This document shows, piece by piece, positions 1 to 64,000 of a DNA stretch of 64,000 nucleotides (positions within the stretch are counted from its first letter, which is position 1; every line of letters starts with the position of its first letter). The notes under the pieces are model-generated. The model had not been told where the DNA came from. It worked only from the letters and a program-made list of their open reading frames with translations, and searched no databases. This DNA is from Escherichia coli. GTDB lineage: Bacteria > Pseudomonadota > Gammaproteobacteria > Enterobacterales > Enterobacteriaceae. The stretch lies in the NCBI RefSeq assembly GCF_003018115.1, contig NZ_CP027457.1, one strand, 5' to 3'. Both the position numbers and the translations under genes were made by a program.

Positions 1-736
1 TCAGCTCTCCCCGGGAAATCCGTTGTGAAATGAGTGTCAGCCAGATGCGCTCCGTCAGCGTTTCAGGAAGGCTGTAATCGTTTTGCAAACTGCTCAGCCA
101 CGATTTACTGTTGAGCACCGGTTGTTCTTCCAGTGTCTGGCGGATGGCACTGGTCAGTCTTTTCAGCGCCTGGATCTGGCTGGCCGCCCATAGCAGCGTC
201 ACTAATGCAGCCAGCCAGTACAACAACCCGCCCCACCACATCAGTGAGGGTGAAATATCGAACTGCAATGCGATCAATGGTGCGTATGCAGAACACGCCA
301 TAAGGAAAAAAGCAGTATAAAAACAGCAGTAATACCCGTTAATTTCCTTGCTGATATCTTCAGGTGTGAGCCCGTTCTGCTGAATGGTTCTTATCTGCAC
401 GGGAAGAGCCAGCAGACCAGCAGCGAGAGCGGTGGTCAGAATAAATTTTACAGAGTCAAAAGTATGAGCCTCCAGTGCGATATGTTTACCATCAAGTCCC
501 CACATGAAGCTGATGATCATTCCGGCAATCGTCAGAAATACGCCTGCCAGCCAGCGAATATGGAATAACCGGGTTATGCGTTCAGTGATATAGCCAGCCA
601 GTAAAGCCGGGCCGAACAGACACAGCAATACGAATCCTGCCAGCGCAGACGCCGTGCTGGTTAATGCTCTGAACAAAAGGCGAAGAATGGCAAATCCTGC
701 GATCAGCAGAATCAGCGCGCCGACTATCTGTAACAT
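1..736 (-). CDS. yeeR: YeeR-like inner membrane protein, partial (C-terminus lies beyond the window start)
   Basis: Minus-strand frame open from ATG at 736-734 to the window edge; hydrophobic N-terminus MLQIVGALILLIAGFAILRLLF resembles my recollection of CP4-44 YeeR; sits 120 bp downstream of flu as in the K-12 flu-yeeR arrangement. Absent from the ORF track, presumably because it has no stop inside the window. Confidence 0.55.
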   Translation of the reverse strand, partial: MLQIVGALILLIAGFAILRLLFRALTSTASALAGFVLLCLFGPALLAGYITERITRLFHIRWLAGVFLTIAGMIISFMWGLDGKHIALEAHTFDSVKFILTTALAAGLLALPVQIRTIQQNGLTPEDISKEINGYYCCFYTAFFLMACSAYAPLIALQFDISPSLMWWGGLLYWLAALVTLLWAASQIQALKRLTSAIRQTLEEQPVLNSKSWLSSLQNDYSLPETLTERIWLTLISQRISRGEL

Positions 737-856
737 AGTCACTCCGTGATGAATATCATGTTATTGTGAATGCCAGTGAATGTGGCACTGAAACGTTTTC
801 CCCCGTCCGGGTCCCGGTCATGATGACCGGGACCACAGAGAGGCAATGCAGAATTA

Positions 857-3800
857 TCAGAAGGTCACATTCAGCGTGGCCTGACTGCTATAACCTTCAG
901 CGCTGCTGCCGTTGATGCTGTGGGCATAACCGGCCTGAACGCCCAGGGTGATATTTTCCCGGACACGGGCTTCCAGTCCGGCCTGCAGATCCAGTGAAGT
1001 GCCATTCTGTGAGGGAGAGAACGTCATCCCGCTGCCTGCGGTGGAGGTCCCCACACGCATATCACCCCGGGAGCTGAAGGTGCGGATAACGGAAGGCTGT
1101 ACCCACCAGTTCACCGGCAGTTCACGCACACTGTGTTTTGCACTGTCACGCAGGGGGGCACGGGATGAGGTGCCTTCACCAAAGGTCATATCGTTGTGGC
1201 TGCCCAGACGGAAACCGGCACGCACATGCTGTGCACTGCCATGCCCGAACTTCACATAACCGGCGTTGTCCTTACCGTCATCCAGCGAAAGCCCCTGCCA
1301 GGTGTACTGCAGCCGTGGCTCCAGCATCAGGTTGTCAGTGATACTGAAGGGCAGACCGGTTTCCAGTGAGCCCAGCCAGCCCCAGCCCCGTGCGCGGAAG
1401 TCGTTATTGCCCGATGACGCTTTCATACTGTGGCGGGTTCCCTGTGCCACAATGTCAGCCCACAGGCCGGAGGAGGTGTGTGCCAGGTTCATATATCCGC
1501 CCAGGCTGCCGGCATCATCCCGGACCGTGCCGGCGCGGGAGCCGTCATCATCCTTAACATCAACGGAAGAATGGCCTGCAGCACCATACACTCCTGTCGT
1601 CAGTGACATACCGGCGACCTCTGTTCTGAGCAGGTCACCCTCCAGACGGACGAAGCCATAGCTGCCGCTGCTTTCCGGCGTGGCCCCACGGGCAATACCG
1701 CCGTTGTTATCGTGACCGAGATGGCCGCCCTGAATGCTGAGACGGACGCTGTTATTTTCACCGTTTACACCGGTCTGATGGCTGCGGGAGCCTGCCAGAA
1801 TCCGGTCATAGTCCATTGCCTGTGTCAGCATGGAGGCGTACAGGGGGACTTCAGCACGATAACGTTCTTCACTGCGCAGATACCAGCTCTCATCACTGTC
1901 CCGGTTGAGGGTGTAGTTAAAGGCCCCGGCCTGCAGCATATTCCCCTGGACAAAAGCCCCTTCCTCCGTGGTGGCACCGTTAATGGCCTCAACCACCTGA
2001 ATACCCTTACCGGTGGTCGCCAGCCCCGTACCACTGTTGCCGGCGTTCACCAGATTCAGGATGGTTTTTCCGGTTGCCCTGCCACCGTCAATGACCAGTC
2101 TGTCAGCATTGTTCTGCGCCATATCCGGACGTACACGCAGGCTGATGGTGCCATTCTGCCCGTTCAGGTTTTTCACCTGCAGAGTTGTCGGAACGAACTT
2201 CCCTGTGCGGGCGGAGGTGAAATGAATCTGTCCGGCATGGCTGAGGTCATCCACCACCGACTGAACCGTGGCGTTATCGGGAATATTCCAGGTGGCACCA
2301 GAGGCGAGAGTGACATTCGTGGGGTCAATGGCACCGTTCAGCACTGTGCTGCCGGTCAGCTTCAGGGCCGTGCCGCGCTGAGCAATGACATCCGTGGTGA
2401 CGGTACTGTCGTTCAGCGTCAGCGTGCCTTCATTCAGGTTGACGGCTTTCTGGGTGAGTGTGGTGTTGCTGACAGTGAGTGTTCCACTTCCTGATTTTTC
2501 CACCCTGCCGTTACCGGTGAGAGAGCCTCCCTGCAGGAGTGCATCGCCTTCACGGATGGTCAGGGTATCGTTGTTCACCGTCTTCCCGGAAAGGGTAAGT
2601 ATGGCGCCGTTATTCAGCGTGGTGGTGCCCGCCAGTGTGCCGCCCCTGGCGGTGAACAGTCCGCCATTTACCGTGGTATCCGTGGCCGTATCACCGGCGT
2701 TCAGCGTGAATGAACTGCCTTTTTCCAGCATCAGGGCATCCGCCTGACCGCCTCCGATACGGAATGCCTTTCCGTCGCTCCGGGTACCACTGACAGCGGC
2801 ACCGGAATCGGCCAGCAGTACACCGCCATTTCCCATGGATACGGTGGTGGCGGTGCCACCGTTGCGGACATCCAGCGTTCCGCCATCATCCACGCGGGTA
2901 TTAGTGGCTGTGTGTCCGGTCAGCACATCCAGGCGTCCGCCATTTTCCAGTACGACATTATCAGCTTTACCCTCCACAACAGAGAATGCTCCCAGGCGGT
3001 TTATGCCGGTAACGGTTGCAGCCGTACTGGTAACCAGTGCGCCGCCCTGCTTCAGGGTGACATTCGTGGCTGTACCACCGGCGTCCACCTGCAGTCTGCC
3101 CTTCTGATTAACGGTGGTATTCCCGGCCACACCCCCGTTTTTGACAATCTGCCAGCCGTCACTGTTCACAACAGTGTCAGACGCTGTACCGCCGTTGTGC
3201 ACATACTGGTATCCCCCATTCAGCGTGGTATCCAGTGCGTGACCATGTACAGTCTGGTCGCCGCCGGCATAAACCACAGTGGTATTTGCCGTTCCTTCAG
3301 TTCTCACAATCTGGCGACCGTTTTTATTGATGGTTGTGCGTACGGCATCCCCGCGAACAAACTGCCCGGTATCACCGTTTTCTGCATCCGGTCCCCCTTC
3401 CGCCCCGGTATTAACAACGGTATCCGTTGCCACTGTACCGGGCTTGACGACCTGCCAGCCCTTATCATTAATGACGGTTCCTGTGGCTATCGCCCCCTCA
3501 TGCATCCACTGTTCGCCACCATTCAGCGTGGTGTTCACTGCCCGTCCCTGAAGGCTCTGTCCGCCTCCGGCACTGATAACCGTGTCTGAGACACTTCCAC
3601 CGGGGTTCACTCTCTGAAGACCACCACTGGTGACAGTCGTTTTGTTGGCTGTTCCGCTATCCTGTACCCATTGCCCGCCGGTATTGGCCTCATTGTCCGG
3701 CCCGTACTCCAGACCGGTACTGATGGTCATTCCGTTGACCGTACCGAAGACAATCTGGTTGTCATGATTTGTCAGTGTTCCGCCGTTCACGGTTTCTCCC

Positions 3801-3976
3801 GCCTGTACAACCGTGTCAGCAGCCAGTGCCGGGACTGACGTGACAGCAGCAAGAGACAGCGCAACCGCCACACCAGCGCGTTTTCCCCGTGAGCGGGCCA
3901 GTTCGGAGGCCACCACCAGGGTGCCCGTAATGTGATTCCATACCAGCCTGTAGCTGGTGTTCAGATGTCGTTTCAT
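857..3976 (-). CDS. flu: Antigen 43 (Ag43) self-associating autotransporter adhesin
   Basis: 1039-aa product from MKRHLNTSYRLVWNHITG (signal peptide), repetitive passenger domain, C-terminal beta-barrel ending ATLNVTF; near-identical to my recollection of Ag43. The track ORF is extended 25 codons upstream; start chosen at the Met preceded by AAGGA. Confidence 0.95.
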   Translation of the reverse strand: MKRHLNTSYRLVWNHITGTLVVASELARSRGKRAGVAVALSLAAVTSVPALAADTVVQAGETVNGGTLTNHDNQIVFGTVNGMTISTGLEYGPDNEANTGGQWVQDSGTANKTTVTSGGLQRVNPGGSVSDTVISAGGGQSLQGRAVNTTLNGGEQWMHEGAIATGTVINDKGWQVVKPGTVATDTVVNTGAEGGPDAENGDTGQFVRGDAVRTTINKNGRQIVRTEGTANTTVVYAGGDQTVHGHALDTTLNGGYQYVHNGGTASDTVVNSDGWQIVKNGGVAGNTTVNQKGRLQVDAGGTATNVTLKQGGALVTSTAATVTGINRLGAFSVVEGKADNVVLENGGRLDVLTGHTATNTRVDDGGTLDVRNGGTATTVSMGNGGVLLADSGAAVSGTRSDGKAFRIGGGQADALMLEKGSSFTLNAGDTATDTTVNGGLFTARGGTLAGTTTLNNGAILTLSGKTVNNDTLTIREGDALLQGGSLTGNGRVEKSGSGTLTVSNTTLTQKAVNLNEGTLTLNDSTVTTDVIAQRGTALKLTGSTVLNGAIDPTNVTLASGATWNIPDNATVQSVVDDLSHAGQIHFTSARTGKFVPTTLQVKNLNGQNGTISLRVRPDMAQNNADRLVIDGGRATGKTILNLVNAGNSGTGLATTGKGIQVVEAINGATTEEGAFVQGNMLQAGAFNYTLNRDSDESWYLRSEERYRAEVPLYASMLTQAMDYDRILAGSRSHQTGVNGENNSVRLSIQGGHLGHDNNGGIARGATPESSGSYGFVRLEGDLLRTEVAGMSLTTGVYGAAGHSSVDVKDDDGSRAGTVRDDAGSLGGYMNLAHTSSGLWADIVAQGTRHSMKASSGNNDFRARGWGWLGSLETGLPFSITDNLMLEPRLQYTWQGLSLDDGKDNAGYVKFGHGSAQHVRAGFRLGSHNDMTFGEGTSSRAPLRDSAKHSVRELPVNWWVQPSVIRTFSSRGDMRVGTSTAGSGMTFSPSQNGTSLDLQAGLEARVRENITLGVQAGYAHSINGSSAEGYSSQATLNVTF

Positions 3977-4193
3977 CAGCTTTTCCTTACAGAGGGTGAA
4001 TAAAAAAGCCGGTACCCACAAATGTGGATACCGGCAGGTACAAAACAGCATGGTCAGATAAAGTGGTTTTTCCCGGACATAAATGCTTCCCCTCTCTCAT
4101 CCGCCAGAGAAGTATCAGTCCGTTGTGTGCAATTCCGTTCTGCATGATGAAGAGATTCAGCTGCCTTTTCGCAGGCCATTAACCACCATAAAC

Positions 4194-4229
4194 GATCGAT
4201 AGTAACGATCGATACCTGTTTTATCGATC
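4194..4229 (-). promoter_or_regulatory. agn43 phase-variation switch: three Dam GATC sites in the OxyR-binding region
   Basis: GATC at 4194-4197, 4207-4210 and 4226-4229 inside ATAG/CTAT-rich sequence, about 220-250 bp upstream of the flu start codon. Confidence 0.8.
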
Positions 4230-4348
4230 GTTTTATTCTATTGATAGCAGAGCGGTCACGCAAGAGAAACAGGAGGGGCATGAGGTGTTTGTATCATGTT
4301 TTCAGTTGGTTAACGCAATGTAATCAGGCATTTCCCCTGGCAGACTGT

Positions 4349-5221
4349 TCAGAAGAAAATCCAGTTCCATACCGCGCGGGCAACAGAGACCACCGAGTCA
4401 CGGACGGCACGCAGAACCGTGCGTGCAACAGAGGCAATACAGACGCTCTCCGCCGTGTCAAATATCCGGTCCACCGCACCGGTAAACTGTTCACGGGCCT
4501 GAGACCGGACAGATTCCGTGCGCAGCTCGTCCTGCAGGCGGGTCATCAGGGGGCTGGCGGCATGGTCGGGAAGCGCTGTCATGAGCGCACTGACCAGCGT
4601 ATCCAGTTCCCAGCCGGTGCGGGCCGATACGGCAACAACCGGATGTACGGGCCGGAACAGACGGAATACCGCCTCCGTTTTTTCGCGAATGTTCTGTGCC
4701 TGTGCGGGAGAAGGCTGAATGCCGGCCATATCCCATTCATGGCAGGGCTCCGTTTTGTCGGCCTGCGTCACCACAAACAGCACCTGCTGATGCCCCCGGT
4801 GCAGAATGTGTCGCCAGAAATACTCATCCACAGACAGGGCCCGGTCATCGGCTTTAATCAGCCACAGTACCAGGTCCAGTTCAGACAGAATGTTACGGTA
4901 CAGGGCTTCATACTCTGCATCCCTGTCACGGCTCTCGCCCACCCCGGGCAGGTCAGTGATAACCATGCTGTGACCGTGACCACTCAGACGGAAGCGCTGC
5001 ACTTCCCGGGTGCCGGCGTGAACATCACTGACCGGGGTGACCTCCCCCTGAAACAGTGCATTACAGAGTGAGGATTTACCGGCCCCGCTTTTCCCCATAA
5101 TGCCAATCACGGGTTCGTGACTGGTGAGTTTGCGCAGATGTTCCAGGATGTGACGGGAAAGTGAGTAAGGCAGGGAAGAAAGTGGTTTTTCAATTGCCTC
5201 AATGGCATCAGACGGATTCAT
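4349..5221 (-). CDS. yeeP: YeeP/YkfA-family GTPase (intact)
   Basis: P-loop GIMGKSGAGKSS and family-typical DLPGVGES; start set at MNPSD rather than the track's upstream extension; positioned upstream of flu as in CP4-44. Confidence 0.85.
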   Translation of the reverse strand: MNPSDAIEAIEKPLSSLPYSLSRHILEHLRKLTSHEPVIGIMGKSGAGKSSLCNALFQGEVTPVSDVHAGTREVQRFRLSGHGHSMVITDLPGVGESRDRDAEYEALYRNILSELDLVLWLIKADDRALSVDEYFWRHILHRGHQQVLFVVTQADKTEPCHEWDMAGIQPSPAQAQNIREKTEAVFRLFRPVHPVVAVSARTGWELDTLVSALMTALPDHAASPLMTRLQDELRTESVRSQAREQFTGAVDRIFDTAESVCIASVARTVLRAVRDSVVSVARAVWNWIFF

Positions 5222-5384
5222 ACATGTATTCCCGGTGAAAAAAGACAAAACCCCGCGCACCGGAAAGATGGCGGGGGATTCACGGAGATAATATCTGTCT
5301 GAAATTATTTGAAATGCAGGTATATGCAGCTAATTTGTATCAGCTTATTGGTACAGTACTAAACCTCATCTGACAGTCCGCTCT

Positions 5385-5399
5385 GTGCCAGGAGCGGAC
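5385..5399. repeat. 15-bp direct repeat copy A (GTGCCAGGAGCGGAC) within an 8-bp-stem palindrome GTCCGCTC-tgtgccag-GAGCGGAC
   Basis: Exact 15-mer shared with 6896-6910 in the same orientation; the two copies bracket the HEPN-motif gene and the short tyrosine recombinase gene. Confidence 0.6.
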
Positions 5400-5502
5400 A
5401 TTCCGATATTGAAAAGTAAATTGTCTTGCTGTATTTTTTCAGTCATAAAAATGAATAAGGATTCTCAGATGAGTGAGATATTTGAACTATTCAGTTCTAC
5501 TG

Positions 5503-6219
5503 TCAGTCCTTAAGTTTATTCATAGAAAGCCGCTCTTGGCGTTTAAGCTCATTTAAAGTGAAAAAAGCACATTTATTAGATAAAATATAAATAGTTCCTA
5601 CTAACCGATGTAAGCGCCTCATTTTTTCGGGCATAGAGAATTCAGCATTTTTGACAAACATTAAAGAATCAACCCCAGCAGAGAACATATATTGTAAACT
5701 TTCCATATTAAAAGCCTCTAGTGGATTTACTTCGTTAATATCAATACTATTAACAGACCTCTCTATTTCGAGGTAATCTTCACTTGTCATTGAATAGTCT
5801 ATTTTATGAGCGAATTTATTGCGGATAGAATTCAGCTTAACTAAAGAATTTGCAATTGAGAGAGGTAAACCTAAAGCAACACAGATCTCCAGTTTTGGAG
5901 TAAAATATCGTGATGGTTTAACGAACTGCTCAGTACCAGGCTTCCTAACATTGTTGATGAATACTTCCAAGAAATTCTCAATCAATAGGCTAAGTCTTAG
6001 CAAGACTGATGCTTCGTCATTTATACTTAGTAAAGGTGCAAATTTTTCTGCGTCAAGAAAGAAACCGAGGTCATTATTAATCGCTACATATCCAGTTAGA
6101 TTGTTATTTGACTTCATATTCATAAAAACCTTATCTTGTATATTAGCGGCATATTGTACCATAAATTGAATCGTGGTTTGTTCTAAGAATGGACACAAGA
6201 ACTTCCTCTCCTCACTCAT
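5503..6219 (-). CDS. hypothetical protein with a HEPN-like R-N-x-x-A-H motif (possible Abi-type RNase)
   Basis: AT-rich ORF; motif SIRNKFAH matches the HEPN Rx4-6H signature in its common RNxxAH form. Start uncertain: track starts at TTG 6228, ATG at 6219 (MSEER), or ATG at 6123 (MNMKS, preceded by AAGG). Confidence 0.5.
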   Translation of the reverse strand: MSEERKFLCPFLEQTTIQFMVQYAANIQDKVFMNMKSNNNLTGYVAINNDLGFFLDAEKFAPLLSINDEASVLLRLSLLIENFLEVFINNVRKPGTEQFVKPSRYFTPKLEICVALGLPLSIANSLVKLNSIRNKFAHKIDYSMTSEDYLEIERSVNSIDINEVNPLEAFNMESLQYMFSAGVDSLMFVKNAEFSMPEKMRRLHRLVGTIYILSNKCAFFTLNELKRQERLSMNKLKD

Positions 6220-6265
6220 AAGAGACAACCATACTCAAATCTCCCACATTGCAGGAGATTTGAGT

Positions 6266-6868
6266 ATGAACACGTCACCGTGGAACAAAGACCGTATCAT
6301 CGCCCAAAAAAGACCACTTCAGATATCTCATATCTGGGAGATCCGAATCCGGCTTGAACTGGAAGGTAAAACGCGCGATTTAGCTCTGTTCAATATGGCC
6401 CAGGACAGTAAGCTTCGAGGCTGTGATCTGGTCAAACTCAAAGTATCGAATGTGGCATATGGTAGCTCGGTTTCAAGCAGAGAAACGGTGTTGCAACAAA
6501 AAACCGGTAACCTTGTGCAATTCGAGATAACCAAAGGGACAAGAGAAGCTGTTGCTGCATTGATAAAGCTTGGCAATTTGCACAGTAAAGACTTCTTGTT
6601 TCGGTCTCGGGTCGGAACTAATCGGCACATATCAACCCAGCAATACAGCCGAATTTTTCATGGGTGGGTAGAAAAGCTTGGTCTCGAAGCTTCGCTGTAC
6701 AGCACACAATCCATGAGAAGAACAAAACCTTACCTAATCTACAAGAAAACCAAGAATCTCCGGATCATCCAACTTCTGTTGGGTCATAAGAAACTGGAAA
6801 GCACGATCCGTTATCTGGGCATTGAAGTCGATGATGCGTTAGAGACCTCTGAATCGATTGAAGTCTAA
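6266..6868 (+). CDS. short (~200 aa) tyrosine recombinase, catalytic domain only (FimB/FimE-sized)
   Basis: C-terminal LLGHKKLESTIRYLGIE (His...Tyr box), upstream Arg and HSMRRT boxes; start at ATG 6266 preceded by AGGAG at 6254-6258. Confidence 0.7.
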   Translation: MNTSPWNKDRIIAQKRPLQISHIWEIRIRLELEGKTRDLALFNMAQDSKLRGCDLVKLKVSNVAYGSSVSSRETVLQQKTGNLVQFEITKGTREAVAALIKLGNLHSKDFLFRSRVGTNRHISTQQYSRIFHGWVEKLGLEASLYSTQSMRRTKPYLIYKKTKNLRIIQLLLGHKKLESTIRYLGIEVDDALETSESIEV

Positions 6869-6895
6869 GGTTGTCAGAGCTGCAATAGCAGCCCC

Positions 6896-6910
6896 GTGCC
6901 AGGAGCGGAC
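6896..6910. repeat. 15-bp direct repeat copy B (GTGCCAGGAGCGGAC)
   Basis: Exact match to 5385-5399, same orientation, 28 nt past the recombinase stop codon. Confidence 0.6.
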
Positions 6911-7026
6911 CTAACTAAGTTCATACAACATTGATTATTGAAGATTAGGTCAGAAATAAATACTTTATTTTGATAATTTAGTTACGTTAGAACACCGCAA
7001 TGTACAACGTAAAAATGAGGAATAAT

Positions 7027-8388
7027 ATGACTCGGAGTGAAATAAACGTCTGGGATGAGAGAAGAGGTACCAATAGTCATCGAGTGGAGGAGATTCGATC
7101 TGAAGCTCAGCACGACCTTTCTCGATTGATTCACTCGTCTGCTTTCAGACGATTACAATCCAAAACACAGGTTCTTGGTCTGGGTGAAAGTGATTTCTAC
7201 CGCACACGACTGACTCATTCTATGGAAGTCGCACAAATCGGTTCAGGTCTTCTTGCTAAGTTGAAAATAAAATATAAAGGTAAAGAGCAAGAGCAATTTT
7301 TACCAGATAACGCTCTTATGCAGGCAGTATGTCTCGCACATGATATTGGACATCCTCCATTTGGTCACGGCGGTGAGGTAGCTCTTAACTACTGTATGCA
7401 GGATTACGGTGGTTTTGAAGGAAACGGTCAGACGCTTCGCATTCTCTCGAAACTAGATAAGTATACCTTAGAACACGGACTCGATCCTACACGCAGACTT
7501 CTGCTAGGCATACTGAAATATCCGGTTAAATACTCGGAGCTAGTGGTTACAAAAGACAGAATCCCGGTCACTATCGGATCACCAAACTGGCTCTTTAAGT
7601 CATCTGATTTTAAACCTCCAAAATGCTATCTAGATTCAGAATGCGATGTTGTAAAATTTGCTCTCTCACCATTTACTGAACAGGATCGGAGGCTTTTTAC
7701 TTCCGTTGAAGATGGTCAAACTAAATCCGATCATAAAAAAGCTTCTTATAAAGCTCTCGATACAACTATAATGGATCTTGCCGATGAAATTTCGTATTCG
7801 CTGCACGATTTGGAGGATGCTATTTCTCTCGGAATGGTGACACGAGAAATGTGGATGGAGCATTTCAGTGAACATGAAACCCTATTTACTAACTGCCATG
7901 GAAAAATATTTTCCGAAACATGCCAATCTGTAGCGGATAGCCTTTTTGGTGAAAGTTACAAGAGAAAAGAGTGCATCGGGATGCTGGTTCACCTGATGAT
8001 TACAAGCGTTGAGCTTATTACAAAGAATCCAGCATTCGAATGTGGCATGCTCAAATATAATGCGGTCCTTCCGGAAGCGGTCGAAGCACTACGGTTGAAA
8101 ATTTTCAAACTGGTCAAAAATAAAGTAATTAAGCATGAAAATGTACAGCAGCTTGAATTCAAGGGACAAAAGTTGATTGTTGAGCTCTTCGGTGTGTTGG
8201 CGAACGATCCGTGTCGGTTTCTACCTGCCTCAACGAGGGAAATTTACGAGCGGCAGACTAGCTTAGACAAGAAGGCTGGTATGCGAGTCATTTGCGACTA
8301 TGTTTCAGGGATGACTGATGACTATGCAACAAAGCTTTATGAGAAGATCCTTATTCCACGCAAAGGGTCTATTTTTGACCATCTCTAA
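7027..8388 (+). CDS. dGTP triphosphohydrolase-like HD-domain protein (candidate anti-phage dGTPase)
   Basis: HD motifs RLTHSMEV, HDIGHPPFGH, DLADEISYSLHDLEDA, YVSGMTDDYA; alignable by eye to E. coli Dgt but AT-rich and shorter (453 aa); start at ATG 7027 with GAGG six nt upstream. Confidence 0.8.
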   Translation: MTRSEINVWDERRGTNSHRVEEIRSEAQHDLSRLIHSSAFRRLQSKTQVLGLGESDFYRTRLTHSMEVAQIGSGLLAKLKIKYKGKEQEQFLPDNALMQAVCLAHDIGHPPFGHGGEVALNYCMQDYGGFEGNGQTLRILSKLDKYTLEHGLDPTRRLLLGILKYPVKYSELVVTKDRIPVTIGSPNWLFKSSDFKPPKCYLDSECDVVKFALSPFTEQDRRLFTSVEDGQTKSDHKKASYKALDTTIMDLADEISYSLHDLEDAISLGMVTREMWMEHFSEHETLFTNCHGKIFSETCQSVADSLFGESYKRKECIGMLVHLMITSVELITKNPAFECGMLKYNAVLPEAVEALRLKIFKLVKNKVIKHENVQQLEFKGQKLIVELFGVLANDPCRFLPASTREIYERQTSLDKKAGMRVICDYVSGMTDDYATKLYEKILIPRKGSIFDHL

Positions 8389-8449
8389 CACGGTAAGAAT
8401 GATACTCTGAGTTCAATTGACCTATAAACATTAACCAAGGCATCTACCA

Positions 8450-8470
8450 GGGGGGATATCAAATCCCCCC
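8450..8470 (+). terminator. GC-stem hairpin downstream of the dGTPase-like gene
   Basis: GGGGGGAtatcaaaTCCCCCC inverted repeat about 60 nt after the stop codon; the T-tract is weak. Confidence 0.35.
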
Positions 8471-9414
8471 ATTCTGAATTTGTTCATGCAGAATCGGTGA
8501 ACGTTCTCATCTGAGCGTTAAACGCCAATAATCATTGATCTACACTGATCATTAATACACCTTAATACCATTAGCGTCTTACTCCGTTATGAGAACAAAC
8601 GCGAACTTCCGCTGTTCGCTCAAAGCAGACCATTCGCTCAGTTAACGCATCAGTGTCGTGCTAGAAGTAGAAGTGGTTAACAACAATGTGAGTTAATCAA
8701 CGGAGAGCAGGTCAACTCTAACCTGTATCAAAAAACAAATGTGTCATAAAGATGCCGCATGCCTTAATTTGAGTATAATTGAGACGGAAGTAGACGGTTT
8801 ATGACTAGATATTGTTGATATATAGCTATTTGAAGAGTTGTAGCGCAAGCGCATAGCCCAAACTAATAACGCTACGCCCCTTATCAAAGAGCGGCAACGA
8901 TGCACAGCTCGCACGAGACAATATTCGCACAAGAAATCAGGTTCGGAAATAACCAGCTCTGGCATGGCGGGGAGAGTATCAATGGTCAGGCTTTCGGTAA
9001 GATGCGGCGGGATGAGGTCGGCGTGGGTTACAGCAGTACAAGGTCGCCCACAGAGGGTAAGCCACAGCGTGGAATCCTCGGTTTCTATCAGGGATTCGGC
9101 GAAGCGGGCGCAGTTGTCGACCAAGACGATGAAATCCATTGTGGCATTATAAGGGAACGAACAATAGATCGAGTAAATCGCAGTCAGGGACAAGGATTGT
9201 AGTCATAGAGAAGTCTCCTGTAACGGTTTTCAGGAGGCTAATCCCGACGCCTGATTTCGCAGGCGCGGAAAGAGAGGATACTGCGACCATTAATCCGCCA
9301 CAAGTCATTTACGTACATAAATCGCGCAGTCAGATCCGACTCCCACTGTAGTTCTTGAACTTGATACCACATTTAGCTAATTTAGCTAAATTATCCAGTA
9401 TACCAGTGGTTGCC

Positions 9415-9660
9415 ATGAATATGAATGAAGATGAGATTTATCGCCATATCCGGCAGGCACTTTCCAGTGCGCCGCGTAACCAGTACACCGTCGAGCTACA
9501 CCTGCAAATGATTAAATATGCCGACGAACTGGAACACATTACGGCAAAAGCCTTTTGCGAAGGCACCGGTCTGAGCCAGAGCCTCGGTACCGAATTCAGC
9601 AAAATGCGTAACTTAACCCGTCGGTTGAAGGCCGCCGGTCTGAATACCGATCTGCTGTAA
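9415..9660 (+). CDS. small hypothetical protein immediately upstream of hsdM
   Basis: ORF 9355-9660 has protein-like composition but no convincing Shine-Dalgarno before TTG 9355 or ATG 9415/9421; ends 40 nt before hsdM. Confidence 0.3.
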   Translation: MNMNEDEIYRHIRQALSSAPRNQYTVELHLQMIKYADELEHITAKAFCEGTGLSQSLGTEFSKMRNLTRRLKAAGLNTDLL

Positions 9661-9699
9661 CCGACTTACGGCAGATTATCGCGCAAAACGAGATATTTA

Positions 9700-12138
9700 A
9701 TGGCTATCAAAAAAACCGAACTCTATTCTTCCCTGTGGGCAAGCTGCGACGAACTGCGTGGCGGGATGGACGCCAGCCAGTACAAAGACTATGTACTGAC
9801 CCTGCTGTTTATGAAGTACGTTTCCGATAAGTATAAAGGCGATCCTTACGGGATGATCGTGATACCCAAAGGAGCCAGCTTTGACGATATGGTTGCGCTG
9901 AAAAATGACAAAGAGATCGGCGACAAAATCAACAAAATCATCCACAAGCTGGCGGAAGAGAACGGCCTGAAGGGCGTCATCGACGAAGCCGACTTTAACG
10001 ACGAAGATAAGCTCGGCAAAGGCAAGGAAATGATTGACCGCCTGAGCAAGCTTGTCGGTATCTTTGAAGGGTTAGATCTCTCCAGCAACCGGGCCGAAGG
10101 CGACGATCTGTTGGGCGATGCCTATGAATATCTGATGCGTCACTTCGCAACCGAATCCGGCAAGAGTAAAGGGCAGTTTTACACTCCGGCGGAGGTGTCA
10201 CGTATTCTGGCGAAGGTGATTGGTATTACTCCCGATACGCCGCGAGATGCAACGGTTTATGACCCAACCTGTGGCTCTGGTTCGCTGCTGTTGAAAGTGA
10301 ATGATGAAGCCCGGCGCGGACTATCGATTTTCGGCCAGGAGATGGATAACGCTACCAGTGCACTGGCGCGGATGAACATGATTCTGCATAACAATGCCAC
10401 CGCGAAAATCTGGCAGGGTAATACGCTGAGCGATCCGCAGTGGAAAGAGGCGAACGGCAAACTGAAAGCCTTCGATTTTGCCGTGGCGAACCCGCCTTTT
10501 TCCAATAAAAACTGGACCAACGGGTTGACGCCGAAAAAAGATCCGTTTGAACGCTTCGGCTGGGGCATTCCGCCGGAGAAAAACGGCGATTATGCTTTTT
10601 TGCTGCATATCATTAAAAGCCTGAAAAGTACCGGCAAAGGCGCGGTGATCCTGCCCCATGGCGTACTGTTTCGCGGTAACGCCGAGGCAAATATCCGTGA
10701 AAATCTAATCAAGCAGGGCTATATCAAAGGCGTTATTGGTTTGCCGGCCAACCTGTTTTACGGCACCGGCATCCCGGCGTGCATTATTGTGATTGATAAA
10801 GAGCACGCCCACAGCCGCAAAGGCATTTTTATGATCGACGCCAGTCGGGGCTTTATCAAAGATGGCAACAAGAACCGCCTGCGTAGCCGAGATATTCACC
10901 GCATTGTGGACGTGTTCAACCATCAGCGAACGGTGCCGGGCTACAGCCGGATGGTGCCCTCCAGCGAGATCGCCGGAAATGATTACAACCTGAATATTCC
11001 TCGCTATATCGAGAGCGGCGAGCCGGAAGATTTGCACGATCTGACCGCGCACTTACAGGGCGGTATTCCAGCACGCGATGTGGATGCTTTGCAGGATTAC
11101 TGGCGGGTATTCCCTGCCCTGCGCAACGTGCTGTTTGCTGACGACCGTTCCGGTTACTGTCGGGCGCAGGTGAACGCGCAGCAGGTGAAACCAACCATTC
11201 TGGCACATCAGGAGTTTAAGGATTTTGCCACCCGCAGCCTGCTACCGTTTAAAGCGTGGGTGAAAGAGGCAAGTCTGGAAGAGATTCGCAAAGGTGATAA
11301 ACCCAAAGCGCTGATCCACGATATCAGCGAGATGTTGCTTGTGCAGTACGCCAACAGTGAGTTGCTGAACAAGTACAGCGTGTACCAGATCCTGATGGAT
11401 TACTGGGCTGATGTCATGCAGGACGATGTGTATGTGATTATGCAGGATGGCTGGCAAGCCGCCGCGCAAATCCGCGAGCTTCAACCGGTGAAAGGCAAAG
11501 ATGGCAAAAACATCTGGAAAGAAACGCACGATTTCGAGTTTACCAAACAGCGCTACAAGGCCGATGTGCTACCCCGTTCACTAGTGGAAATTCGCTGCTT
11601 CCCGGAACTGCTGGATACGTTGAACCGCGCGCAGGAGCGCAGTGAAGAAGCCAGTCGTCAGCTAGCGGAACTCATCGAGGAGCAGGCAGGGGAAGAGGAT
11701 CTGCTGGCTGAGGCGAAGAACGATAAAGATAAGGTGACGCAAAAGCTGGTGAATGCCCGTCTGGCACAGTTGAAGAAAACCCCTGCCGACCCAGATGAGC
11801 TGGCAGTGCTGAACCGCTGTCTGGCGCTGATTAAGGCCGAGGCCAGTGCGAAAAAAGCGCTGAAAGCCGCACAGGAAGCGTTGGATCGAGCGGTATTTAA
11901 ACATTATCCCACGCTGGATGAAACAGCGATTAAAACGCTGGTAGTGCAGGATAAGTGGCTGGCAACGTTGCAGGCAGGAATCAAGGCGGAGATTGAGCGT
12001 ATTACCCAGCAACTGGCGTCGCGCGTAAAGGAGCTGGAAGAGCGTTATGCTGAACCGTTGCCAGCGCTTGAAGCCTCCGTTGAGGCGTTGAGCGAGAAAG
12101 TGGCCGGGCATTTGCGGGCGATGGGGCTGGAGTGGTGA
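9700..12138 (+). CDS. hsdM: type I restriction-modification N6-adenine DNA methyltransferase subunit, long form (812 aa)
   Basis: N-terminal HsdM signature LWASCDELRGGMDASQYKDYVLTLLFMKYVSD, AdoMet motif DPTCGSGSLL, catalytic NPPF; about 300-aa C-terminal extension rich in charged/coiled-coil-like residues. Confidence 0.95.
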   Translation: MAIKKTELYSSLWASCDELRGGMDASQYKDYVLTLLFMKYVSDKYKGDPYGMIVIPKGASFDDMVALKNDKEIGDKINKIIHKLAEENGLKGVIDEADFNDEDKLGKGKEMIDRLSKLVGIFEGLDLSSNRAEGDDLLGDAYEYLMRHFATESGKSKGQFYTPAEVSRILAKVIGITPDTPRDATVYDPTCGSGSLLLKVNDEARRGLSIFGQEMDNATSALARMNMILHNNATAKIWQGNTLSDPQWKEANGKLKAFDFAVANPPFSNKNWTNGLTPKKDPFERFGWGIPPEKNGDYAFLLHIIKSLKSTGKGAVILPHGVLFRGNAEANIRENLIKQGYIKGVIGLPANLFYGTGIPACIIVIDKEHAHSRKGIFMIDASRGFIKDGNKNRLRSRDIHRIVDVFNHQRTVPGYSRMVPSSEIAGNDYNLNIPRYIESGEPEDLHDLTAHLQGGIPARDVDALQDYWRVFPALRNVLFADDRSGYCRAQVNAQQVKPTILAHQEFKDFATRSLLPFKAWVKEASLEEIRKGDKPKALIHDISEMLLVQYANSELLNKYSVYQILMDYWADVMQDDVYVIMQDGWQAAAQIRELQPVKGKDGKNIWKETHDFEFTKQRYKADVLPRSLVEIRCFPELLDTLNRAQERSEEASRQLAELIEEQAGEEDLLAEAKNDKDKVTQKLVNARLAQLKKTPADPDELAVLNRCLALIKAEASAKKALKAAQEALDRAVFKHYPTLDETAIKTLVVQDKWLATLQAGIKAEIERITQQLASRVKELEERYAEPLPALEASVEALSEKVAGHLRAMGLEW

Positions 12139-13445
12139 TGGTGGATTTAATGGTGAATGAGCAACGATCAGGTACGGCGGGGAAAGATGTGCCTGCGGGG
12201 TATAAGCTGACTGAGGTGGGGGTGATTCCTGAGGATTGGGTAGTAATCTCTATTGATGACTGTACAACCAAAGTTGGTAGTGGAAAAACACCAACTGGTG
12301 GAGCATCTGTTTATATTGATAGCGGACGCCCTTTTGTCCGTAGCCAAAATGTTGATTGGGGAAGATTAGATCTCGCCGATGTCGTACATATTACAGATGA
12401 AACCCATAACACATTCTCTGGTTCTGAAATTCAGCAAGATGATGTTTTACTCAACATAACGGGAGCATCTATCGGCCGATGCGCTAAAGCTGATTTTAGG
12501 GTTATAGGTGGTAATGTTAACCAACATGTTTGCATCATCAGAACAGAGGCAAAAAAACTCTCCCCATCCTTACTGGTTGAATTAATCAATTCAAATTATG
12601 GACAAAACCAGATTGATAGTTATCAAGCCGGAGGAAACAGAGAAGGACTGAATTTTTCTCAAGTTAAAAATCTTAAGTTTGCTATTACACCAAACTCCCT
12701 TGAACAAACGGAAATTGTCAGAACATTAAATGATATTAATGCATTCACTCTCGCTCTGGAAAACTTAATTGCTAAAAAACAGGCCATAAAAGCCGCTGCT
12801 ATGCAACAACTACTCACCGGTAAAACCCGTTTGCCGCAGTTTGCGTTGCGCAAAGATGGATCTGCTAAGAGATATAAAAAGAGCAAGTTGGGGGAGACTC
12901 CAGAAGATTGGGCAGTTAATAATATTGGAGATTTATTCTCCATTACCGCAGGAGGAGATTTAAGACAGTCTGAATTCTCTAATATTCAATCTGAAAAACA
13001 TCTTTACCCTATTTATTCCAATGCAATTAGTCATTATGGTTTATATGGCTATTGCCAGAGTTATGATTATGTTGGTGACTATCTAACAATCACTGCGAGG
13101 GGAGGAATCGGCCATGCCGTGGCAAGAAAAGGAAGATTCTGTGCAATTGGACGATTATTAGTTCTTAGTCCAAAAGGAGATTCAAACGTAAAATTTTATG
13201 AAGGGTATATAAACCAATACTTATCATTTGCAAATGAGAGCACTGGAGTCCCTCAACTTACAGCTCCTCAAGTTGCAAAATATCCGGTTGTTTCCCCATG
13301 CATTGAAGAACAAACCGCCATCGCCACCATCCTCTCCGATATGGACAAGGAAATTCAGACCCTGCAACAACGTCTGGACAAAACCCGTCAGCTTAAACAG
13401 GGGATGATGCAGGAGCTGTTAACCGGGAAAACACGCTTAATATAA
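12138..13445 (+). CDS. hsdS: type I restriction-modification specificity subunit with two target-recognition domains
   Basis: Two AT-rich variable blocks separated and followed by conserved LTGKTRL repeats ([13 protein letters not shown] and [11 protein letters not shown]); ATG at 12138 overlaps the hsdM TGA (TGATG). Confidence 0.9.
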
Positions 13446-13456
13446 AAGGGAAACCT

Positions 13457-14107
13457 ATGACTACAGCGCCAGCCTCAATCCGCAAAAAGCCCTGATCTGG
13501 CGTATCGTCCATCGGGACAATATCCCGTGGATTCTGGACAATGGTCTGCACTGCGGCAACAGCCCGGTGCAGGCTGCTAACTGGATCAATATCGGCAACC
13601 CGGAGCTTATCGGCAAGCACGCCGGACATCCGGTACCTGTCGGGACGGGCGGGACACTGCGTGACTATGTGCCATTTTATTTTACCCCCTTCTCGCCAAT
13701 GCTGATGAACATCCACAGCGGACGTGGCGGCATTAAGCAACGCCCCAATGAAGAGATCGTTATTCTGGTCAGCAGCCTGCGGCACGTGGCAGCACACGAC
13801 GTGCCCTTCGTGTTTACCGACAGCCATGCTTACTATAACTGGACCAACTACTACACCAGTCTGGATAGTCTGGACCAGATCGACTGGCCCATTTTGCAGG
13901 CACGGGACTTTCGCCGCGATCCAGACGATCCGGCTAAATTTGAACGCTATCAGGCAGAGGCGCTAATCTGGCAACACTGCCCGATCTCGCTGCTGGATGG
14001 GATAATTTGTTACAGCGAAGAGGTCAGGTTACAATTAGAACAATGGTTGTTTCAGCGTAATCTAACAATGTCCGTTCACACACGGGCTGGATTGGTACTT
14101 CTCATGA
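13457..14107 (+). pseudogene. darT: DarT-like (DUF4433) DNA ADP-ribosyltransferase gene, reading frame disrupted as read
   Basis: ATG 13457 with AAGGG upstream opens a frame that stops after 12 codons; DarT-like sequence ([46 protein letters not shown]) continues in the -1 frame from about 13459 to 14103; the original frame resumes for the last codons before a TGA that overlaps the darG ATG (ATGA at 14104-14107). Confidence 0.55.
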
Positions 14108-15171
14108 TCACATATACACAAGGCAATTTACTGGACGCACCGGTGGAAGCTCTGGTGAATACGGTTAATACCGTCGGTGTCATGGGGAAAGGCATCGCGT
14201 TGATGTTTAAAGAGCGCTTCCACGAAAATATGAAAGCCTATGCCCTCGCCTGCAAACAAAAGCAGGTGATCACCGGCAAAATGTTCATTACCGAAACCGG
14301 GGAACTGATGGGACCGCGCTGGATTGTTAATTTTCCGACCAAACAGCACTGGCGCGCTGACTCCCGCATGGGGTGGATTGAAGATGGCTTACAAGACTTA
14401 CGTCGATTTTTGATTGAAGAGAACGTGCAATCCATCGCCATTCCACCGCTGGGCGCAGGCAACGGTGACTTGAACTGGCCGGACGTTCGGGCGCAGATTG
14501 AATCTGCCCTTGGCGACCTTCAGGACGTTGATATCCTGATTTACCAACCAACTGAAAAATACCAGAACGTTGCCAAAAGCACTGGCGTAAAAAAGCTCAC
14601 TCCCGCCAGAGCCGCCATCGCTGAACTGGTGCGTCGCTACTGGGTATTGGGGATGGAGTGCAGCCTACTGGAAATCCAGAAACTGGCCTGGCTGTTACAA
14701 CGCGCCCTTAAGCAGCATCAACAGGACGATATCCTCAAACTGCGGTTTGAAGCTCACTATTATGGCCCCTATGCGCCCAATCTGAACCATCTGCTTAATG
14801 CGCTGGACGGCACCTATCTTAAAGCCGAGAAACGCATCCCGGACAGCCAACCGCTGGATGTGATCTGGTTTAACGATCAGAAAAAAGAACACGTTAATGC
14901 GTATCTGAACAGCGAAGCCAGAGAGTGGCTACCGGCGCTGGAGCAGGTCAGCCAGTTAATTGACGGCTTTGAATCGCCGTTTGGTCTGGAGCTGCTGGCA
15001 ACCGTAGACTGGTTGCTGAGCCGTGGCGAATGTCAACCAACACTGGATTCCGTTAAGGAAGGGCTGCACCAGTGGCCTGCGGGCGAACACTGGGCCAGCC
15101 GTAAGTTGAGGCTGTTTGATAATAATAATCTGCAATTTGCCATTAACCGCGTAATGGAGTTCCATTGCTGA
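14104..15171 (+). CDS. darG: DarG-like macrodomain protein (predicted antitoxin / ADP-ribosyl hydrolase)
   Basis: [39 protein letters not shown] with IPPLGAGNG is a macrodomain signature matching my recollection of DarG; as read it is fused in frame to the upstream DarT-like region (track ORF 13567-15171). Confidence 0.7.
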
Positions 15172-15189
15172 GGGTTTAAGGAGCGCCTT

Positions 15190-18100
15190 TTGAGTACCGT
15201 GGGCCAGCGCGAACGCGCCACACAGCAGCGTCTGATTCAGTTTTTTGTTGAAGATTTAGGTTACCGCCATCTGAGTCACCGCACCGGGTACACCGGGAAC
15301 AGCAACATCGACACTAATATACTGAGCGCGTGGCTAAAACGGCGCGGCGTTAATGATACGTTGATCACCCGGGCGTTGCGGCAACTGGATTCCGCCGCCG
15401 CTCTGGGCGAAGGCAAAAAACTCTATTACGCCAATAAAGAGGTCTATCGCCTGCTACGTTACGGCGTGAAAGACAAAGAAGGCGCAGGCGAGCAGAACCA
15501 AACCGTGTGGCTGATTGACTGGGCCAACCCACAAGCCAATGATTTCGCCATCGCCGATGAGGTGACGGTCAAAGGCGAGTACTGCAAGCGCCCGGATCTG
15601 GTGCTGTACGTTAACGGCATTGCGCTGGGCGTGATTGAACTTAAGCGTTCGTCAGTGCACGTCAGCGAAGGCATCCGGCAGAATCTCGATAATCAAAAGA
15701 AAACCTTTATCCGCGATTTCTTCACCACTATGCAGTTAGTGATGGCGGGCAACGATACGCAGGGCCTGCGCTACGGCACCATCGAAACCCCGGAAAAATA
15801 CTATCTGGAGTGGAAAGAAGATAATCCAGGCGACTATACACATAAACTCGACTTTCATTTAAGTCGTCTGTGTAGCAAATCCAGGCTGTTGGATATCGTC
15901 CATAATTACATTGCCTTTGATGTCGGAGTGAAAAAACTCTGCCGCCATAATCAGTTCTTCGGCGTCGAGGCGGCTAAACAACATATTGCCCGTCGTGAAG
16001 GCGGTATTATCTGGCACACACAGGGATCGGGTAAAAGCCTGACGATGGTCTGGCTGGCGAAGTGGATCCGTGAAAATGTGCCAAACTCCCGCGTGTTGAT
16101 TGTGACTGACCGCACCGAACTGGATGAACAGATCGAAAGCGTGTTTATGGGCGTGAATGAAGATATTTATCGCACCTCCAGCGGCAACGATCTTATCGCA
16201 ACGCTCAATCATCCTAACCCGTGGCTCATTTGCTCGCTGGTGCATAAATTTGGTCGTCGCAGCGAAGCTGAAGACAATGCGGCTACCGACGCCTTTATCA
16301 CCGAATTACAGCAGTCCCTGACGAAAACATTCCGCGCCAAAGGCGATCTGTTTGTTTTTGTGGACGAGTGCCACCGCACACAATCCGGCAAGCTGCATAA
16401 CGCCATGACTGCCATTCTGCCGGACGCCCTGTTTATCGGTTTTACCGGCACACCGCTGATGAAGAAAGATAAGAAGAAGTCGGTTGAGGTGTTCGGCCCT
16501 TATATCCATACCTATAAATTTGATGAAGCGGTGGCCGACGGTGTGGTGCTGGATCTGCGCTACGAGGCACGCGATATTGACCAGTATCTGACATCAGAGA
16601 AAAAGGTCGATGACTGGTTTGAAGCCAAGACTCGCGGTTTGTCGAATTTAGCCAGGACCCAGCTTAAGCAAAAGTGGGGATCAATGCAGAAGCTGCTCTC
16701 CAGCAAGTCGAGGCTGGAGCAGATCGTTAACGACATTTTGCTGGATATGGATACCCGTCCACGCCTGATGGACGGGCGCGGCAACGCCATGCTGGTATGC
16801 AGCAGTATCTATCAAGCCTGCAAGGTTTACGAGATGTTCAGCCAGACCGAGCTGGCAGGAAAAGTAGCGATTGTGACCAGCTATCGCCCCGATGCCGCCA
16901 GCATCAAAGGCGAAGAAACGGGCGAAGGGTTAACGGAGAAACTCTCTAAACACGCCACCTATCGTAAAATGTTGGCTGACTATTTTGAACAAAGTGAAGA
17001 GAAGGCCGCCGCACGCATTACCGAGTTCGAGCGGGAAGTGAAACAGCGTTTTATTGAAGAGCCGGGGCAAATGCGCCTGCTTATCGTGGTGGATAAGCTG
17101 CTGACTGGCTTTGACGCGCCGTCCGCCACCTATCTCTACATTGATAAAACCATGACCGACCATACGCTGTTTCAGGCGATTTGTCGGGTGAACCGGCTGG
17201 ACGGTGAGGATAAAGAGTATGGCTATATTATCGATTATAAAGATCTGTTCCGTTCGCTGGATAAAGCGATTACCGATTACACCACGGGCGCGTTTGATGA
17301 TTACGATCGGGACGATGTGGCCGGGTTGCTGAAAGACAGGCTGGAGCAGGCGCAACTGGATCTCGACAGCGCGCTGGAGATGGTTCGCAGCTTATGTGAA
17401 CCCGTCAAAACCCCGCGCAGCCTGCAGGACTATCAGCACTATTTTTGCGGTGAATCAGGAGAGAATCAGACTTCGTTAAACGAAAAAGAGGCGCTGCGCC
17501 TGACATTTTACCAGTGCGTCGCCCGTCTGCTACGCGCTTATGCCAGCATCGCCAATGAAATGCCGGAAGCAGGCTACACTGCCGAAGAGGTAGAGAGCAT
17601 TCGCGCCGAAGTCGCTGAATTCGAAAAACTGCGCTATGAGATTAAGCTGACCAGCGGCGATCTTCTGGATATGAAGCGCTTTGAACCCGCTATGCGTCAT
17701 TTACTGGATATGTATGTTCGCGCCGATGATAGCGAAGTGCTGATGGATTTTGAAGAGTTAAGTCTGATTGAACTGATTGTCGAGAAAGGCTTGGCGGCGA
17801 CCGTCGCCCTGCCGGATGATATCCGTAATAATCAGGATGCGATGGCGGAAACCATCGAAAACAACGTGCGCAAAACCATCGTGGATGAAAACCCGGTTAA
17901 CCCAAAATACTATGGACGCATGTCGCAGCTGCTGGATGAACTGATTACCCTTCGCCGACAAAATGCGCTCAATTATCAGCAGTATCTGGAACGTATCCGC
18001 GATTTGTGTAAACAAGTCATCCGCCCGGAGCAAACCGCCGGAGCGTGCTACCCTGCCACCATGGATACACAAGCAAAGCGCGCCTTCTATGATAACTTCG

Positions 18101-18285
18101 GCCACGACGAGGTACTGGCGACCCGCATAGATACGACGATTCGCTATACCAAAAGGGCAGAGTGGATTGGCGATCGTTTTAAAGAACGGGAAATTGCCAA
18201 CGCATTACGTGAAGAGACCGCCAGCTATAATATTGATATTGATGAGGTGATAGCGCTTGCCCGTCAGCAGAAGGAATATCACTGA
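15190..18285 (+). CDS. hsdR: type I restriction-modification restriction subunit (SF2 helicase/nuclease)
   Basis: 1031 aa; helicase motifs HTQGSGKSLT, VFVDECHRTQ, FIGFTGTP; apparent TTG start at 15190 with AAGGAG eight nt upstream. Confidence 0.93.
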   Translation: MSTVGQRERATQQRLIQFFVEDLGYRHLSHRTGYTGNSNIDTNILSAWLKRRGVNDTLITRALRQLDSAAALGEGKKLYYANKEVYRLLRYGVKDKEGAGEQNQTVWLIDWANPQANDFAIADEVTVKGEYCKRPDLVLYVNGIALGVIELKRSSVHVSEGIRQNLDNQKKTFIRDFFTTMQLVMAGNDTQGLRYGTIETPEKYYLEWKEDNPGDYTHKLDFHLSRLCSKSRLLDIVHNYIAFDVGVKKLCRHNQFFGVEAAKQHIARREGGIIWHTQGSGKSLTMVWLAKWIRENVPNSRVLIVTDRTELDEQIESVFMGVNEDIYRTSSGNDLIATLNHPNPWLICSLVHKFGRRSEAEDNAATDAFITELQQSLTKTFRAKGDLFVFVDECHRTQSGKLHNAMTAILPDALFIGFTGTPLMKKDKKKSVEVFGPYIHTYKFDEAVADGVVLDLRYEARDIDQYLTSEKKVDDWFEAKTRGLSNLARTQLKQKWGSMQKLLSSKSRLEQIVNDILLDMDTRPRLMDGRGNAMLVCSSIYQACKVYEMFSQTELAGKVAIVTSYRPDAASIKGEETGEGLTEKLSKHATYRKMLADYFEQSEEKAAARITEFEREVKQRFIEEPGQMRLLIVVDKLLTGFDAPSATYLYIDKTMTDHTLFQAICRVNRLDGEDKEYGYIIDYKDLFRSLDKAITDYTTGAFDDYDRDDVAGLLKDRLEQAQLDLDSALEMVRSLCEPVKTPRSLQDYQHYFCGESGENQTSLNEKEALRLTFYQCVARLLRAYASIANEMPEAGYTAEEVESIRAEVAEFEKLRYEIKLTSGDLLDMKRFEPAMRHLLDMYVRADDSEVLMDFEELSLIELIVEKGLAATVALPDDIRNNQDAMAETIENNVRKTIVDENPVNPKYYGRMSQLLDELITLRRQNALNYQQYLERIRDLCKQVIRPEQTAGACYPATMDTQAKRAFYDNFGHDEVLATRIDTTIRYTKRAEWIGDRFKEREIANALREETASYNIDIDEVIALARQQKEYH

Positions 18286-19001
18286 TGCCAATCATGCAAA
18301 TAGGCTCGTTACACTTGCTGGTCAACCGTAAGGCGATTAAGAATCTGCATATCAGCGTGCTGCCGCCTGATGGCAAAGTCCGCGTTTCAGCGCCGGAACA
18401 TATGACGGAGACGGCGATTCGTATGGCGGTTGCTTCACGCTTTCGCTGGATCAGAAAACAGCAGCAGGATTTCGCCAGACAGCCTCGTCAATCAGAGAGG
18501 GAAATGGTCAGCGGAGAGTGCCACTATCTTTGGGGCCGAAGATATCGCCTACTTGTGATTGAGCGTCACGGGCGTCACGAAGTAAAAGTTGCGGGAAATA
18601 ATAAGCTCCAGCTTTATGTTCAACCGGGAACCCGTGATGAAAATAAGGCATTGGCGTTAAGTGAATTTTATCGACATGAACTAAAACAGCAGGTGGCTAA
18701 GCTTCTACCTGAATGGCAGGACCGAATCGGTGTTCCCCTAACATTCTGGGGCATCAAAAAGATGAAAACCTTTTGGGGCACCTGTAACACTACAACAAAA
18801 CGAATCTGGCTCAATCTGGAGCTAATTAAGAAGCCGCCGGAGTGTCTGGAGTATATTCTGGTGCATGAACTGGTTCATCTTCTGGAACGTCACCATAATG
18901 CTCGCTTCCGGTTGCATATGGATCGGTTTATTCCTGACTGGCGTGAGCGTCGGGATTTGTTAAATAATATGCCGTTAGCGTTTGAGGCATGGGAGTATTG
19001 A
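18285..19001 (+). CDS. HExxH zinc metallopeptidase (M48/DUF45-like) coupled to hsdR
   Basis: HELVHLLE motif; ATG overlaps the hsdR stop (TGATG at 18283-18287). Confidence 0.8.
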   Translation: MPIMQIGSLHLLVNRKAIKNLHISVLPPDGKVRVSAPEHMTETAIRMAVASRFRWIRKQQQDFARQPRQSEREMVSGECHYLWGRRYRLLVIERHGRHEVKVAGNNKLQLYVQPGTRDENKALALSEFYRHELKQQVAKLLPEWQDRIGVPLTFWGIKKMKTFWGTCNTTTKRIWLNLELIKKPPECLEYILVHELVHLLERHHNARFRLHMDRFIPDWRERRDLLNNMPLAFEAWEY

Positions 19002-19096
19002 TTGAGCCTGTAACTGTTTTTTGTCCATAAATTAACCTTCATTTGATGCTGGATTGAACATATCAAAATCAGACAATTACACAAATCTATGTACAG

Positions 19097-19168
19097 GCTC
19101 AACTCCTGCCATGGAACGTAGTACTCACCAATAAGTAAGCATCAATACGGCGCTCCGTTAACGCTTAC
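19097..19168 (+). mobile_element. IS66-family right-end remnant (about 70 bp)
   Basis: CTCCTGCCATGGAACGTAGTACTCACCAATAAGTAAGCATCAATACGGCGCTCCGTTAACGCTTAC matches the last ~65 bp of the complete IS66 at 21836-21899 with a few mismatches. Confidence 0.6.
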
Positions 19169-19452
19169 TAGCATGGTTATCTCCTTAAAAAATTGAGGCG
19201 ACAACTATGCTGACACAGGGGGTTACTCACCGATCTCCTTCACGGTAATACGCAGTTCTTCAGAACCCGCCTCCGATACCAGCCTGGCGGTCGCCCCGGC
19301 GCAACAGAATAAATCAACCATCGTCAGACTGCGATCATTCGTAATGTTCCGGGGACCTCATCTTCAGTAAGCGTAAACTGACCGCCGTATGTAGCCATTA
19401 AGCCAGTATTGGTAACGTAGGTGCCCACCTTTTCAACTAGTGGACACCTGTT

Positions 19453-19878
19453 ATGGAACAGAAAATATTATCCTCAGAACCCCGCAGATCATTTTCAAAT
19501 GAGTTTAAACTTCAAATGGTTAAACTGGCTTCACAACCAGGAGCCTCTGTTGCCCGTATTGCCCGGGAACACGATATCAATGATAACCTCCTGTTCAAAT
19601 GGCTCAGGCTCTGGCAGAACGAAGGGCGTATATCGCGGCGTCTTCCGGTAACAATCTCTTCTGGCGCTGGCGTTGAATTATTACCTGTTGAGATAACGCC
19701 TGATGAGCAGAAAGAGCCTATGGCGGCTCTTACTCCGCTTTTATCCACTCCTTCACAAAGCACAGTCAGTGCCAGTTCCTGTAAAGTTGAGTTCCGCCAC
19801 GGTAACATGACGCTGGAAAATCCTTCACCAGAGCTGCTCACGGTGTTGATCCGTGAACTGACCGGGAGGGGACGATGA
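19453..19878 (+). CDS. tnpA: IS66 accessory protein TnpA (orfA)
   Basis: 141-aa ORF with HTH-like ASVARIAREHDINDNLLFKW; first ORF of the IS66 element. Confidence 0.8.
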   Translation: MEQKILSSEPRRSFSNEFKLQMVKLASQPGASVARIAREHDINDNLLFKWLRLWQNEGRISRRLPVTISSGAGVELLPVEITPDEQKEPMAALTPLLSTPSQSTVSASSCKVEFRHGNMTLENPSPELLTVLIRELTGRGR

Positions 19879-20225
19879 TCTCGCTCCCATCAGGTACCCG
19901 TATCTGGCTCGTTGCCGGCGTTACCGATATGCGTAAATCCTTCAACGGACTGGGAGAACAGGTACAACATGTGCTGAATGATAATCCCTTCTCCGGTCAC
20001 CTGTTTATCTTCCGTGGCCGACGGGGTGACACCGTCAAAATTCTTTGGGCTGATGCTGATGGTCTGTGCCTGTTCACCAAACGCCTGGAGGAAGGCCAGT
20101 TTATCTGGCCTGCGGTACGTGACGGCAAGGTATCCATTACCCGCTCGCAACTGGCAATGCTCCTCGATAAGCTGGACTGGCGTCAGCCAAAAACATCCAG
20201 CCGTAACTCACTGACAATGTTGTAA
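19875..20225 (+). CDS. tnpB: IS66 accessory protein TnpB (orfB)
   Basis: 116 aa; start overlaps the tnpA stop (ATGA); typical IS66 orfB position and size. Confidence 0.8.
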   Translation: MISLPSGTRIWLVAGVTDMRKSFNGLGEQVQHVLNDNPFSGHLFIFRGRRGDTVKILWADADGLCLFTKRLEEGQFIWPAVRDGKVSITRSQLAMLLDKLDWRQPKTSSRNSLTML

Positions 20226-20255
20226 AAAACTCCTGACCGCATTATAAAAACGGTC

Positions 20256-21869
20256 ATGAGTCAGAAATACCTCATTCGCATCGCAGAGCTGGAAAGATTG
20301 CTCTCTGAGCAGGCTGAAGCCCTCCGTCAGAAAGACCAGCAACTGAGTCTGGTTGAAGAGACGGAAGCCTTCCTGCGCTCTGCACTGACACGTGCCGAAG
20401 AAAAGATCGAAGAAGATGAACGGGAAATAGAACATCTGCGGGCTCAGATAGAAAAACTGCGCCGGATGCTGTTCGGTACCCGTTCTGAAAAACTGCGTCG
20501 TGAAGTTGAACTGGCTGAGGCTCTGCTGAAACAACGTGAACAGGACAGCGATCGTTACAGTGGGCGGGAAGACGATCCTCAGGTTCCCCGCCAGTTGCGA
20601 CAGTCGCGCCATCGTCGTCCGTTACCGGCACACCTTCCCCGTGAAATACACCGCCTGGAGCCAGAAGAAAGCTGTTGCCCGGAGTGTGGCGGTGAACTGG
20701 ATTATCTGGGGGAAGTCAGCGCTGAACAGCTGGAACTGGTGAGCAGTGCCCTGAAAGTGATCCGCACAGAACGGGTAAAAAAAGCCTGTACAAAATGTGA
20801 CTGTATTGTTGAAGCACCGGCGCCGTCCCGCCCGATAGAGCGTGGTATCGCGGGCCCCGGATTACTTGCCCGCGTGTTAACGGGAAAATACTGCGAACAT
20901 CTGCCACTGTATCGTCAGAGTGAAATCTTTGCCCGCCAGGGTGTCGAACTGAGCCGGGCCTTACTCTCCAACTGGGTTGACGCGTGCTGCCAGTTAATGA
21001 CACCGGTGAATGATACCCTGTACCGTTATGTAATGAACACCCGCAAGGTTCACACTGATGACACACCGGTAAAGGTACTGGCACCGGGTCAGAAAAAGGC
21101 GAAAACAGGGCGTATCTGGACGTATGTCCGGGATGATCGCAATGTGGGTTCGTCATCTCCTCCAGCGGTCTGGTTCGCGTACTCGCCGAACCGGCAGGGG
21201 AAACACCCGGAGCAACACCTCCGCCCCTTCCGGGGTATCCTGCAGGCGGATGCGTTCACAGGTTACGACAGGTTGTTCAGTGCAGAACGTGAAGGTGGTG
21301 CACTGACAGAAGTTGCGTGCTGGGCCCATGCCCGGCGAAAAATCCACGATGTATACATCAGCAGCAAAAGTGCGACGGCAGAAGAAGCCCTGAAGCGAAT
21401 CAGTGAACTGTACGCCATCGAGGATGAAATACGGGGATTACCGGAGTCAGAGCGTCTTGCCGTCAGGCAGCAGCGAAGCAAAGTGTTACTGACGTCGCTG
21501 CATGAATGGATGGTGGAGAAGAATGGTACGCTGTCGAAAAAATCCAGACTGGGCGAAGCGTTCAGCTATGTACTGAATCAGTGGGATGCCCTCTGTTATT
21601 ACAGTGATGACGGTCTGGCGGAGGCGGATAATAATGCTGCGGAAAGAGCGCTTCGTGCAGTCTGTCTCGGAAAGAAAAACTTTATGTTCTTTGGCAGCGA
21701 TCACGGCGGCGAGCGTGGAGCACTGTTGTACGGGCTGATCGGCACCTGCCGTCTGAACGGTATCGATCCGGAAGCGTATCTGCGCCATATCCTGAGCGTA
21801 CTGCCGGAATGGCCTTCCAACCGAGTTGATGAACTCCTGCCATGGAACGTAGTACTCACCAATAAATAA
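20256..21869 (+). CDS. tnpC: IS66-family transposase TnpC
   Basis: 537 aa; N-terminal coiled-coil/leucine-zipper-like region and Cys cluster CCPECGGE...CTKCDC, ends LLPWNVVLTNK. Confidence 0.9.
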   Translation: MSQKYLIRIAELERLLSEQAEALRQKDQQLSLVEETEAFLRSALTRAEEKIEEDEREIEHLRAQIEKLRRMLFGTRSEKLRREVELAEALLKQREQDSDRYSGREDDPQVPRQLRQSRHRRPLPAHLPREIHRLEPEESCCPECGGELDYLGEVSAEQLELVSSALKVIRTERVKKACTKCDCIVEAPAPSRPIERGIAGPGLLARVLTGKYCEHLPLYRQSEIFARQGVELSRALLSNWVDACCQLMTPVNDTLYRYVMNTRKVHTDDTPVKVLAPGQKKAKTGRIWTYVRDDRNVGSSSPPAVWFAYSPNRQGKHPEQHLRPFRGILQADAFTGYDRLFSAEREGGALTEVACWAHARRKIHDVYISSKSATAEEALKRISELYAIEDEIRGLPESERLAVRQQRSKVLLTSLHEWMVEKNGTLSKKSRLGEAFSYVLNQWDALCYYSDDGLAEADNNAAERALRAVCLGKKNFMFFGSDHGGERGALLYGLIGTCRLNGIDPEAYLRHILSVLPEWPSNRVDELLPWNVVLTNK

Positions 21870-21909
21870 GCGTCAATACGGTGCTCCGTTGACGCTTACA
21901 GCTTTCCCA

Positions 21910-22284
21910 CTATTTCTTGATTCCTAAACGGAACATATCAGTTGGGAATAAAGGTTGTATTATCACTTCATCATTAAAAATGAATAATTTGGGCGATAAA
22001 GCTGTTACGTCATAGATATTTTCAGCGATTAATCTTAGATTTGACCTAAAAACTGGAATACTTGCATCATCTGCAAAGACAAACATGTCATCGTTTTTTA
22101 CAGAGTTTGCACACAATAGCTCATCAAAACTCTCATAATCAGAATGCCAGATCTCTGACCAAGTAACACTTCCTTTCGCGAGAGGGTACTTATTTAAAAT
22201 GCCCAGAGCCTCCTGCTGAGCCAGCCCCTCTACTATATTAAAATCAGCACTCAGTGCTTCCCGACACTCATCAAATAAAGTCAT
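21910..22284 (-). CDS. cdiI: orphan CDI immunity protein (pair 4)
   Basis: 124-aa ORF directly downstream of orphan cdiA-CT 22290-23657 with a 5-nt gap. Confidence 0.6.
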   Translation of the reverse strand: MTLFDECREALSADFNIVEGLAQQEALGILNKYPLAKGSVTWSEIWHSDYESFDELLCANSVKNDDMFVFADDASIPVFRSNLRLIAENIYDVTALSPKLFIFNDEVIIQPLFPTDMFRLGIKK

Positions 22285-22289
22285 TTGCT

Positions 22290-23657
22290 CTACCTGTTTA
22301 GCTGTTTCAATATTGTTTCAAAAGACTTTTCATTGCCTTCAAAAGGTATGACTTGCTTCACCGCTTTTCCAGGGCCTTTACCCTGCGAGTAATCCCATAT
22401 ATTGATGTGTGTGCCTTTTTCAGGATCATAATCAACACGCCAACCAACTTTTCCGTCGCTGGATTGCCGCCCTATGACTTTCCCATTACCAGCGCTGACT
22501 TCCAAACGTCCGATAACTGGCTTAGAGTCCGCTCCTAAATTACCTACAAGATCCAATGCCTTGTTTCGAGCAGTTTCCCAGTTTTTCTCTGGCTTGAGGA
22601 TTTGTTCAATTTTAGGCTGGGAATTCCCTTTAACCTTACTAATTCCCCCAAATGCTGACGCCGCAGCGCTCGCGACTATTCCCGCCTGAACTTCATCCAA
22701 ACCGTATTCTTCTTGGAGTGCTTCCGAGACTTTGTTGGTCGCGACAACCCCTTCAGCCTGCATTTGCTGCGCAAAAGTCGCCGTCAGATCGTAGACCATT
22801 TTGATCGGGATATCTTCACCCAGAGCACGATCTATTGCCTGCTTCACCGCCAGACTGTCAGTCAGTACATCACCGTATTTCTGCTGGCAGGTTGCCGGGC
22901 TGGCTGCACAGTCACTGATCAGTTGCTTTTGCTGTGCCGTACTCAACTCTTCGTACTTTTTGATAATACCGCCGCAGTCACCGCCTTTCGCCTGACAGGA
23001 CTTCATTTCAGCGGACCAAGCATCTATCTGCTTACTGCTCAGATAGTTATTCTCAACAGCATTCTTCCCGCTTTGTGCTCCCACTGCTGCTGATGCGGTG
23101 CTGTTTCCGGTAAGACCTCCGGCCAGCCCTGCTGACACGGTTGCCAGCGTACTTATCGTTTGCTTCTGCTCTTCACTGAGGTCTGACTGTTTCACGCCCG
23201 GATACAGCATGCCGGCAATCGCTCTGACTGCCAGCTCTCCCGTTGCTGCGCCTGCTGCACCGGCAGCAACATTATTACCCTGCATTGCCGCCACTGCGCC
23301 GCCCAAAATGGCGTGAGCAATGGCGTTTACTGCCGGGTCTTTTTCTGTTGATTTCAGCAGGTGCGCCAGTTCCGGAGCCGAAGTTCCGGCCAGAGCACCC
23401 GCTAAATTACCCCCCGCCAGCCCCTGAAGCGCGGCCTGGATACCCCGCTGAATTTCACTGCCGGTACCATACTTCGCCATTTCATCCCTGTAAGCCTGCG
23501 TGTCACGCAGTTTTGCCAGATATGCCTGCCGCTGCTCTTCCGTCGCATCCGCCGGAACAGGCCCATATTTATCCTGCGCAGCCTTCAACGCATTCAGTTC
23601 CCCCTGCGTCCGCGCAATATCAGCCACCTGACTGCCTATGTCACTGATAAGCCCCAC
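22290..23657 (-). CDS. cdiA-CT: orphan CdiA C-terminal fragment (pre-toxin region, VENN motif, toxin domain)
   Basis: Contains [11 protein letters not shown]; region before VENN is homologous to the pre-toxin region of the full cdiA in this window; no upstream secretion domain. Confidence 0.75.
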
Positions 23658-23742
23658 TGTCTGCAGACGCTGCTGCTCTTTTTCCTTGTCAAAGATGGAA
23701 AAGCAAAAAAACCAGCCAACTGAACTAGCTGGTAGTTAAAGT

Positions 23743-24006
23743 CTATTTGATTTTGCTTAAAATATTATTGACTATCGGTATTACAGAACTAACCAATTGC
23801 TCTTCCTCAACTGTATACAAAAGCAATTCGATCTCATTCTCCGCATTAAATAACATTGTATGGAGCCACTTTTCCTCAACAGCAACAATTTGGCTTTCCG
23901 CAGCATAAATTTCTGATTGAATACTTTGTACCGTTATTTTCCCTTCAAGAAAGTTTTTACAAGAGTGTTGTAACCTCTCGATCACCTCAGGATAAATCCA
24001 ACTCAT
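23743..24006 (-). CDS. putative immunity protein (pair 3)
   Basis: 87-aa acidic ORF overlapping the stop of the upstream toxin-like ORF by 4 nt. Confidence 0.45.
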   Translation of the reverse strand: MSWIYPEVIERLQHSCKNFLEGKITVQSIQSEIYAAESQIVAVEEKWLHTMLFNAENEIELLLYTVEEEQLVSSVIPIVNNILSKIK

Positions 24007-24719
24007 TGCCCACTCCTGCGAAGAATAGTAACAATAATATTACTGTTATTTTCAGTGACTACACCTACGTCACCACTCCAATAAGTCGTTCTAGTTACGC
24101 CATTAACGACACTATTTTGAGGAGTTCCTTCTTTGATAACACTTTCAACCATATTCGGCGTTATATTTCTCCCTGGGCCAACTGTGCCGGCTGGAGAACC
24201 AGATGGCTGCATTCTATCAACAGCATGTTGTGAATACAAACGATGACCTATTTGTGCATATTGTCGCCCATCTACTGTAACCTTTCGATAATTTTGCCAA
24301 GAGTCCCAAGGTAACTTTTCAGAACTATTAGGTACGTTTTCTGATGAGGTTTTCTCATTACGTTGCTCTATTGATTCATTATTCCTGGCGTTCTCCTCAT
24401 CCTGCGGCTCCCATCCCCCCGGTGTTCCAGCACCTGCGCCACCAAGCTCAGCTTTCTCCTTGTCCGTAGCGCTCGCTACGTCTTTGCCCAGATTCGGCTG
24501 TTTGTTTTCGTCTGTATTGTCGCCATTCAGCACATACCCCGGCCCCCGGGCACCATCGCGACTCGGATCACGTACAGCACACTGTTCCCGTGAGCCTTCA
24601 CAACCACCACCGGTATCCCAGCTATTATCATTCCCGGTATCCTTACTGGCATTACCTGTAGCACCAGCTATTGCTGCTGCCGTATTAGCTGCTGTTTCAG
24701 TGGCTATCACGTTCAGCAT
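24003..24719 (-). CDS. orphan polymorphic-toxin C-terminal domain protein (no VENN visible)
   Basis: 238-aa ORF in the orphan array, coupled to a small downstream ORF; toxin fold not assignable from sequence alone. Confidence 0.5.
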   Translation of the reverse strand: MLNVIATETAANTAAAIAGATGNASKDTGNDNSWDTGGGCEGSREQCAVRDPSRDGARGPGYVLNGDNTDENKQPNLGKDVASATDKEKAELGGAGAGTPGGWEPQDEENARNNESIEQRNEKTSSENVPNSSEKLPWDSWQNYRKVTVDGRQYAQIGHRLYSQHAVDRMQPSGSPAGTVGPGRNITPNMVESVIKEGTPQNSVVNGVTRTTYWSGDVGVVTENNSNIIVTILRRSGQ

Positions 24720-24736
24720 ATTGTTTTCAGCAACAA

Positions 24737-24955
24737 CTATTTACGATAGTATCTTCGCATTTGTAGATAGAGTTGTAACCAAATCCCAGCACCTCCCCAT
24801 AAGCCAACTACTGCGCCAATTATTCCGTATTTTACATACACCTCAGAAGGTATTGGTTCCCGAGCTATAAGCCAGATACTAACCACTATTCCAATAGAGC
24901 AAGTAGCTATAGATATAAGTAACAACTTAATAAGAAGTAGTAGATGTTTTTTCAT
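24737..24955 (-). CDS. cdiI: small membrane immunity protein (pair 2)
   Basis: 72 aa, two hydrophobic segments (LLLLIKLLLISIATCSIGIVVSIWLI and IIGAVVGLWGGAGIWLQLYL); overlaps the upstream toxin stop. Confidence 0.6.
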   Translation of the reverse strand: MKKHLLLLIKLLLISIATCSIGIVVSIWLIAREPIPSEVYVKYGIIGAVVGLWGGAGIWLQLYLQMRRYYRK

Positions 24956-25809
24956 TTTTTGTCTCCATCAACTTCTTTTTGCGTTGCGCTGCTTGCACCT
25001 TCTGATACGAATGAACCAACAAATCCACCAAATGTTCCTGGTATAGAGCTCATTTGGCCGCCTTGATACATACCGTATCCGATAGACTTTTCCGAATATT
25101 GCAGTGAATATTTACTGGCGTCCATTCCCAGTTGATTTTTGATGTATTGAGCTTCTAACTTATTAGTAATTGAAGCCCCAATGTTATAGCCAAGGCCTGT
25201 ACCAGCCATGCTACCCACTACTGATGCGGTACTGTCCTGGCCTTCAATCTGGCTGCTCATGTAAGCGCTACCGGCACCCAACAACTGATTAGCGTAATAT
25301 CCTTTCCCGGCTGTACCTACACCAGTCAAGCCTGACATCATGAAACTGAGATAATCGAACTTATCACCGATATTTCCCGTACCAATTTGTACCGCACCAT
25401 TAGCCCCATAGCTCAGCCCGGCACTGACAAATTTTTCAGTCAGCGTGGCTGATGATGTTAACAATGAACCCGCTCCGGCAACCGTACCCCAGTAATTTTC
25501 CGGTTCCCCGAAGAAAGCCAGAGCCTTATCACCTTTCGATGTGTTGTTGTTCAGATAGTTCAGGTCATAGCTGTTACTTTCAGTGACGTAGTTCTTCACG
25601 TCCTGGTTTTCCAGCGAACCATACAACCAGCCAGGCCGACCTGCCGCGCTGAGTCCGCCCTCAATATTCCATTTATCTTCCCCGGACAGAGCCGTCAGAG
25701 GATCTGTGGCCACATCAATGTGTAATTTCTGTCGGTGCTCTGCGCTTATTACAGCATATTTATTCTGAATATCGCCGCAGTCTCCACCCACTTTACGACA
25801 GGCCGTCAT
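24952..25809 (-). CDS. cdiA-CT: orphan CdiA-CT, glycine-rich membrane-active (ionophore-like) toxin domain
   Basis: In-frame VVVENNYLS is encoded at about 25836-25860, upstream of the first Met; body rich in G-x-x-x-G/A runs. Confidence 0.65.
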   Translation of the reverse strand: MTACRKVGGDCGDIQNKYAVISAEHRQKLHIDVATDPLTALSGEDKWNIEGGLSAAGRPGWLYGSLENQDVKNYVTESNSYDLNYLNNNTSKGDKALAFFGEPENYWGTVAGAGSLLTSSATLTEKFVSAGLSYGANGAVQIGTGNIGDKFDYLSFMMSGLTGVGTAGKGYYANQLLGAGSAYMSSQIEGQDSTASVVGSMAGTGLGYNIGASITNKLEAQYIKNQLGMDASKYSLQYSEKSIGYGMYQGGQMSSIPGTFGGFVGSFVSEGASSATQKEVDGDKK

Positions 25810-26173
25810 TTCTCTGTCAAAAGCATGCGCCTCGTCGTAGCTGAGGTAGTTATTCTCAACAACAACTCTTTCCGACGTAAGTTGCTGCGATGAACCCTAT
25901 TTTCTCCTTGCCTTTCCGTGAATTACAACCGTTTTCCCCTGCTGTACTTCCTGCCTGCCAACTTTTTGCCCCGACGCGCCTTTTTCGTCTGAACACGCTA
26001 CCGCCCCGGTGAAAAGTCCACCGAGTAAATAGCCTGCGGCTATTTAACATAACGCGCGGGAATTATGCGCAGTTCAGGAGGCCGAACCACGCATAATCAG
26101 CGTTATGTCTTGCGCCCTTCAGAAGCCTGCGATAGTGCAGGCTGACAGTCAGGAGACCCAGACGGTTAAGATA

Positions 26174-26467
26174 TTAACTGTCGGGCTCTCCTTTTTTATT
26201 ATTTTTATAATCAATCATCAAGTTATTCACCTCATTCCATAGTTGCTCATCGTTAAATTCGTATTCTTCACGATCATTATCTGGGTTGTACATATCAGCC
26301 ACACAGAAGACACTGGATAATAATTCACTTAGATTATCATTATCTTGCTTAAGTAGGTTACTATCACGCTCACCCTTCCACTTCGCCATATAAGTGTCGG
26401 TAAAATATTCAGCCGATATATTCTTAGCAAGAAAATCATCAATGTATTTTTTAAGAGACTGACTCAT
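26174..26467 (-). CDS. cdiI: orphan CDI immunity protein (pair 1)
   Basis: 97-aa acidic ORF whose start overlaps the stop of orphan toxin 26464-27237. Confidence 0.55.
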   Translation of the reverse strand: MSQSLKKYIDDFLAKNISAEYFTDTYMAKWKGERDSNLLKQDNDNLSELLSSVFCVADMYNPDNDREEYEFNDEQLWNEVNNLMIDYKNNKKGEPDS

Positions 26468-27237
26468 CTTAATGTCCCGTTATTTATGAAGTTTTCATAT
26501 TGCTTCGTTTGAGGATCAAGCTTCCACCCACTAACAAAATTACCAGATTTATCAATTACAACCACATTATTAGTTTGTGGATTGAAGAACACCTTTGATT
26601 CTGGAATTAATAGGTATGTCCCATGTTCATAAGTCGTCTTATTATCTAAATGTGATTTGATGGCAGCCTGATATTCTGCAATGGTATCACTATTTTTCTT
26701 AGTTGTTATTACGCCAAAATCAGAAGCATGTTTAAATTTCTTATCTAACTGTTTTGCGCTGAAAGCGACACTATCAGAGACGATTGTAGCTCCAGCATTT
26801 GGAATTTTCTTCCCTGGAAGTATAAGGCTAGCCAGTATTCCGCCAGTTGCTTCCAGCGCAGCCTGGTTCCCTCCATACGCTTGTTTCACATTCTCTGCTA
26901 CTGCTGACCAGGTTTCACTTTGCATCAGCGCTTTAACGCTGTCTGCCACTGCCTGATTTTTACCCGCCAAATCACTCAGTGCTTTATCACAATAGCTTTC
27001 GCCGGTTGCACATGAGGCGAGCGCCATTGCCGCATCACCCACATAATCGGCTGAGCCTATTGCCGTATCACCGGAGTCAGCGATGACATTAATAATGCCG
27101 TTGGCAATAGCCGATGAGGCTCCGTCTCCCAGCTTATCCCTGACCTGTGTTTTCCACCATTCAGCACTTTGTTTGACCGATTCCCTGGCCTTATCACCCG
27201 CCAGCGAGTTATTCTCAACAACAACTCTTTCCGACAT
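26464..27237 (-). CDS. cdiA-CT: orphan CdiA-CT-like toxin beginning MSERVVVENNSL
   Basis: VENN-type junction directly after its own ATG; 257 aa. Confidence 0.65.
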   Translation of the reverse strand: MSERVVVENNSLAGDKARESVKQSAEWWKTQVRDKLGDGASSAIANGIINVIADSGDTAIGSADYVGDAAMALASCATGESYCDKALSDLAGKNQAVADSVKALMQSETWSAVAENVKQAYGGNQAALEATGGILASLILPGKKIPNAGATIVSDSVAFSAKQLDKKFKHASDFGVITTKKNSDTIAEYQAAIKSHLDNKTTYEHGTYLLIPESKVFFNPQTNNVVVIDKSGNFVSGWKLDPQTKQYENFINNGTLR

Positions 27238-27438
27238 AAGTTGCTGCGATGAACCCGGATTCTCCCTGCATTTTCCGTTAGTTACAGCCGATTTTCCCTG
27301 TTGTACTTCCTGCCCGCCAACTTTTTGTGCTGTTAAGCGTTTCTGGCCCCGCAGACGCTACCGCCCCGCCGTGACGCGCCACCATCATATAAGCAAACTA
27401 CAGCACCACTTAGGATGGTGGTGTCTTGGATTTATATT

Positions 27439-27822
27439 TCAATTAAGAAGTTCCTTTGATACGTTACCAGTATCAAAAAACTCTTTTAAGATCTTTACAA
27501 TAAGTTCACAGTCTTTTGTAAGCTGAGATTCCGGCCAGTAATCACCAAGAATCACCATTTTTGTATCAGGTTTAGATGAGTCCCAGTACGTTCTTACTTG
27601 GTATTCATCTTCAAAAATTTCACCTAATGTTATCAAGTAATAACCATTCTCCGTTCTGATCTGAAGCATTTCAGCGCTATTATCGCCACTGTTCTGTATA
27701 TCAAGAGTAAGTGTTCCTTTTTTTCCCTGAATTAGTTTAAACTGATTTAATACCATGTCCCAATTTGAGATCTGTTTATTGCCACCTGTTTCGCCCAGTG
27801 TCCAACTCACTTTAAAATTCAT
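27439..27822 (-). CDS. cdiI: cognate CDI immunity protein for the CdiA C-terminal toxin
   Basis: 127-aa ORF starting 2 nt after the cdiA stop; canonical cdiA-cdiI arrangement. Confidence 0.7.
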   Translation of the reverse strand: MNFKVSWTLGETGGNKQISNWDMVLNQFKLIQGKKGTLTLDIQNSGDNSAEMLQIRTENGYYLITLGEIFEDEYQVRTYWDSSKPDTKMVILGDYWPESQLTKDCELIVKILKEFFDTGNVSKELLN

Positions 27823-27823
27823 T

Positions 27824-30800
27824 TTAATCCCTAACCTTGAGAGATTTCATGCCAGGCTGCCAGTAGAGGACTGATCCTGTAGCCTCTTCATAAATTGTTA
27901 AAGATTTTAGCCCCGCTTTATCAGCCATGGCTGCTATATCACCGCGGCAATAACCACATACAGGCTCTTTAGATACACTCATTGTCATCTCACGCCCTTG
28001 AGACATACCCTTTTCAAAAGCTTGCTGTATAACACCTACTTCAGCATGAGCTGTAGCCATATTGCCGTTAGGAAGAGGCTTGTTTTGCTTATCTATTTTA
28101 GCTTGGATTCGTCCATCAATGAGTGTTGGCTTATTCACATCTGCTAAGTTGGAAGGCCTTGCACCCTGATTAGTATCAGTAAACTTAGCTCCATCAACAT
28201 TACCTTTCGCTACGACCTTAAGATTAGCATCAACGATTTTACTTAATTGTTTTGCCGCAGCAGAACCCAAAATTGGTGTCACCGAAGCCGCAATGCTCTC
28301 CAGACCCTGCTTTGTTTCGGTGTAGCTTTCTGCGGTCTGACGATCCACCCCTTTGGTGACCATGAAATAGTTAATCATGGCGTCTTTCACCTGTTGCTGA
28401 TTCTGTGCATCAACACTGGTGATATCGAGGAGATTGACCATCTGACCATACGCATCAGCGTATTGCTGGCTGTATTTCGAGTTATAAGGGCCATCTTCGT
28501 ACCCTTCTTTCGACGCAATAACTTTCAGTCTTGCGCTGGCACACGCTGAACTACCCGCATTACCATTACCGCAGGCAGCAATAACCTCCTTATCACTGGC
28601 AATATCTTTCTCACGCAGAGCATTATATTTCTGTTGCGCCTTTTCGCGCTCTGCCGGATCTTTACTATTTTTAAGCGTCTGTTTTGCTATCTCAAGCTCT
28701 GTCTTTTCAGACACGCTAAGATAGTTATTCTCAACCGCGTTCCTGCCTGCCTGTGCCCCCGTACCGGCAGACGCCGTACTGTTGCCTGCAAGCCCGCCCG
28801 CAATACCTGAGGCAATGGTGGCCAACATGCTGATTTGCTGACGTTCCTGTTCACTCAGGTTATCAGTACGACCACCATAGTAGTTATCAATGATATACCG
28901 GGCTGCAAGTTCACCGCTGAATGCCCCTGCAGCACCGGAAGCCGCATTGTTTCCGCCCAGTTGTGCGGCAAGCGCTCCCCAGACTGCGTGAGCCATCAGG
29001 TTTGCTTCCCGGTTATCGCCGGTGGCCTGTTTTATAAGCTGTGCCACTGCCGGATTCAGACCGCCAGCCAGTATCTGCCCCGGATTCCCTGCATTCAGTC
29101 CGCCCAGCACACCCGTGATGGCCTGTACCACCATCTGCGGCGTACTGCCCGTACCGTAGCCTTTCATGACCTCTCTGTATTCCGGGGTCTCCCGCAACTG
29201 TGCATCGCTCATGCCAGGATGCTCTTTCCTGGCTGCTTTCATCGCTTCAGTTTCGCCATACGTCATGACGATGTTACTCATCTGACCGCTAATCTGGCTG
29301 ATAACCTGCGCTTCCTGCAGACGCTTCTGCTCTTTCTCCCTGTCAAATATCGGTGCAATGCTGCCGTTGGCGTTTTCCGGGTCCCGGCTGAGCCCGGCAA
29401 TATCCTGCTTCTGACTCTCATTATCACGGATAATGAGATTTCCGCCGCTGATGGCGGATGACGTGGTACCTTCAGCATGTCCACTGCTGCCGGACATACC
29501 GGTAAGTGCGTTCGCCGCACCGGCTATTGCATTTGAGGCCACCATCTGGCTGGCTGACATCCCTGAGCCACCCGATAAACTGATTCCGGTATGGCTGGCT
29601 TTATAGTCTGCCTGGTTATGGATATCCGACCAGCCCAGCGTATTGGTATTGAGGCTGTTTTTGTCATCCGTTGCCGTGGACGCAATTACCGCACCATTGA
29701 GCTGAGTGTGATTCCCAACAGTGACATCAAACCCGTCTTTTCCGGCGTAGATACCACTCTGTTCCCGGACAGAATCGTAATTGCTTTTAATTTTGTCCTG
29801 ACTGATGCTGGCATAGCCGCTGCCGGACATTGAGCCAAACGTGAAGCTTCCACCTGCAGCCACGCTGTTCTGTCTGCTGTCGTAACGGTCACTGTCCTGA
29901 AGGCTCGAAATGGTCAGGTTGTTGCCGACATCTGCTGTGACTTTCTCGCCACTGACCTGAGCCCCCGACAGGGTGGTATCACGTCCGCTTGTGAGGGAGA
30001 CATTTTTACCCGCATCCAGCGTGGTTTCGGTCCAGGTCGTGCCGTTGCCTTTCTCCCTGCCCTCTGAACCATTGATACCGGCGAAGATACTGAGGCCTCC
30101 GCCATTGGTTCCACCACCAAAGCTGACGCCCACGCCGCCACCTTTGCTGCTGTTCTTCCCGGTTGTCTGTCGGGTGTCAGCGGCGGCAGCCAGCAGAATA
30201 TCGTTCTGTGCATTCAGGCTGGTGTCATTGCCGGACTTAATCTGGCTCCCGGTAATGAGAATATCGCCGCTGTTGTTATGGTCCTTATTTTTCCCCGTGG
30301 CAGTGACAGAGACATTGTTACCGGCGCTGAGGGTTGAGCCGGAGACGATATCGTGCTGATATTTCGTCTCAGACTTCGACTGCTGATGGTTGAGCGAAAT
30401 GCTCACGCCGATACCATTATTCGGGTCAGCACTCTGTTGCTGCAGTCCGTGGTTAACACCGGCCTGTACACCAGACAGAACCGCCTGTGTTCCTTTCAGT
30501 GCCGCCAGACGGCTGTCGCTGGTTTCTTTCGCCTCCCGGGCCATGGTGGCAGCATTATTGATGGCACTGCCCACTGTGCCGGAAAGGGCAACCGTCAGCC
30601 CGCTTTTCTTCTGCTCAAATTTTTCGTCCACAGTACGACGGTCATGCCCCGGGTCAACCACCACACTGTCACCGGTAATGCTGATATCCCGGTTCGCAAT
30701 CACATCCGAACCGCTGATATGAGCCTGTTTGCCCGCGGTAATACTGACATTACCAGCAGTGGAGCCGATGGTGCTGGCACTCTGACTCTGCGTTGTCCCG

Positions 30801-33800
30801 GCCTCGCGGCGGTCGTGCGTTGTCTTACTGCTGCCAGTGGTGAAACCAATACCGCCGGTACCCGTCAGACCGGATTTCTTCGTTTCCTTAAAGCGCCAGG
30901 ACGTATCTGTACTGGTGGCAGCAAGAACATCAACATGGTTATCCGCCGCCAGTGACACATCCCAGTCAGCCACCACATCCGAACCCTGTACCGTCAGGTT
31001 ATTACCGGCGTTAACGGTCACGCGGTTTCCCGACAGCAGGGAGCCCTTCTCACGGGTGACGCTGTCTTCCGTGATGGTCCGGGTGGTCTGATGGCTGAGG
31101 AGACGGTTACGGGTTTCCCCTGATTCACTGTAGTGATAATCACTTTCCGTGGCAGTACCCAGTACGATGTCATGACCGGCATTCACACGGATATCGCCCT
31201 TTGCCGTTACAGCGGTCGCAACTGAGGTGATATCCCGTCCGGCAGTAACCGTAATGTCACCGCCACTGGTCATGTCTGTTCCCTGCTGCCGGACCGAATC
31301 ATGAACCGTCTTCATGCTGAAAGTGCTGTCGTGGTCACCTGCGCCTGTGGACTCCGCAGCCATGTTCACATCCCGTCCGGCGCGGATAGCCATACTGTTT
31401 TCAGCCGTAATACCGGCAGCCTGGCTGTTCACATCACGACCGGCGGAAAGCATCAGACTGTTCCCGGCAGTGACCGTGGGGGCCACGGCATGAGTTTCAT
31501 ACCACCCGGACCCGCCATAGCGACGACGTTCTCCGGCCTGTATCGCGTTCATGTTCAGGTCATTACCGGCGGACAGTAACACGCTGTCACCGGCAGAAAC
31601 GGCGGCACCGGTGATACTGATATCCCCGGCTGCGCCCATAAACAGTGAGTCCGTTGCCCTGACAGCAGCCAGCGGACCGGTATCCGTTCCGCTGAAATGG
31701 TTATATCCGTTGTTCATCGCCCACTGTTCTGTCCGGGTGAGGTTACTGATGTTTCCGGTGGCGCTTTCCAGGGATACGGTTTTACCGCTGATGACTGAGC
31801 TGATATTGCCGATATCCCCGATGGCCTTCAGGTTCAGTGCACCACCGGCGTTTATCAGTCCGGCATTCAGGTTGTCGATACTACCTGTGCTGTCGAGCAG
31901 GAGGTCATTCTGTGCGTTGATGCTGCCGCCGCTGTTGGTGATATTGCCACCCGCAAGCTGCACGTTGTTCCCGCTGATAACGCTGCCATTATGAAGGGTG
32001 ATATCTTCCGGAGACAGATACAGTTTCGGAACCATGACTGTCTGTCCGTTGATGGTGACTGACTCCCACCACAGCAGGCTTCTGGTCAGTTGTGCAACCT
32101 GCCCGGCGGTCAGCGACACTCCAAAGGTCAGTCCGAGCGCTTTCTGTTGCGCTGCCGCGCTGTCCATCAGGTATTTCATCTGCGCCAGGTCAGAGCCTGT
32201 GCCGTTAATATAACGTGAGCCCGTCTGGTTCAGTATGACGTTACTGACATACCGGGTATCAAAAGCCGCATCCCCCAGAAAGCGGTAATCTTTTTCCGGT
32301 TTCAGGCCAAGACGGTCAAGAATGTACGACGAGCCCAGAAACTGTTTTTCATCGGTATATGCCGGGTCTGTTTCTCGTGGTGCCTGTCCGGGTTGCATCC
32401 TGAGCAGGTCATACAGTCCGGCAAACAGACTGCTGTCCACCTTTCCGAGACCATCCAGTTTCGGGTTCACCGTAATCAGATACGGACTGTCCGGGTCCGT
32501 GGACGGGACAAAATAACCATTGTTACCGGATGGCAGGGGATAGTTGCTTACACTTGCCCCGGACAGCGACAGCGCACCCGGGATATCCTTCAGCGTATCC
32601 GGCAGCGCGTCATTCCATACAGGGCCGGTTATCCCGGTACCGCTTTCATTCAGCAGGGCTTCACCGCTCACCCCCTGACTGACCGTCGGTGGTGTCAGGG
32701 AGTTCAGCGAAGGCACCGTTATCGTGTTACCTGCACCACCTGCCCGGGGCATGACAGTGGTATTACCGGTGTCAGTGGCAAAGCTGGCAGACACATCACC
32801 GGCAGCGCTGATAACCGCACGGTACTGACCTGCCGGAGAGGTGCCACTGGCTTCTGTCGCATCCGGCGAGACCTGGCGATAGACCTTATACCATGGCTCA
32901 GTAAACCACGCTTTGGGGAGTGAGCCGGAGGCAAGCCGCCAGACCGTTTCCTTTCCGGTGGTCCCCTCCTGCCAGCCCTGATTGTTCAGTGTGTCGCCAC
33001 TCAGGGTCATACTGCCACCGGCGAGAAGAAACGATGCCTCATTATCCAGTCGTCCTGCACGGATATGCATATCAGCGCCGCCGGATATCCGGGCAGCATG
33101 ACCGGAGGCACTGACTGTCACCGTTTCCGTATCGCCCGTACGGATACGGTATTCATCAGGTACCGTGGCACCCTCCCCCCAGTACACGGCCAGATATTCC
33201 ACACCATCATGCCGGACAACACCCCACCAACGGTTATTTTCCGGAACCGGTGAAATCACCCCGCGACTGCTTCCAGGAATGACCTCATGGCTGGCCGAAA
33301 TGGCATCCCAGGAATTCAGCAGATGCGCCGTATTCATGGTGATATCGCCACGTGTGGTTTCAATATTACCGGAACGGTTAATGATTTCGCTGTTTGCCGT
33401 ACCGCTGCTGTCCTTCTGTACCCACAGACTGTTGCCGGCCAGGATATCACCATGCTGGTTATGCAGACGGTCTGTAAACAGCTTCAGGTTATTCCCCGCA
33501 TAAATCAGCGCACTGTTCAGCAGGGTACCGGCCACATTCATTGTCAGACTGCCTGCCGTGCCGGTAAAACCACTGATGGTGATATCACTCCGGCTGTTCA
33601 GACTCACATCGCCACCGGCCTGAAGTGAACCCGGTGCGTTAAGGAAAAGACGCTGTGCGCTGAAAACACTGTTGCCTTTACCGGCAGTCAGCGTTCCATT
33701 GTTGGTGAATGCCTCTCCGGCACCGAGCACCATGGCATCACCCAGCATGACACCGCCGTTGGTGATGGCATTTTGCGACGTGACGGAAAGGGTTTTCCCT

Positions 33801-36800
33801 GCGGCCAGGGTACCGTAATTCGTGAGGGCAGCAATCAGTTTCAGTGTGACATCACCGGTGGCCACCACCTGGCCCTGACCACTGAAGTCCTGAGCGTCAA
33901 GCAGCAGGTTGCCTGCACTGTACAGCCGCCCTGTACCATTTTGCAGCAGTGAACTGCCCTTGACGCCAAGCCCGGAGGTTCCCAGCAGGGTACCGCTGTT
34001 GCTGAATGTGTGGTAATTCACCAGCAGATCCGCACCCTGAAGCGTACCGATATTATTCAGCGTGGTTCCTTTAACGTCGGCACTGCCGGTGGCAAGTACG
34101 CGTCCGCCGTTGACAGTATTCACCACATCCAGCAGCAGGGTGGCAGCCTGTACCAGTCCGCTGCCGGTGTTCGCCAGCACCTGCGCCGTCAGCGTGAGGT
34201 TACTGCCGGAGAAGATTTTGCCGTCGTTCTGCAGACGGTCAGTGGCGTTCAGGGAAACCCCGCCACCACCCTGTATCGTGCCCTGGTTACTCAGGGTCGC
34301 AGTACTGACATTCAGTGCATTCCGGCTCATCAGAACACCACCGGAACGGTTGTTCACGCCACCGGAGGCGGCCAGCGTCAGCGTTTCGCCCTGCAGATGC
34401 CCGCCGTTTGTGAGTTGTCCTGCCGTGATGGTGGTGGCATTTCCCTGTAATTGCCCGTCGTTTGTGACACTGTCTGCCTTCAGCGTCAGCACACCTGCAC
34501 TGAGCAGTTTTCCGCTCGCGTGATTGTTCAGCGTCTGATTCACCGTGAGCGTGAGAGCATCCACACCGGTGATGTCACCCGCACTGGTCAGTGAGTTCGC
34601 CTTCAGAGTCAGATTTTTTGCAATCCATTGTCCGCTGTTGCTTAAATTCAGTGCACTGAGCGCCATTTCACCGTTCGAGGTGACTTTGCTGCCTGCTGTG
34701 CTGACAAGCTCACCCGTCAGACGTGCAGTCAGGCTGTCAGCCGCCTGGATCGCCCCGCTGTTTGCCAGACTGTCTGCGGTGATCAGCACCCGTTTGCCCT
34801 GCCAGTGTCCGGAACTGGTAATACTGCCTGCGGTGATTGTCAGATCGCCGCTGGTCAGCAATGAACCTCCGTTATTCATCAGCGCAGGTTGAGGGGATAC
34901 CATACGAGCAGCAAGCGTCAGCGCGGCAATCCCGGTGAGCGAGCCACTGTTGGTGACACTGTTCTGGCGAATCGTGACATGGTCACCCTGGACAGTGCCG
35001 CTGTTATCCAGTGAGTTTCCATCAAGGGAGAGCGTGCCGGCCGAAAGCAGACTGCCCCGGTTGTCCGTGGTGGCTGCTTTCAGCGTGGTGTCACCCTGGC
35101 TCATGATATCGCCGGTACTGGTCAACTGACCGGTTGCCGAAGCAGTAAGGTTACCGGTTGCCAGTACGGAACCACTGTTCGCCCATCTGTCCGCCTGCAC
35201 GGTGAGATTCTGTCCCTGCGTGGTCCCTGCGGTATTCAGTGTTTTACCCCGGAGGGAGAGGTCGCCCGCCGTCAGCCAGCGTCCGTTACGGCCCTGTGAG
35301 AGGGTGTCGCCTGCAAGCGCCAGTGCACCTGCGCCCTGCAACAGGCCATCGCCATCCAGCGTGGTCGCCCTGACGTTCAGCGTGTCAGCGGTGATTTTTC
35401 CCGGATTGCTGAGGGAGGCAGTGTTTAACGTTAAACCGTTATCACCGGTGATAAGCCCGCTGTTGCGGATGTCCGGTATATCCAGCGTCAGGTCTGCAGC
35501 ACTGTACAGCGTGCCGTTCTGCTGATTATCAAGCCTCTGTGTGTTAACGGTGAGTGAGGCCTCCCCCTGCAACAGACCGCTGTTGGTCAGGGTCTGTGAC
35601 TGTGTATTCAGGGCGGAAGCAACAAGTACGCCGCTGCTGGTCAGTTCCGGCGCAATGAGGCTGAGCGACGGGGCACTGCTTTTCCCGCTGTGGGTGAGCT
35701 TTTCACTGGCGTTCACCACCATGGTCTGTTGTGCTGCCTGCGTACCTGCAAGACGTGCATCTCTGGCGTTGATGCTGAGATTTTTGCCGCTCTGAAGTTG
35801 TGCGCCCGCTGCGGTACTCAGTTTGTCTGCCTGAACCCGGAGGGTGTCACCGGCACTGGTTTCCCCGTCCAGCGCCACGGTTGTCACATTCAGCGTCATC
35901 GCAGCATCGCTGTGGGTGACTGATTTTTTACCGGAGCTCAGCGTCTGCGCACTGACTGTCAGCCCTTTGCCGCCGGACAGCACACCGTTCTGTGTCACAT
36001 CCTGCGCCTTCAGCACCAGTACATCATCGCTCACCAGCGAACCTGTACTGGTCAGTTTCCCACTGGCTGTGATATCCACTTTGCCCTTCGCGCCAGTGCG
36101 GCCGCTCTGGGTAAAGTCGCGGGTATTCACGGTCAGGCGACCGCCACTGAGCAGGGAGCCACTGTTGCTGAGCGTTGTACTGCCGAGCGTCAGGGAAGCC
36201 CCCTGAACAGCACCACTGTTATTCAGCGTGCCGGCATCGAGTCCCGCATGACCTTTCGCCAGCAATATTCCGTCCTGTGTCAGCGTGGTGGCGCTGGCCG
36301 TGAGATTCTGCCCGGCGGTTATCTGTCCCTGTGTTGTCAACGTGTCACTGGCGACAGTCACAATATTGCGGGCCGCGTTAATCTGGCTGGCGGTATCCTG
36401 TGTGATGTTTTTCGCGGCAAGCGTTACATCCCGGCCGGCAGTCAGTTTTTCATTCTGTTGAGTGATTCTGCCGCCGGCGGTCAGGCTGAGGTCCTTGTCG
36501 CTGTTAAGCGTTCCATTGCTGAGAACGATATCGCTCCGGCTGCTGACGCTCAGGTTACCTCCCGCTTTATGGTCGCCGGTTAAGGTGACGCCCTGACCTT
36601 TTGCAGTGACGGCCCCCGTGGCGAGACTGTTGTTGACAGTCAGTCTGCCGCTGGCATCCAGGGTGATATCGCCATCGCGGGCATAAAGGTTACCAAGATT
36701 AACCCCGACACCACTTTCAGTGGAGGTCAGATGAATACGCCTGGCGTACATTCCACCGAGCGCGCCGGTATCAACGGCAACTTTCGGCACATCACCTTCG

Positions 36801-37501
36801 CCCTTCAGTGCACTGACACGACCATCTGCAGTTATCCGGTTAGCGCCTGCAGTGACAGTTAAATCCTTCGCATGAAGCGCGGCATTCACTTCCGTTGCAC
36901 GGGCAATAATGGATACGGCATCGCTCCGGGTGCCGTCCAGGCCCGCGCCATTGATGGTGATACTGCCTTCAGTCACCTCCAGCGCCTGCAGGCTGCCGTC
37001 GGCATTCATCACAGGTCTGCCCGTGGTGAGCGTCGCGTGCGGCGTGTTGATAAAACCACAGCCGTCACAGGTGATACCATACGGGTTGGCAACAATCACA
37101 TTCGCCGCTTTGCCGGCCACTTCCGTATAGCCCTGCAGCAGTGAACGGTTACCGCCGGTCACTTCGTTGATGATACCCTTCGCTTCCCCGCCCGCTTTCA
37201 GGTTCGGGTTATTCTGTATCAGTCCACCAAGCTGCGTCGGATTAAGCTTACCGGTGGCATTATTGAGAATCAGCCCTTCCTTCCCGACGTTGTAATCCGT
37301 AAACCGGTTATGCGAAATCCCGGCCCCGTTCGGCGTGGCAATGTTCACGACCGGCACACCATTTGCCGCTTTATCCATTCCGGCCCCGTTTTGTGGGGTG
37401 ATGACGGCCCCCACAGCCGGTAACAACGGCTGCCCGGCGATAATCGTACTGATAAGGTAACTCAGCAGGCGGTAAGTGAAGCGAACGGGAGGCTGATGCA
37501 T
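27824..37501 (-). CDS. cdiA: contact-dependent inhibition exoprotein CdiA (3225 aa) with a deaminase-like C-terminal toxin
   Basis: N-terminal two-partner-secretion domain ([21 protein letters not shown]), long repeat region, pre-toxin VENN ([11 protein letters not shown]), C-terminal HAEVGV...(~25 aa)...PVCGYC. Confidence 0.95.
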
Positions 37502-37513
37502 GGTAATAATCCC

Positions 37514-39280
37514 TTAAAACGCGACGGCAACGCGCCAGTAAACCGTGAGATGGTCAGGGGCAAGCCAGTCCGGGTAGACCAGAGGCAGTCCGGCGGTGAA
37601 CGAACCGGAAACATGACCACTGGTGGTGCTGAGCCCGGCAGCAGCACCCCACAGCGTGCCGGACGAGTACGGGTCATCGCTGTCAGAGTGCAGCCAGCCG
37701 CCGTCCAGTGCAGCCACTGCACGGACAGTTCCCACATATGGCAGGGAGAACAGAGACCAGGACAGCTCATTTCGCAGATAACCGCCGTTATTACCGGAGA
37801 TATACTGCTCCTTAAAGCCACGCACTGAACTCTCACCCCCGAGGCTCAGTTGTTCCACACCATGAAGACGGTCCGGTGACCACTGGGCATAAGCGCTGGT
37901 CAGCCACCACACCCTGTCCGTGACGGGGCGCTGAAAACTGGCACTCACCGACCATTTCCGGAACTGATTTACGGGCAGGTCTCCCCTTTTCCCGTGGTCG
38001 CTTTCTGCGCCGAACCAGGGCATCCCCCGTGTGAATACCGGATTCAGTGTTCCGACCCCCCCCAGAAACTTGTGTGTGTGATTCAGCCCGACAGAAAATG
38101 AAGTGAGTTTACGGCTGCTGCCCTGAAGCAGAACATCATCCAGATAATTGTGAATAATGCGGTGCTGCAGACCTCCGGTCAGTGCTGTCTTCATGTCCCC
38201 GTTACGGAACAGAACATGCGACAGTCCCAGCCGGTGAGTCTGCAGGTCTCCCGTGGAACGCCACCGCCAGCCCCGGTTATCAATGGTGCTGAGGTAGTCA
38301 CTCCATGAATACGTGTAATCCACCAGGGTATAGCCATACGGCAGACTGACACCGGCGGCAAAATTCCTCGCATCATGTGACACCGAAAAGTCACTGCTCC
38401 GTCCCCCGCTGACAAACCAGTTGTCAGCCAGCCCCAGCGGATTATTAAAGGAAAGGACACCATTTAACTGCCCCGTACCGGTATTCTTCTGTCCGCTGTT
38501 GTCGAAGCCCGCGCTCCCTGTGACAGGCCATTCCGGCGATGCCGTCAGTGTCACCACCGACCATCCCTCACGGTCACCGGGCGATATTTCAATCTGTACC
38601 GGCTCCGTACGCAGACGGTTAATCTGCTCCATCCCCTGCTCAATATCCCGCAGGTTCAGAACCGCCCCCTCCATTCCCGGGAAAACCATCTTCAGGGTGC
38701 GGGCAGGAAGGTCAGCGCCTTCCGCCCGGATTTGCTGCAGCCTGCCTTCCATGACCGTTATGTGCAGTACGCCCCCTGAAAGGTCCTGCTCTGTCAGAAA
38801 GGCCCGGCTGGTGATATATCCCCGACGTATATAGCCGTCCGTCACAGCATCCGTGACCGTGGTCAGCCCCGTGATATTCAGACACTGATTCACCCACGGT
38901 GCCACCAGTCTGTCGGTTTCTGCAGACGTCAGTCGGGTGGCCCCACTGACAACAATGCGTGACACCGTAAAGCAGGGACCTTCAGTACCGGCAGACGTTT
39001 CCCGAGACGGTACAACAGTCAGCGGCGTACTGCGCTCCAGCGCATCACGCTGACGCTGGTTTTCATCCAGCAACTGCTGCTGTTGCTGCTGAATTGCACT
39101 GCGGTCACCCGGAGACAGCATGGCTGCCGGAGACGAAAACGAAAGAATACAAAGGCAGGGGAGGAGGGAAAAATAGCGTGCCACCGGAGAGAAAGTGCGG
39201 AGCTTAAATGCGCACTGACCGGAAACCATACCAGGCAACAAATTTCTGTTCGCCAGTAAGTTATCCTGCCGGTGCTGCAT
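37514..39280 (-). CDS. cdiB: CdiB two-partner-secretion outer-membrane transporter (Omp85/TpsB family)
   Basis: 588-aa ORF ending 12 nt upstream of cdiA with a terminal aromatic residue (WRVAVAF), typical TpsB position and size. Confidence 0.9.
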   Translation of the reverse strand: MQHRQDNLLANRNLLPGMVSGQCAFKLRTFSPVARYFSLLPCLCILSFSSPAAMLSPGDRSAIQQQQQQLLDENQRQRDALERSTPLTVVPSRETSAGTEGPCFTVSRIVVSGATRLTSAETDRLVAPWVNQCLNITGLTTVTDAVTDGYIRRGYITSRAFLTEQDLSGGVLHITVMEGRLQQIRAEGADLPARTLKMVFPGMEGAVLNLRDIEQGMEQINRLRTEPVQIEISPGDREGWSVVTLTASPEWPVTGSAGFDNSGQKNTGTGQLNGVLSFNNPLGLADNWFVSGGRSSDFSVSHDARNFAAGVSLPYGYTLVDYTYSWSDYLSTIDNRGWRWRSTGDLQTHRLGLSHVLFRNGDMKTALTGGLQHRIIHNYLDDVLLQGSSRKLTSFSVGLNHTHKFLGGVGTLNPVFTRGMPWFGAESDHGKRGDLPVNQFRKWSVSASFQRPVTDRVWWLTSAYAQWSPDRLHGVEQLSLGGESSVRGFKEQYISGNNGGYLRNELSWSLFSLPYVGTVRAVAALDGGWLHSDSDDPYSSGTLWGAAAGLSTTSGHVSGSFTAGLPLVYPDWLAPDHLTVYWRVAVAF

Positions 39281-39444
39281 ATTCTCCTCGTGGGGTATCC
39301 AGTGTAAATTAACGTAAGTGGAATGTCAGTGCTGAAATTTACACCAGATAAAAAACATACAGAAACAATCCTGTTATGTAAAATCCGGAAAAAATGTCAG
39401 AAATGTGATCAGAGTTGTGTTTTACGGAGGGGAGTGCACTGCGC

Positions 39445-39586
39445 ACGGACTAATCGGAACCTATCGGCTGAGCGATATCGATCCGGAAGCGTATCTGCCT
39501 CATATACTGAGAGTTTTGCCGGAATGGCCTTCCAACCTGTTGATGAACTACCTCCATGGAACGTAGTGCTCACCAATAAATAAGCG
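39445..39586 (+). mobile_element. degenerate IS66 3-prime remnant (about 140 bp)
   Basis: About 85 percent identity by eye to IS66 21740-21880 (ATCGATCCGGAAGCGTATCTGC...CCATGGAACGTAGT.CTCACCAATAAATAAGCGTCA), lacking the terminal repeat. Confidence 0.6.
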
Positions 39587-39624
39587 TCATGCCTAACTTA
39601 AAGTAAATAGAATAGCAGATATGC

Positions 39625-40203
39625 TTAATCCTTTTTGTTGAGTGTCACTGGACCATAGACCATAAAAACACAAGTTGAACCAGATACTCCCCTATAACCT
39701 CCCTGTCCATCGCCGAGATAACAGGCAAGAGCAGTAAATTCCCAGGCATCATCCATAGACGCAGCAATTTTGCGTGTGGTTAGTGTTTCTTTGCCATATT
39801 GCTCACCAAAGTCGTGCACGCGCCGGGCATATTCTCCAAGTGACTCGCTGACTGACGGATGGTCCCACCCCCATAACCAGGTGCTGTCTTCAGTATCGTA
39901 AGTGCCAACCACTTGAACAGGTGCTGTGACCATGATCTCTTTTTCATCATTGGTGAAGGTGATTGTACCTGTATTAAGATCAACATCCCACGCAGCAGTA
40001 TCAAGTCCCCACATTTCTATAGCGGCTTGTGTGAGTAACTGCATTTCGTTATTCGCTCGTGCAATTGTGAGATCTGGCTCTGAAAGAATTGCTGTGTTAG
40101 CACTGGAATCTTTATTCTTTCTGCCAAAAAGCTTCTTGAATAAATTAGTCATTCCTACTCTCCCGTTTTCTGCAAACACTTTGGCTGAATTATTAACGTT
40201 CAA
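39625..40203 (-). CDS. hypothetical protein
   Basis: 192-aa ORF between the IS66 remnant and ykgG; no motif recognised; possible alternative start at MTNLFKK. Confidence 0.5.
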   Translation of the reverse strand: MNVNNSAKVFAENGRVGMTNLFKKLFGRKNKDSSANTAILSEPDLTIARANNEMQLLTQAAIEMWGLDTAAWDVDLNTGTITFTNDEKEIMVTAPVQVVGTYDTEDSTWLWGWDHPSVSESLGEYARRVHDFGEQYGKETLTTRKIAASMDDAWEFTALACYLGDGQGGYRGVSGSTCVFMVYGPVTLNKKD

Positions 40204-40641
40204 ATTTTGTCAGACATGTGTATACCCTAACCTGACATCAGGCCTGATAATGAAAAACTATCAGAATAAAATCGTCATGAGTATTTATTGAGACAAGTAA
40301 TTAAAGGTCATAGATTCATTTATGACATATTCAGGCGTGATAGCGGCATCGTGGTAGTGACTCAGTCCTTTAAACCCGCAATATAAAACGAAAAAACAGA
40401 CCGTTTTTCAGAAGATTAGCGCATTTATTGAGAAGTTTAAAGGCGTGGGAGGGCATCTTTAGTTACAAGCACCCAGACTAACCCTTGCCACAATAAACAG
40501 GCATGAACACTGACTGCTATTGTAAGGCATTAACGGAGTCCGTATTGACGCTTACGCTCAAGTCGCGACTAATACAACTAAATGAATGATTAACAGCTCA
40601 GCTAAACGGAGCTGTTAATCGTATATACATACTAAAATGTA

Positions 40642-41337
40642 TTAGCAGTCATCAATAATCAAGTAAGTTGCATGTACTGGTCCATGCACACCAACAACTT
40701 TGATCAGTTCTATATCTGCAGTAGAACTTGGGCCTCCAATCAGATTGATACAGGAAGGCAGTCGTTGTCCTTCCTGAGCCATTTCATGAAGTTTTTGCGC
40801 AAGCTGAGCCACTCGGGGGAGAATAGTGCTTTTGCGTAAAACAAATAATGATGCTTCAGGCAAAAGGCTTACTGAGCGCCCACGTTCTGGTGCGGAGAAT
40901 AAGACAATGCCTCCTGATTCTGTCAGCCCATACTCAGCGAAAACGACACCAGTTTTTGCCTTTTCAGCAAGATGGATATTTTCATCGCCCTTCTCCGGAT
41001 CCCACAGAGCAGCGTCCATTTCTTTTTGTAGCAATGGCGTAATCCCTGTATCGACCAGTCGTTGATCGTTGCTGATAATGACTGGCCCGGAACCGAACTT
41101 CCAACAGATGTCTAAGGCTGTTGATGGTGCGTTCTCAGGCGACACCAGAACACACTCGGCAAGCATCACTTCCGAGGCAAATTTAATAAACGCCTCACAG
41201 CGTTGGTCTGATGTCAACTCTGTTAAACGTGTCGTAGCCAGCGTATTTACAGGCTCCGGCATTGCTTCGGGAATATGTCTTACTGGTCTGCCAAGCTTTC
41301 TGGCGATCGCAACGAGAAATTCCTCTCTGTTTTCCAT
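40642..41337 (-). CDS. ykgG: LutC/YkgG-family lactate utilisation protein
   Basis: 231 aa, closely matching my recollection of E. coli YkgG (YAEYGLTESGG...IELIKVVGVHGP). Confidence 0.85.
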   Translation of the reverse strand: MENREEFLVAIARKLGRPVRHIPEAMPEPVNTLATTRLTELTSDQRCEAFIKFASEVMLAECVLVSPENAPSTALDICWKFGSGPVIISNDQRLVDTGITPLLQKEMDAALWDPEKGDENIHLAEKAKTGVVFAEYGLTESGGIVLFSAPERGRSVSLLPEASLFVLRKSTILPRVAQLAQKLHEMAQEGQRLPSCINLIGGPSSTADIELIKVVGVHGPVHATYLIIDDC

Positions 41338-41340
41338 AAA

Positions 41341-51568: not shown

Positions 51569-53431
51569 TCACGACAGCTCAGGAGGGTTATTCCTGATGT
51601 CATCTTCACAAATAATGGTTAACGCATCATATATCATTCTGCGTCTGTTCCTGTTTTCGGCCTTATCGCCATACAACATCATCACATTTTTAATTTCATC
51701 GACCGGTGATTTCACATAGTGAACTAATACACCAAGCTTCTCAACACATTGCAGTAAAGTATATTTCTTACTGCCTGTGAAAAGCCCTATCATAGTTTCT
51801 TTACGTTCGCGACTGGATAATACTTTGTTTTCCATAATGACTTCAGCCAGCGTCTTACCATCATAAACATACTCTTTATCTATCAGAATATTTATCTTAT
51901 CCAGCACCTTCTCTACGTCATCAAGCAAACCTGTAATATATGGGGGCGCAATATATGGTTTCGTACTGATCTTTTCAAGCATACAATTATACATCTTAAT
52001 AACACGCATCAGGGTAAAATTGTTCGCATCATACTGTATTTCACCCTCCTTATATACAGGTTCAATAAGTGGTATTGTTTCAATAAATGCATCCTGATAG
52101 GCTTTTACATGGTCAAGCCAATAAAACAACGAGCCATACTTTATATTTTTTCTATTTACTTTAACCTCCAGTGCTGTCCGAAGCAACGATAATGCCCCCC
52201 TGACATATCCTGAAGGTAATTCACCAAACAATCCTTTTCTTTCCATGTCATCATAATGCTGCAGCACATCATTAATTTTATTTTTCCTTATCAGACAAAT
52301 GTACACCGCAAGTGTTTCGTAGCAGCTGGTCACATGAACAGCCTCATTCTGCAACTGCCCAAAATAGCTTATAATCTTTTTCAGATATGCGTCATCACAA
52401 CCATTCTTATCATTAATATTAAATACAAGATCTTTCAGACGGGAAATATATTCCTGAGATTTATCATCAAGTGAAACACTATAACGAGACAATGTTCCTT
52501 CTGCACTGTTTTCAAACTTATAAAACATTTCCAGTAATTTTTTTGCATAAGGCGTTGTATCAAAGCTGGTAAAGTCATAAAGATATTGCGCAGCGTAACC
52601 ATACAAACCATGAATCCAGAGTCCTTCTCTCACCAACACTCTGAGATAATATGCAAGGTTTTTAAGTATCTTCGTCTTTCGTTGTATATCAAGTAAGACA
52701 CTTAATGAATAAAATGCATTATAGAATTTATCAATATTCCTGAGCACTTTCTCCAGTTCATCCTTATCCAGCTTCTTCTCCCGGTAATCCTTTTTATATT
52801 CATTTTTGATAGCCATGATATATTGTTGCATCAGGCTCTTGCTTTTCCCGTTATCCTTCCGTATAGTTCCTGTATATTTCCCCAGAGCATACAGCTTTCC
52901 ATTTTCATGAAAATCTTCCTTGTTGAATCCCAGTTCAGCCAGATATTCCCGAAGATAACGTTTAACAGCAGCTTCATCGCTTTCTGTATCAGCGTGATCA
53001 AGACAAGGGCAATACGATTTCTGTAAAAAATTATAAATATGATAATAAAAAGCAGAGTCATTCTCTGGTCTGTATGTATTATACATATCTACAACAAGAA
53101 AAATAACCCCAAAAGTGCGCAGACAATAGCTGCGAAGGAATTCAGGTTTTAGTGTGGAATGCACTGGATAAGAATTCATCATGTAATAAAAATGTTCATA
53201 TCGGGCATATATGATCCGCCGTTGCTCCTGACTGAACACCCCTTCAGCATCAATAATACGACTGATCTCATTATAACGTTGATCCCAGAATTTTTGATGC
53301 ATTTCAAAATTGGTACTCTTCCGCTTGTGTGCCGGATTCTCGCCTTCCTTAAACAACCCCAAAACAGTACAAATATCATACAACAGATTTGTAAATGTGC
53401 GCATATGCTGTGCTCTCCGGTTGGTTTGCAT
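51569..53431 (-). CDS. large AT-rich hypothetical protein (620 aa), function unknown
   Basis: Long uninterrupted ORF in AT-rich DNA between the YagK-like and AlpA genes; no catalytic or nucleotide-binding motif recognised. Confidence 0.7.
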   Translation of the reverse strand: MQTNRRAQHMRTFTNLLYDICTVLGLFKEGENPAHKRKSTNFEMHQKFWDQRYNEISRIIDAEGVFSQEQRRIIYARYEHFYYMMNSYPVHSTLKPEFLRSYCLRTFGVIFLVVDMYNTYRPENDSAFYYHIYNFLQKSYCPCLDHADTESDEAAVKRYLREYLAELGFNKEDFHENGKLYALGKYTGTIRKDNGKSKSLMQQYIMAIKNEYKKDYREKKLDKDELEKVLRNIDKFYNAFYSLSVLLDIQRKTKILKNLAYYLRVLVREGLWIHGLYGYAAQYLYDFTSFDTTPYAKKLLEMFYKFENSAEGTLSRYSVSLDDKSQEYISRLKDLVFNINDKNGCDDAYLKKIISYFGQLQNEAVHVTSCYETLAVYICLIRKNKINDVLQHYDDMERKGLFGELPSGYVRGALSLLRTALEVKVNRKNIKYGSLFYWLDHVKAYQDAFIETIPLIEPVYKEGEIQYDANNFTLMRVIKMYNCMLEKISTKPYIAPPYITGLLDDVEKVLDKINILIDKEYVYDGKTLAEVIMENKVLSSRERKETMIGLFTGSKKYTLLQCVEKLGVLVHYVKSPVDEIKNVMMLYGDKAENRNRRRMIYDALTIICEDDIRNNPPELS

Positions 53432-53504
53432 TTTATCGCAGAGGACATTCTGAGCTTAACGTATCAAACTGACACAACGACATGCAATGCATATGGAGAA
53501 CAAT

Positions 53505-53792
53505 ATGTCAAATCAAACCGGACAGCTTTACACGCCTTCACGCATCCTGCGTATGGCTGAACTTACCCGACTGCTGGGTATATCAAGATCTACTATTTAC
53601 GTGAAAATAAATCCGGCCTCGAAATACCACGACCCTACCTTTCCCAAACCAATAAGGCTTGGTAGTGCATCCGTAGGCTGGCGGGCATCTGCCATCGATG
53701 AGTGGCTGATGTTACATACGGCACCAGCCTGGTCTGAACCTGAAAACAAACGAAAGGAACTTAATGATGACGACAAAACTATCACTCCCTGA
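53505..53792 (+). CDS. alpA: AlpA-family phage/island transcriptional regulator (P4 Vis-like)
   Basis: MAELTRLLGISRSTIY helix-turn-helix and FPKPIRLGSASVGWRASAIDEWL; start taken at MSNQTGQL. Confidence 0.8.
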   Translation: MSNQTGQLYTPSRILRMAELTRLLGISRSTIYVKINPASKYHDPTFPKPIRLGSASVGWRASAIDEWLMLHTAPAWSEPENKRKELNDDDKTITP

Positions 53793-55293
53793 ACTTGACA
53801 CAACTAAACTGCCTGACAGGTGCCAGGCATTACTTGATGAAATGCATGAAGAAACAGGAATACGCCGTGAAATACTTCTGTCTGTTATGCTGACGGTCAT
53901 GGCTGCCTCGGTCCAGGATACGCATGAAGTTGAACTTTCCGGAGGGCAACGTACCAGCCTTCAGATATTTATGTGTCTTTCATCAGCATCAGGCAGTGGA
54001 AAAACCTCTGCCTGCGCAAAATTAATCGCTCCTGTTCATGAAACAGAAGAAGAACTACATCAGGCATATATCGACGATAAAAAAAACTATGACCGAATGA
54101 TGGAAATGTGGACAACAGATAAAAAAATCCTGGAGCGGAGATATAAAAAGGAAATTGAAAGATCCCCGGAAAATGCTGCTGCTGCACGAGCAGCACTTGA
54201 AAAGTGTATAGCAAATAAACCCGAACCTCCCGTACAACAGGTTCTCATCGTGAATGACGCGACACCAGAAGGGATAGCTTTGAAACTCAGCCAGTCACCC
54301 TCTCTTCTGTTGCTGTCTGATGAAGGAGGTACTATTCTGGATAAGCGTTTCGAACGCAAATCGGCACTGTACAACACATTATGGAGTGGGCAACCAGTCA
54401 ACGTTGAACGGGCATCCAGACCCGGGTTCCGGCTGAATGATGTCCGTCTCACTATACTTATACTGACTCAACCGGTAATATTTAATAAGTTTTTTACTCT
54501 CACTGGCGATCAGATCCGGGGCAATGGCTTTCTGGCCCGGTTGCTATTTTGCGAACCCGGAGCAATTAAAATAATGACGACAGAACCGCATACTGCCACT
54601 CCTGTTGTGACGCAACAATGTGCAAGCTGTTTTCGTAAGAAAAGTTTTGGCAGTCAGATCAGAGACTCTCTGAGAGCATCCAGAGAAAGACGTGCAAAAA
54701 GTAAAGAGCGCATCTGCATGACATTATCAAATGCAGCATCCCGCGCACTGGAGCGCTTTCACAAAGAAAATATGGATACTGTCAGACAGAATCCTCATAT
54801 GGGTACTTTTGAAGACATTATTGTCAGAAAAAGAGAGCAGGTTGTCAGGATAGCAGCACTTCTGGAACTGGAGAAAGATCCAGACTCGACAGTAATAACG
54901 CTGGAAAGTACTAATAGCGCCATTTATCTCATTGAATTTTATTTCAAGCATCTTATATATAAACTTGAATCCCTTCGGGAAATATCCCCGGCTGAGAAAC
55001 TTGATAAATGGCTTCAGAAAAGAATTATCACAACAGCAGGTTACATATTCCAGAAAAGTTATATTTTACAATATGCCCCATATGCTCTCAGGAAAAAATG
55101 TGTTCTGGATGAAGCACTTGACATACTGGCGGAACAAAGGAAAATAAGGATTGATGATAACCTGGTTGTTTATATAGGAAACACGATTACACCATCCGAA
55201 CTGGCAAAAAAACTAAATATTCCTGCATTCGATGCCGGAGTTTTCATTTGTGATCATCAAAACATACTGAAGTATCACCGAAACAGACTATAG
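53764..55293 (+). CDS. YfjI/DUF3987-like P-loop protein of CP4/P4-type islands
   Basis: Walker A-like SASGSGKTSA; overlaps the alpA 3-prime end as in CP4-57-type elements. Confidence 0.7.
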   Translation: MMTTKLSLPELDTTKLPDRCQALLDEMHEETGIRREILLSVMLTVMAASVQDTHEVELSGGQRTSLQIFMCLSSASGSGKTSACAKLIAPVHETEEELHQAYIDDKKNYDRMMEMWTTDKKILERRYKKEIERSPENAAAARAALEKCIANKPEPPVQQVLIVNDATPEGIALKLSQSPSLLLLSDEGGTILDKRFERKSALYNTLWSGQPVNVERASRPGFRLNDVRLTILILTQPVIFNKFFTLTGDQIRGNGFLARLLFCEPGAIKIMTTEPHTATPVVTQQCASCFRKKSFGSQIRDSLRASRERRAKSKERICMTLSNAASRALERFHKENMDTVRQNPHMGTFEDIIVRKREQVVRIAALLELEKDPDSTVITLESTNSAIYLIEFYFKHLIYKLESLREISPAEKLDKWLQKRIITTAGYIFQKSYILQYAPYALRKKCVLDEALDILAEQRKIRIDDNLVVYIGNTITPSELAKKLNIPAFDAGVFICDHQNILKYHRNRL

Positions 55294-55462
55294 ATACTAT
55301 CGGACAAAAAATAAATTATCACAAGTGTATTATTCGTTATAATAATGAATAATCGTTATCTGAGTGCAATGCCAGGTTTTCATTACGAACTGGCATTGCA
55401 TTTATTTTTCAAAAAAGAAAGCAGTAACCATTTGGCTACTCTGAGTATGCCAGTCCATGAAA

Positions 55463-56680
55463 CTAAGCGAATTCCTTAGTGTTTTTAGCAAGTTGAGACA
55501 TCACATAATCCGCCCATGCCTGCATCATCGGTACACGCTGCTCCAGTAGATCAGTACGATGATATGCCGCCTCAACCTTATTTTTCAGCGTATGAGCGAG
55601 CGCCCTTTCCGCCAGATCCCGCGAATACCCCTGTTCACTACACCAGTCCCTGAATGTTGAGCGAAAACCATGTGCCGTGGCAACTCGCCCCGGTATATCA
55701 CTGATGGCTTTCTTTTTACGCAGAAAACTCGTCAACACCATATCTGAAAGGATCTGCTGCTTTCTGGGAGAAGGAAACACTAGTTCATCATGCAAACCAC
55801 GTATATTTTCCAGAATGTGAATGGCCTGCCGGGATAAAGGAACACGATGCTGTATCCTGGCTTTCATTCTTTCTGCGGGTATAGTCCATATCCGCTTATG
55901 AAAATCAATTTCAGCCCAGCGCATTCCCCTGGCTTCGCCCGAGCGGGTTGCTGTAAGTATCACCATTAATAACAGTGCCCGGGTAACATTATAAGGTTCA
56001 TCTGTATACACACTGGTCGCCACAAAAAGCGGTAACTGCCTCCAGGGCATTGCGGGTTGGTGTTCATCACGTCCTCTTGTCTGCTGAGGAAGCAAATGGT
56101 CAACCACATCAACAGGGTTTGCCACACAAAAACCGTGCGCCCATCCCCACTGCATAACAACATGAATGCGCTGTTTAACCCGGCTTGCCGTTTCTGACAA
56201 GGTTAACCAGACTGGACGCAGTGTTTCTGCCACGTCCGCAGCCGTAATCGAATCCAGCGTTTTTGCTCCCAGTTGAGGAAACGCGTAATTTTCAAGCGTC
56301 GATAACCACTGCCTGACATGCTTTGGATTTTCCCATCCCGGTGACAATTCAGCATGTACACGCCTGGCTGCATCGGCAAATGTTGGGATAACAACTTTTT
56401 CAGCTTCAGCCTTTTTAATCTCCAGTGGGTCATCACCTGCAGCAAGTTGCTCTCGCATTATCCGGGCAGCACGTGCAGCTTCAGCAATACTGACCTCAGG
56501 ATAAGTTCCCAATCCAGCATTACGCCTTTTTTGTGTCACCGGACTTACATAACGAAAAACCCATTTACCCCGCCCTTTTACTGAAGAAGGATGAAGAGTC
56601 AGTCCTGTAATTCCCCCATGGGGCAATGGTTTGTCATCAGGTTTGATATGCCTTGCTTTAGTATCCGTCAATACTGCCAT
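55463..56680 (-). CDS. int: P4-type tyrosine integrase
   Basis: 405 aa; N-terminal MAVLTDTKARHIKPDDKPLPHGGITGLTLHPSSVKGRGKWVFRY, catalytic boxes ...TATRSGEARGMRW..., AHGFRSTFRDW, LAERALAHTLKNKVEAAYHRTD. Confidence 0.9.
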   Translation of the reverse strand: MAVLTDTKARHIKPDDKPLPHGGITGLTLHPSSVKGRGKWVFRYVSPVTQKRRNAGLGTYPEVSIAEAARAARIMREQLAAGDDPLEIKKAEAEKVVIPTFADAARRVHAELSPGWENPKHVRQWLSTLENYAFPQLGAKTLDSITAADVAETLRPVWLTLSETASRVKQRIHVVMQWGWAHGFCVANPVDVVDHLLPQQTRGRDEHQPAMPWRQLPLFVATSVYTDEPYNVTRALLLMVILTATRSGEARGMRWAEIDFHKRIWTIPAERMKARIQHRVPLSRQAIHILENIRGLHDELVFPSPRKQQILSDMVLTSFLRKKKAISDIPGRVATAHGFRSTFRDWCSEQGYSRDLAERALAHTLKNKVEAAYHRTDLLEQRVPMMQAWADYVMSQLAKNTKEFA

Positions 56681-56945
56681 ACGCTAATTCCTGTTACTCT
56701 GGTATGCCATCCAGTATGCCATTAGTCTCTCGCTTCACTAAGAATACATTAGATAATATCGGACAGCAAAAAGTGTAATACATTGTTTATAATGAAATTA
56801 TATAACACCCCCGGATTAAGTCAGATTTATTTCAGGCGGCCCCCCTCACCGCCATATTTAAAGAAGAGCTCGTACGAAAGTACGGGCTTTTTTTTCGTAT
56901 ATTGCACACACCGGGGGGATGAGAATCCCCGACCGGGATACTTAG

Positions 56946-57632
56946 TTAATGCAACGGTTCACTCTTTGTCGCCGCGACTAATGGGCGAATTTTGTCACGA
57001 GTCTCCCAGACCGGAGGGATTTCCTCCAATTTAGTGACAGAAGCTCGTACAAAAGGCACCCGTGCAAGAGTCATAATCGTATCCAACCAACGGTCACGAA
57101 TAATGCGATCCGCCCTTTCATGACTCGGGTCATCCAGCTCAATAACACAGACTATTTTATTGTTCTTCTTTGAAACCAGAACATAATCCATTGCCATGCC
57201 ATTATAAATTGCAAAGAAACGCTTTCTTTCTTCTTCGCTAAACTCAGGTTGTTCTGGAAAGTTGATCAAGCGCCCCAGAGAGACCTGGCAATGGATATGA
57301 CAATAATGTCCAAACCATTTTTCCAGATTATCGAAATACATTTTTTCACAACGCGTGATTAACCACTCTTTTCTTTCCAATAAAATACCTTCGGCAACCA
57401 TTCCCTGAAATAACTCATCTCGCTCTTGCCAACGAGAGTCACGATAGGTTTTCTGCGGTATATAGCTCCTTGTCGACGCCTTAGCGGCAGGGGAAGTTGC
57501 AGATGAAGGGACTGGTTGCGATTTAGCGATGATTACCGATGAGGCAACTTTTCGGAGTGTCAATTTTCTGGCAACAGCAAAACCGGCGATAAATGCAATT
57601 GTCAAACAAGTTACAAAAGACATAAAGCTCAT
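56946..57632 (-). CDS. hypothetical membrane-anchored protein
   Basis: 228-aa ORF with N-terminal hydrophobic segment; no family assigned with confidence. Confidence 0.45.
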   Translation of the reverse strand: MSFMSFVTCLTIAFIAGFAVARKLTLRKVASSVIIAKSQPVPSSATSPAAKASTRSYIPQKTYRDSRWQERDELFQGMVAEGILLERKEWLITRCEKMYFDNLEKWFGHYCHIHCQVSLGRLINFPEQPEFSEEERKRFFAIYNGMAMDYVLVSKKNNKIVCVIELDDPSHERADRIIRDRWLDTIMTLARVPFVRASVTKLEEIPPVWETRDKIRPLVAATKSEPLH

Positions 57633-58178
57633 AATTAATGTTCACCTATCCATGTTGATTATATTTCATTACCAATGTTACTCGCTGAAGCGTGTTACAT
57701 GCCAACAATGCAACGATCAATATATAGTTAGTATCATGTTTTGATTATTACAACCATCCCTATTTAGCCATTGCGGCTTGCCTTCCACAAAAAAACAACA
57801 ACACACAATATTAGCCAAAGAATTAATTAAGATTAACCTTACATTTATAATATTATCCCTAAAGAATAAATCAGAGGAATATATTCGGTGTTAAACAGTC
57901 AGTCAAAGTATGGCCCATTGTTGATTAAACCTCATAAGCAAAATTGGCACCAGATCTCCTGTACAGGTTGAATGGCCGAAAAAAGATAGGCAGATGCTCA
58001 TTTTTTTGGCTTCTGGAAGAAAAACTCTCCGCGCTGGCAGTATTACACTGGTCTGATGCTATGACGAAAAATGCCTGGTAAGAGTATCTAAACCAGACTC
58101 CAGTTCAGCTTATCAACACCCTCAAAGTCGCCCCCCTGAACGCTAACCTGAAGTGAAAATCTGTTGAAATAAAACAAA

Positions 58179-58197
58179 GCCCGGTTCGCCCGGGCTC
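58179..58197 (-). terminator. hairpin downstream of phoH
   Basis: GCCCGG-ttcg-CCCGGGC inverted repeat; on the minus strand it is followed by a T-rich tract (TTTGTTTTATTT), consistent with a rho-independent terminator. Confidence 0.5.
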
Positions 58198-58213
58198 TGC
58201 ACCGATAATACAC

Positions 58214-59278
58214 TTAACTGTATGCATGTAGCGTACGTTGGCAAAGTGCCGAACGTACGCAATCCTCTTTACCGAATCGGACGATCCCGACCATTTCATC
58301 TTCTTCGAAACGTTCCAGTGCGTCACTTAATCCGGAGTGCACGCCGCGAGGTAAATCGCATTGCGTGATATCACCGTTGACGATAACCGTCACGTTCTCC
58401 CCGAGGCGGGTTAAAAACATTTTCATTTGCGCGGCAGTCACATTCTGCGCCTCGTCAAGAATGACGACTGCATTTTCAAAGGTACGTCCACGCATATAGG
58501 CGAACGGCGCAATTTCCACCTTCCCTATTTCCGGTCGCAGGCAGTACTGCATAAAGGAAGCCCCTAAGCGCCGGACCAGCACGTCGTATACCGGGCGAAA
58601 ATAGGGAGCAAACTTTTCTGCGATATCTCCAGGTAAGAAGCCAAGATCTTCATCGGCTTGCAGAACTGGACGGGTGACGATAATCCTGTCGACATCCTTA
58701 TGTATCAGGGCCTCTGCCGCTTTTGCTGCGCTGATCCAGGTTTTTCCGCACCCGGCTTCGCCCGTGGCGAATATCAGCTGCTTACTCTCAATAGCCTTCA
58801 GATAGTGCAATTGCGCTTCATTTCGCGCGAGGATGGGCGAGGTATCGCGACTGTCGCGGGCCATACCAATGGCTTCTACGCCGCTCATCTGCACAAGCGA
58901 GGTGACCGATTCTTCTTCACGCTGCTTATGGCTGCGCGAATCCCGTCTCAGCACACGTTTTGCCTCGCGACGAGCTTTGATCACTGCTTTTTGTCTTCCC
59001 ATGGAGAGCACCTTGAGTTGTTTGTATTCATCACACGCGCCGTTGGCAGCGCGATTATGCGCACGAACATCAGAGGGTTGGCTTCCTTGTAAGCCATAGT
59101 TTGCTTTTGGATAAAATGCCGAAAAACGGCTACGCGCACCGTTTACGGCGTCGGTAACACATGAAAAGAAAGGATGAGGTTGAAAATGCAAAGTGACGAG
59201 ATGACTACCGGAGGAGAAAACTCCGCGAGTGGTGGCGCGTTGATTATCTAAAACATGTCCAGTACAGGACGTTACCAT
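58214..59278 (-). CDS. phoH: PhoH ATPase (phosphate-starvation inducible)
   Basis: 354 aa; Walker A GEAGCGKT; matches my recollection of E. coli PhoH. Confidence 0.9.
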   Translation of the reverse strand: MVTSCTGHVLDNQRATTRGVFSSGSHLVTLHFQPHPFFSCVTDAVNGARSRFSAFYPKANYGLQGSQPSDVRAHNRAANGACDEYKQLKVLSMGRQKAVIKARREAKRVLRRDSRSHKQREEESVTSLVQMSGVEAIGMARDSRDTSPILARNEAQLHYLKAIESKQLIFATGEAGCGKTWISAAKAAEALIHKDVDRIIVTRPVLQADEDLGFLPGDIAEKFAPYFRPVYDVLVRRLGASFMQYCLRPEIGKVEIAPFAYMRGRTFENAVVILDEAQNVTAAQMKMFLTRLGENVTVIVNGDITQCDLPRGVHSGLSDALERFEEDEMVGIVRFGKEDCVRSALCQRTLHAYS

Positions 59279-59426
59279 CCGCGATCTCCATAGTGACTGA
59301 CTATCACTGCCGGGAACTTCCGCTGCTACTTAATAAGTACAACAGATCTCGCATTTATTGCAACAATATATTTACTTATATTTAACTATAAAACACCATT
59401 TCAGTGACATTAGTTTCTACTGGAAA

Positions 59427-59450
59427 GATGACAGAGTGATGACAGTGATG
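59427..59450 (-). promoter_or_regulatory. putative PhoB box upstream of phoH
   Basis: Minus strand reads CATCACTGTCATCACTCTGTCATC, i.e. tandem CTGTCAT half-sites about 150-170 bp upstream of the phoH start. Confidence 0.5.
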
Positions 59451-59479
59451 AAAAAAGCTGTGTGCTTTCAGCAGGATTT

Positions 59480-59622
59480 GCATCAGGCATCAGTGCACGA
59501 TCGCCGGATGCGGCGTGAACGCCTTATCCAGCCTACCAAACCCGCACTGATTGTAGGCATGATAAGACGCGCAAGCGTCGCATCAGGCATCTGCGCACAA
59601 ATGCCTTATCCGCCTAAAAACA
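59480..59622. repeat. REP/BIME-type extragenic palindromic elements
   Basis: GCCGGATGCGGCGTGAACGCCTTATCCAGCCTAC and an inverted partner ...GCATCAGGCATCTGCGCACAAATGCCTTATCCGCCTA; classic E. coli REP sequence. Confidence 0.7.
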
Positions 59623-60894
59623 TTAAACCCGCAATAATGCGCTTCCGAGATAATCGTTCGCGTCCTTCACTCCCGGCAGCGCAAAAAAATAACCGCCGCC
59701 GATAGGTTTAACGTATTCCTCCAGCGCTTCGCCATTGAGCCTTTTTTGTACTGTCAGGAAGCCTTTTTCCAGATCGTGCTGGTAGCAGACAAACAGCAAC
59801 CCCATATCCAGTTGTCCGGAGTTGGTGACGCCCAGTGAATAACTGTAGCCACGACGCAGCATCAGGCTGGACTCACTCTCCGCCGTGCGGGGATTCGCCA
59901 GCCGGATATGGCTGTCCAACGCAATCACCTTCCCTTCCGGGTCGCTGGCGTAATCAGGCACATCATGCTCATGTTGCATTCCCAGCGGCGCACCGGTTTG
60001 CTTATCACGGCCAAAAATCGTCTGCTGTTCTTTCAGCGGCGTTCTGTCCCAAAATTCCACTCGAAACTGAATCAAGCGTACTGCCTGATAGCTGCCACCG
60101 ATTGTCCACGCAAGCTCCTGCTGATCTGCCGTTACCCACACCACTTTTTGCATCAACTTATCATTCTGGCTATCGGGATTGGCAGTGCCGTCTTTGAAAC
60201 CCAGCAAATTAATCGGCGTCTCTTTGCCTTTACTACGCGCCGCGTGATCGGAAATAAACCCTTCCCGCTTCCAGCGCACACTGAGCAAATCCGGCGTGTG
60301 TTTGATGATATCGCGCAGCGCATGGATCACCGTGTCCTGGGTGTTGGCGCAAATCTGTAACAACACATCACCATGACATAACGCCGCATCCAGCGAGTCG
60401 TTGGGGAAACGCGTCATCTTCTGCAGCTTTTTTGGCATCTGTGGCGCAAGGCCAAAGCGCTCATCAAACAATGAGTGACCCACCGATAACGTGATGGTGA
60501 GATTATCGGGCGCAATGTAGCCGCCAAGAATGCCGGAATCGAGTGGTGGCAGGCGCGGATTTGGCGTTTCTGGTGCTGCTCCGCCCTGAGTCAGAAAAGC
60601 AAAACGCTGAGTCAACAAGCGAAACAACCGCTCAAGATCGGCTTTATCGCTGGCAAGCACATCAAACGCCACCAGCATCATTGCGGCCTGTTGTGGCGTC
60701 AGGATCCCTGCCTGATGCTCACCATAAAACGGCTGTTTCTCATTGCGTGCATCCGGTGAAAGCGTACCCGGCGCACTTTGCGTTTTTTGTGCATGAGCGA
60801 CCGGACAACTTCCCGCCAGCGCCAGTGCACCAATCCCTTTCAGTAAACGTCGGCGTGACGGTCCATTCACGCCGTTTTCATCTTTATACTGCAT
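59623..60894 (-). CDS. efeB: EfeB Dyp-type peroxidase (Tat-exported)
   Basis: 423 aa with twin-arginine signal ([16 protein letters not shown]); last gene of efeUOB. Confidence 0.9.
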
Positions 60895-60899
60895 AACGC

Positions 60900-62027
60900 T
60901 TAATCCAGTCCCAGCACACCGCGAAGTTGCGCCAGATCTTCCGCCAGCGCAGTAATCGGTCCTTTCAGTGCATTCCGGTCGGCATCGGTCAATTTGTCGT
61001 AGGTTTCAAAACCGTCTTTAGTACGGTATTTCGCCAGAATGGTATCGACCTTTTTAAAGTTGGCATCGACTTTTGCCAACAGTTCCGGGTTGGCTTTTTG
61101 CAGTTGTGGACGCAGCAGATCGACAATTTTCTGCGAGCCTTCAACGTTAGCCTGGAAATCCCACAGATCGGTGTGGCTGTAGCGATCTTCTTCACCGCTG
61201 ATTTTGCTGGCTGCCACTTCCTCAATCAGTCCGGCTGCGCCGCCGACCACTTTTGAAGGTGGGAAAGCCAGTTCACTGATGCGTTTTTGCAAATCGACCA
61301 CATCGGTATAAAGCTGGTCGGCATACTTATCCATCCCTTTGGTGGTGTTGTCGCCAAACAATGCTTTTTCCAGACGGTGGAAACCGGTGAATTTTGGATC
61401 AGCAGCTTTTTGCTCGTAATCATCTTCACGGGCGTCAATGCTGCCATCCAGATCGGAGAACAGTTCAGCAATCGGTTCAATGCGCTCATAGTGCTGGCGC
61501 GTCGGCGCATACAGTGCTTTCGCTTTTTCGATATCGCCTGCTTTAATCGCGTCGGTAAAGGCTTTGGTGTCGGTCACCAGCTGTGTGGTTTCCGCCATGA
61601 CATACGCTTTATATGCAGTAATTGCACCACCAAGACTTAACAGCGCATCACTTTGCGCCGCATCCGCCGTTGCCTCACCTTTGACAATCAACTTCCCTTT
61701 CGGGTTAGTCAGCAGACCGCAGGTCATATCGTATTCGCCAGGCTGTAAATTCGCCGTCATTTTCTGGCTAAAACCAGGGGCGATATTTTCCCGCTCTTCC
61801 ACCACCATCACGCCTTTGAGGATCTCCCACTCCAGCGCCTTCTGGCTGTGGTTCTGAATAATGAACTGTGTTTTCCCGGCGTTAACCGTAATGGTCATCG
61901 GTTCGCACTGCTTATCCGTCACGGTCACTTTGACCTGCGGCACATCAGCGGCGTTAGCCATAAAAGCAGAAGAGAACAGCGCAGCCACGCTCAACTGCAA
62001 TGCGTTACGGCGGAAGTTAATGGTCAT
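60900..62027 (-). CDS. efeO: EfeO periplasmic iron-uptake component
   Basis: 375 aa with signal peptide; between efeU and efeB. Confidence 0.9.
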
Positions 62028-62084
62028 GACGAGACTATCCCTTTAAAGTATGTTGTAACTAAGCAAGAGTTTGCGTCGTATTTG

Positions 62085-64000: not shown

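Follow-up and report, generated by a model that had tools for sequence, protein, structure and literature searches.

Organization of the locus

The window considered here (the whole stretch of DNA analysed, 64 kb long) carries a copy of agn43 (flu) on the minus strand. Its coding sequence (857..3976) is an uninterrupted open reading frame of 1039 aa, running from an ATG at 3976 to a stop codon at 857, and matches the NCBIfam model NF033177 (auto_Ag43, Ag43/Cah autotransporter) with a score of 1860 bits, against a cut-off of 1200. The gene served by the three-GATC region described below is, thus, a full-length member of the Ag43 family of self-associating autotransporters. The initial annotation had placed a switch of this kind upstream of flu, and the position is correct, as GATC-I, the first of the sites met by transcription, lies 253 nt 5' of the ATG. 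Upstream of the switch is a yeeP-like gene of the GTPase family (4349..5221, minus strand), present in every locus fetched and also in Citrobacter. A yeeR-like gene (1..736, minus strand), of which the window edge leaves only the start, was identified by mapping onto NZ_CP027310.1 and is probably in the same operon as agn43.

The window is 99% identical to the genome of E. coli 2014C-4135 and collinear with it, save for one IS66 copy; the three GATCs correspond there to NZ_CP027310.1 3159143-3159178. The switch is located in a genomic island, in which the order of genes is an integrase fragment, an anti-phage dGTPase, a type I restriction-modification system with an embedded DarTG module, IS66 elements, and cdiBAI with orphan toxin/immunity modules. 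The coordinates of the defence and cdi genes are approximate, having been obtained by mapping to a collinear annotated genome. The defence cluster adjoining the switch (about 7000-19300) comprises the dGTPase and hsdM, hsdS and hsdR, with the DarT/DarG toxin-antitoxin pair inserted between hsdS and hsdR (darT is frameshifted in the reference genome), and is followed by an M48 peptidase and the IS66 copies. The cdiB and cdiA genes (contact-dependent inhibition) and then the orphan modules occupy about 27825-39281 on the minus strand. The two longest runs of sequence devoid of GATC in the window, 28657-34027 and 34843-39407, are located in this region. Farther along, positions 58219-58412 of the plus strand match the Rfam family RF02855 (Ysr251, a Yersinia antisense sRNA) with a score of 188 bits (gathering threshold, 100); collinearity places this match near an IS3/partial malonyltransferase/ycdU region.

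Promoter and leader

The -10 hexamer, TAGAAT (4235..4240, minus strand), was read from the sequence. It ends 5 nt before GATC-I and is found in all 18 alleles compared, including those of Citrobacter. The -35 hexamer, TTGCGT (4258..4263, minus strand), is separated from it by a 17-nt spacer and is weak, with matches at three of six positions, which is why a generic promoter scan did not pick up the agn43 promoter. By homology, transcription is predicted to start at about position 4229, the G of GATC-I, which would place the GATC sites at or just downstream of a sigma-70 start, where a bound repressor would block transcription. In K-12, isrC is annotated as beginning with the G of the corresponding GATC-I. 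The irmA-linked EC958 allele has the G of its GATC-I exactly 228 nt from the ATG, and 5' RACE has mapped the start of the agn43-yeeR-irmA transcript to 228 bp from the start codon (PMC4807369); the start is therefore independently placed on GATC-I.

The 5' leader (3995..4231, minus strand) is an IsrC/IS102-like RNA, matching all 206 positions of the covariance model RF00124 with a score of 74.8 bits (gathering threshold, 46). The three GATCs span roughly +1 to +36 of this leader of about 250 nt. An intrinsic terminator (4002..4035, minus strand) with a stem of 12 pairs (4035..4008) and a U-run (4007..4002) was detected both by a terminator scan and by RNA folding. It is conserved with K-12, where the final T of the U-run, located 28 nt 5' of the flu ATG, is the annotated end of isrC. 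The translation initiation region (3974..3988, minus strand), consisting of a Shine-Dalgarno sequence AAGGA (3988..3984) and the ATG (3976..3974), is also conserved with K-12. Antitermination of IsrC has been reported to control Flu expression, providing a second layer of control (PMC5389530). Two terminator-like hits within the operator (4204..4232, plus strand, and 4211..4193, minus strand) were dismissed as mere GATC palindromes, and small open reading frames across the leader, such as that at 4054..4281 on the minus strand, are regarded as spurious.

The GATC cluster

The three GATCs, annotated initially as spaced 13 and 19 bp apart, are present at these distances (start to start). In the direction of transcription on the minus strand, they are GATC-I (4226..4229), GATC-II (4207..4210), 19 nt downstream, and GATC-III (4194..4197), a further 13 nt downstream. 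The description of the surrounding sequence as rich in ATAG and CTAT holds only loosely: positions 4180-4260 contain two ATAG (4199 and 4244) and one CTAT (4238), and the main motif is the palindrome ATCGAT/CGATCG.

With a length of 36 bp, this cluster is the tightest such triple in the window, which contains 188 GATCs in total. Clustering alone is weak evidence, because about half of the simulations in which 188 GATCs were placed at random yielded a triple within about 33 bp. The spacing is more discriminating: GATC-N9-GATC-N15-GATC has a single occurrence in the window, 100 dinucleotide-preserving shuffles yielded none, and the 13/19 pair arose in about 0.4% of the random-placement trials.

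Two operator cores

The alleles compared were sampled across the identity range from two E. coli-wide searches, to which were added three loci retrieved when one genome per species was scanned. The 18 sequences were aligned without gaps in a register anchored on the GATCs, as a MAFFT alignment with K-12 had mis-gapped the operator. The 19/13 spacing is found in 18 of the 18 alleles. Four blocks are invariant throughout: ATAGAAT, which holds the -10 hexamer, ACGATC, CGATCGTT at GATC-II and ATCGATC at GATC-III. The promoter spacer, the flanks and the spacer between GATC-II and GATC-III are variable. Between GATC-I and GATC-II, the alleles have one of two discrete cores, type A (GATAAAACAGGTATC) or type B (RATRYCTATTTYAYC). 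The core of the window (4211-4225) is of type A, like those of the GI-selC copy of EC958 and of O157:H7 cah. Type B is exemplified by K-12, CFT073 agn43a and the irmA-linked GI-pheV copy of EC958, and has a shorter distance from GATC-I to the ATG (222-228 nt, versus 252-253 nt for type A). Strains such as EC958 and MJ-T possess one copy of each type.

At a coverage of at least 80%, the type A regulatory region was found in 3451 of 5426 complete E. coli genomes (nearly two thirds) and the type B region in 1841 of the same 5426. The window therefore carries the commonest form, and the textbook operator of K-12 belongs to a minority. The type A core is identical in nine of the 10 type A alleles sampled, with differing flanks, which argues for purifying selection on the core. 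Across the 3451 genomes, the promoter and operator of type A agn43/cah regions are 90-97% identical. These regions, which include those of EC958 GI-selC, O157:H7 cah and other pathogenic E. coli, differ from the window by point differences only, in the promoter spacer and the spacer between GATC-II and GATC-III. The 42-nt operator of the EC958 GI-selC copy (copy 1) is identical to that of the window. Some type A alleles drive a shorter Cah protein of 948 aa, whereas that of the window drives an Ag43 of 1039 aa.

The K-12 MG1655 locus (flu, b2000, with the isrC leader, b4435) resembles that of the window in many respects. Its GATCs, at 1818, 1837 and 1850 of the sequence compared, have the same spacing, 19 then 13, and it shares the blocks ACGATC, CGATCGTT and ATCGATC. 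The -10 hexamer is also TAGAAT, at an equal distance from GATC-I, and the -35 hexamers (TTGTCC in K-12, TTGCGT in the window) are both of TTG type, at the same distance and with a 17-nt spacer. The final 90 nt or so of the leader, with the terminator and ribosome-binding site, are nearly identical, and a yeeP-like gene lies upstream and Ag43 downstream in both. The core, by contrast, differs at 8 of 15 positions (GATAAAACAGGTATC in the window, AATATCTATTTTATC at 1822-1836 of the K-12 sequence), and the CTAT element of the compact register of K-12 is AACA in the window allele. The middle of the leader of the window is unrelated to that of K-12 in sequence, and the leader is 31 nt longer (253 nt from GATC-I to the ATG, rather than 222 nt).

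The scan of one genome per species for the exact pattern retrieved three loci only, and the species representative of E. coli was not among the matches. The same -10 box and three-GATC operator, of a type B-like form, are found in Citrobacter braakii ATCC 51113 (5146..5108, minus strand of the contig) and C. amalonaticus (940..978, plus strand). In these genomes, the operator is located downstream of a yeeP-like GTPase gene and drives, via a short leader of about 120 nt, a signal-peptide protein of 154 aa that is neither IrmA nor an autotransporter. This protein gave no Pfam or NCBIfam match and has only four homologue clusters in a large protein collection; its gene is followed by the DUF932 and RadC genes of an island. 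The switch cassette is, thus, not exclusive to agn43. A further agn43 regulatory region of type A, nearly identical to that of the O157 type, was observed on a 1.5-kb contig of a metagenome-assembled genome labelled 'Collinsella sp.', which is most likely a mis-binned E. coli contig.

The presumed OxyR site

The operator, or presumed OxyR-binding region (4190..4241, minus strand), is delimited by homology to K-12 and overlaps the -10 hexamer and the three GATCs. The 37-bp compact OxyR consensus is matched at 13 of 20 positions in the window allele, a score reached by 36 other positions of the window; K-12, in its own register, reaches 14 of 20. Motif scoring cannot, therefore, demonstrate OxyR binding, and a weighted-consensus OxyR scan was rejected as evidence because it did not distinguish the operator from background. 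Binding of OxyR to the type A core is inferred from homology. Two half-site-like elements, ATAGAATAAAACGAT (-12..+2) and ATCGTTACTATCGAT (+20..+34), each match ATAGnTnnnAnCTAT at eight of 10 positions. The former overlaps the -10 box and GATC-I and the latter spans GATC-II and GATC-III; both are common to all alleles, with a separation of 17 bp. The invariant elements shared by the two types seem more consistent with an extended OxyR arrangement, in which the half-sites are 17 bp apart, than with a compact one. A separation of 17 bp is reportedly the arrangement used by reduced OxyR, as described by Toledano et al. in 1994. As a lead, such an arrangement would suit an operator with a variable centre.

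Regulatory model and alternative explanations

In agn43, Dam methylates the three GATCs of the regulatory region; OxyR bound to the sites in their unmethylated form acts as a repressor of transcription and keeps Dam from acting, and methylation abrogates OxyR binding. Replication opens a window for competition on hemimethylated DNA, and switching occurs at a rate of about 1 in 100 to 1 in 1000 per generation (PMC4872104, PMC3764049, PMC2909390, PMC13337833). Three GATCs have been noted in both groups of alleles (PMC2808357). In uropathogenic E. coli, agn43-yeeR-irmA forms a single operon, which is repressed by OxyR in CFT073 and EC958 (PMC4807369). The match of the window to this system extends to the 19/13 spacing, the orientation, the invariant -10 and GATC blocks, the IsrC leader and the full-length Ag43, and bears out the original assignment as a Dam/OxyR switch. 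On this basis, the region is very probably the regulatory region of an island-borne agn43 (flu) allele with a Dam/OxyR phase switch; the system is a known one, of which this is an unremarkable, intact copy.

By analogy with K-12 and uropathogenic strains, from which OxyR binding, the methylation states and switching are all extrapolated, the switch would function as follows. The sigma-70 promoter would start transcription at or beside GATC-I (about 4229, minus strand), and the first 40 transcribed bp or so would contain the three Dam sites within a site for the LysR-type repressor OxyR. With the GATCs unmethylated, OxyR would be bound, blocking RNA polymerase and shielding the sites from Dam, in a heritable OFF state; were Dam to methylate the sites first, OxyR would be unable to bind and the promoter would fire, in a heritable ON state. 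Each replication would generate hemimethylated DNA for which Dam and OxyR would compete anew, resulting in stochastic switching at a rate near 1 in 1000 per generation. In ON cells, the transcript would run through the IsrC-like leader of about 230 nt to the intrinsic terminator, and only read-through would reach agn43 and probably also yeeR and irmA. Neither dam nor oxyR is in the annotation covering the window; both are core E. coli genes.

The same players act in the Salmonella gtr (P22) and opvAB systems, in which OxyR and Dam compete at GATCs located in OxyR half-sites (PMC2909390; PMC4856963). These systems have four GATCs in two pairs, forming alternative OxyR sites, one of which serves activation and the other repression (PMC2909390), whereas the window has three GATCs and a single presumed repressor site, at +1 to +36, downstream of the promoter. 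A switch of gtr/opvAB type, with four paired GATCs upstream of the promoter, was rejected on these grounds. A pap-type Lrp/Dam switch, with two GATCs about 100 bp apart in Lrp sites, was also rejected, as the interval 988-5884 contains no GATCs other than the three within 36 bp.

A chance grouping of GATCs in an AT-rich intergenic region, with no function, would be compatible with the clustering as such, given that, about half of the time, 188 sites scattered at random over 64 kb would include a triple within about 33 bp. However, the exact spacing was absent from all 100 shuffles, is kept in the 18 alleles, from two genera, and occurs at a position homologous to the characterised K-12 element. 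The conservation data already refute this explanation, the probability of which is negligible. The palindromes might instead act mainly in the RNA, as a 5' hairpin of the IsrC-like leader involved in stability or antitermination, being Dam sites only incidentally. The Rfam IS102 model does pair the GATC-II/GATC-III palindrome as a 9-bp stem, and the minimum-free-energy fold of the leader builds 5' hairpins from the GATC palindromes. The stem columns are invariant, however, so there is no covariation supporting an RNA constraint, and GATC-I and the element overlapping the -10 box lie outside the stem yet are equally conserved. In the classical K-12 literature, mutations sparing the RNA hairpin and destroying the GATCs are said to abolish phase variation. 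As experiments on homologous alleles have established the mechanism acting on the DNA, a mainly RNA-based role appears very unlikely; RNA and DNA roles are, in any case, not mutually exclusive.

More weight can be given to the possibility that the switch is recognisable but the allele does not vary in phase, because the type A core binds OxyR too weakly or too strongly, the gene being locked ON or OFF or merely modulated by OxyR. The core lacks the central CTAT element and differs from that of K-12 at more than half of its positions (8/15), and its OxyR motif score is at background level. The experimental evidence found, namely OxyR repression and 5' RACE, concerns type B operators alone (K-12, CFT073 and EC958 GI-pheV), so that the switch function of the window allele rests on homology. 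A literature search for experiments or methylome calls on type A or cah alleles retrieved nothing specific, and the supplements of the EC958 methylome paper contain no agn43 entry. Against a non-varying allele, GATAAAACAGGTATC is identical in nine of the 10 type A alleles sampled despite their differing flanks, type A is the majority form in E. coli, and the two best half-site-like elements and the three GATCs are shared with type B. A locked or merely modulated allele is, on balance, improbable, and a functional Dam/OxyR phase switch remains the preferred interpretation.

GATC-poor surroundings

The three operator GATCs are the sole GATCs in the 4.9 kb between 988 and 5884, where 17 would be expected. 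The agn43 coding sequence of the window contains one GATC, versus 8.4 in shuffles of synonymous codons (p about 0.001); none is present in K-12 flu (8.6 in shuffles) or in the cah-type gene of EC958 (6.5 in shuffles), and the irmA-linked agn43 of EC958 contains one. TCGA, AATT, CGCG and ACGT are likewise depleted, indicating that the effect is not strictly specific to GATC. GATC-free stretches of at least 1 kb have been reported in mobile elements (PMC4659465). The scarcity of GATCs over about 4.9 kb around the operator could be selected, insulating the switch from processive Dam or from SeqA.

Biological implications

These comparisons suggest that the agn43 operator may exist in E. coli in two versions, type A and type B, each conserved separately. 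It is conceivable, if rather unlikely, that the two cores and the GATC-poor surroundings serve to tune switching. If the extended OxyR arrangement is correct, affinity for OxyR and the rates of ON/OFF switching could both depend on the core, and strains with both cores (EC958 and MJ-T, for example) could possess two epigenetic switches, each tuned independently. For the strain studied here, the regulatory region suggests that this agn43 copy, probably with yeeR and irmA behind it, is likely to be active in a subset of cells only, which would be relevant to aggregation, to biofilm formation and to the interpretation of transcriptome data for this strain.

Follow-up and report, generated by a model that had tools for sequence, protein, structure and literature searches.

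A full-length yeeP-type GTPase gene in a serX island of Escherichia coli and its truncated counterpart in K-12

The open reading frame treated here raises the question whether it is an intact gene of a kind that E. coli K-12 has lost, as the first-pass annotation of this DNA had proposed, and what such a gene would do in the island that carries it. The window, by which we mean the whole stretch of 64,000 nucleotides that was analysed, contains one yeeP-type copy. In our best explanation, to which we assign a probability of about 0.9, the minus-strand stretch from 5221 to 4349 is an intact and selectively maintained yeeP-type gene, belonging to the YeeP/YkfA/YfjP family of GTPases of about 290 aa, while the own copy of K-12 is a dead 3' remnant.

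4349-5221, minus strand: coding sequence of the yeeP-type GTPase, 290 aa plus stop, sense codons from 5221 to 4352

The coding sequence begins with the ATG at 5221 and ends with a final sense codon at 4352-4354 and a TGA at 4349-4351, and its 290 codons contain neither a stop nor a frameshift, in agreement with the earlier description of an uninterrupted frame. A longer frame of 303 aa was called by the program from a GTG at 5260; this start was rejected, for it lies inside a hairpin, and the ATG position is where all homologues start. In E. coli 1303 the 912 nt of 5260-4349 recur with 100% identity, in a region whose annotated CDS is WP_001069732.1, "GTPase family protein". The encoded protein has its G motifs in the canonical order from G1 to G5 and is thus a P-loop GTPase by its motifs: G1 is GKSGAGKS at residues 43-50 (coded by positions 5072-5095 of the window), G3 is DLPG at 90-93, G4 is TQAD at 152-155 and G5 is SAR at 199-201, and the Pfam family MMR_HSR1 matches with E=1e-15 and 58 bits, the cut-off being 21.9. 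Binding and hydrolysis of GTP are predicted from these motifs. Moreover, the protein is collinear over its full length with K-12 YkfA, K-12 YfjP and 23 further members of 290-291 aa, at 50-97% identity and with 80 invariant columns, including V273, R274, V277, V278, R282, W285 and F289, and it bears the C-terminal VVSVARAVW...F motif of the family. The match to the intact paralogues YkfA and YfjP runs from end to end with no internal disruption, so that the claim of a full-length YkfA/YeeP-family GTPase with an intact P-loop holds as well. Comparison with other copies gives dN/dS values of 0.09-0.29, so the frame is that of a real gene and does not stand open by chance.

In K-12 strain MG1655, yeeP is b1999 (2070786-2071211), annotated as a pseudogene inside CP4-44, with the IS2-split yoeA as its neighbour on one side and isrC/flu on the other. 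In a K-12 derivative, PGAP describes yeeP as "GTPase family protein, incomplete, missing N-terminus", 552 nt long (6661-7212 of compared locus L003). The DNA alignment between the window and K-12 is of the same kind: homology covers only 4349 to about 4901, that is to about codon 108, and further upstream the K-12 sequence is unrelated. Because homology begins only at about 4901, K-12 yeeP has lost the promoter, the leader and codons 1-107 with G1, G2 and G3, while codons 108-290 are kept at 97% amino acid and 96.9% nucleotide identity over 183 codons. Annotation, PGAP and alignment therefore agree that yeeP is a CP4-44 pseudogene in K-12, and what the alignment refines in that statement is the nature of the lesion, which, as judged from the aligned DNA, is a 5' deletion (a truncation) and not an interruption. 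With promoter, leader and the whole nucleotide-binding half gone, K-12 is unfit for the study of the full allele. The window copy is of the yeeP type, since 97% of its amino acids match the K-12 remnant across 183 aa, as compared with identities of 50% to YkfA and 52% to YfjP.

The island around the gene was placed by comparison with a near-identical genome, E. coli 2014C-4135, to which the window is 99.87% identical over its first 14.4 kb. There the genes run GTPase, Ag43, YeeR-like, IrmA, DUF905, DUF932, antirestriction, RadC, DUF987, YeeU/CbtA, DUF5983, DUF957, DUF4942, tRNA-Ser (serX) and ghrA. The far end of the island is marked in the window by a P4-type integrase and a 98-nt repeat at 56840-56937, followed by phoH-efeBOU; the same repeat has three copies in K-12, all of them adjoining serX. 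The yeeP-type gene is therefore in a serX island and not in CP4-44, as the island is flanked by phoH-efeBOU, the serX repeat and tRNA-Ser/ghrA. The window copy is near-identical to the K-12 yeeP remnant and likewise has isrC and flu downstream, but it does not lie in the CP4-44 locus next to cobUST; accordingly it is a yeeP-type allele by sequence and not the positional orthologue of the CP4-44 gene. As separate observations on this end of the window, the boundary at 56840-58170 shows the repeat, then a 228-aa ORF (56946-57632, minus strand), then phoH, and pgaABCD-dgcT-ycdU, which in K-12 lie between phoH and serX, are absent from it. The efeU gene at 62085-62924 (minus strand) is full-length here (FTR1 profile 1-283 of 284) and annotated as a pseudogene in K-12, and is thus a second gene that is intact in the window and broken in K-12.

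Downstream of the GTPase gene, two features follow on the same strand.

3995-4231, minus strand: IsrC (Rfam IS102 RNA; 74.8 bits against a gathering score of 46), including the GATC-rich Ag43 regulatory region

857-3976, minus strand: Ag43 (flu/agn43) autotransporter, known from its ORF (MKRHLN start at 3976) and from the annotation in the near-identical genome; it is the next gene downstream, as in CP4-44

K-12 also annotates isrC between yeeP and flu. A strong terminator-like hairpin at 4008-4035 (minus strand), with 12 pairs followed by TTTTTT, ends IsrC about 30 nt short of the Ag43 start codon, and it is the second promoter-proximal terminator in the row of the yeeP-type gene. The GTPase gene heads a conserved co-directional module, namely GTPase, variable cargo (here IsrC and Ag43), DUF932, antirestriction, RadC, DUF987 and CbeA/CbtA; for the window copy this head position is read from the near-identical genomes, and other family members are alike. 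In fact, in 7/7 loci from six other genera the GTPase is the first gene of the co-directional conserved module, with unrelated cargo upstream on the opposite strand.

In the window the cargo upstream on the other strand comprises an anti-phage dGTPase, a type I R-M system, DarTG and CDI loci, about which several details were noted in passing. Just upstream of yeeP is an AT-rich block at 5503-8388, with a GC content of 0.42 as compared with 0.58 in yeeP, whose genes are a 238-aa protein without assigned function (phrog_5712, with a weak HEPN_RiboL-PSP match), a short tyrosine-recombinase ORF (6173-6868, plus strand) and, at 7000-8388, the anti-phage dGTPase (PADLOC E=9e-145). A defence cluster at 9355-17300 consists of an HTH_73 protein, type I R-M hsdM (9700-12138), hsdS, DarT/DarG and hsdR; for darT, the annotation of both near-identical genomes, 1303 and 2014C-4135, gives a frameshift. 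By comparison with 2014C-4135, the region of about 19400-48300 holds cdiB/cdiA, several orphan toxin/immunity pairs and multiple IS66-family elements, one IS66 copy of 2014C-4135 being absent from the window.

The leader of the gene merits closer attention, for its arrangement recurs ahead of the relatives of the gene.

5288-5314, minus strand: sigma-70 promoter-like element, TTTCAA at 5309-5314, a 15-nt spacer and TATTAT at 5288-5293, from alignments and exact motif location

5238-5276, minus strand: leader hairpin and T-run, with the hairpin CCCCGCCAUC...GGUGcGCGGGG at 5251-5276 and the T-run at 5238-5250

L004 6962-7090 (minus strand), L005 7582-7710 and L008-L014 5872-6000: the leader in compared loci

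In the 5' region of the ATG there are thus, in order, a promoter-like element, a GC-rich hairpin, a T-run and a weak RBS, and the hairpin with its T-run resembles an intrinsic terminator, 17 nt ahead of the ATG at 5221. The same arrangement stands ahead of K-12 ykfA and yfjP and of the homologues of Serratia, Yersinia, Klebsiella, Erwinia, Citrobacter and Cronobacter. Across the YeeP-family leaders the promoter varies as TTTCAA/TTGAAA-15-TATTAT/TATCAT, and the spacer block TTCAGACAGATAT is nearly invariant. In a genomic SELEX study with RpoD holoenzyme, TTGAAA-15-TATCAT upstream of ykfA and yfjP was listed as a "constitutive promoter" (PMC3946193). A hairpin with a T-run is found at the equivalent position in 9/9 lineages, the stem sequences being different, and one of the nine leaders, that of Citrobacter, folds weakly (z = -0.33). 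RNAalifold on the MAFFT alignment of the nine leaders gave only 3 pairs, because the leader stems are not alignable in sequence, and hence the case for the hairpin draws on single-sequence folds and position and not on column-wise covariation. The Rfam scan returned no known RNA family for the leader, IsrC being its sole match. A possible second leader copy in the window, at 52934-52950, was dismissed as a chance match, having 3 mismatches, a place inside a gene of the opposite strand and no hairpin or T-run after it.

As a mechanism, transcription would start at the conserved TTTCAA-15-TATTAT promoter, and the transcript would have to pass the terminator-like hairpin ahead of the start codon. 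Since this hairpin precedes the start codon, read-through would set how far the gene, and probably the module, is expressed; the hairpin could instead be a 5' stabiliser and not a terminator. A similar layout is known from Pseudomonas aeruginosa, where AlpA-controlled promoters (alpB, PA0807) have an element in the -35/-10 spacer and then an intrinsic terminator just ahead of the first gene (PMC7969949). The same island of the window also carries a gene of this regulator family.

53505-53792, plus strand: AlpA-family regulator gene (Pfam Phage_AlpA E=1.4e-17), a candidate regulator of the leader

The leader of the yeeP-type gene has, in silico, the parts of an AlpA-type unit, namely a spacer-element promoter and then an intrinsic terminator before the first gene, and in both systems an AlpA-family gene is on the same element; the window leader, however, has no sequence similarity to the ABE (GGGACG-N5-GGTA). 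By this analogy an AlpA-family protein might bind at the leader, and read-through might depend on it. In a wider and rather unlikely form of the same idea, the leader, with its RpoD-recognised promoter, invariant spacer block, terminator hairpin and RBS, would be the gate of the whole conserved module in islands of the P4-integrase type, opened by a processive antiterminator such as the protein of 53505-53792, as AlpA does in P. aeruginosa, and the GTPase would be the first product of an inducible island programme that also includes antirestriction, RadC and CbtA/CbeA.

As for the function of the protein, no functional study of yeeP, ykfA or yfjP was found in the literature searched, nor were biochemical or genetic data on the YeeP family, apart from a persister study that names the yfjP deletion in passing. 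PHROGs and PADLOC gave no functional label either, the PHROG families being of unknown function and the PADLOC matches partial ones to the G-domain. The structural model, which is of moderate confidence only and under pLDDT 50 at residues 220-234, would give an Era/EngB-like G domain with helices on its N-terminal side and a helical hairpin on its C-terminal side. Nowhere in the protein is the hydrophobic moment higher than in the strongly amphipathic last helix (265-284), where it reaches 0.70; this helix has an arginine face and an aromatic tail, WNWIFF, and apart from the G motifs no segment is better conserved. No transmembrane segment was found. Moreover, membrane association was reported for a chromosomally tagged YfjP fusion (PMC1874593), evidence that comes from a paralogue at 52% identity to the window protein. 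From the conserved amphipathic helix, the absence of a transmembrane segment and the membrane association of YfjP, we infer a GTP switch of the peripheral-membrane type, encoded at the head of a conserved island module: the protein would act as a GTP-dependent switch, held at the inner membrane by its Arg-faced last helix ending in WNWIFF.

Other identities were considered for such a protein. One unlikely identity is that of a minimal GTPase of the dynamin-like or IRG-like kind, which would remodel or mark membranes, perhaps together with a LeoA-type dynamin cargo or as part of an Eleos-type anti-phage system. Weak PADLOC matches of the window GTPase to LeoBC and LeoA do exist, and in O104:H4 (L015 3629-5911) and EC31 (L018 3383-5665) a "dynamin family protein" follows the yeeP-type GTPase in place of Ag43. 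However, the protein has 290 aa as compared with 560-700 aa for LeoA or BDLP, its matches comprise the G domain and a few helices with stalk and paddle absent, and among the defence-library models none is matched over its length: a bacterial dynamin-like protein (LeoA/BDLP, Eleos) would be expected to have more than 550 aa, a stalk and a paddle and to match the whole model, whereas the PADLOC matches here cover model positions 52-162 of 601 and 46-277 of 559. Furthermore, the downstream partner varies (Ag43, a WYL protein, dynamin), and so there is no fixed system. Less probable still is a ribosome-associated GTPase like Era, Der or EngB, with a role in ribosome assembly or translation, to which the Pfam name "50S ribosome-binding GTPase" would point. 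With the TRAFAC GTPases Era, EngB (YsxC) and EngA (Der) the window protein indeed shares the G-domain fold and the motif order, but the matches are limited to the G domain at about residues 37-160, and all NCBIfam equivalogs score far under their cut-offs (Era 53.9 vs 237, Der 49.7 vs 306.7 and YsxC 40.4 vs 124.45 bits). It has neither a KH or other RNA-binding domain nor a second G domain, its extra N- and C-terminal helices and amphipathic C-terminus are foreign to Era and Der, the YfjP paralogue is membrane-associated, and the gene is accessory and island-borne.

A peripheral-membrane GTP switch thus being the preferred reading of the protein, it remains to consider how widely and how faithfully its gene is kept. 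Among 5426 complete E. coli genomes, 4539 match the query, with a median of two places per genome, and in 4070 a copy spans 80% of it or more. Among proteins, a single cluster at 90% identity comprises 18,190 sequences of 290 aa; homologues of 290-291 aa with about 60% identity occur across the Enterobacterales, and a profile search gave 270 clusters (50% identity) at E<=1e-30. Full length is therefore the usual state of the yeeP-type gene in E. coli, annotation of this form exists already, and for this reason the finding is unsurprising. The dN/dS of the window copy is 0.19 against the O157 copy and 0.09-0.29 against distant copies, values which indicate that the YeeP family is under purifying selection. 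At the same time, the gene is found broken in other strains as well: the EC31 copy (L018 2497-3165) is truncated by IS21, and O104:H4 (L015 2540-3411) and O22:H8 (L017 2540-3411) carry independent frameshifts at two different sites. The inactivating frameshift sites in yeeP-type genes of other strains are near CDS position 549 and at the G5 run of CDS 170-174, and in a spread sample of E. coli matches 9/35 full-coverage rows span 911 or 913 nt and not 912, that is, about a quarter of the sampled full-coverage matches have an indel. As copies are often inactivated (the K-12 5' deletion, the IS21 truncation of EC31, the frameshifts of O104:H4 and O22:H8), loss of the gene is tolerated. That the ORF is intact by recency only, being neutral cargo without current function and heading for decay as in K-12, would fit these independent inactivations, the 911- or 913-nt rows and the choice of the K-12 yeeP locus as a neutral place for integration when strains are engineered (PMC9923381), but it is the least probable of the readings considered here in view of the dN/dS, of the G motifs and C-terminal VVSVARAVW that are invariant across genera, and of a length kept at 290-291 aa along with the promoter and leader.

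To sum up, the observation of an intact gene is confirmed and its interpretation is supported, and the feature itself is already known and ordinary. A gene lost by K-12 had been correctly identified, yet this is of small weight, since thousands of genomes have the intact form annotated and it is on record from several pathogenicity islands. The YeeP family is large, is under purifying selection and is without assigned function. The conserved promoter-terminator leader is the only lead of wider interest, as it offers a testable handle on how the module is switched on in these widespread islands.

Among known systems, K-12 yeeP itself is the closest: isrC and then flu/Ag43 lie downstream in both, whereas the K-12 copy is in CP4-44 near cobU and the window copy is in a serX island adjoining phoH. 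With the K-12 paralogues YkfA (CP4-6) and YfjP (CP4-57) the protein has in common its size (287 vs 290 aa), the G motifs and the C-terminal VVSVARAVW, and the gene has in common the promoter-hairpin leader and the position at the head of the conserved module. The identity is 50-52%, however, a 4-residue HEWD segment of the window protein is missing from YkfA and YfjP, and the next gene is DUF932 (yafZ/yfjQ) in the paralogues but IsrC-Ag43 in the window. Full-length GTPases of the YeeP/NgrB type have been described in PAI II of UPEC 536, as orf46 of the Shigella SRL PAI and in the pheV, pheU and selC islands of STEC (PMC6174562, PMC6980539). Judged from these descriptions, both they and the window gene have Ag43 and yeeR/S/T/U/V adjacent and lie in tRNA-associated islands (PMC6174562, PMC6980539), while the island of the window differs from them in its integration site and its cargo.

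Follow-up and report, generated by a model that had tools for sequence, protein, structure and literature searches.

Integrons consist of a tyrosine recombinase gene adjoining a polar array of cassettes, which are excised and inserted as units at imperfect palindromic sites. Their attC sites contain R''-L''...L'-R' boxes with GTTRRRY cores and recombine as folded single strands, and attI and the Pc promoter lie beside intI at one end of the array. The pdif modules of Acinetobacter lie between short core sites in alternating (inverted) orientation and are shared among replicons, with breakpoints at the sites; these 11-6-11 dif-like sequences are used by the host XerCD. Inverted arms around an asymmetric centre represent the core-site design of loxP, FRT and dif, and in Cre/loxP and Flp/FRT systems with heterospecific spacers this centre sets both polarity and compatibility. 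In recombinase-mediated cassette exchange, a cassette lies between two variants of a site that share their arms but not their spacers.

Sedentary integrons are also reported to store defence systems. How defence systems enter hotspots and pass from one to another is left unexplained in recent surveys, which cover E. coli defence islands and prophage and satellite hotspots: one survey describes 'integrase-only' islands with 'unclear mechanisms of mobilization', a 'nearby integrase gene' has been taken to indicate decaying elements, and a recent hotspot paper speculates on cos-linked or homologous recombination. For P2 phages, GenBank record AJ512683 (Nilsson et al. 2004) already lists inverted repeats flanking the cassettes of the Z/fun locus, and the title of that paper puts forward site-specific exchange of P2 phages with pathogenic enterobacteria.

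The window (the whole 64-kb stretch of Escherichia coli DNA that was analysed) contains an array that fills the variable slot of a CP4-44-like island adjoining tRNA-Ser, between a yeeP-like gene and a type I R-M/DarTG cluster (Table 1). Comparison with other genomes makes it probable that two classes of short sites (T1 and T2), a 200-aa recombinase and T1-to-T2 cassettes form a site-specific gene-cassette system. The core of the AJ512683 repeats matches T1 and T2 of the window: in P2-EC58, the 'left inverted repeat' ends in T1 (GTCCGCTCTGTGCCATGAGCGGAC) and the 'right inverted repeat' begins with T2 (GTCTGTTTTTCGCTCAAAGCAGAC), and the flank AATCTGACA before T1 is common to the yeeP-side anchor of the window and the P2 repeat annotated in this record. 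In contrast to the P2 locus, the slot lies in a CP4-44-like island and the recombinase gene is inside the array. Worked out here are the two site classes, a 66-bp junction between cassettes, the mapping of crossovers, the distribution in Proteobacteria and the defence genes carried, none of which was found in the recent hotspot papers examined; full-text searches of literature other than the 2004 and 2006 P2 papers returned no description of the cassette system.

Sites and modules of the array

An earlier note on the window had described GTGCCAGGAGCGGAC as an exact direct repeat, and this 15-mer does occur on the + strand at 5385-5399 and 6896-6910, the sole exact copies in 64 kb, both intergenic and with the coding sequences of the HEPN-like protein and the recombinase between them. 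The palindrome reported around the first copy is perfect (8-8-8) and parses equally as 9-6-9 with the crossover region GTGCCA, and the second copy is partly degraded as described, keeping the spacer and right arm beside a degenerate left arm. The note's chance estimate was also correct, with 1.9 exact direct 15-mer pairs expected in 64 kb. About five isolated pairs are seen; since this is no fewer than chance predicts, the repeat is without significance from the window alone, and the significance of the pair comes from comparison with other genomes. Viewed in that comparison, the 15-mer is probably the crossover region GTGCCA plus the outer arm (GGAGCGGAC) of a ~24-bp lox/dif-like core site, T1. 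T1 is found with identical polarity at the cassette borders of 17 Enterobacterales loci, and it occurs at one to six places per E. coli genome (median one), a count that rules out the dispersed REP-like element against which the earlier note had advised checking. T1 and T1' (copy B) were likewise rejected as intrinsic terminators, having no T-tail and not being called by a terminator scan.

Table 1. Features of the cassette array and its surroundings in the window
Feature	Coordinates	Strand	Sequence or basis	Position or role
yeeP-like GTPase gene	4349..5221	-	RefSeq annotation of identical record NZ_CP027310	
T1 (copy A)	5376..5399	+	GTCCGCTC-TGTGCCAG-GAGCGGAC	Left anchor of slot
HEPN-like protein, 238 aa	5503..6219	-	Motif RNKFAH	Cassette 1 cargo
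T2'	6203..6226	+	TTCCTCTC-CTCACTCA-TAAGAGAC; T2-class spacer	Between HEPN-like and recombinase genes
Perfect inverted repeat, 15-9-15	6229..6269	+	CATACTCAAATCTCC ... GGAGATTTGAGTATG	Spans Shine-Dalgarno and ATG of recombinase
Tyrosine recombinase, 200 aa, catalytic domain only	6266..6868	+	RefSeq annotation, profile search, AlphaFold model	
Small G+C-rich hairpin	6877..6894	+		Directly 3' of recombinase stop; overlaps degenerate inner arm of T1'
T1' (copy B)	6887..6910	+	AGCAGCCC-CGTGCCAG-GAGCGGAC	Right edge of recombinase module
Anti-phage dGTPase	7027..8388	+	NCBIfam NF041026	Cassette 2 cargo
T2	8607..8630	+	TTCCGCTG-TTCGCTCA-AAGCAGAC	3' of dGTPase gene; right anchor of slot
Decayed T1 and 18-bp linker	8631..8672	+	T1 at 8649-8672, ATCAGTGT-CGTGCTAG-AAGTAGAA	
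Right-hand backbone	9421..19001	+	HTH-like, hsdM, hsdS, darT (frameshifted), darG, hsdR, M48 peptidase; RefSeq annotation	Context, outside cassette array

Two further sites, T2' and T2, went unnoticed in the earlier note and belong to a second class. Both classes share the palindromic arms GTCCGCTY / RAGCGGAC and differ in their spacers (TGTGCCAG in T1 versus CTCGCTCA in T2), such that T2 approximates an inverted T1 differing at two spacer positions. The consensus of T2' in other Enterobacterales is GTCCGCTC-CTCGCTCA-TAAGGGAC; its arm adjoining the recombinase gene is degenerate in all family members, and in the window erosion extends to the outer arm, and the site contains the start codon of the HEPN-like gene. 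The order of the locus is thus T1, HEPN-like gene, T2', recombinase gene, T1', anti-phage dGTPase gene and T2. The earlier note had read the HEPN-like and recombinase genes as one cassette; neither this reading nor a target duplication left by one integrative element is upheld by this array of two site classes, which delimits three modules, namely a T1..T2' cassette with the HEPN-like gene, a T2'..T1' module with the recombinase gene and a third module in which the dGTPase gene forms a cassette of its own.

The same architecture recurs in other loci. Across 17 loci, 67 sites have a spacer within two mismatches of T1 or T2 (33 T1 and 34 T2), and all 67 have the same polarity relative to the recombinase gene, with none reversed. 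Adjoining cassettes are connected by a 66-bp T2-linker-T1 junction with an 18-bp linker, and the distance from T2 start to T1 start is 42 bp in nine of ten junctions; inspection of the junction for attC-like single-strand folding showed that its two spacers do not pair and that each site forms its own palindrome. The recombinase gene occupies the position of the linker, between the half-degenerate T2' and T1'. In the window, the decayed T1 and linker that follow T2 are a remnant of such a junction, as judged by comparison with L002 (8017-8082), L003 (6460-6525) and L006. One further locus, L088, carries T2 followed by T2 (7986 and 9000) with no T1, an arrangement that the simple model does not predict.

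Homology breakpoints fall at the sites. The yeeP-like gene ends the conserved CP4-44-like backbone (Ag43, RadC, CbtA/YeeU and others) to the left of the slot, and the homology of thousands of E. coli genomes to this flank stops at ~5399-5402, the end of T1. Hundreds of genomes are homologous to the recombinase module (about 6203-6910) up to 6909/6910, the end of T1'; homology among five aligned loci begins at T2', the left edge of the module, and in the module alignment the spacer and outer arm of T1' are intact beside its degenerate inner arm. DNA homology to other genomes returns 3' of the dGTPase gene only at ~8590-8616. The right flank at T2 is the same after different cassettes in L006 and L087, both of which also contain the right-hand backbone, and the T2 crossover maps within TCGCTC.

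The recombinase module and the cassette cargo

The recombinase is a catalytic domain with little else. PF00589 is the only Pfam domain on record for all its listed homologues, and a PDB search with the single sequence gave no match, matches coming only with a profile (the catalytic domains of XerD, XerC-like, XerH and XerA). An AlphaFold model (pLDDT 77.6) matches XerA, Tn1549 Int, XerH, Cre and IntI with probability 1.0, giving the protein a predicted Xer/Cre-type fold at 13-19% identity to solved recombinases. The usual two-domain architecture (N-terminal core-binding plus catalytic) was not found in the 200-aa protein, which aligns to the C-terminal halves of Xer proteins only (residues 31-190 with XerA model positions 110-258, and in the profile search the protein with XerD residues 131-278); about 30 residues precede the catalytic domain, of which residues 1-12 are predicted with low confidence.

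R51, K79, R151, H174 and Y183 are present in the window copy, conserved in 82-83 of 83 family sequences and invariant in a 28-sequence alignment. His148 (catalytic His-I), found in 79 of the 83, is replaced by Q in the window, where the recombinase is the most deviant of the 83 at conserved positions, with six substitutions including H148Q. The window copy may therefore be inactive, H148Q and the other substitutions making it probably non-working, and the array is best seen as the product of past events and is probably a fossil. In ATCC 25922, His148 is present and the copy is apparently intact.

Two putative hairpins frame the gene. The inverted repeat over its start probably forms a hairpin in RNA that would restrict the translation of read-through transcripts; the Shine-Dalgarno is paired in the predicted fold in 68 of 80 family members, with differing stem sequences. 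The hairpin after the stop codon recurs in every lineage, its stems covarying (Enterobacterales GGGCTGC/GCAGCCC, Pseudomonas GCGACGG/CCGTCGC and Xanthomonadales CTCCTCGACC/GGTCGAGGAG), and, having no T-tail, is unlikely to be a terminator.

Of the E. coli genomes, 16% carry the recombinase flanked by T2' and T1', its locations being the P2 tail hotspot, a lambdoid prophage hotspot and CP4-44-like islands. Relatives at 57-92% identity occur in more than 540 species representatives of Gamma- and Betaproteobacteria, and the module (T2'..T1') is conserved as a unit across Proteobacteria. Most of the relatives sampled (80 loci) have the hairpin and the motif G(T/G)GCCAGAAGCGG(A/C)C 3' of the gene, and closer relatives also keep a T2'-like site 5' of it; the motif after the gene is conserved down to 57% protein identity and occurs 167 times versus ~36 in shuffles (1.29 Mb). 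Isolated phage genomes contain no recombinase relative above 60% identity, and arrays of the form T1 ... T2-linker-T1 ... T2 occupy the P2 G-FI hotspot of infectious P2-like phages. Counting against the proposed system, T1 is found in 66% of E. coli genomes versus 16% for the recombinase, and many arrays have no resident recombinase gene (including L006 and L087); exchange in these arrays needs the enzyme in trans or another enzyme, or took place long ago.

Cargo across loci includes Lamassu, PD-T7-1, PD-T7-5, HEC-08, Leo-like dynamin, DRT and dGTPase, which agrees with the earlier note's proposal of defence-related cargo. The dGTPase of the window scores 560.5 bits against NF041026 (cut-off 400) and matches the PADLOC dGTPase model at E = 5.8e-144. 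The HEPN-like protein has an Rx4H motif and a weak match to Pfam HEPN_RiboL-PSP (E = 9.8e-4, 19.5 bits, residues 75-157), with no PADLOC or NCBIfam match and 15 homologues found in total; its assignment to the HEPN superfamily is weak. Its relative at 85% identity lies in a stand-alone T1..T2 cassette with no recombinase (L095), and relatives at 70-72% are in phages with neither recombinase nor sites. Since cassettes face either direction and frequently contain more than one gene, they probably have promoters of their own.

Proposed cassette movement and competing explanations

As the earlier note had anticipated, the same recombinase occurs with other cargo, in a lambdoid prophage (L002), yeeP islands (L003), a ypjA region (L004) and the G-FI tail hotspot of P2 (L005), and every cassette border in these loci carries T1 or T2. 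Single cassettes, and blocks of a gene plus the recombinase, are found at 99% identity in different contexts, and their homology ends at the sites. Elements of Enterobacter (L007) and of Hafnia (L008) share 99.8-100% identity; what separates them is a 2.58-kb segment between two T1 sites, with a 19-bp overlap, and a 1.49-kb segment at a T2-type site. One cassette, Z, is 99.3% identical between the lambdoid prophage (L002) and a yeeP / hsdM slot with no recombinase (L087), and its hybrid sites, compared with L002 and the window, place both crossovers within site positions 9-15; in this one mapped cassette, the crossovers thus lie in the central 6 bp. Homology breakpoints, crossover mapping and family-wide coupling together support the earlier view that the repeats are recombination-type sites tied to the adjoining tyrosine recombinase.

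The 200-aa recombinase is the candidate catalyst because of its association with the sites, an assignment by association only. In the proposed order of events, it would bind the arms and exchange strands in the central 6-8 bp, and only like sites would recombine, T1 with T1 and T2 with T2. Recombination of two direct T1 sites would excise or insert a circle; in the window, T1 x T1' would release the HEPN-like and recombinase genes, the unit proposed in the earlier note. Paired T1 and T2 crossovers between replicons (prophage, infecting phage and island) would replace just one cassette, in the manner of engineered recombinase-mediated cassette exchange.

It is possible, though rather doubtful, that the HEPN-like and recombinase genes form one small integrative element with the 15-mers as attL and attR, a circle with one site having recombined with a single T1 that at the time immediately preceded the dGTPase gene. 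The direct T1 and T1' do bracket exactly these two genes, the degenerate T1' arm is always on the recombinase side, as for an element-borne attP half, and elsewhere a T1..T1' unit does act as a movable block: in three contexts, [HEC-08 + recombinase] keeps 99.5% identity over its whole span, which opens with the first base of T1 and closes with the last of T1'. However, the two genes are separated by T2', the point at which homology to other recombinase modules ends; the partner of the recombinase varies by locus (HEPN-like, PD-T7-1, HEC-08, Lamassu and DUF5677), and the stand-alone cassette in L095 shows the HEPN-like relative on its own. The predicted empty site joining the yeeP and dGTPase flanks was found in none of 5426 E. 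coli genomes, among which the HEPN-like and dGTPase genes only co-occur, in the same five genomes. None of the 5426 has the yeeP and hsdM flanks within ~680 bp or an alternative arrangement of either cassette, and no event can be reconstructed for the window locus. Of the attL/attR proposal, the direct bracketing by T1 and T1' stands; the two-gene element is replaced by a polar array of at least four sites in two classes. That proposal is best seen as describing one among several reactions of the larger cassette system and not as defining its unit.

A second explanation, which appears unlikely, regards the sites as conserved intergenic palindromes (for instance bidirectional terminators, or sites in the backbones that bind protein), with cassettes swapped by RecA, Red or RecET and the recombinase a bystander or cargo. 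It would account for the many arrays with no recombinase; the P2 anchors are ~100-bp inverted repeats, longer than the core sites, and published discussions prefer homologous or cos-linked recombination for P2/P4 hotspots. Against this, identity at junctions is only ~24 bp and crossovers fall in the central 6 bp between palindromic arms; the sites have no T-tails; their uniform polarity is unexpected of terminators; and inverted 8-9-bp arms around a 6-8-bp asymmetric centre are the architecture of tyrosine-recombinase core sites. Furthermore, the arms and part of the spacer are kept beside the recombinase in E. coli, Pseudomonas, Xanthomonadales and Burkholderiales, where the surroundings all differ. 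A point against the cassette system itself is that conserved 24-bp sites might in principle also support recombination by short homology, phage Red/RecET-type systems being one example.

It is very unlikely that the recombinase is a FimB/FimE-like invertase flipping cassettes or promoters between opposed T1 and T2 and so producing phase-variable defence. The protein is indeed FimB-sized (~200 aa) and of the same tyrosine recombinase superfamily, with a weak match to an NCBIfam tyrosine-type DNA invertase (NF007371, E = 4.7e-4), and the spacers flanking each cassette approximate inverted copies of one another; however, its score of 19.7 bits is far under the cut-off of 222, sites and context differ from those of FimB/FimE, and the centres of T1 and inverted T2 differ at two of 6-8 positions, which normally blocks productive exchange. 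A flipped cassette was seen in no locus, the orientation of cassette Z and HEC-08 being constant relative to the sites, and the single polarity of the 67 sites likewise argues against inversion. That the repeat is a functionless chance match has a negligible probability despite the pair counts in the window, being refuted by the comparative data only (breakpoints, borders, precise indels and crossovers).

Relation to described systems and significance

The cassette system works like an integron, sharing with it a tyrosine recombinase adjoining a polar array, imperfect palindromic sites, and unitary excision and insertion, with cassette borders at the sites; yet a polar array does not make it a member. 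The best NCBIfam match of the recombinase to an IntI-type integrase is NF040815 (XerA/integron integrase) at 41.3 bits against a cut-off of 220, and the protein is ~120 aa shorter than IntI, without a core-binding domain. Each site is a 24-bp palindrome (GTCCGCTY-N8-RAGCGGAC) that lacks a GTTRRRY core; the sites, in two heterospecific classes, appear to be double-strand-type 8-8-8 cores unlike the folded structures of attC, and the recombinase gene sits inside the array between half-sites instead of beside attI and Pc at one end. The pdif modules resemble the array in their alternating core sites, sharing among replicons and breakpoints, and differ in that a dedicated recombinase gene is embedded here; T1 and T2 are by eye dissimilar to E. 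coli dif (GGTGCGCATAATGTATATTATGTTAAAT). Cre/loxP and Flp/FRT share palindromic arms with a centre that sets polarity, the paired site variants of recombinase-mediated cassette exchange find a parallel in T1 and T2, and the predicted catalytic fold matches Cre, XerA and XerH. Differences from Cre/loxP are the arms (13 bp versus 8-9 bp here), the absence of the Cre N-terminal domain and the natural occurrence of the present system.

The window itself holds less interest than the system, given H148Q in its recombinase and the probable fossil state of the array; an apparently intact copy for experiments is available in the standard strain ATCC 25922. T1 and T2 can be used to delimit and mine cassettes, and the many uncharacterised cassettes beside known systems, including that of the HEPN-like gene, are good defence candidates. 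The enzyme and site pair could also become a compact heterospecific recombination tool. With moderate confidence, the 200-aa recombinase and its two heterospecific lox-like sites are considered an uncharacterised, Proteobacteria-wide, integron-like cassette system that shuttles defence systems and some other cargo; its range, proposed with equal reserve, would take in P2-like and lambdoid prophage hotspots, CP4-44-like islands and plasmids. Cassettes are common to infectious P2-like phages, lambdoid prophages and chromosomal islands, and for one hotspot class the system offers a testable answer: a small dedicated recombinase, two 24-bp sites and crossovers in the central 6 bp. If this reading is true, the 2004 work on P2 saw only the footprint of the system, in the form of inverted repeats, and the recombinase and its sites would be the mechanism responsible for some of the rapid turnover in defence hotspots that recent papers call unexplained.

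Site architecture around the recombinase gene

The 15-bp direct repeat described in the earlier note is real: GTGCCAGGAGCGGAC has exactly two copies in the window, 5385-5399 and 6896-6910, each read on the + strand. The first copy lies inside a perfect palindrome, GTCCGCTC-TGTGCCAG-GAGCGGAC (site T1), and the second inside a partly degraded version (T1'), in which the left arm is degenerate and the spacer and right arm are intact. As claimed, the two copies bracket an HEPN-like gene and a tyrosine recombinase gene. The accompanying chance estimate was also right, with 1.9 exact direct 15-mer pairs expected per 64 kb and about five isolated pairs present; the window alone therefore proves nothing. 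The window sequence is identical to that of E. coli 2014C-4135 (NZ_CP027310).

Cassette array of the window, with the positions of sites (T1, T2 and their half-degenerate versions T1', T2') and genes
Feature	Position	Strand	Placement
T1	5376-5399	+	left end of array
HEPN-like gene, 238 aa	5503-6219	-	between T1 and T2'
T2'	6203-6226	+	between HEPN-like and recombinase genes; outer arm eroded
Tyrosine recombinase gene, 200 aa	6266-6868	+	between T2' and T1'
T1'	6887-6910	+	between recombinase and dGTPase genes
dGTPase gene	7027-8388		between T1' and T2
T2	8607-8630	+	after dGTPase gene
Linker and decayed T1	8631-8672		followed by HTH/hsdM backbone

Homology breakpoints coincide with the repeats. 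Megablast of window positions 5261-7000 against 5426 complete E. coli genomes showed that the yeeP-side flank is common to thousands of genomes, but only up to ~5399-5402, the end of the first copy, and that a ~710-bp recombinase module common to hundreds of genomes stops at 6909/6910, the end of the second. The HEPN-like and dGTPase genes are found at the DNA level in the same five genomes only, and homology to other genomes picks up again at ~8590-8616, beyond the dGTPase gene.

Relatives of the recombinase gene at 87-93% DNA identity occur in four settings with different neighbour genes in each: a lambdoid prophage, with a DUF977 gene on one side and hokD on the other (L002); a further yeeP island (L003); a ypjA region (L004); and the tail hotspot of P2, which lies between G and FI (L005). 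The T1 palindrome is found at gene-block borders in all four loci, and each block is closed by a second site, T2, which has the T1 arms with another spacer (GTCCGYTY-CTCGCTCA-RAGCGGAC). Blocks meet at a 66-bp junction of T2, an 18-bp linker and T1, with a start-to-start distance from T2 to T1 of 42 bp in nine of ten junctions. In module alignments, the left edge of the recombinase module is T2' and the right edge T1', each with the gene-side arm degenerate; the recombinase gene therefore occupies exactly the linker position of an ordinary junction. Across 17 Enterobacterales loci, all 67 sites with a spacer at most two mismatches from T1 or T2 (33 T1 and 34 T2) have one polarity relative to the recombinase gene, with none reversed. 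Read backwards, the T2 spacer (TGAGCGAG) differs from the T1 spacer at two positions, and each cassette is thus flanked by nearly inverted, non-identical sites.

Several further features of the sites were observed. Translation of the HEPN-like gene is annotated to start inside the T2' spacer (6217-6219), so recombination at T2' would alter the 5' end of this gene. A flank, (A/C)ATCTGACA, is common 5' of T1 to the P2 G-side and yeeP-side anchors (L098, 82-120; window, 5367-5375), the P2 FI-side anchor carries an inverted TGTCAGATT 3' of T2 (L098, 1743-1775), and in some T1 copies the palindrome runs over 13 bp (TGACAGTCCGCTC...). Possibly, the functional arms exceed 8-9 bp or the anchors go back to one long palindrome. 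Two arrays hold one gene between consecutive T2 sites with no T1 between them (L088, 7986 and 9000; L096, 11213 and 12227), an arrangement outside the prediction of a simple T1...T2 cassette grammar.

Exchanges at the sites and their proposed explanation

Precise differences at these sites separate otherwise near-identical loci. The elements of Enterobacter sp. Bisph1 and Hafnia paralvei are 99.8-100% identical apart from two segments, one of 2.58 kb between two T1 sites (overlap, 19 bp) and one of 1.49 kb located at a T2-type site. Cassette Z, which holds a single gene, occurs at 99.3% identity both in the L002 lambdoid prophage hotspot and in strain MDP9-27 (L087); in L087 it fills the yeeP|hsdM slot, the one also filled in the window, and no recombinase is present there. 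Both junctions in L087 are hybrid: T1 has a yeeP-type left arm and a Z-type last spacer base, and T2 a Z-type left arm and a slot-type last spacer base, which places both crossovers between site positions 9 and 15 (GTGCCA in T1, TCGCTC in T2). The same T1 and T2 anchors enclose a ParA-like three-gene set in locus L006 versus the HEPN-like, recombinase and dGTPase genes in the window. Three different contexts (L003; ATCC 25922 and PAR; MSB1_9I) share a block of HEC-08 and recombinase genes at 99.5% identity, starting with the first T1 base and running through to the last of T1'. In the G-FI hotspot of the infectious P2-like Escherichia phage 899, the order is T1, gene, T2-linker-T1, gene, T2; in L-413C, a T1 anchor is followed by one gene, with no T2 called.

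The best-supported reading is that the repeats belong to a site-specific cassette system. What the data show directly is how the sites are built and oriented, where homology breaks, that insertions and deletions are precise, where crossovers map and that enzyme and sites are coupled; catalysis by this recombinase and the order of events we infer. The recombinase would bind the palindromic arms, with strand exchange in the central 6-8 bp and recombination between like centres only; cuts are predicted 6-8 bp apart, on both sides of GTGCCA in T1 and of TCGCTC in T2. Direct T1 x T1 recombination would excise or insert circles, each with a T2-linker-T1 junction, T1 x T1' recombination would release a circle with the recombinase gene aboard, and paired T1 and T2 crossovers between replicons would swap single cassettes. 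Counting against this model, or against local activity, most arrays are without a resident recombinase (T1 is present in 66% of genomes versus 16% for the gene) and no empty slot was found among the E. coli genomes searched.

The original proposal that the 15-mers are literal attL/attR-like ends of a two-gene element is partly right, as it describes one reaction that the wider cassette system would permit; the HEC-08 and recombinase block is a unit of the kind proposed. Exchange by short-homology recombination, in which the sites are just conserved palindromes and the recombinase a bystander, is unlikely given the central crossovers, the site polarity and the family-wide coupling of enzyme and site. 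Against FimB-like inversion of cassettes, a flipped cassette was seen nowhere among the loci compared, and the T1 and T2 centres are incompatible. A chance repeat is refuted by the comparative data from other genomes.

The recombinase family

The only domain in the recombinase is PF00589. Its alignment to XerA, XerC, XerD and XerH is confined to their C-terminal catalytic halves, and the predicted fold is matched, at 13-19% identity, by those of XerA, Tn1549 Int, XerH, Cre and IntI; no NCBIfam model at cut-off and no PADLOC match was obtained. Conservation across this very large family is strong; more than 7900 homologues are among the matches listed. Relatives at 57-92% identity occur in more than 540 species representatives, from taxa including Enterobacterales, Alteromonadales, Pseudomonas, Xanthomonadales, Halomonadaceae and Burkholderiales. 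Within E. coli, the gene is present in 884 of 5426 genomes at one to three copies each, 22 copies being on plasmids. Residues R51, K79, R151, H174 and Y183 are kept in 82-83 of 83 sequences, and His148 in 79.

In most sampled relatives, the gene is followed by a G+C hairpin with covarying stems and then G(T/G)GCCAGAAGCGG(A/C)C, and preceded by a T2'-like half-site and a hairpin pairing the Shine-Dalgarno sequence. The site motif is approximately five-fold enriched around the gene (167 occurrences versus ~36 in shuffles). In Pseudomonas, the sites on either side are clear inverted repeats of one another, and distant lineages also have full palindromic copies, such as GTCCGCTTCCGGCCAGAAGCGGAC from Luteimonas. 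In the window, a perfect 15-9-15 inverted repeat (6229-6269) extends across both the Shine-Dalgarno sequence and the ATG of the gene; in 68 of 80 family members, the Shine-Dalgarno sequence is likewise paired within an equivalent hairpin that differs in sequence. This resembles the fold-back inhibition of IS10/IS50 transposases, which shields against read-through transcripts.

Cargo, state of the window locus and prior art

Cassettes carry Lamassu (LmuA, LmuB), PD-T7-1, PD-T7-5, HEC-08, a Leo-like dynamin, a defence reverse transcriptase (DRT) and an anti-phage dGTPase, and many are filled by proteins without annotation. A 5.7-kb T1..T2 cassette encodes a TonB-dependent receptor and an ABC iron-uptake operon (L088, 9042-14785; L096, 12269-18012; PAR, ATCC 25922), and the cargo is therefore not defence only. 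The HEPN assignment of the window protein is weak; relatives at 70-72% identity are encoded by P22- and lambda-like phages with neither the sites nor the recombinase, and one at 85% identity forms a stand-alone T1..T2 cassette. In K-12, a T1-like site lies in or beside ydfV of the Qin prophage, and relBE and hokD are neighbours of ydfV. As this is the prophage position of the L002 array, the K-12 genes there may occupy a decayed cassette slot.

The recombinase allele of the window is found in only five of 5426 genomes, and no other of the 83 family members deviates as much at positions conserved at ≥90% (G13A, D62N, P83L, R125Q, H148Q, V181I). Because H148Q (codon 148, 6707-6709) replaces the catalytic His-I of the HxxR motif, the sequence suggests that this copy may be inactive. 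An example of a canonical allele is WP_001305361 of ATCC 25922. The gene is single-copy in this genome; together with the deviant allele, the eroded T2', the lack of an empty slot and the many arrays without recombinase, this makes the array look like a frozen product of past events. Elsewhere in the window, a darT-darG toxin-antitoxin pair interrupts the type I restriction-modification operon between hsdS and hsdR (~13492-15171), with a frameshift annotated by RefSeq in darT; L006 and L087 have the same arrangement with intact darT; a 3225-aa ORF (27824-37501, - strand) lies among IS66-family copies, and a short tandem array of GCGAATCA units spans 48297-48340.

BLAST of the junction against phage records retrieved GenBank AJ512683 ('Bacteriophage P2-EC58 proviral Z-region'), in which the annotated 'left inverted repeat' ends in T1 and the 'right inverted repeat' begins with T2. 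The record belongs to the P2-like coliphage studies that recent papers cite as Nilsson, Karlsson and Haggard-Ljungquist (2004); both the repeats at the cassette flanks and the notion of exchange at specific sites are thus already known. Full-text searches returned no account of an equivalent system and no mention of the site sequences or protein accessions, and recent hotspot literature treats the exchange mechanism as unknown and leaves the small recombinase and its sites unmentioned; the enzyme, site grammar, breadth and defence role apparently lack an earlier account. The system works like an integron, but with neither an IntI-type enzyme nor attC/attI sites; it is also similar to Acinetobacter pdif modules, although its sites by eye do not resemble dif, and to engineered heterospecific lox cassette exchange. 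It is probably a member of none of these. The window locus is a member, probably decayed, of this cassette system, the footprint of which was described in P2 phages in 2004, and the hopping of defence systems between hotspots becomes directly testable using a standard strain.

Follow-up and report, generated by a model that had tools for sequence, protein, structure and literature searches.

A putative HepS-family HEPN ribonuclease in a palindrome-bounded cassette of an Escherichia coli integrative island

Introduction

Positions 5503–6219 of a 64-kb stretch of DNA from Escherichia coli 2014C-4135 (hereafter the window, meaning the whole stretch that was analysed) are annotated in RefSeq as WP_001288265.1, a 238-aa ‘hypothetical protein’. 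What this gene encodes, and what its place beside a small recombinase gene says about its function, are the questions addressed here. An initial annotation had noted a HEPN-type RNxxAH motif in the protein and suggested an abortive-infection-type RNase. We show below that the closest characterised counterpart is HepS (STM14_3211), from the Gifsy-1 prophage of Salmonella Typhimurium 14028, for which structures are available (PDB 9oij and 9oik; Sargen et al., Nature 2026, PMC13043305). A single protein makes up this abortive-infection system, which is expressed constitutively and is non-toxic by default. In its resting tetramer, R100 and H105 of paired protomers are buried about 17 Å apart. The trigger is the nascent siphovirus tail-tip protein J (residues 902–933 of lambda J, with F924 critical), which binds each protomer, whose disordered N- and C-termini are thereby joined in a composite beta-sheet; Y20 and I107 then shift, H105 is repositioned and two active sites open. 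Active HepS cuts anticodon loops, chiefly that of tRNA-Thr(GGT), and Gifsy prophages evade it by carrying Ile at the F924 position of J (PMC13043305).

Results

The gene most likely encodes a protein of 206 amino acids

The minus-strand ORF is intact at 5503–6228, and would encode 241 aa if read from a TTG codon. Its features are:

5506–6123, minus strand: HepS-family solo HEPN protein, most likely 206 aa, as judged from homology, structural model and dN/dS; the stop codon is at 5503–5505
5806–5829, minus strand: SIRNKFAH, the putative HEPN Rx4-6H catalytic motif, with R101, N102 and H106 in 206-aa numbering (the motif is residues 131–138 in the 238-aa form)
6124–6219, minus strand: annotated 32-codon N-terminal extension, probably untranslated, which holds the likely promoter and ribosome-binding site

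We conclude that translation most likely starts at ATG 6121–6123, giving 206 aa rather than the 230–240 aa first proposed, because the relatives begin at M33 of the annotated protein, DNA similarity ends across the annotated extension, and the annotated ATG lies inside a decayed site. Specifically, close relatives from outside E. coli (P0002–P0015) are 189–213 aa long, with a start that aligns with M33, and the N-terminal extension is missing from all of them in the alignment. DNA similarity to L008, the closest non-E. coli copy (85% protein identity), starts about 55 nt upstream of ATG 6121–6123, and the annotated first 32 codons have no DNA similarity to it. The annotated ATG (6217–6219) has no Shine-Dalgarno sequence near it, and falls within a 24-bp palindromic site of type B (6203–6226) that has decayed. 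Upstream of ATG 6123–6121 there is an extended −10 element (TG 6161–6160, TACAAT 6158–6153) followed by AAGG at 6132–6129; both elements are conserved in L008, where the −10 is TATAAT and the Shine-Dalgarno sequence is GAGG. The conservation boundary and the placement of the ribosome-binding site and promoter thus argue against the annotated 238-aa start. An antisense ORF of 116 aa at 5819–6169 was taken as a by-product of the AT-rich coding strand.

The AT-richness remarked on in the initial annotation is borne out by a GC content of 33.8% for the HEPN coding sequence, versus 50–60% for the flanking Ag43 and GTPase genes. Comparison with the two closest relatives gave dN/dS values of 0.15 and 0.17, indicating that the gene is under purifying selection.

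Homology and predicted fold place the protein in the HepS family

A profile of 16 relatives searched against the PDB matched HepS over its full length (9oij, ‘HepS’, E 1.9e-60; 9oik, ‘HepS-H105A’, E 7e-59), the match to 9oij_A covering residues 10–204. BLASTP against Gifsy-1 HepS gave 39% identity over 193 aa (E 8e-54), which falls inside the 35–50% band that the HepS authors describe as ‘closely related’ (PMC13043305). The protein is therefore not the orphan it had been thought to be, since its family has a solved structure (PDB 9oij). An AlphaFold2 model made from 80 relatives (pLDDT 87, pTM 0.84) had an all-helical HEPN-type fold, with low confidence at the termini (residues 1–14 and 201–206) and with the motif at the C-terminal end of helix 88–106. 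Foldseek searches of the PDB with this model returned HepS chains as the four best matches (TM 0.81–0.94), the best being 9oij_B (TM 0.86/0.94, rmsd 1.6 Å), and far weaker matches to other HEPN or HEPN-like proteins (YggD/MtlR, AF_0298 and SO_3166). Structure prediction, which had been proposed as a check on the HEPN assignment, thus gave a fold for which HepS is the best match, and no non-HEPN fold was seen.

SIRNKFAH, encoded at 5829–5806, had been picked out as the HEPN motif, and the alignments agree: R, N and H do not vary among 80 relatives, and all 16 close relatives have the full RNKFAH. Assuming typical residue frequencies, we estimate that a bare R-x4-6-H would occur by chance about 0.7 times in a protein of this size, so that this form carries little weight alone; the corresponding estimate for R-N-x-x-A-H is about 0.001.

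Searches of family databases were less specific. The Pfam search gave a weak match to HEPN_RiboL-PSP (PF18735; i-E 8.2e-4, 19.8 bits, model positions 95–179 of 191), which, covering the motif region, is best read as general HEPN similarity. No model in PADLOC or NCBIfam recognises the protein, and an independent family assignment is consequently absent. PHROGs returned only families of ‘unknown function’, and tblastn against 50,697 deposited phage genomes gave no match.

The protein is shorter than 250 aa and has neither an extra domain nor a conserved partner gene in the contexts examined. An antitoxin-like partner had been suggested as something to look for; the cassette interior (~5400–6202) contains one conserved ORF and no second, neither MNT nor any other antitoxin-like gene is present in the cassette, and the adjacent genes encode the recombinase and a GTPase. 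Such a partner is not expected if the protein resembles HepS, which acts alone and is inactive by default. These observations bear on whether the protein might instead be another kind of HEPN toxin, belonging to a HEPN-MNT toxin–antitoxin pair, to AbiD/AbiF (Abi_2), or to a RiboL-PSP/DUF4145-type group tied to the nearby restriction system. HEPN_RiboL-PSP is the sole Pfam match (i-E 8e-4) and a type I restriction-modification (R-M) system lies 3.5 kb away, but the full-length HepS match is stronger by more than 50 orders of magnitude, the cassette lacks an MNT or antitoxin-like gene, and in every other context the gene is found without an R-M system. We regard this explanation as very improbable.

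We conclude that the protein is, by sequence and fold, a new member of the HepS family and hence of a known kind, HepS having been published in January 2026. The suggestion of an abortive-infection-type HEPN RNase is strengthened by this homology to an experimentally characterised system, and we consider it likely that the protein would be a single-domain HEPN ribonuclease acting alone as an abortive-infection defence.

The catalytic machinery appears to be in place and the trigger-reading surface to have diverged

In HepS, R100, N101 and H105 are needed for defence and RNA cleavage; a Y20F mutant is active, whereas Y20A and I107A abolish activity; F66, K78 and L83 form the interface of the tetramer, which is required for activity; and K71 contacts the anticodon in the HepS model (PMC13043305). 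The corresponding positions compare as follows:

HepS R100, N101 and H105 (catalysis, tRNA contact): conserved as R101, N102 and H106
HepS I107 and G19 (allosteric switch): both identical, I107 being I108 in 206-aa numbering
HepS Y20 (allosteric switch): F21 in 206-aa numbering
HepS F66 and L83 (tetramer interface): conserved
HepS K78 (tetramer interface): E in the HEPN protein and in most of its clade
HepS K71 (anticodon contact): R in the HEPN protein
HepS S13, D15, S202 and T203 (hydrogen bonds to the J peptide): A, N, K and L, respectively, and variable across the clade

The comparison indicates that the catalytic machinery and the switch are in place, and that the trigger-reading surface has diverged. 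Given that four J-bonding residues are replaced, together with the change of K78 to E at the tetramer interface, the trigger may differ from that of HepS. Loss of these residues bears on trigger specificity and not on membership of the family by descent. Likewise, the same target tRNAs cannot be assumed at just 39% identity to HepS.

The likeness to HepS extends beyond individual residues. Both are single-domain HEPN proteins of about 200 aa with no partner gene, whose folds superimpose with TM 0.86–0.94 and whose RNxxAH motifs occupy the same place; the catalytic R and H are retained, as are the residues that contact tRNA (N, and K in the form of R) and those of the switch (I, and Y in the form of F); the termini, flexible in HepS, are predicted to be so here; and relatives of the HEPN protein occupy accessory slots of temperate phages. 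The differences are the 39% identity, the replacement of S13, D15, S202 and T203, the K78-to-E change, and the location of this copy in a non-phage island, within a palindrome-bounded cassette beside a small tyrosine recombinase.

By analogy with the published HepS mechanism, we propose the following. The protein would probably be made constitutively from its own promoter, as its homology with Gifsy-1 HepS suggests. The protein at rest would be an oligomer, tetrameric in the case of HepS, that keeps the Arg and His of paired RNxxAH motifs separated. A phage late protein that binds the flexible N- and C-terminal tails would probably switch the enzyme on. The opened enzyme would then cut the anticodon loops of particular tRNAs, stopping translation and aborting phage production. 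This proposal builds on what is established here, namely the homology, the fold, the conserved catalytic, tRNA-contact and switch residues, the purifying selection and the absent partner gene. Its weakest step is the identity of the trigger, since conservation does not extend to the positions through which HepS hydrogen-bonds the J peptide.

It is quite possible, at somewhat less than an even chance, that the protein keeps the fold and chemistry of HepS but senses a phage structural or late protein other than lambda-type J, and maybe cuts different tRNAs. Consistent with this, the HEPN protein has A, N, K and L in place of S13, D15, S202 and T203, and R in place of the anticodon-contacting K71. 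Variation within the clade is also greatest in the N- and C-terminal tails, the elements from which HepS builds its trigger-binding sheet. However, much of the HepS trigger interface is backbone beta-sheet pairing, which tolerates side-chain changes (PMC13043305), and the switch positions Y20 and I107 and the neighbouring G19 are kept as F, I and G. Moreover, several relatives are found in phages whose examined sequence includes podovirus-type head genes and lacks a J-type gene, and such carriers are compatible with J-sensing without self-harm. A ‘hypothetical protein’ can be assigned a specific, testable mechanism, in which a phage protein would gate a solo HEPN anticodon nuclease. Its divergence from HepS, the one member characterised, in exactly the trigger-reading residues offers a natural test of how trigger specificity evolves.

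The gene is rare in E. coli and its relatives occupy varied contexts

The locus was found in 5 of 5426 complete E. coli genomes, those of strains 2014C-4135, 1303, CFIAFB20180511, C311 and STEC2017-197, all at no less than 99.9% identity. The window is a large integrative island that holds CDI loci and lactate genes besides IS66 copies and a conserved module of the Ag43/YeeP/CbtA type. It has no phage structural genes, and the HEPN copy is not prophage-encoded. No tRNA genes occur in the window. A defence stretch of the island comprises the HepS-like gene, the recombinase gene, an anti-phage dGTPase gene and, 3.5 kb from the HEPN gene, a type I R-M system in which DarTG is embedded. The darT gene is frameshifted.

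Relatives with 62–72% identity are phage-borne (P0005, P0007 and P0010). One of these adjoins the integrase of a lambdoid prophage, and the others lie between replication genes and terminase in phages with podovirus-type head genes. The hepS gene of Gifsy-1 is likewise in an accessory-gene position of a temperate phage (PMC13043305). Closer relatives, in L008 and L013 (85–88% identity), are located between palindromic sites in non-phage contexts without a recombinase, and plasmids of 2.2 kb carry, as their main cargo, a relative of 34% identity. Neighbouring genes differ in every context examined. The presence of the E. coli copy outside a prophage implies that HepS-type genes are not prophage-bound, and the published logic of prophage-defence tuning need not hold everywhere.

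The rarity of the gene could mean that it is a decaying or silent passenger without current function, as could the decay of the flanking B site and the frameshift in the neighbouring darT. Several features argue otherwise: the ORF is intact, dN/dS is 0.15–0.17, all of the functional residues checked are scored as kept, and the −10 box and ribosome-binding site are conserved. Absence of function thus seems highly unlikely, and we continue to favour a working HepS-type defence.

Similarity breakpoints coincide with palindromic sites

The 15-bp repeat GTGCCAGGAGCGGAC has exactly two copies in the 64 kb, at 5385–5399 and 6896–6910, where 0.10 would be expected, and these bracket the HEPN gene and the 200-aa recombinase gene. 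A 24-bp palindrome of 9-6-9 structure, here called type A, contains the left copy as its right-hand two-thirds; type B has the type A arms in the opposite orientation and the spacer TCGCTC. The elements of the region, apart from the HEPN gene and the recombinase module, are:

5376–5399, plus strand: type A site GTCCGCTCT-GTGCCA-GGAGCGGAC, the left cassette boundary
6203–6226, plus strand: decayed type B site TTCCTCTCC-TCACTC-ATAAGAGAC, where the HEPN cassette ends on the right and the recombinase module begins
6887–6910, plus strand: A′ site AGCAGCCCC-GTGCCA-GGAGCGGAC, 18 nt past the recombinase stop codon, carrying the second copy of the 15-bp repeat
7027–8388, plus strand: anti-phage dGTPase of the next cassette (NCBIfam NF041026, E 3e-168; PADLOC dGTPase model)
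8607–8630, plus strand: type B site TTCCGCTGT-TCGCTC-AAAGCAGAC, at the end of the dGTPase cassette

The order in the window is thus A, HepS-like gene, B, recombinase, A′, dGTPase, B. Breakpoints in similarity to other genomes coincide with these sites. On the left, the sequence downstream of the GTPase gene is common to about 3000 E. coli genomes, and among the best matches listed the similarity ends at 5399–5402; an equivalent of the 5376–5399 site follows the orthologous gene in L008 and L013. At the corresponding place L002 has a B site (GTCCGCTCC-TCGCTC-ATAAGGGAC) from which the decayed one departs at 4 of its 24 positions; the decayed site also resembles the B site of L003. Similarity of the recombinase module to other E. 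coli starts at 6200–6218 and ends at 6909–6910. The dGTPase cassette (window positions 6896–8607) is also present in a Rac-like prophage of E. coli S40, and the similarity to S40 ends exactly at the type B site at 8607–8630. Other E. coli keep the order of sites around the recombinase but carry different cargo: a restriction endonuclease with an HNH endonuclease, three hypothetical genes, a DUF6530 gene, or a CDF transporter with cytochrome b.

Other interpretations of the repeats were considered. The sites were rejected as intrinsic terminators, there being no T-run downstream of them, and the 15-bp repeat was rejected as the attL/attR pair of a 1.5-kb element, given that regular arrays of the same sites occur without the recombinase. 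The repeat-flanked cassette with a short recombinase that the initial annotation described is real, GTGCCAGGAGCGGAC occurring twice in 64 kb. The use of this context as evidence for the function of the HEPN protein did not hold up, because close relatives occupy ordinary phage moron positions without a recombinase.

A small tyrosine recombinase with its own adjacent site

The recombinase module has two further features:

6266–6868, plus strand: putative tyrosine recombinase of 200 aa, with little beyond the catalytic domain (RefSeq WP_001399565.1)
6230–6268, no strand assigned: perfect 15-bp inverted repeat over the recombinase Shine-Dalgarno sequence and ATG (fold −14.3 kcal/mol, z −7.35)

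The recombinase matched PF00589 and PHROG 216 (‘integrase’), and weakly matched NCBIfam Xer, integron-integrase and invertase models. The best NCBIfam match was itself weak (XerA-type, E 1e-10), that to the integron-integrase model was insignificant (E 0.014, 14.6 bits, against a cutoff of 435), and phmmer against PDB sequences found no match. Inspected by eye, the alignment has recognisable candidates for the R, K, R, H and Y positions, with Q replacing the first His of the HxxR box. Conservation of the family is unusually high, with 72–93% identity across Gammaproteobacteria, including E. coli, Proteus, Idiomarina and Cycloclasticus.

The flanking structures are conserved along with the gene. 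In Proteus, the recombinase gene is preceded by a B half-site and by an inverted repeat over the Shine-Dalgarno sequence and ATG; this repeat differs from that of E. coli on both arms, such that pairing is kept. A hairpin starts a few nt past the recombinase stop codon in each lineage checked, namely E. coli, Proteus, Idiomarina and marine contigs; the hairpin, then a GTGCCA spacer and an AGCGGAC-type arm, make up the A′ site, whose 24-nt window starts about 18 nt after the stop. Taken with the arrays described below, there is good circumstantial evidence that the recombinase acts on the palindromic sites. Homologous recombination through conserved 66-bp junctions is an alternative, for which the T4 PeSL cassettes would be a possible parallel (PMC2839356).

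The divergent pairing of the HEPN and recombinase genes within the 15-bp repeats could also suggest an addiction-type nuclease, one that penalises loss of the recombinase cassette and so serves the cassette rather than the host. The recombinase, however, adjoins many unrelated cargos, the HEPN gene occurs without it in L008, L013 and phages, and HepS is non-toxic by default (PMC13043305). We consider addiction extremely improbable, and retain phage defence as the likely role.

The same sites bound diverse cassettes in other genomes

An exact-pattern scan of viral contigs identified at least 120 loci, the spacing of sites being taken from the first 80 of the loci listed. The arrangement A-(0.4–5.3 kb)-B-18 bp-A is strikingly regular: among those first 80 loci, 22 of 28 B-to-A gaps were exactly 18 bp, and the 18-bp linker itself is conserved. 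The resulting 66-nt junction can fold as a single imperfect hairpin (−20.1 kcal/mol, z −5.6), and no Rfam family covers either the junction or the palindromic sites. About 8 of the at least 120 viral loci listed carry the recombinase, which lies directly after a B site in the arrays inspected. Together, the loci listed contain at least 88 distinct cassettes and at least 67 cargo clusters, in both orientations. Among 20 cargo proteins chosen as representatives, about half are recognised by PADLOC models, namely PD-T7-1, a retron-type PRTase effector, AbiEii, TIR, HNH, a type IV restriction enzyme and SIR2-like proteins. In enterobacterial prophages and islands, the 24-bp palindromes thus flank a variety of cassettes, often related to defence, and the recombinase is sometimes present.

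We tentatively suggest, while judging it rather doubtful, that the HepS-like gene is one cargo of an undescribed integron-like cassette system of Gammaproteobacteria. The highly conserved 200-aa recombinase, whose gene invariably has an A′ site after it, would carry cassettes from one lambdoid prophage, integrative island or chromosome to another; a HepS variant would have been carried out of its phage setting, its trigger specificity perhaps changing. We found no description of the sites or of the recombinase-linked cassette system in the literature searched, which covers subscription journals thinly, and novelty is unproven.

Discussion

Several known systems share parts of the biology that we propose for the HEPN protein. 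PrrC and RloC are latent tRNA anticodon-loop nucleases of abortive phage defence. PrrC needs EcoprrI, and the need for a partner, or the ATPase domains, found among PrrC and RloC contrast with the solo HEPN protein described here. RemN of the RemAIN system is a HEPN protein that is also encoded in Gifsy-1; it too is a latent tRNA anticodon-loop nuclease of abortive phage defence, but, unlike the solo protein, it depends on its partners RemA and RemI (PMC13043305). Tha is a tail-activated HEPN defence of Staphylococcus aureus prophages (PMC11087260). According to the HepS authors, it is unrelated, acts as a non-specific RNase, responds to another tail trigger and is repressed by its own prophage (PMC13043305).

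The architecture of cassette and recombinase is a more novel lead than the HEPN protein itself. If the cassette system is active, it would provide a mechanism for rapid swapping of defence genes at phage and island hotspots; a 2026 preprint documents such swapping without giving the mechanism. The nearest parallels are the cassettes of integrons (IntI/attC) and the pdif modules of Acinetobacter. As in those systems, cargo of 0.4–5.3 kb, often for defence, is bounded by short imperfect palindromes, and a small tyrosine recombinase has a fixed adjacent site; the junctions, of the form B-18 nt-A, can form a 66-nt imperfect hairpin. The system differs from both in that its 24-bp sites (9-6-9) resemble neither attC nor dif, its recombinase has only 200 aa, cargo lies in both orientations, arrays sit within prophages and islands, and recombination at the sites is putative. 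An integron is defined by an IntI-type integrase with attI and by attC-bounded cassettes, and neither the recombinase nor the sites are of these types. With pdif modules there is one further likeness, in that A and B sites alternate in orientation.

Palindromic sites and cassette arrays

The sites are 24-bp palindromes of two kinds, both with a 9-6-9 layout, which differ in the spacer: GTGCCA in A sites and TCGCTC in B sites. We compared A/B sites in L002, L003, L008, L011-L013, the E. coli S40 prophage (L019) and viral contigs with A sites (L020-L139). Diverse genes lie between the sites in enterobacterial prophages and islands, in the order A-cargo-B-18 bp-A-cargo-B, and the exact A site is present in at least 120 viral contigs. 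Among the matches listed, the B-to-A gap is exactly 18 bp in 22 of 28 cases. When 20 cargo proteins were sampled, about half of them had matches to known defence models. We found no description of A/B palindrome cassettes in the literature searched. The features are:

5376-5399, A site
6203-6226, decayed B site
6230-6268, inverted repeat at the recombinase start
6266-6868, 200-aa tyrosine recombinase
6887-6910, A-type site following the recombinase gene (A')
8607-8630, B site

The anti-phage dGTPase cassette (6896-8607) is 97% identical to L019 6001-7711, which belongs to a Rac-like lambdoid prophage in E. coli S40, with similarity that begins at the A spacer and ends at the B site. In S40, this cassette is part of an array with other cassettes, one of which holds a DUF4145 (HEPN) gene.

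Directly after the B site at 8607-8630, in the segment 8631-8672, a linker-like CATTCGCTCAGTTAACGC is followed by what resembles a decayed A site, ATCAGTGTC-GTGCTA-GAAGTAGAA. The array may once have continued in the direction of the R-M genes.

The small tyrosine recombinase

The recombinase retains 72-93% identity among distant Gammaproteobacteria (loci L141-L146). In every lineage checked (E. coli, Proteus, Idiomarina and marine contigs), a hairpin-GTGCCA-AGCGGAC site lies 3′ of the gene, its 24-nt window beginning ~18 nt past the stop codon. A perfect 15-bp inverted repeat contains the Shine-Dalgarno sequence and ATG of the recombinase (fold z -7.35); relative to E. coli, the Proteus repeat is changed on both arms with pairing preserved. 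This arrangement suggests translational or operator control.

The HepS-like gene and its relatives

RefSeq probably assigns the wrong start codon to WP_001288265.1. Annotated codons 1-32 (6124-6219) lack conservation; the likely promoter and the ribosome-binding site overlap this stretch, and the annotated reading begins within a decayed B site.

Phages whose head genes are of podovirus type (Head-tail_con, Bbp19, GP7) carry HepS-family genes with 62-71% identity (P0005 and P0010; loci L014-L017 and L009). A J-type tail-tip gene was not found in the examined sequence of these phages, which would not themselves trigger a J-sensing HepS. A 186-aa family member (34% identity) is the largest gene of a mobilizable 2.2-kb plasmid of E. 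coli and Klebsiella (L140, NZ_CP147122.1, 2203 bp; also NZ_AP022156.1).

The remainder of the island

The type I R-M operon (approx. 9700-18300; L001 16440-25025) is interrupted between hsdS and hsdR by DarT and DarG genes, followed by an M48 peptidase gene. DarT is frameshifted in RefSeq; in the ORF listing of the window, a single 534-aa ORF (13567-15171) covers DarT-like and DarG-like sequence. The remainder of the window (~14000-64000; L018) is a mosaic island with two CDI loci, lactate-utilisation genes and several IS66 copies. The CDI loci include orphan toxin/immunity modules, and the annotation of one cdiA is that of a tRNA nuclease. At its far end, an integrase adjoins ycdU.

Follow-up and report, generated by a model that had tools for sequence, protein, structure and literature searches.

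We find that positions 7027-8388 (+) of the window, a stretch of 64,000 nt from Escherichia coli (contig NZ_CP027457.1), very probably encode an anti-phage dGTPase, a single-gene system of the family that Tal et al. reported in 2022, and that this gene, as far as comparison of sequences can tell, is one cassette of an array bounded by two types of short palindromic site, A and B. The gene itself is an ordinary, catalogued member of a family that is already known, and its RefSeq annotation precedes our analysis. The unexpected part is the cassette, bounded by recombination-type sites beside a tiny recombinase, and this context may matter more than the gene. The island is laid out as follows.

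5376-5399, + strand: type A site, complete (GTCCGCTC-TGTGCCAG-GAGCGGAC), with 8-bp inverted arms and an 8-nt centre; bounds the variable region on the left.
5503-6219, - strand: cargo of the first cassette, a protein of 238 aa (GC 34%) in which a HEPN-like signal is weak; "hypothetical" in RefSeq.
6203-6226, + strand: type B site (TTCCTCT-CCTCACTCAT-AAGAGAC), outer arm and centre kept, inner arm altered; left end of the recombinase module.
6230-6268, + strand: perfect 15-bp inverted repeat (CATACTCAAATCTCC / GGAGATTTGAGTATG), covering the ribosome-binding site and ATG of the recombinase gene.
6266-6868, + strand: 200-aa tyrosine recombinase, catalytic domain only (Pfam Phage_integrase, phrog_216).
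6887-6910, + strand: type A site (AGCAGCCCC-GTGCCAG-GAGCGGAC), inner arm altered, centre and outer arm kept.
7027-8388, + strand: predicted anti-phage dGTP triphosphohydrolase (dGTPase), 453 aa, HD-domain, assigned by homology.
8450-8470, + strand: hairpin (GGGGGGAT-ATCAA-ATCCCCCC) followed by a T-rich stretch, 62 nt past the dGTPase stop, read from the sequence.
8607-8630, + strand: type B site (TTCCGCT-GTTCGCTCAA-AGCAGAC); closes the dGTPase cassette on the right.
8649-8672, + strand: decayed type A site (ATCAGTGTC-GTGCTAG-AAGTAGAA), exactly 42 nt from the start of the B site; end of the array.
9421-9660, + strand: HTH-like small protein before hsdM, in the conserved part of the island and outside the cassette.
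9700-12138, + strand: hsdM of a type I restriction-modification system (PADLOC MTase_I, 1429 bits; RefSeq).
12138-13445, + strand: hsdS (PADLOC Specificity_I, 345 bits; RefSeq).
13456-15171, + strand: darT remnant and darG (14104-15171) inside the hsd operon, with PADLOC DarT and DarG on one ORF.
15190-18285, + strand: hsdR (PADLOC REase_I, 1633 bits; RefSeq).
18285-19001, + strand: M48-family metallopeptidase (RefSeq).

The open reading frame of the dGTPase extends from 7000 to 8388 (+) in the ORF list, and GAGGA stands 6 nt 5' of the start codon at 7027. RefSeq uses this start for a 100% identical gene in E. coli 2014C-4135, giving 453 aa, and names the exact protein "anti-phage deoxyguanosine triphosphatase". 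The window is 99.3% identical to 2014C-4135 over 1-21899 but has fewer IS66 copies and, unlike that genome, joins phoH/efeUOB directly after about 56915.

A sequence-only reading of the window had noted that the protein keeps the HD-domain dGTPase motifs and is shorter than housekeeping Dgt, and both observations hold: the protein has the Pfam domains HD and HD_assoc, each of the E. coli Dgt catalytic residues is matched, and the length is 453 against 505 aa. The metal ligands H64, H105, D106 and D253 align with residues of E. coli Dgt and of Sp-dGTPase, the catalytic dyad H114 and E117 is matched in the same two enzymes, as is Y257, and D261 and E377, like Y257 counterparts of E. coli Dgt catalytic residues, are kept too; D106 corresponds in the alignment to D101 of Sp-dGTPase. 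The product is accordingly predicted to be an HD-domain dGTP triphosphohydrolase whose active site is intact, nearest to those defence dGTPases for which structure and activity are known. The earlier proposal that the enzyme is of the defence type gains support from family membership: the NCBIfam model NF041026 (antiphage_dGTPase, cut-off 400 bits) gives 560.5 bits and is covered over profile positions 1-424 of 425, the PADLOC dGTPase model PDLC02374 gives 478 bits, and identity to Sp-dGTPase is 57% (256/447 aligned positions). The best match among solved structures is the Shewanella putrefaciens defence dGTPase (PDB 9P8W; E 1e-152, 512 bits), the structures of CloA and E. coli Dgt being far weaker matches. 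Identity is 68% to the E. coli G177-type dGTPase and 25%, with 29% gaps, to E. coli Dgt. By these alignments the protein differs by about 32% from the E. coli one that was tested, and its gene represents an allele group of its own.

It is very improbable that the protein is a second housekeeping-type enzyme for dNTP pool homeostasis or mutation avoidance that is island-borne by chance. Such an enzyme would have the superfamily and active-site residues of Dgt, as this one does, but the protein scores far under the cut-offs of all housekeeping equivalog models, at less than half of the cut-off in each (149.3 bits against 405 for NF003429 (PRK04926), the E. coli Dgt-type model), and its gene is always found amid defence or phage genes. 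Furthermore, of 5426 complete E. coli genomes 16 have the allele group, with 97-100% conservation at the DNA level, and 90 have a member of the anti-phage dGTPase family as a whole, whereas housekeeping dgt is present in 5424; 99.7% of E. coli genomes lack the gene, and essentially all of these have dgt. The sequence-only reading had set clustering with dgt orthologues at a conserved position against its own proposal; the gene has no conserved position, the 16 genomes carrying it at differing loci. Still less credible is that the protein is the CloA dNTPase subunit of a two-gene Clover-type system under a partner nucleotidyltransferase: CloA is a related dGTPase, but its structures match with only 79-86 bits, compared with 512 bits for Sp-dGTPase, none of the contexts examined has a nucleotidyltransferase gene beside the dGTPase, and the conserved mobile segment has one ORF. 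With no other ORF in that segment and no constant neighbour, the dGTPase appears to act as a single-gene system.

By analogy with its relatives, the enzyme would hydrolyse dGTP to deoxyguanosine and triphosphate on infection, the emptied dGTP pool would stall phage DNA replication, and activation would be tied to phage interference with host transcription. Tal et al. 2022 demonstrated phage protection and dGTP depletion for Sp-dGTPase and three other homologues, observed that mutation of D101 in Sp-dGTPase abolished defence, and described an association with defence islands for homologues sharing 45% identity or more with Sp-dGTPase, a level that the protein studied here passes. In the same study 2 of the 6 cloned homologues gave no protection. 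The closest tested relative of our protein, the homologue of Enterobacter sp. ODB01, was non-protective and is 91% identical over the 133 aa available; its construct begins at the position of Met98, therefore is without the first metal-binding His and is uninformative.

These results bear on a further alternative, namely that the gene is a family member with little or no protection in its host and a defence gene by ancestry only, being silent, poorly expressed or specific for rarely met phages. We consider this improbable. The two homologues without defence speak for it, as do the lack of a convincing sigma-70 promoter in the region upstream of the gene and the decay of its neighbours, among them the recombinase (H148Q) and darT, in which, by comparison with intact darT, the start region is deleted and a 1-bp insertion fuses the gene to the darG frame (RefSeq annotates it as frameshifted). 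The dGTPase ORF is nevertheless intact with all catalytic residues present, its DNA is conserved across 16 genomes and two contexts, and relatives at 82-93% protein identity are full length in other genera. Downstream, the hairpin at 8450-8470 is likely the terminator of the cassette gene; a simple terminator scan missed it, and the homologues in Serratia, Enterobacter, Cronobacter and Klebsiella are likewise followed by an equivalent hairpin, in which the bases of the stem have changed.

The gene had also been described as strongly AT-biased and as lying between a recombinase and a type I restriction system. The location is correct, with the recombinase at 6266-6868 (+) and the hsd operon at 9700-19001, and comparison with core genes including phoH and efeB shows the composition to be atypical. 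The AT shift is real but "strongly" overstates it: GC is 42.2% and GC3 38.1%, against GC 51-55% and GC3 51-61% for phoH, efeB, efeO and efeU in the same window. GC3 is 48% in housekeeping dgt and about 61-64% in hsdM and hsdR.

Among the 16 genomes, 5 hold the gene in a serX genomic island, and of the remaining 11 the three that were opened (3/3) hold it in a Rac-like prophage. The copies in these two contexts have only 6896-8607 in common, with one ORF. Neighbours differ in every context examined, none being conserved, and they range from type I restriction-modification and DarG to a Rac-like prophage, plasmids, a retron, Sir2 and ubiquitin-like systems; elsewhere, members of the family are carried by P1-like plasmids and by a phage, and in Serratia, Enterobacter and Cronobacter they lie in defence islands. 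On this comparative evidence the dGTPase is horizontally mobile as a discrete module that measures about 1.7 kb and includes a terminator-like hairpin 3' of the gene, and the module ends coincide with 24-bp palindromic A and B sites. Homology to the Rac-prophage copy begins at 6896, within the A site at 6887-6910, which is both the right end of the recombinase module and the left end of the dGTPase cassette, and it stops at 8607, the start of the B site; in the Rac-prophage copy itself no B site follows the gene, and the A site on the left has become degenerate. In GPEC874, which has other cargo in the dGTPase slot, homology ends at 6902, and it resumes at 8587-8590 in both GPEC874 and HS13-1. 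The decayed A site at 8649-8672 agrees in position and linker with the B-18 nt-A junction consensus. In Klebsiella, a phage-like replicon (record L257) has the dGTPase in a complete A-gene-B-42 nt-A unit, and none of the 240 fetched site-bearing loci has a dGTPase.

Further to the left, homology to the islands of other strains stops at 5402-5405, by the A site at 5376-5399, which folds as an 8-bp single-stranded DNA hairpin (z = -3.3), and the region of the B site at 6203-6226 forms a direct repeat (D1) with 8603-8630. The 238-aa cargo protein between these two sites matches phrog_5712, a family with no assigned function, with E 6e-46; Pfam HEPN_RiboL-PSP reaches E 1e-3 only, and PADLOC and NCBIfam searches with this protein gave no match.

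The two types of site have common arms, with the consensus GTCCGCT-N10-AGCGGAC, and different centres, GTGCCA in A and TCGCTC in B; they measure 24-28 bp overall, and sites in Alphaproteobacteria have the additional centres GGGTCA and ACCCCC. Rfam has no family for the site hairpins. In 120 prophage contigs the sites alternate as A-cargo-B, and junctions between cassettes hold two or three of them. Counting successive sites in 1.19 Mb of prophage contigs, we obtained 87 AB, 43 BA, 8 AA and 3 BB pairs, with a B-to-A spacing of exactly 42 nt in 32 of the 43 BA pairs. Cassettes at least 99% identical occur in unrelated flanks and their homology breaks at the site centres, extending from GTGCCA to TCGCTC(A). 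The sites are direct in orientation and the cargo may lie either way; it is rich in defence genes and includes PD-T7-1, ThsB, Old, PtuA and NsnA. With inverted arms, an asymmetric centre of 6-8 bp and breakpoints inside this centre, both types of site have, at the level of sequence, the architecture of tyrosine-recombinase core sites.

The recombinase matches Pfam Phage_integrase over residues 34-184 (E 1.7e-14) and the phrog_216 integrase family; Xer-type models give weak matches only (at most 41 bits), and PDB has no sequence-level relative at E <= 0.01. We rejected the idea that it is a truncated integrase, the 200-aa form being normal in hundreds of genomes and many genera, and it is present in 895/5426 E. 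coli genomes. The inverted repeat at 6230-6268 (-15.5 kcal/mol, z = -6.9) is kept in Proteus with compensatory changes and probably serves translational control of the recombinase. In E. coli loci and prophage contigs, a B half-site as at 6203-6226 lies upstream of every full recombinase copy examined, and 12 of 12 such copies stand between a B half-site and an A half-site. Downstream, the A half-site is kept in the copies of Proteus, Idiomarina and Cycloclasticus and spans three orders of Gammaproteobacteria in all copies examined; a recognisable upstream B half-site is found in the Proteus copies and in all copies examined except Idiomarina. The local protein keeps R51, K79, R151, H174 and Y183 and has Q148 at the position of the catalytic His in the HxxR box, which is H in 110/113 homologue representatives. 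The local array may therefore be frozen.

Tentatively, and as something possible rather than probable, we propose that the dGTPase is a cassette of a site-specific exchange system made up of the 200-aa recombinase, which is highly conserved, and sites with shared arms and mutually incompatible centres. The adjacent recombinase, or relatives acting in trans, would target the A and B sites, and wherever two sites agree in their centre, recombination between them would excise, insert or swap cassettes. Such swapping would explain why strains differ in the defence genes that occupy the slot by the type I restriction-modification/DarG operon. Recombinase and sites are linked by position, and it is from this position that we infer the recombinase to be the exchanging enzyme. 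The simpler idea that the recombinase module of about 700 bp is the sole mobile unit, with arbitrary target flanks, was rejected as the whole story because A/B cassette arrays without a recombinase obey the same grammar.

That so many arrays lack the enzyme also bears on a competing explanation, which we regard as rather unlikely: the palindromes would be REP-like intergenic hairpins or terminators, the breaks would come from homologous or microhomology recombination, and the recombinase would have an unrelated job, such as dimer resolution. This amounts to the old 'linker' idea of phage mosaicism and concerns the flanking sites only. A recombinase is near the sites in only 9/120 site-bearing prophage loci, the sites are intergenic and hairpin-forming, and some alphaproteobacterial MAGs contain related triple-hairpin clusters in very large numbers, as is usual for REP/BIME-type elements, all of which is consistent with it. 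It does not sit easily, however, with the strict A/B alternation and the junction fixed at 42 nt, nor with breakpoints that fall at the edges of the 6-8-nt centres and not anywhere in 24 bp. The core-site architecture of inverted arms around an asymmetric centre, the identity of the A centre with the GTGCCAA core of shufflon sfx sites, and the half-sites kept at the recombinase gene (A across three gammaproteobacterial orders, B bar Idiomarina) likewise favour exchange by a tyrosine recombinase.

The dGTPase gene adds one allele to a known defence family and its practical value is small, although the comparison could correct the record on the truncated closest tested construct. The possible consequences of cassette exchange are wider. 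To our knowledge, the traffic of single defence genes from one prophage, island or plasmid to another has for the most part no explanation except in integrons and P2/P4 hotspots. If our proposal were true, a compact recombinase with heterospecific sites would provide a mechanism for this traffic and a natural counterpart to engineered recombinase-mediated cassette exchange. Exchange would then spread the dGTPase, Thoeris ThsB, Old, Septu PtuA, PD-T7-1 and others, with cassettes travelling among prophages, islands and plasmids of Proteobacteria and, in some lineages, carrying metal-resistance modules, and the A-cargo-B pattern would be a sequence signature for the discovery of new defence genes. 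A literature search by site sequence and keywords found no description of this cassette system; its coverage was incomplete, and novelty is not proven by it.

Among known systems, the dGTPases of Tal et al. (Sp-dGTPase of Shewanella putrefaciens CN-32 and that of E. coli G177) are alike in length class (453-462 aa), in their identical catalytic residues and in being single, sporadic genes near type I restriction-modification and other defence genes; the closest tested construct of that set differs in being N-terminally truncated and inactive. Housekeeping Dgt (PDB 4X9E and others) shares the HD-domain dGTP triphosphohydrolase chemistry, but at 505 aa it has about 40 extra residues inserted behind the HD motif and lies outside defence islands. 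Clover CloA (bioRxiv 2025.07.09.663793) is a defence dGTPase of the same superfamily, weakly similar at about 85 bits, which forms an octamer under nucleotide-signal control, whereas its partner CloB is absent beside the dGTPase here.

As for the array, integrons (IntI, attI, attC) resemble it in their runs of short, promoter-poor cassettes with diverse, often defensive cargo in either orientation, in boundaries at hairpin-forming sites, in an associated tyrosine recombinase and in the storage of defence cassettes by chromosomal integrons. The recombinase here, with its 200 aa and catalytic domain only, is not IntI. An attC is one site with R and L boxes, whereas each junction here has two or three separate palindromes of 24-28 bp; the sites have no GTTRRRY core, attI and Pc are not evident, and the recombinase lies inside a junction. 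The R64 shufflon (Rci, sfx) also uses a tyrosine recombinase, and its 7-bp core GTGCCAA matches the A centre GTGCCA(A/G), but the sfx arms (TCCGGTACGTGG; the arm that accompanies the core is TCCGGTNNNTGG) are unrelated to those of A and B. Shufflon sites are inverted and give inversions only, whereas A and B sites are direct, which sets the array apart from shufflons; Rci is much larger than the 200-aa recombinase, and NCBIfam gave no match linking the two. Finally, pdif modules of Acinetobacter plasmids are likewise accessory modules found in different contexts and bounded by tyrosine-recombinase-type sites with conserved arms and variable centres, but their sites are dif-like and use the host XerC/XerD, whereas A and B are unrelated to dif and have a dedicated small recombinase embedded among them.

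The dGTPase gene is of a kind that is already known and annotated, and its finding is therefore not novel in itself; the interest of this region rests with the cassette surroundings rather than with the gene.

Features of the cassette array and the adjoining type I operon (window coordinates)
5376-5399: A site, left end of the array
5503-6219 (-): neighbouring-cassette gene after the A site, cassette cargo; 238 aa, 34% GC; phrog_5712 (unknown function), HEPN-like by a weak match
6203-6226: B half-site, recombinase next
6266-6868 (+): small tyrosine recombinase, 200 aa
6887-6910: A half-site, between recombinase and dGTPase
7027-8388 (+): dGTPase, 453 aa; ORF listing and RefSeq start
8450-8470: hairpin 3' of the dGTPase with a T-rich stretch after it; recurs downstream of homologues in four genera
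8607-8630: B site after the dGTPase, followed by 18 nt
8649-8672: decayed A site, end of the array
9700 onward: hsdM, hsdS, broken darT, darG, hsdR and M48 peptidase genes, in this order

The ORF listing of the window gives an open reading frame at 7000-8388 (+), within which the gene starts at the ATG at 7027, with GAGGA six bases upstream, the same start as RefSeq gives for a 100% identical gene. The product contains the Pfam domains HD (61-133) and HD_assoc (348-439), and an alignment with housekeeping Dgt, the defence dGTPase of Shewanella putrefaciens CN-32 (Sp-dGTPase) and two further relatives revealed that all residues defining the active site are kept, with H64, H105, D106 and D253 as metal ligands, H114 and E117 as catalytic dyad, and also Y257, D261 and E377. 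This bears out the sequence-only reading, which had described a protein with intact HD-domain motifs, shorter than Dgt and located between a recombinase and a type I restriction system. Dgt has 505 aa, 52 residues more, and the gap corresponds mainly to an insertion after the HD motif that is missing from the dGTPase. The same reading had called the gene strongly AT-biased; its composition is indeed atypical (GC 42.2%, GC3 38.1%) compared with phoH, efeB, efeO and efeU, which are core genes at the window's other end (GC 51-55%, GC3 51-61%), but it is not extreme. GC3 is ~61-64% in hsdM and hsdR and 48% in housekeeping dgt. The stem bases of the downstream hairpin differ between the four genera, and the hairpin is probably a terminator; no convincing promoter was identified upstream of the dGTPase.

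The family, fold class and active site of the protein are clear. It scores 560.5 bits with the NCBIfam model NF041026, 'anti-phage deoxyguanosine triphosphatase' (cut-off 400), and 478 bits with the PADLOC dGTPase model, and none of the NCBIfam housekeeping equivalog models gets to half its cut-off (149 bits vs 405 for the E. coli Dgt-type model). The closest solved structure is PDB 9P8W (E 1e-152), in which Sp-dGTPase was solved for comparison in the Clover preprint (bioRxiv 2025.07.09.663793). Full-length identity is 68% to the E. coli G177 type (represented by P0032), 57% to Sp-dGTPase, 45% to PDB 7LWZ and 25% to Dgt (BLASTP).

Six such genes were tested as clones in a previous study by Tal et al., and four of them (Ec G177, Mesorhizobium, Pseudoalteromonas and Shewanella) protected E. 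coli. During T7 infection Sp-dGTPase cleared dGTP and deoxyguanosine rose, and defence was lost in its D101A mutant; by our alignment, D101 corresponds to D106 of the window dGTPase. The same study reported that defence genes often adjoin homologues with 45% or more identity to Sp-dGTPase, and not more distant ones. The closest tested relative, from Enterobacter sp. ODB01 (91% identity over the 133 residues given), was among the two constructs without protection (Tal et al. bioRxiv 2021, Table S5). That construct begins at an internal Met, the counterpart of Met98 in the window dGTPase, with ~97 N-terminal residues missing, and therefore lacks the metal-binding H64; its negative result is uninformative for the clade of the window dGTPase. 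By analogy with the characterised relatives, the enzyme would break down dGTP into deoxyguanosine and triphosphate once a phage infects, and phage DNA synthesis would be arrested. T7 escapes these relatives by mutation in genes 5.7 and 0.7, which suggests interference with the host RNA polymerase as the event to which they respond.

With megablast, the gene was found in 16 of 5426 complete E. coli genomes, under the PGAP name 'anti-phage deoxyguanosine triphosphatase' in all of them; housekeeping dgt is present in 5424. A more sensitive search detected the family in 90 genomes, the other 74 carrying the G177 type; 64 of the 91 family places are plasmid-borne (the plasmids listed are ~95 kb), and one member is located on a 95-kb Escherichia phage. 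In five of the 16 genomes the gene is arranged as in the window, within a large serX (tRNA-Ser) island that also contains Ag43, CbtA/YeeU, a CDI system and IS66 copies. The remaining eleven carry a 97.5% identical copy, located in a Rac-like prophage at ttcA, between replication genes and hokD, in all three that were opened. What both contexts have in common is limited to window 6896-8607, which comprises the gene plus 131 bp on its 5' side and 219 bp on its 3' side. Relatives with 82-93% protein identity adjoin a ubiquitin-like defence system in Serratia and a retron in Cronobacter, and lie in an smpB island in Enterobacter and on a phage-like replicon in Klebsiella. With so few genomes, two contexts and such varied places of its relatives, the gene is not an orthologue of dgt at a conserved position; family scores, distribution and context support a defence-type dGTPase, as far as sequence can.

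Strain comparison revealed a variable slot, bounded by the island's YeeP-like GTPase gene on one side and by the HTH/hsdM genes on the other. In HS13-1 it contains ParA and two unknown genes, in GPEC874 TetR, amidohydrolase, NTP pyrophosphatase, SIR2, the same small recombinase, an Abi protein and another gene. Homology between strains breaks at 5402-5405, 6902 and 8587-8590, and these breakpoints coincide with short palindromes of two kinds, the A site (GTCCGCTC-TGTGCCAG-GAGCGGAC) and the B site ((G/T)TCCGCTC-CTCGCTCA-GAGCGGAC), for which Rfam holds no family.

The generality of this arrangement was tested by scanning IMG/VR with the A site only, which yielded 120 DNA stretches (1.19 Mb). B sites were outside the query, yet they alternate strictly with A sites (successive same-strand pairs: AB 87, BA 43, AA 8, BB 3), and in 32 of 43 cases the next A site starts exactly 42 nt after the start of a B site. 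Distinct A-to-B intervals number 77; they span 0.45-5.8 kb (median ~1.4 kb) and hold 107 protein clusters in both orientations. Among 20 cargo proteins, six have strong PADLOC matches (PD-T7-1, ThsB, Old, PtuA, NsnA and PDC-S32) and four more match at the domain level (TIR, SIR2/STALD, protease and Nudix); the gene at 5503-6219 is a candidate defence gene. Where cassettes at least 99% identical lie between unrelated flanks, identity starts at GTGCCA, the A centre, and stops at TCGCTC, the B centre; the A left arm and the B right arm follow the neighbours and not the cassette. Such a pattern would be expected if exchange took place within the centre of a tyrosine-recombinase site. The dGTPase of the Rac copy obeys the A-centre rule on its left side, and in a Klebsiella record the dGTPase lies within a complete A-gene-B-42 nt-A unit. 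In a scan of one genome per species, the A site occurs in many Enterobacterales, with dense arrays in Hyphomicrobium, Nitrosospira, Rhodospirillum and other MAGs (e.g. loci L145, L151, L229 and L232). The MAG arrays have the same arms, here 11 bp long (ATGTCCGCTnn / nnAGCGGACAT), and triple junctions with a 45-nt period and the centres GGGTCA, ACCCCC and GTGCCA; these junctions are 0.3-2 kb apart on short contigs.

The recombinase consists of a Phage_integrase catalytic domain only (Pfam), with no close relative among solved structures, and occurs in varied contexts across 895 of the 5426 E. coli genomes. Its 120 closest representative homologues listed share 71-93% identity with it and span several orders of Gammaproteobacteria (Enterobacterales, Idiomarina, Cycloclasticus, Pseudoalteromonas and others). 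All 12 full copies examined (six E. coli loci and six viral contigs) lie between a B outer arm plus centre and an A centre plus outer arm, and most have a hairpin over the RBS and start codon, with an exact 15-bp arm in 10 of 12. The downstream A half-site is kept in Proteus, Idiomarina and Cycloclasticus copies, and those of Proteus also a B half-site and the hairpin, the latter through compensatory changes. With half-sites on both sides, the recombinase gene thus fills a widened B-A junction. Recombination of A with A would release a 1.5-kb segment with the unknown gene and the recombinase, and recombination of B with B a 2.4-kb segment with the recombinase and the dGTPase. The window copy may be impaired, since it carries Q148, whereas 110 of 113 homologue representatives have the almost invariant catalytic His of the HxxR box at this position.

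The site grammar, the richness of the cargo in defence genes, the breakpoints within site centres and the constant position of the recombinase are direct observations; that the recombinase catalyses exchange at the A/B sites is an inference. The main alternative, to which we give a fairly low but appreciable probability, is that these palindromes are REP-like hairpins where general recombination happens to break.

In the Rac-like prophage of E. coli RM9513 (L003, 13896-16860), a dGTPase copy is followed by another cassette and a 112-bp remnant, consisting of a B half-site, the hairpin and the recombinase gene's first 50 nt, and a trace of the 3' end of the recombinase module (GGTTGTC) lies immediately upstream of the dGTPase. 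This layout resembles a recombinase-plus-cargo unit in circular permutation. The sequence from the array to the HTH/hsdM genes is conserved, and within it 9205-9279 (-) has sub-threshold matches to isrK and to C4 antisense RNA a1/b1 targets (P1/P7-type immunity region); a viral contig (L017) has a full isrK and C4 pair beside a cassette array. Within the type I operon, the DarT toxin gene is disrupted (13456-15171, +) by an 8-bp deletion that takes away the start codon region and, close to the 3' end, by a 1-bp insertion that fuses the remainder in frame with darG; the window's DarG is intact, as is darT in other strains with the same operon. At the far end of the island (~55463-59278), the full-length integrase (55463-56680, -) is almost directly followed by phoH/efeBOU. 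Strain 2014C-4135 has ycdU there instead, so the island boundary differs, and the pga-ycdT-ycdU stretch seems to be absent from the window's strain.

Among known systems, Clover was ruled out for the window dGTPase, since it has no CloB-type partner and its similarity to CloA is low. For the A/B cassette system, no paper was found by site sequence or keyword in a literature of incomplete coverage. The R64 shufflon shares one element with it, the sfx core GTGCCAA, which corresponds to the A-site centre, but the arms and geometry of the A site are unlike those of sfx sites.

Follow-up and report, generated by a model that had tools for sequence, protein, structure and literature searches.

RptR and its operator were described experimentally in the EPEC strain E2348/69 by Zhang et al. 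(Nucleic Acids Res 2025, PMC12255303). In this strain the gene for RptR opens the 'RRDM' island, which comprises RptR, a Type I restriction-modification (R-M) system, DarTG2 and an M48 protein, in the order rptR-hsdM-hsdS-darTG-hsdR-M48 (PMC12255303). RptR is a homodimer whose crystal structure was solved at 1.3 angstrom (PDB 9R2Z), and the PDB contains no close homologue of this structure (PMC12255303). The EPEC promoter contains a -35 box (TTGAAC) and, 14 bp downstream, a functional 5' -10 box with the sequence AGCTAATTT, which is overlapped by three 9-bp direct repeats of the sequence TTTAGCTAA (PMC12255303). Electrophoretic mobility shift assays (EMSA) showed that RptR dimers bind the repeats cooperatively, with a KD of 185 nM and a Hill coefficient of 3.4; the minimal site is TAGCTA, and TAGATA, TATCTA and TATATA are also accepted, as positions G5 and C6 are flexible (PMC12255303). 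In a GFP reporter RptR represses approximately 10-fold, two repeats suffice, and a construct designated DR1/2/s is repressed as well as the wild type, while phage infection of EPEC raises hsdM expression approximately 15-fold (PMC12255303). The same study reported that the RptR site is conserved in 80 promoters, found Type I R-M systems next to rptR in 54 of 117 cases, described the modules other than restriction-modification systems as of 'unknown function', and drew an analogy between RptR and the C proteins of R-M systems (PMC12255303).

The DNA analysed here, a stretch of 64,000 nucleotides from E. coli (hereafter the window), carries a locus that closely resembles the EPEC island. The two share an RptR protein that is identical at 77 of 79 residues, the repeat unit TTTAGCTAA and the gene order rptR-hsdM-hsdS-darT-darG-hsdR-M48, and every defining feature of the RptR system that can be tested in silico was found at the window locus. 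They differ in their repeats, as the window has two perfect copies followed by ATTATCCAG, whereas EPEC has three perfect copies followed by CTTATCCAT. They also differ in their hsdS alleles (40% identity), in darT, which is a pseudogene in the window, and in their left flanks, where the window has a dGTPase gene in contrast to the IS elements of EPEC. The repeats are the already published RptR sites, whose mechanism, structure and conservation have been known since 2025, and nothing in them is fundamentally new, because a near-identical E. coli allele was published in that year (PMC12255303). A literature search by family name (PF24718 or HTH_73) returned nothing relevant, and a search with the motif string led to PMC12255303.

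An earlier note on this DNA had drawn attention to two adjacent self-complementary octamers at 9373-9389, and these positions proved to be exact. The octamer TTAGCTAA is present at 9373-9380 and 9382-9389, in the context cacaT-TTAGCTAA-T-TTAGCTAA-Attatccag, and at no other place in the 64-kb window, in which 0.77 copies are expected. The pair is far beyond chance: when up to three mismatches are allowed, 0.18 matches to the 17-mer TTAGCTAANTTAGCTAA are expected in the window, and two were found, one at 9373-9389 without mismatches and one at 9382-9398, shifted by one unit, with three. The second match is a degenerate third unit of the array. Repeat searches returned the same element in two forms, as a 9-nt tandem direct repeat (ATTTAGCTA, two copies, 9371-9388) and as an inverted repeat with perfect arms of 10+10 nt (ATTTAGCTAA/TTAGCTAAAT, 9371-9391), and the TAGCTA hexamers at 9374 and 9383 are the sole pair with 9-bp spacing in the whole window. 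Read unit by unit, the context is ...TTGAACTTGATACCACA-TTTAGCTAA-TTTAGCTAA-ATTATCCAG-TATACC.... The first two units on the plus strand, DR-a (9372-9380, core TAGCTA at 9374-9379) and DR-b (9381-9389, core TAGCTA at 9383-9388), each have the sequence TTTAGCTAA and correspond to RptR-binding repeats defined in EPEC by EMSA and mutagenesis (PMC12255303). The third unit, ATTATCCAG (9390-9398, plus strand), has the core TATCCA, which differs by one mismatch, at a core position, from the tolerated hexamer TATCTA. The functional unit is the 9-bp direct repeat TTTAGCTAA with its 6-bp core TAGCTA, and the part conserved across species is the octamer TTAnnTAA. No further RptR arrays were found in the window, whether ahead of hsdR, ahead of the dGTPase gene or elsewhere. 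The best other array match (14 of 18 positions, 6960-6994) lies in AT-rich DNA just 5' of the dGTPase gene; it contains no accepted hexamer pair and is probably an AT-rich chance occurrence.

The gene immediately downstream of the array is rptR (9421-9660, plus strand, 240 nt), which encodes a 79-aa repressor recorded in RefSeq as WP_024175231, 'HTH-like domain-containing protein'. Its sole Pfam match is to PF24718 (HTH_73; E=2.6e-29, residues 4-73), and a phmmer search against the PDB returned 9R2Z_A (E=1.3e-47), to which it is 97.5% identical, with differences only at residues 2 and 36 (N2D and E36K, read from the window protein to 9R2Z). The window protein retains the published DNA-contact residues E58, S60 and K61 in helix-alpha4, as well as the published dimer-interface residues V24, E25, L65, R68, L69, A72 and L74. 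Most of these contact and interface residues are invariant in an alignment of 30 homologues from across the Gammaproteobacteria, which are 73-92% identical to the window protein. The earlier note had placed the repeats inside or just before a small open reading frame that it considered dubious. They do lie inside the TTG-started frame at 9355-9660, but this 101-aa frame is merely the coding sequence extended mechanically upstream to a TTG codon; the 688 RptR homologues are mostly 79 aa in length and begin at the equivalent of the ATG at 9421. As the coding sequence starts at this ATG, the repeats lie outside it, 32-49 bp before the start of a genuine gene, and the assignment as dubious was mistaken. 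An 11-bp-stem hairpin (ATCTGCTGTAA/TTACGGCAGAT; dG -15.3, z -3.8) spans the rptR stop codon at 9650-9676. In a conservation test it was weaker in EPEC and confined to close enterobacterial relatives, and although it might modulate read-through, it probably has no part in the conserved mechanism.

The promoter of the window aligns base for base with that of EPEC E2348/69, with few or no differences in the -35 box, the 14-bp spacer or the functional 5' -10 box, and the lone structural difference is one extra 9-bp TTTAGCTAA unit in EPEC. In the column-by-column alignment the -35 box TTGAAC (9355-9360, plus strand) is identical to the EPEC -35 box that was mapped by scrambling. The -10 box AGCTAATTT (9375-9383, plus strand; hexamer TAATTT at 9378-9383) corresponds to the functional 5' -10 box of EPEC in both sequence and spacing, as it begins 14 bp after the -35 box and extends across the DR1/DR2 junction. 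A generic sigma-70 scan returned only unrelated sites and did not call the rptR promoter, because the TAATTT/TTGAAC combination falls below its 9/12 rule. The repeats might instead be promoter elements only, in which case they would be duplicated -10-like boxes (AGCTAATTT) generated by repeat slippage that have no operator role. The DR junction does form the functional -10 box, and the repeat copy number varies between two and three among E. coli lineages, as this account would have it. However, the array is retained together with the protein across the Gammaproteobacteria even where the -10 box differs, its conserved positions form a palindromic TTA..TAA and show no TATAAT pattern, and direct binding and repression of the EPEC allele were demonstrated by EMSA and in reporter experiments (PMC12255303). 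We therefore regard a promoter role alone, without operator function, as highly improbable.

An Rfam scan of positions 8300-9800 produced no match at the repeats. The only matches, both sub-threshold, were on the minus strand upstream of them, at 9205-9279: isrK reached 39.2 bits against a gathering score of 50, and c4-a1b1 reached 38.2 bits against 46.7. Copies of a 74-nt segment at 9213-9286, approximately 92% identical, are present in about 800 further E. coli genomes; most copies are unannotated and some adjoin a gene for an 'ash family protein', and this segment forms the left end of the homology between the window and the EPEC island.

From these comparisons it is very probable that RptR, the dimeric 79-aa repressor whose gene follows directly, uses the repeats as its operator. 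One RptR dimer would bind each 9-bp unit by recognizing the 6-bp palindrome TAGCTA, and neighbouring dimers on DR-a and DR-b would bind cooperatively, perhaps along with one on the weak third unit. As the occupied units would cover the -10 hexamer and the predicted start region, RNA polymerase would be blocked. Repression at this single promoter would act on rptR itself and presumably on hsdM-hsdS-darT(pseudo)-darG-hsdR-M48, and such negative autoregulation would keep expression of the island at a low set-point. The window allele, with two perfect units and a degenerate third, corresponds to the DR1/2/s construct, and because that construct was repressed like the wild type (PMC12255303), we infer that RptR binds and represses the window allele and that this allele behaves like its EPEC counterpart. 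This supports the proposal of the earlier note that the repeats could act as an operator of the restriction operon, as a near-identical EPEC promoter is repressed through these repeats in EMSA and GFP experiments (PMC12255303).

A small autoregulator that heads an R-M operon and acts on palindromes repeated within its promoter resembles the C proteins of Type II R-M systems, an analogy also drawn in PMC12255303. Were RptR a switch of this type, it would both activate and repress, so as to delay restriction after entry into a new host. However, C proteins have an Xre-type HTH, recognize C-box pairs of approximately 35 bp across adjacent major grooves, activate and then repress transcription, and are usually encoded before the endonuclease gene, whereas RptR has an HTH_73 fold, is modelled over one major groove on a 6-bp palindrome, and is encoded before hsdM rather than a nuclease gene. 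No Xre/HTH_3 or HTH_31 fold was matched in the protein, only HTH_73, and its sites are 6-bp palindromes in 8-9-bp units with a 9-bp period, in contrast to C-boxes, which span approximately 12-15 bp per dimer. Repression alone has been observed, and a C-protein-type switch is very unlikely. RptR also resembles the WYL proteins BrxR/CapW and the CapH/CapP pair, as all are repressors located 5' of diverse anti-phage systems that form portable modules and are induced on infection. These regulators have unrelated folds and sensor domains or partner proteases, whereas the 79 residues of RptR make up one domain, for which no sensor is known.

The array bears a further likeness to the operator of a foreign repressor. 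The KorA operator OA of the IncP plasmid RK2 (GTTTAGCTAAAC) has the palindrome TTTAGCTAAA in common with the middle of the RptR array, a similarity of sequence only, and of its 12 bases the inner 10 match positions 9380-9391 (ATTTAGCTAAAT). A repressor such as KorA could conceivably bind here in addition to, or instead of, RptR, and an incoming plasmid would then silence the restriction island of its host. At 9380-9391, however, the outer G/C pair of the operator is missing, no KorA gene is involved, and the likeness may be a coincidental convergence on TAGCTA. OA is moreover a single 12-bp site for an unrelated 101-aa HTH repressor and, unlike the RptR array, is not a 9-bp tandem array. Binding by such a foreign repressor seems very unlikely, and the resemblance may reflect either coincidence or cross-talk.

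We inspected the 90 nt before the start codon in 80 loci with rptR homologues from other species, drawn from one-genome-per-species contigs. Arrays were scored against three TTAnnTAA octamers at a 9-bp period (18 fixed positions), with a cut-off of at least 16 of 18. By this measure an array of the form TTAnnTAA(W), with two or three units, precedes the homologous small gene in 68 of the 80 loci (26 of these arrays are perfect), and at least two accepted hexamers are present in 70 of 79 upstream regions; the search upstream of homologous loci that the earlier note had proposed as a check thus recovered the motif. The distance from the end of the array to the start codon ranges from 14 to 44 nt and is 21-28 nt in most loci, whereas elsewhere in the 589 kb of all loci only two arrays reach the cut-off. 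The array might also be a chance AT-rich, low-complexity repeat without function, an idea for which the short unit length alone speaks. It is refuted by the conservation of the array, whose position is kept in most loci and which is nearly absent elsewhere, and by the low number of matches expected in the window even with three mismatches. Like the three alternatives discussed above, this one is unlikely, and its probability is close to nil.

Among the 60 distinct arrays, the T-T-A..T-A-A positions carry 1.3-2.0 bits in each unit, the central dinucleotide (GC or TA) carries 1 bit, and the junction base carries approximately 1 bit. Within the octamer TTAnnTAA, conservation of the outer T and A equals that of the published 6-bp core. 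The first junction base is T in 42 of the 60 arrays and the second is A in 47 of 60, which makes most arrays, including that of the window, palindromic about their middle unit, though they have been described as direct repeats. A conventional 16-bp HTH operator, TAATTTAG|CTAAATTA (9378-9393), whose half-sites would centre on the junctions between units, was also considered. It was rejected because the junction base is constrained only to W (approximately 1 bit) while TTA..TAA within the units reaches 1.3-2 bits, and because the published point-mutation EMSAs place recognition at the intra-unit TAGCTA (PMC12255303). Second copies of rptR in Photorhabdus (L065 and L069, 65-67% identical) are positioned before an 875-aa AAA_21 system, and their upstream 90 nt contain only a degraded array (11 of 18; ...TTATATCCTTTATATGA...).

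Comparison of E. coli alleles indicates how the repeat number varies within the species. Of the 248 E. coli records with this locus, from 247 genomes, only 4, all of the E2348/69 lineage, have three TTTAGCTAA units, on a 150-nt span; for the remaining records the identity bands imply a form of 141 nt with two repeats. Because only records of this lineage have three units, the EPEC model strain, whose three-unit array (10071-10100 of its locus, L085) was compared with 9372-9398 of the window, is the exception and two repeats are the norm in E. coli. In most E. coli alleles the third unit is CTTATCTAT, with the core TATCTA, an accepted site, and the window-type core TATCCA is found in 5 genomes. 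The window differs from strain 2014C-4135 by 20 mismatches in 19.7 kb, none of which fall within 5184-17903, a segment that includes the rptR promoter region. The set-point of repression may be tuned by the gain and loss of 9-bp units, with two in nearly all E. coli and three in E2348/69. In E. coli FXCREC123 an IS5 element interrupts DR-a and has duplicated its TTAG target (L002 positions 4806 and 6001, equivalent to 9372/9376 of the window), such that the -35 box is one full IS5 length from the -10 box and operator; the TTAG/CTAA of the repeat fits the YTAR target of IS5.

By RefSeq annotation and Pfam, a defence operon with a Type I R-M system begins with rptR, in the same order as in EPEC; all of its genes are on the plus strand. 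The first defence gene after rptR is hsdM (9700-12138, 812 aa, Pfam N6_Mtase and HsdM_N), which is 97.8% identical to EPEC HsdM and starts 311 bp from the repeats, in agreement with the approximately 310 bp given earlier. It is followed by hsdS, the gene for the specificity subunit (12132-13445). EPEC HsdS is only 40% identical to its product, while HsdM and HsdR (15190-18285, 1031 aa, 99.6%) are 98-99.6% identical to their EPEC counterparts, which indicates that the specificity subunit has been swapped. The darT toxin gene between hsdS and hsdR (pseudogene 13454-14107; 13446-14107 by wider limits) is dead in the window strain: a 7-bp deletion between CCTATG repeats at the start codon causes loss of frame at codon 2, and a 1-nt indel near the 3' end joins the remnant to the frame of darG (open reading frame 13567-15171). 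The antitoxin gene darG itself (14104-15171, macro domain, by annotation and Pfam) is intact. The last RRDM gene encodes an M48 family metallopeptidase (18285-19001), whose RefSeq annotation was mapped over from a near-identical record. The genes from hsdM to M48 are presumably co-transcribed from the rptR promoter, and internal promoters for hsdR or M48 are possible.

The gene downstream of the rptR cassette was classified in 78 loci. Type I R-M systems of four different families account for 37 loci, followed by Ppl-like AAA with Schlafen/AlbA_2 proteins (8), unclassified systems (7) and the 875-aa AAA_21 system (5). Three loci each have Gabija (L027, L035 and L041; GajA E=6e-256, GajB E=4e-288), a type III-like N6_N4 MTase with ResIII, HKD+Snf2, or an Hsp70-like protein with AAA, and two have DUF6998. 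Single loci have GmrSD_N, a D12 MTase with HerA, a DUF3732 ATPase, a C5 MTase, a system with Schlafen/AlbA_2 first, a 613-aa SMC/AAA protein, or a Gp49-like toxin. The idea that the array is an hsd-specific element was rejected, as Type I R-M systems are downstream in only 37 of the 78 classified loci. Besides the Gabija loci, the non-Type-I loci with rptR and the array directly upstream are L070, L073, L079, L077, L078 and L082, together with L009-L015, L018, L020, L031, L034, L059, L057, L066 and L072. Locus L017 contains a second array (ATATATAAATTAGCTAAATTATATAG, 16 of 18, 2760-2785), which lies approximately 170 nt upstream of an Abi_2-family gene (open reading frame 2958-3905). This gene has no rptR of its own, the only rptR of the locus being 1.2 kb downstream of the second array, and such an orphan array before Abi_2 suggests regulation in trans. 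On balance we favour the view that rptR and its array form a general, portable leader module and not a regulator peculiar to Type I R-M, one that would place many unrelated anti-phage systems under one repression/de-repression signal and be tuned by repeat number. Beyond PMC12255303, the two-repeat norm in E. coli, the cassette before Gabija and other systems and the IS5 element in the operator are minor additions.

The repeats are a genuine operator that could be recognized from sequence alone. Few transcriptional controls of Type I R-M systems are known, and the array with RptR is one of them; through it a minimal 79-aa repressor controls the expression of a Type I restriction/DarTG defence island. 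The observations on repeat number, the Gabija cassettes and the IS5 insertion could help to explain how RptR repression is relieved during phage infection.
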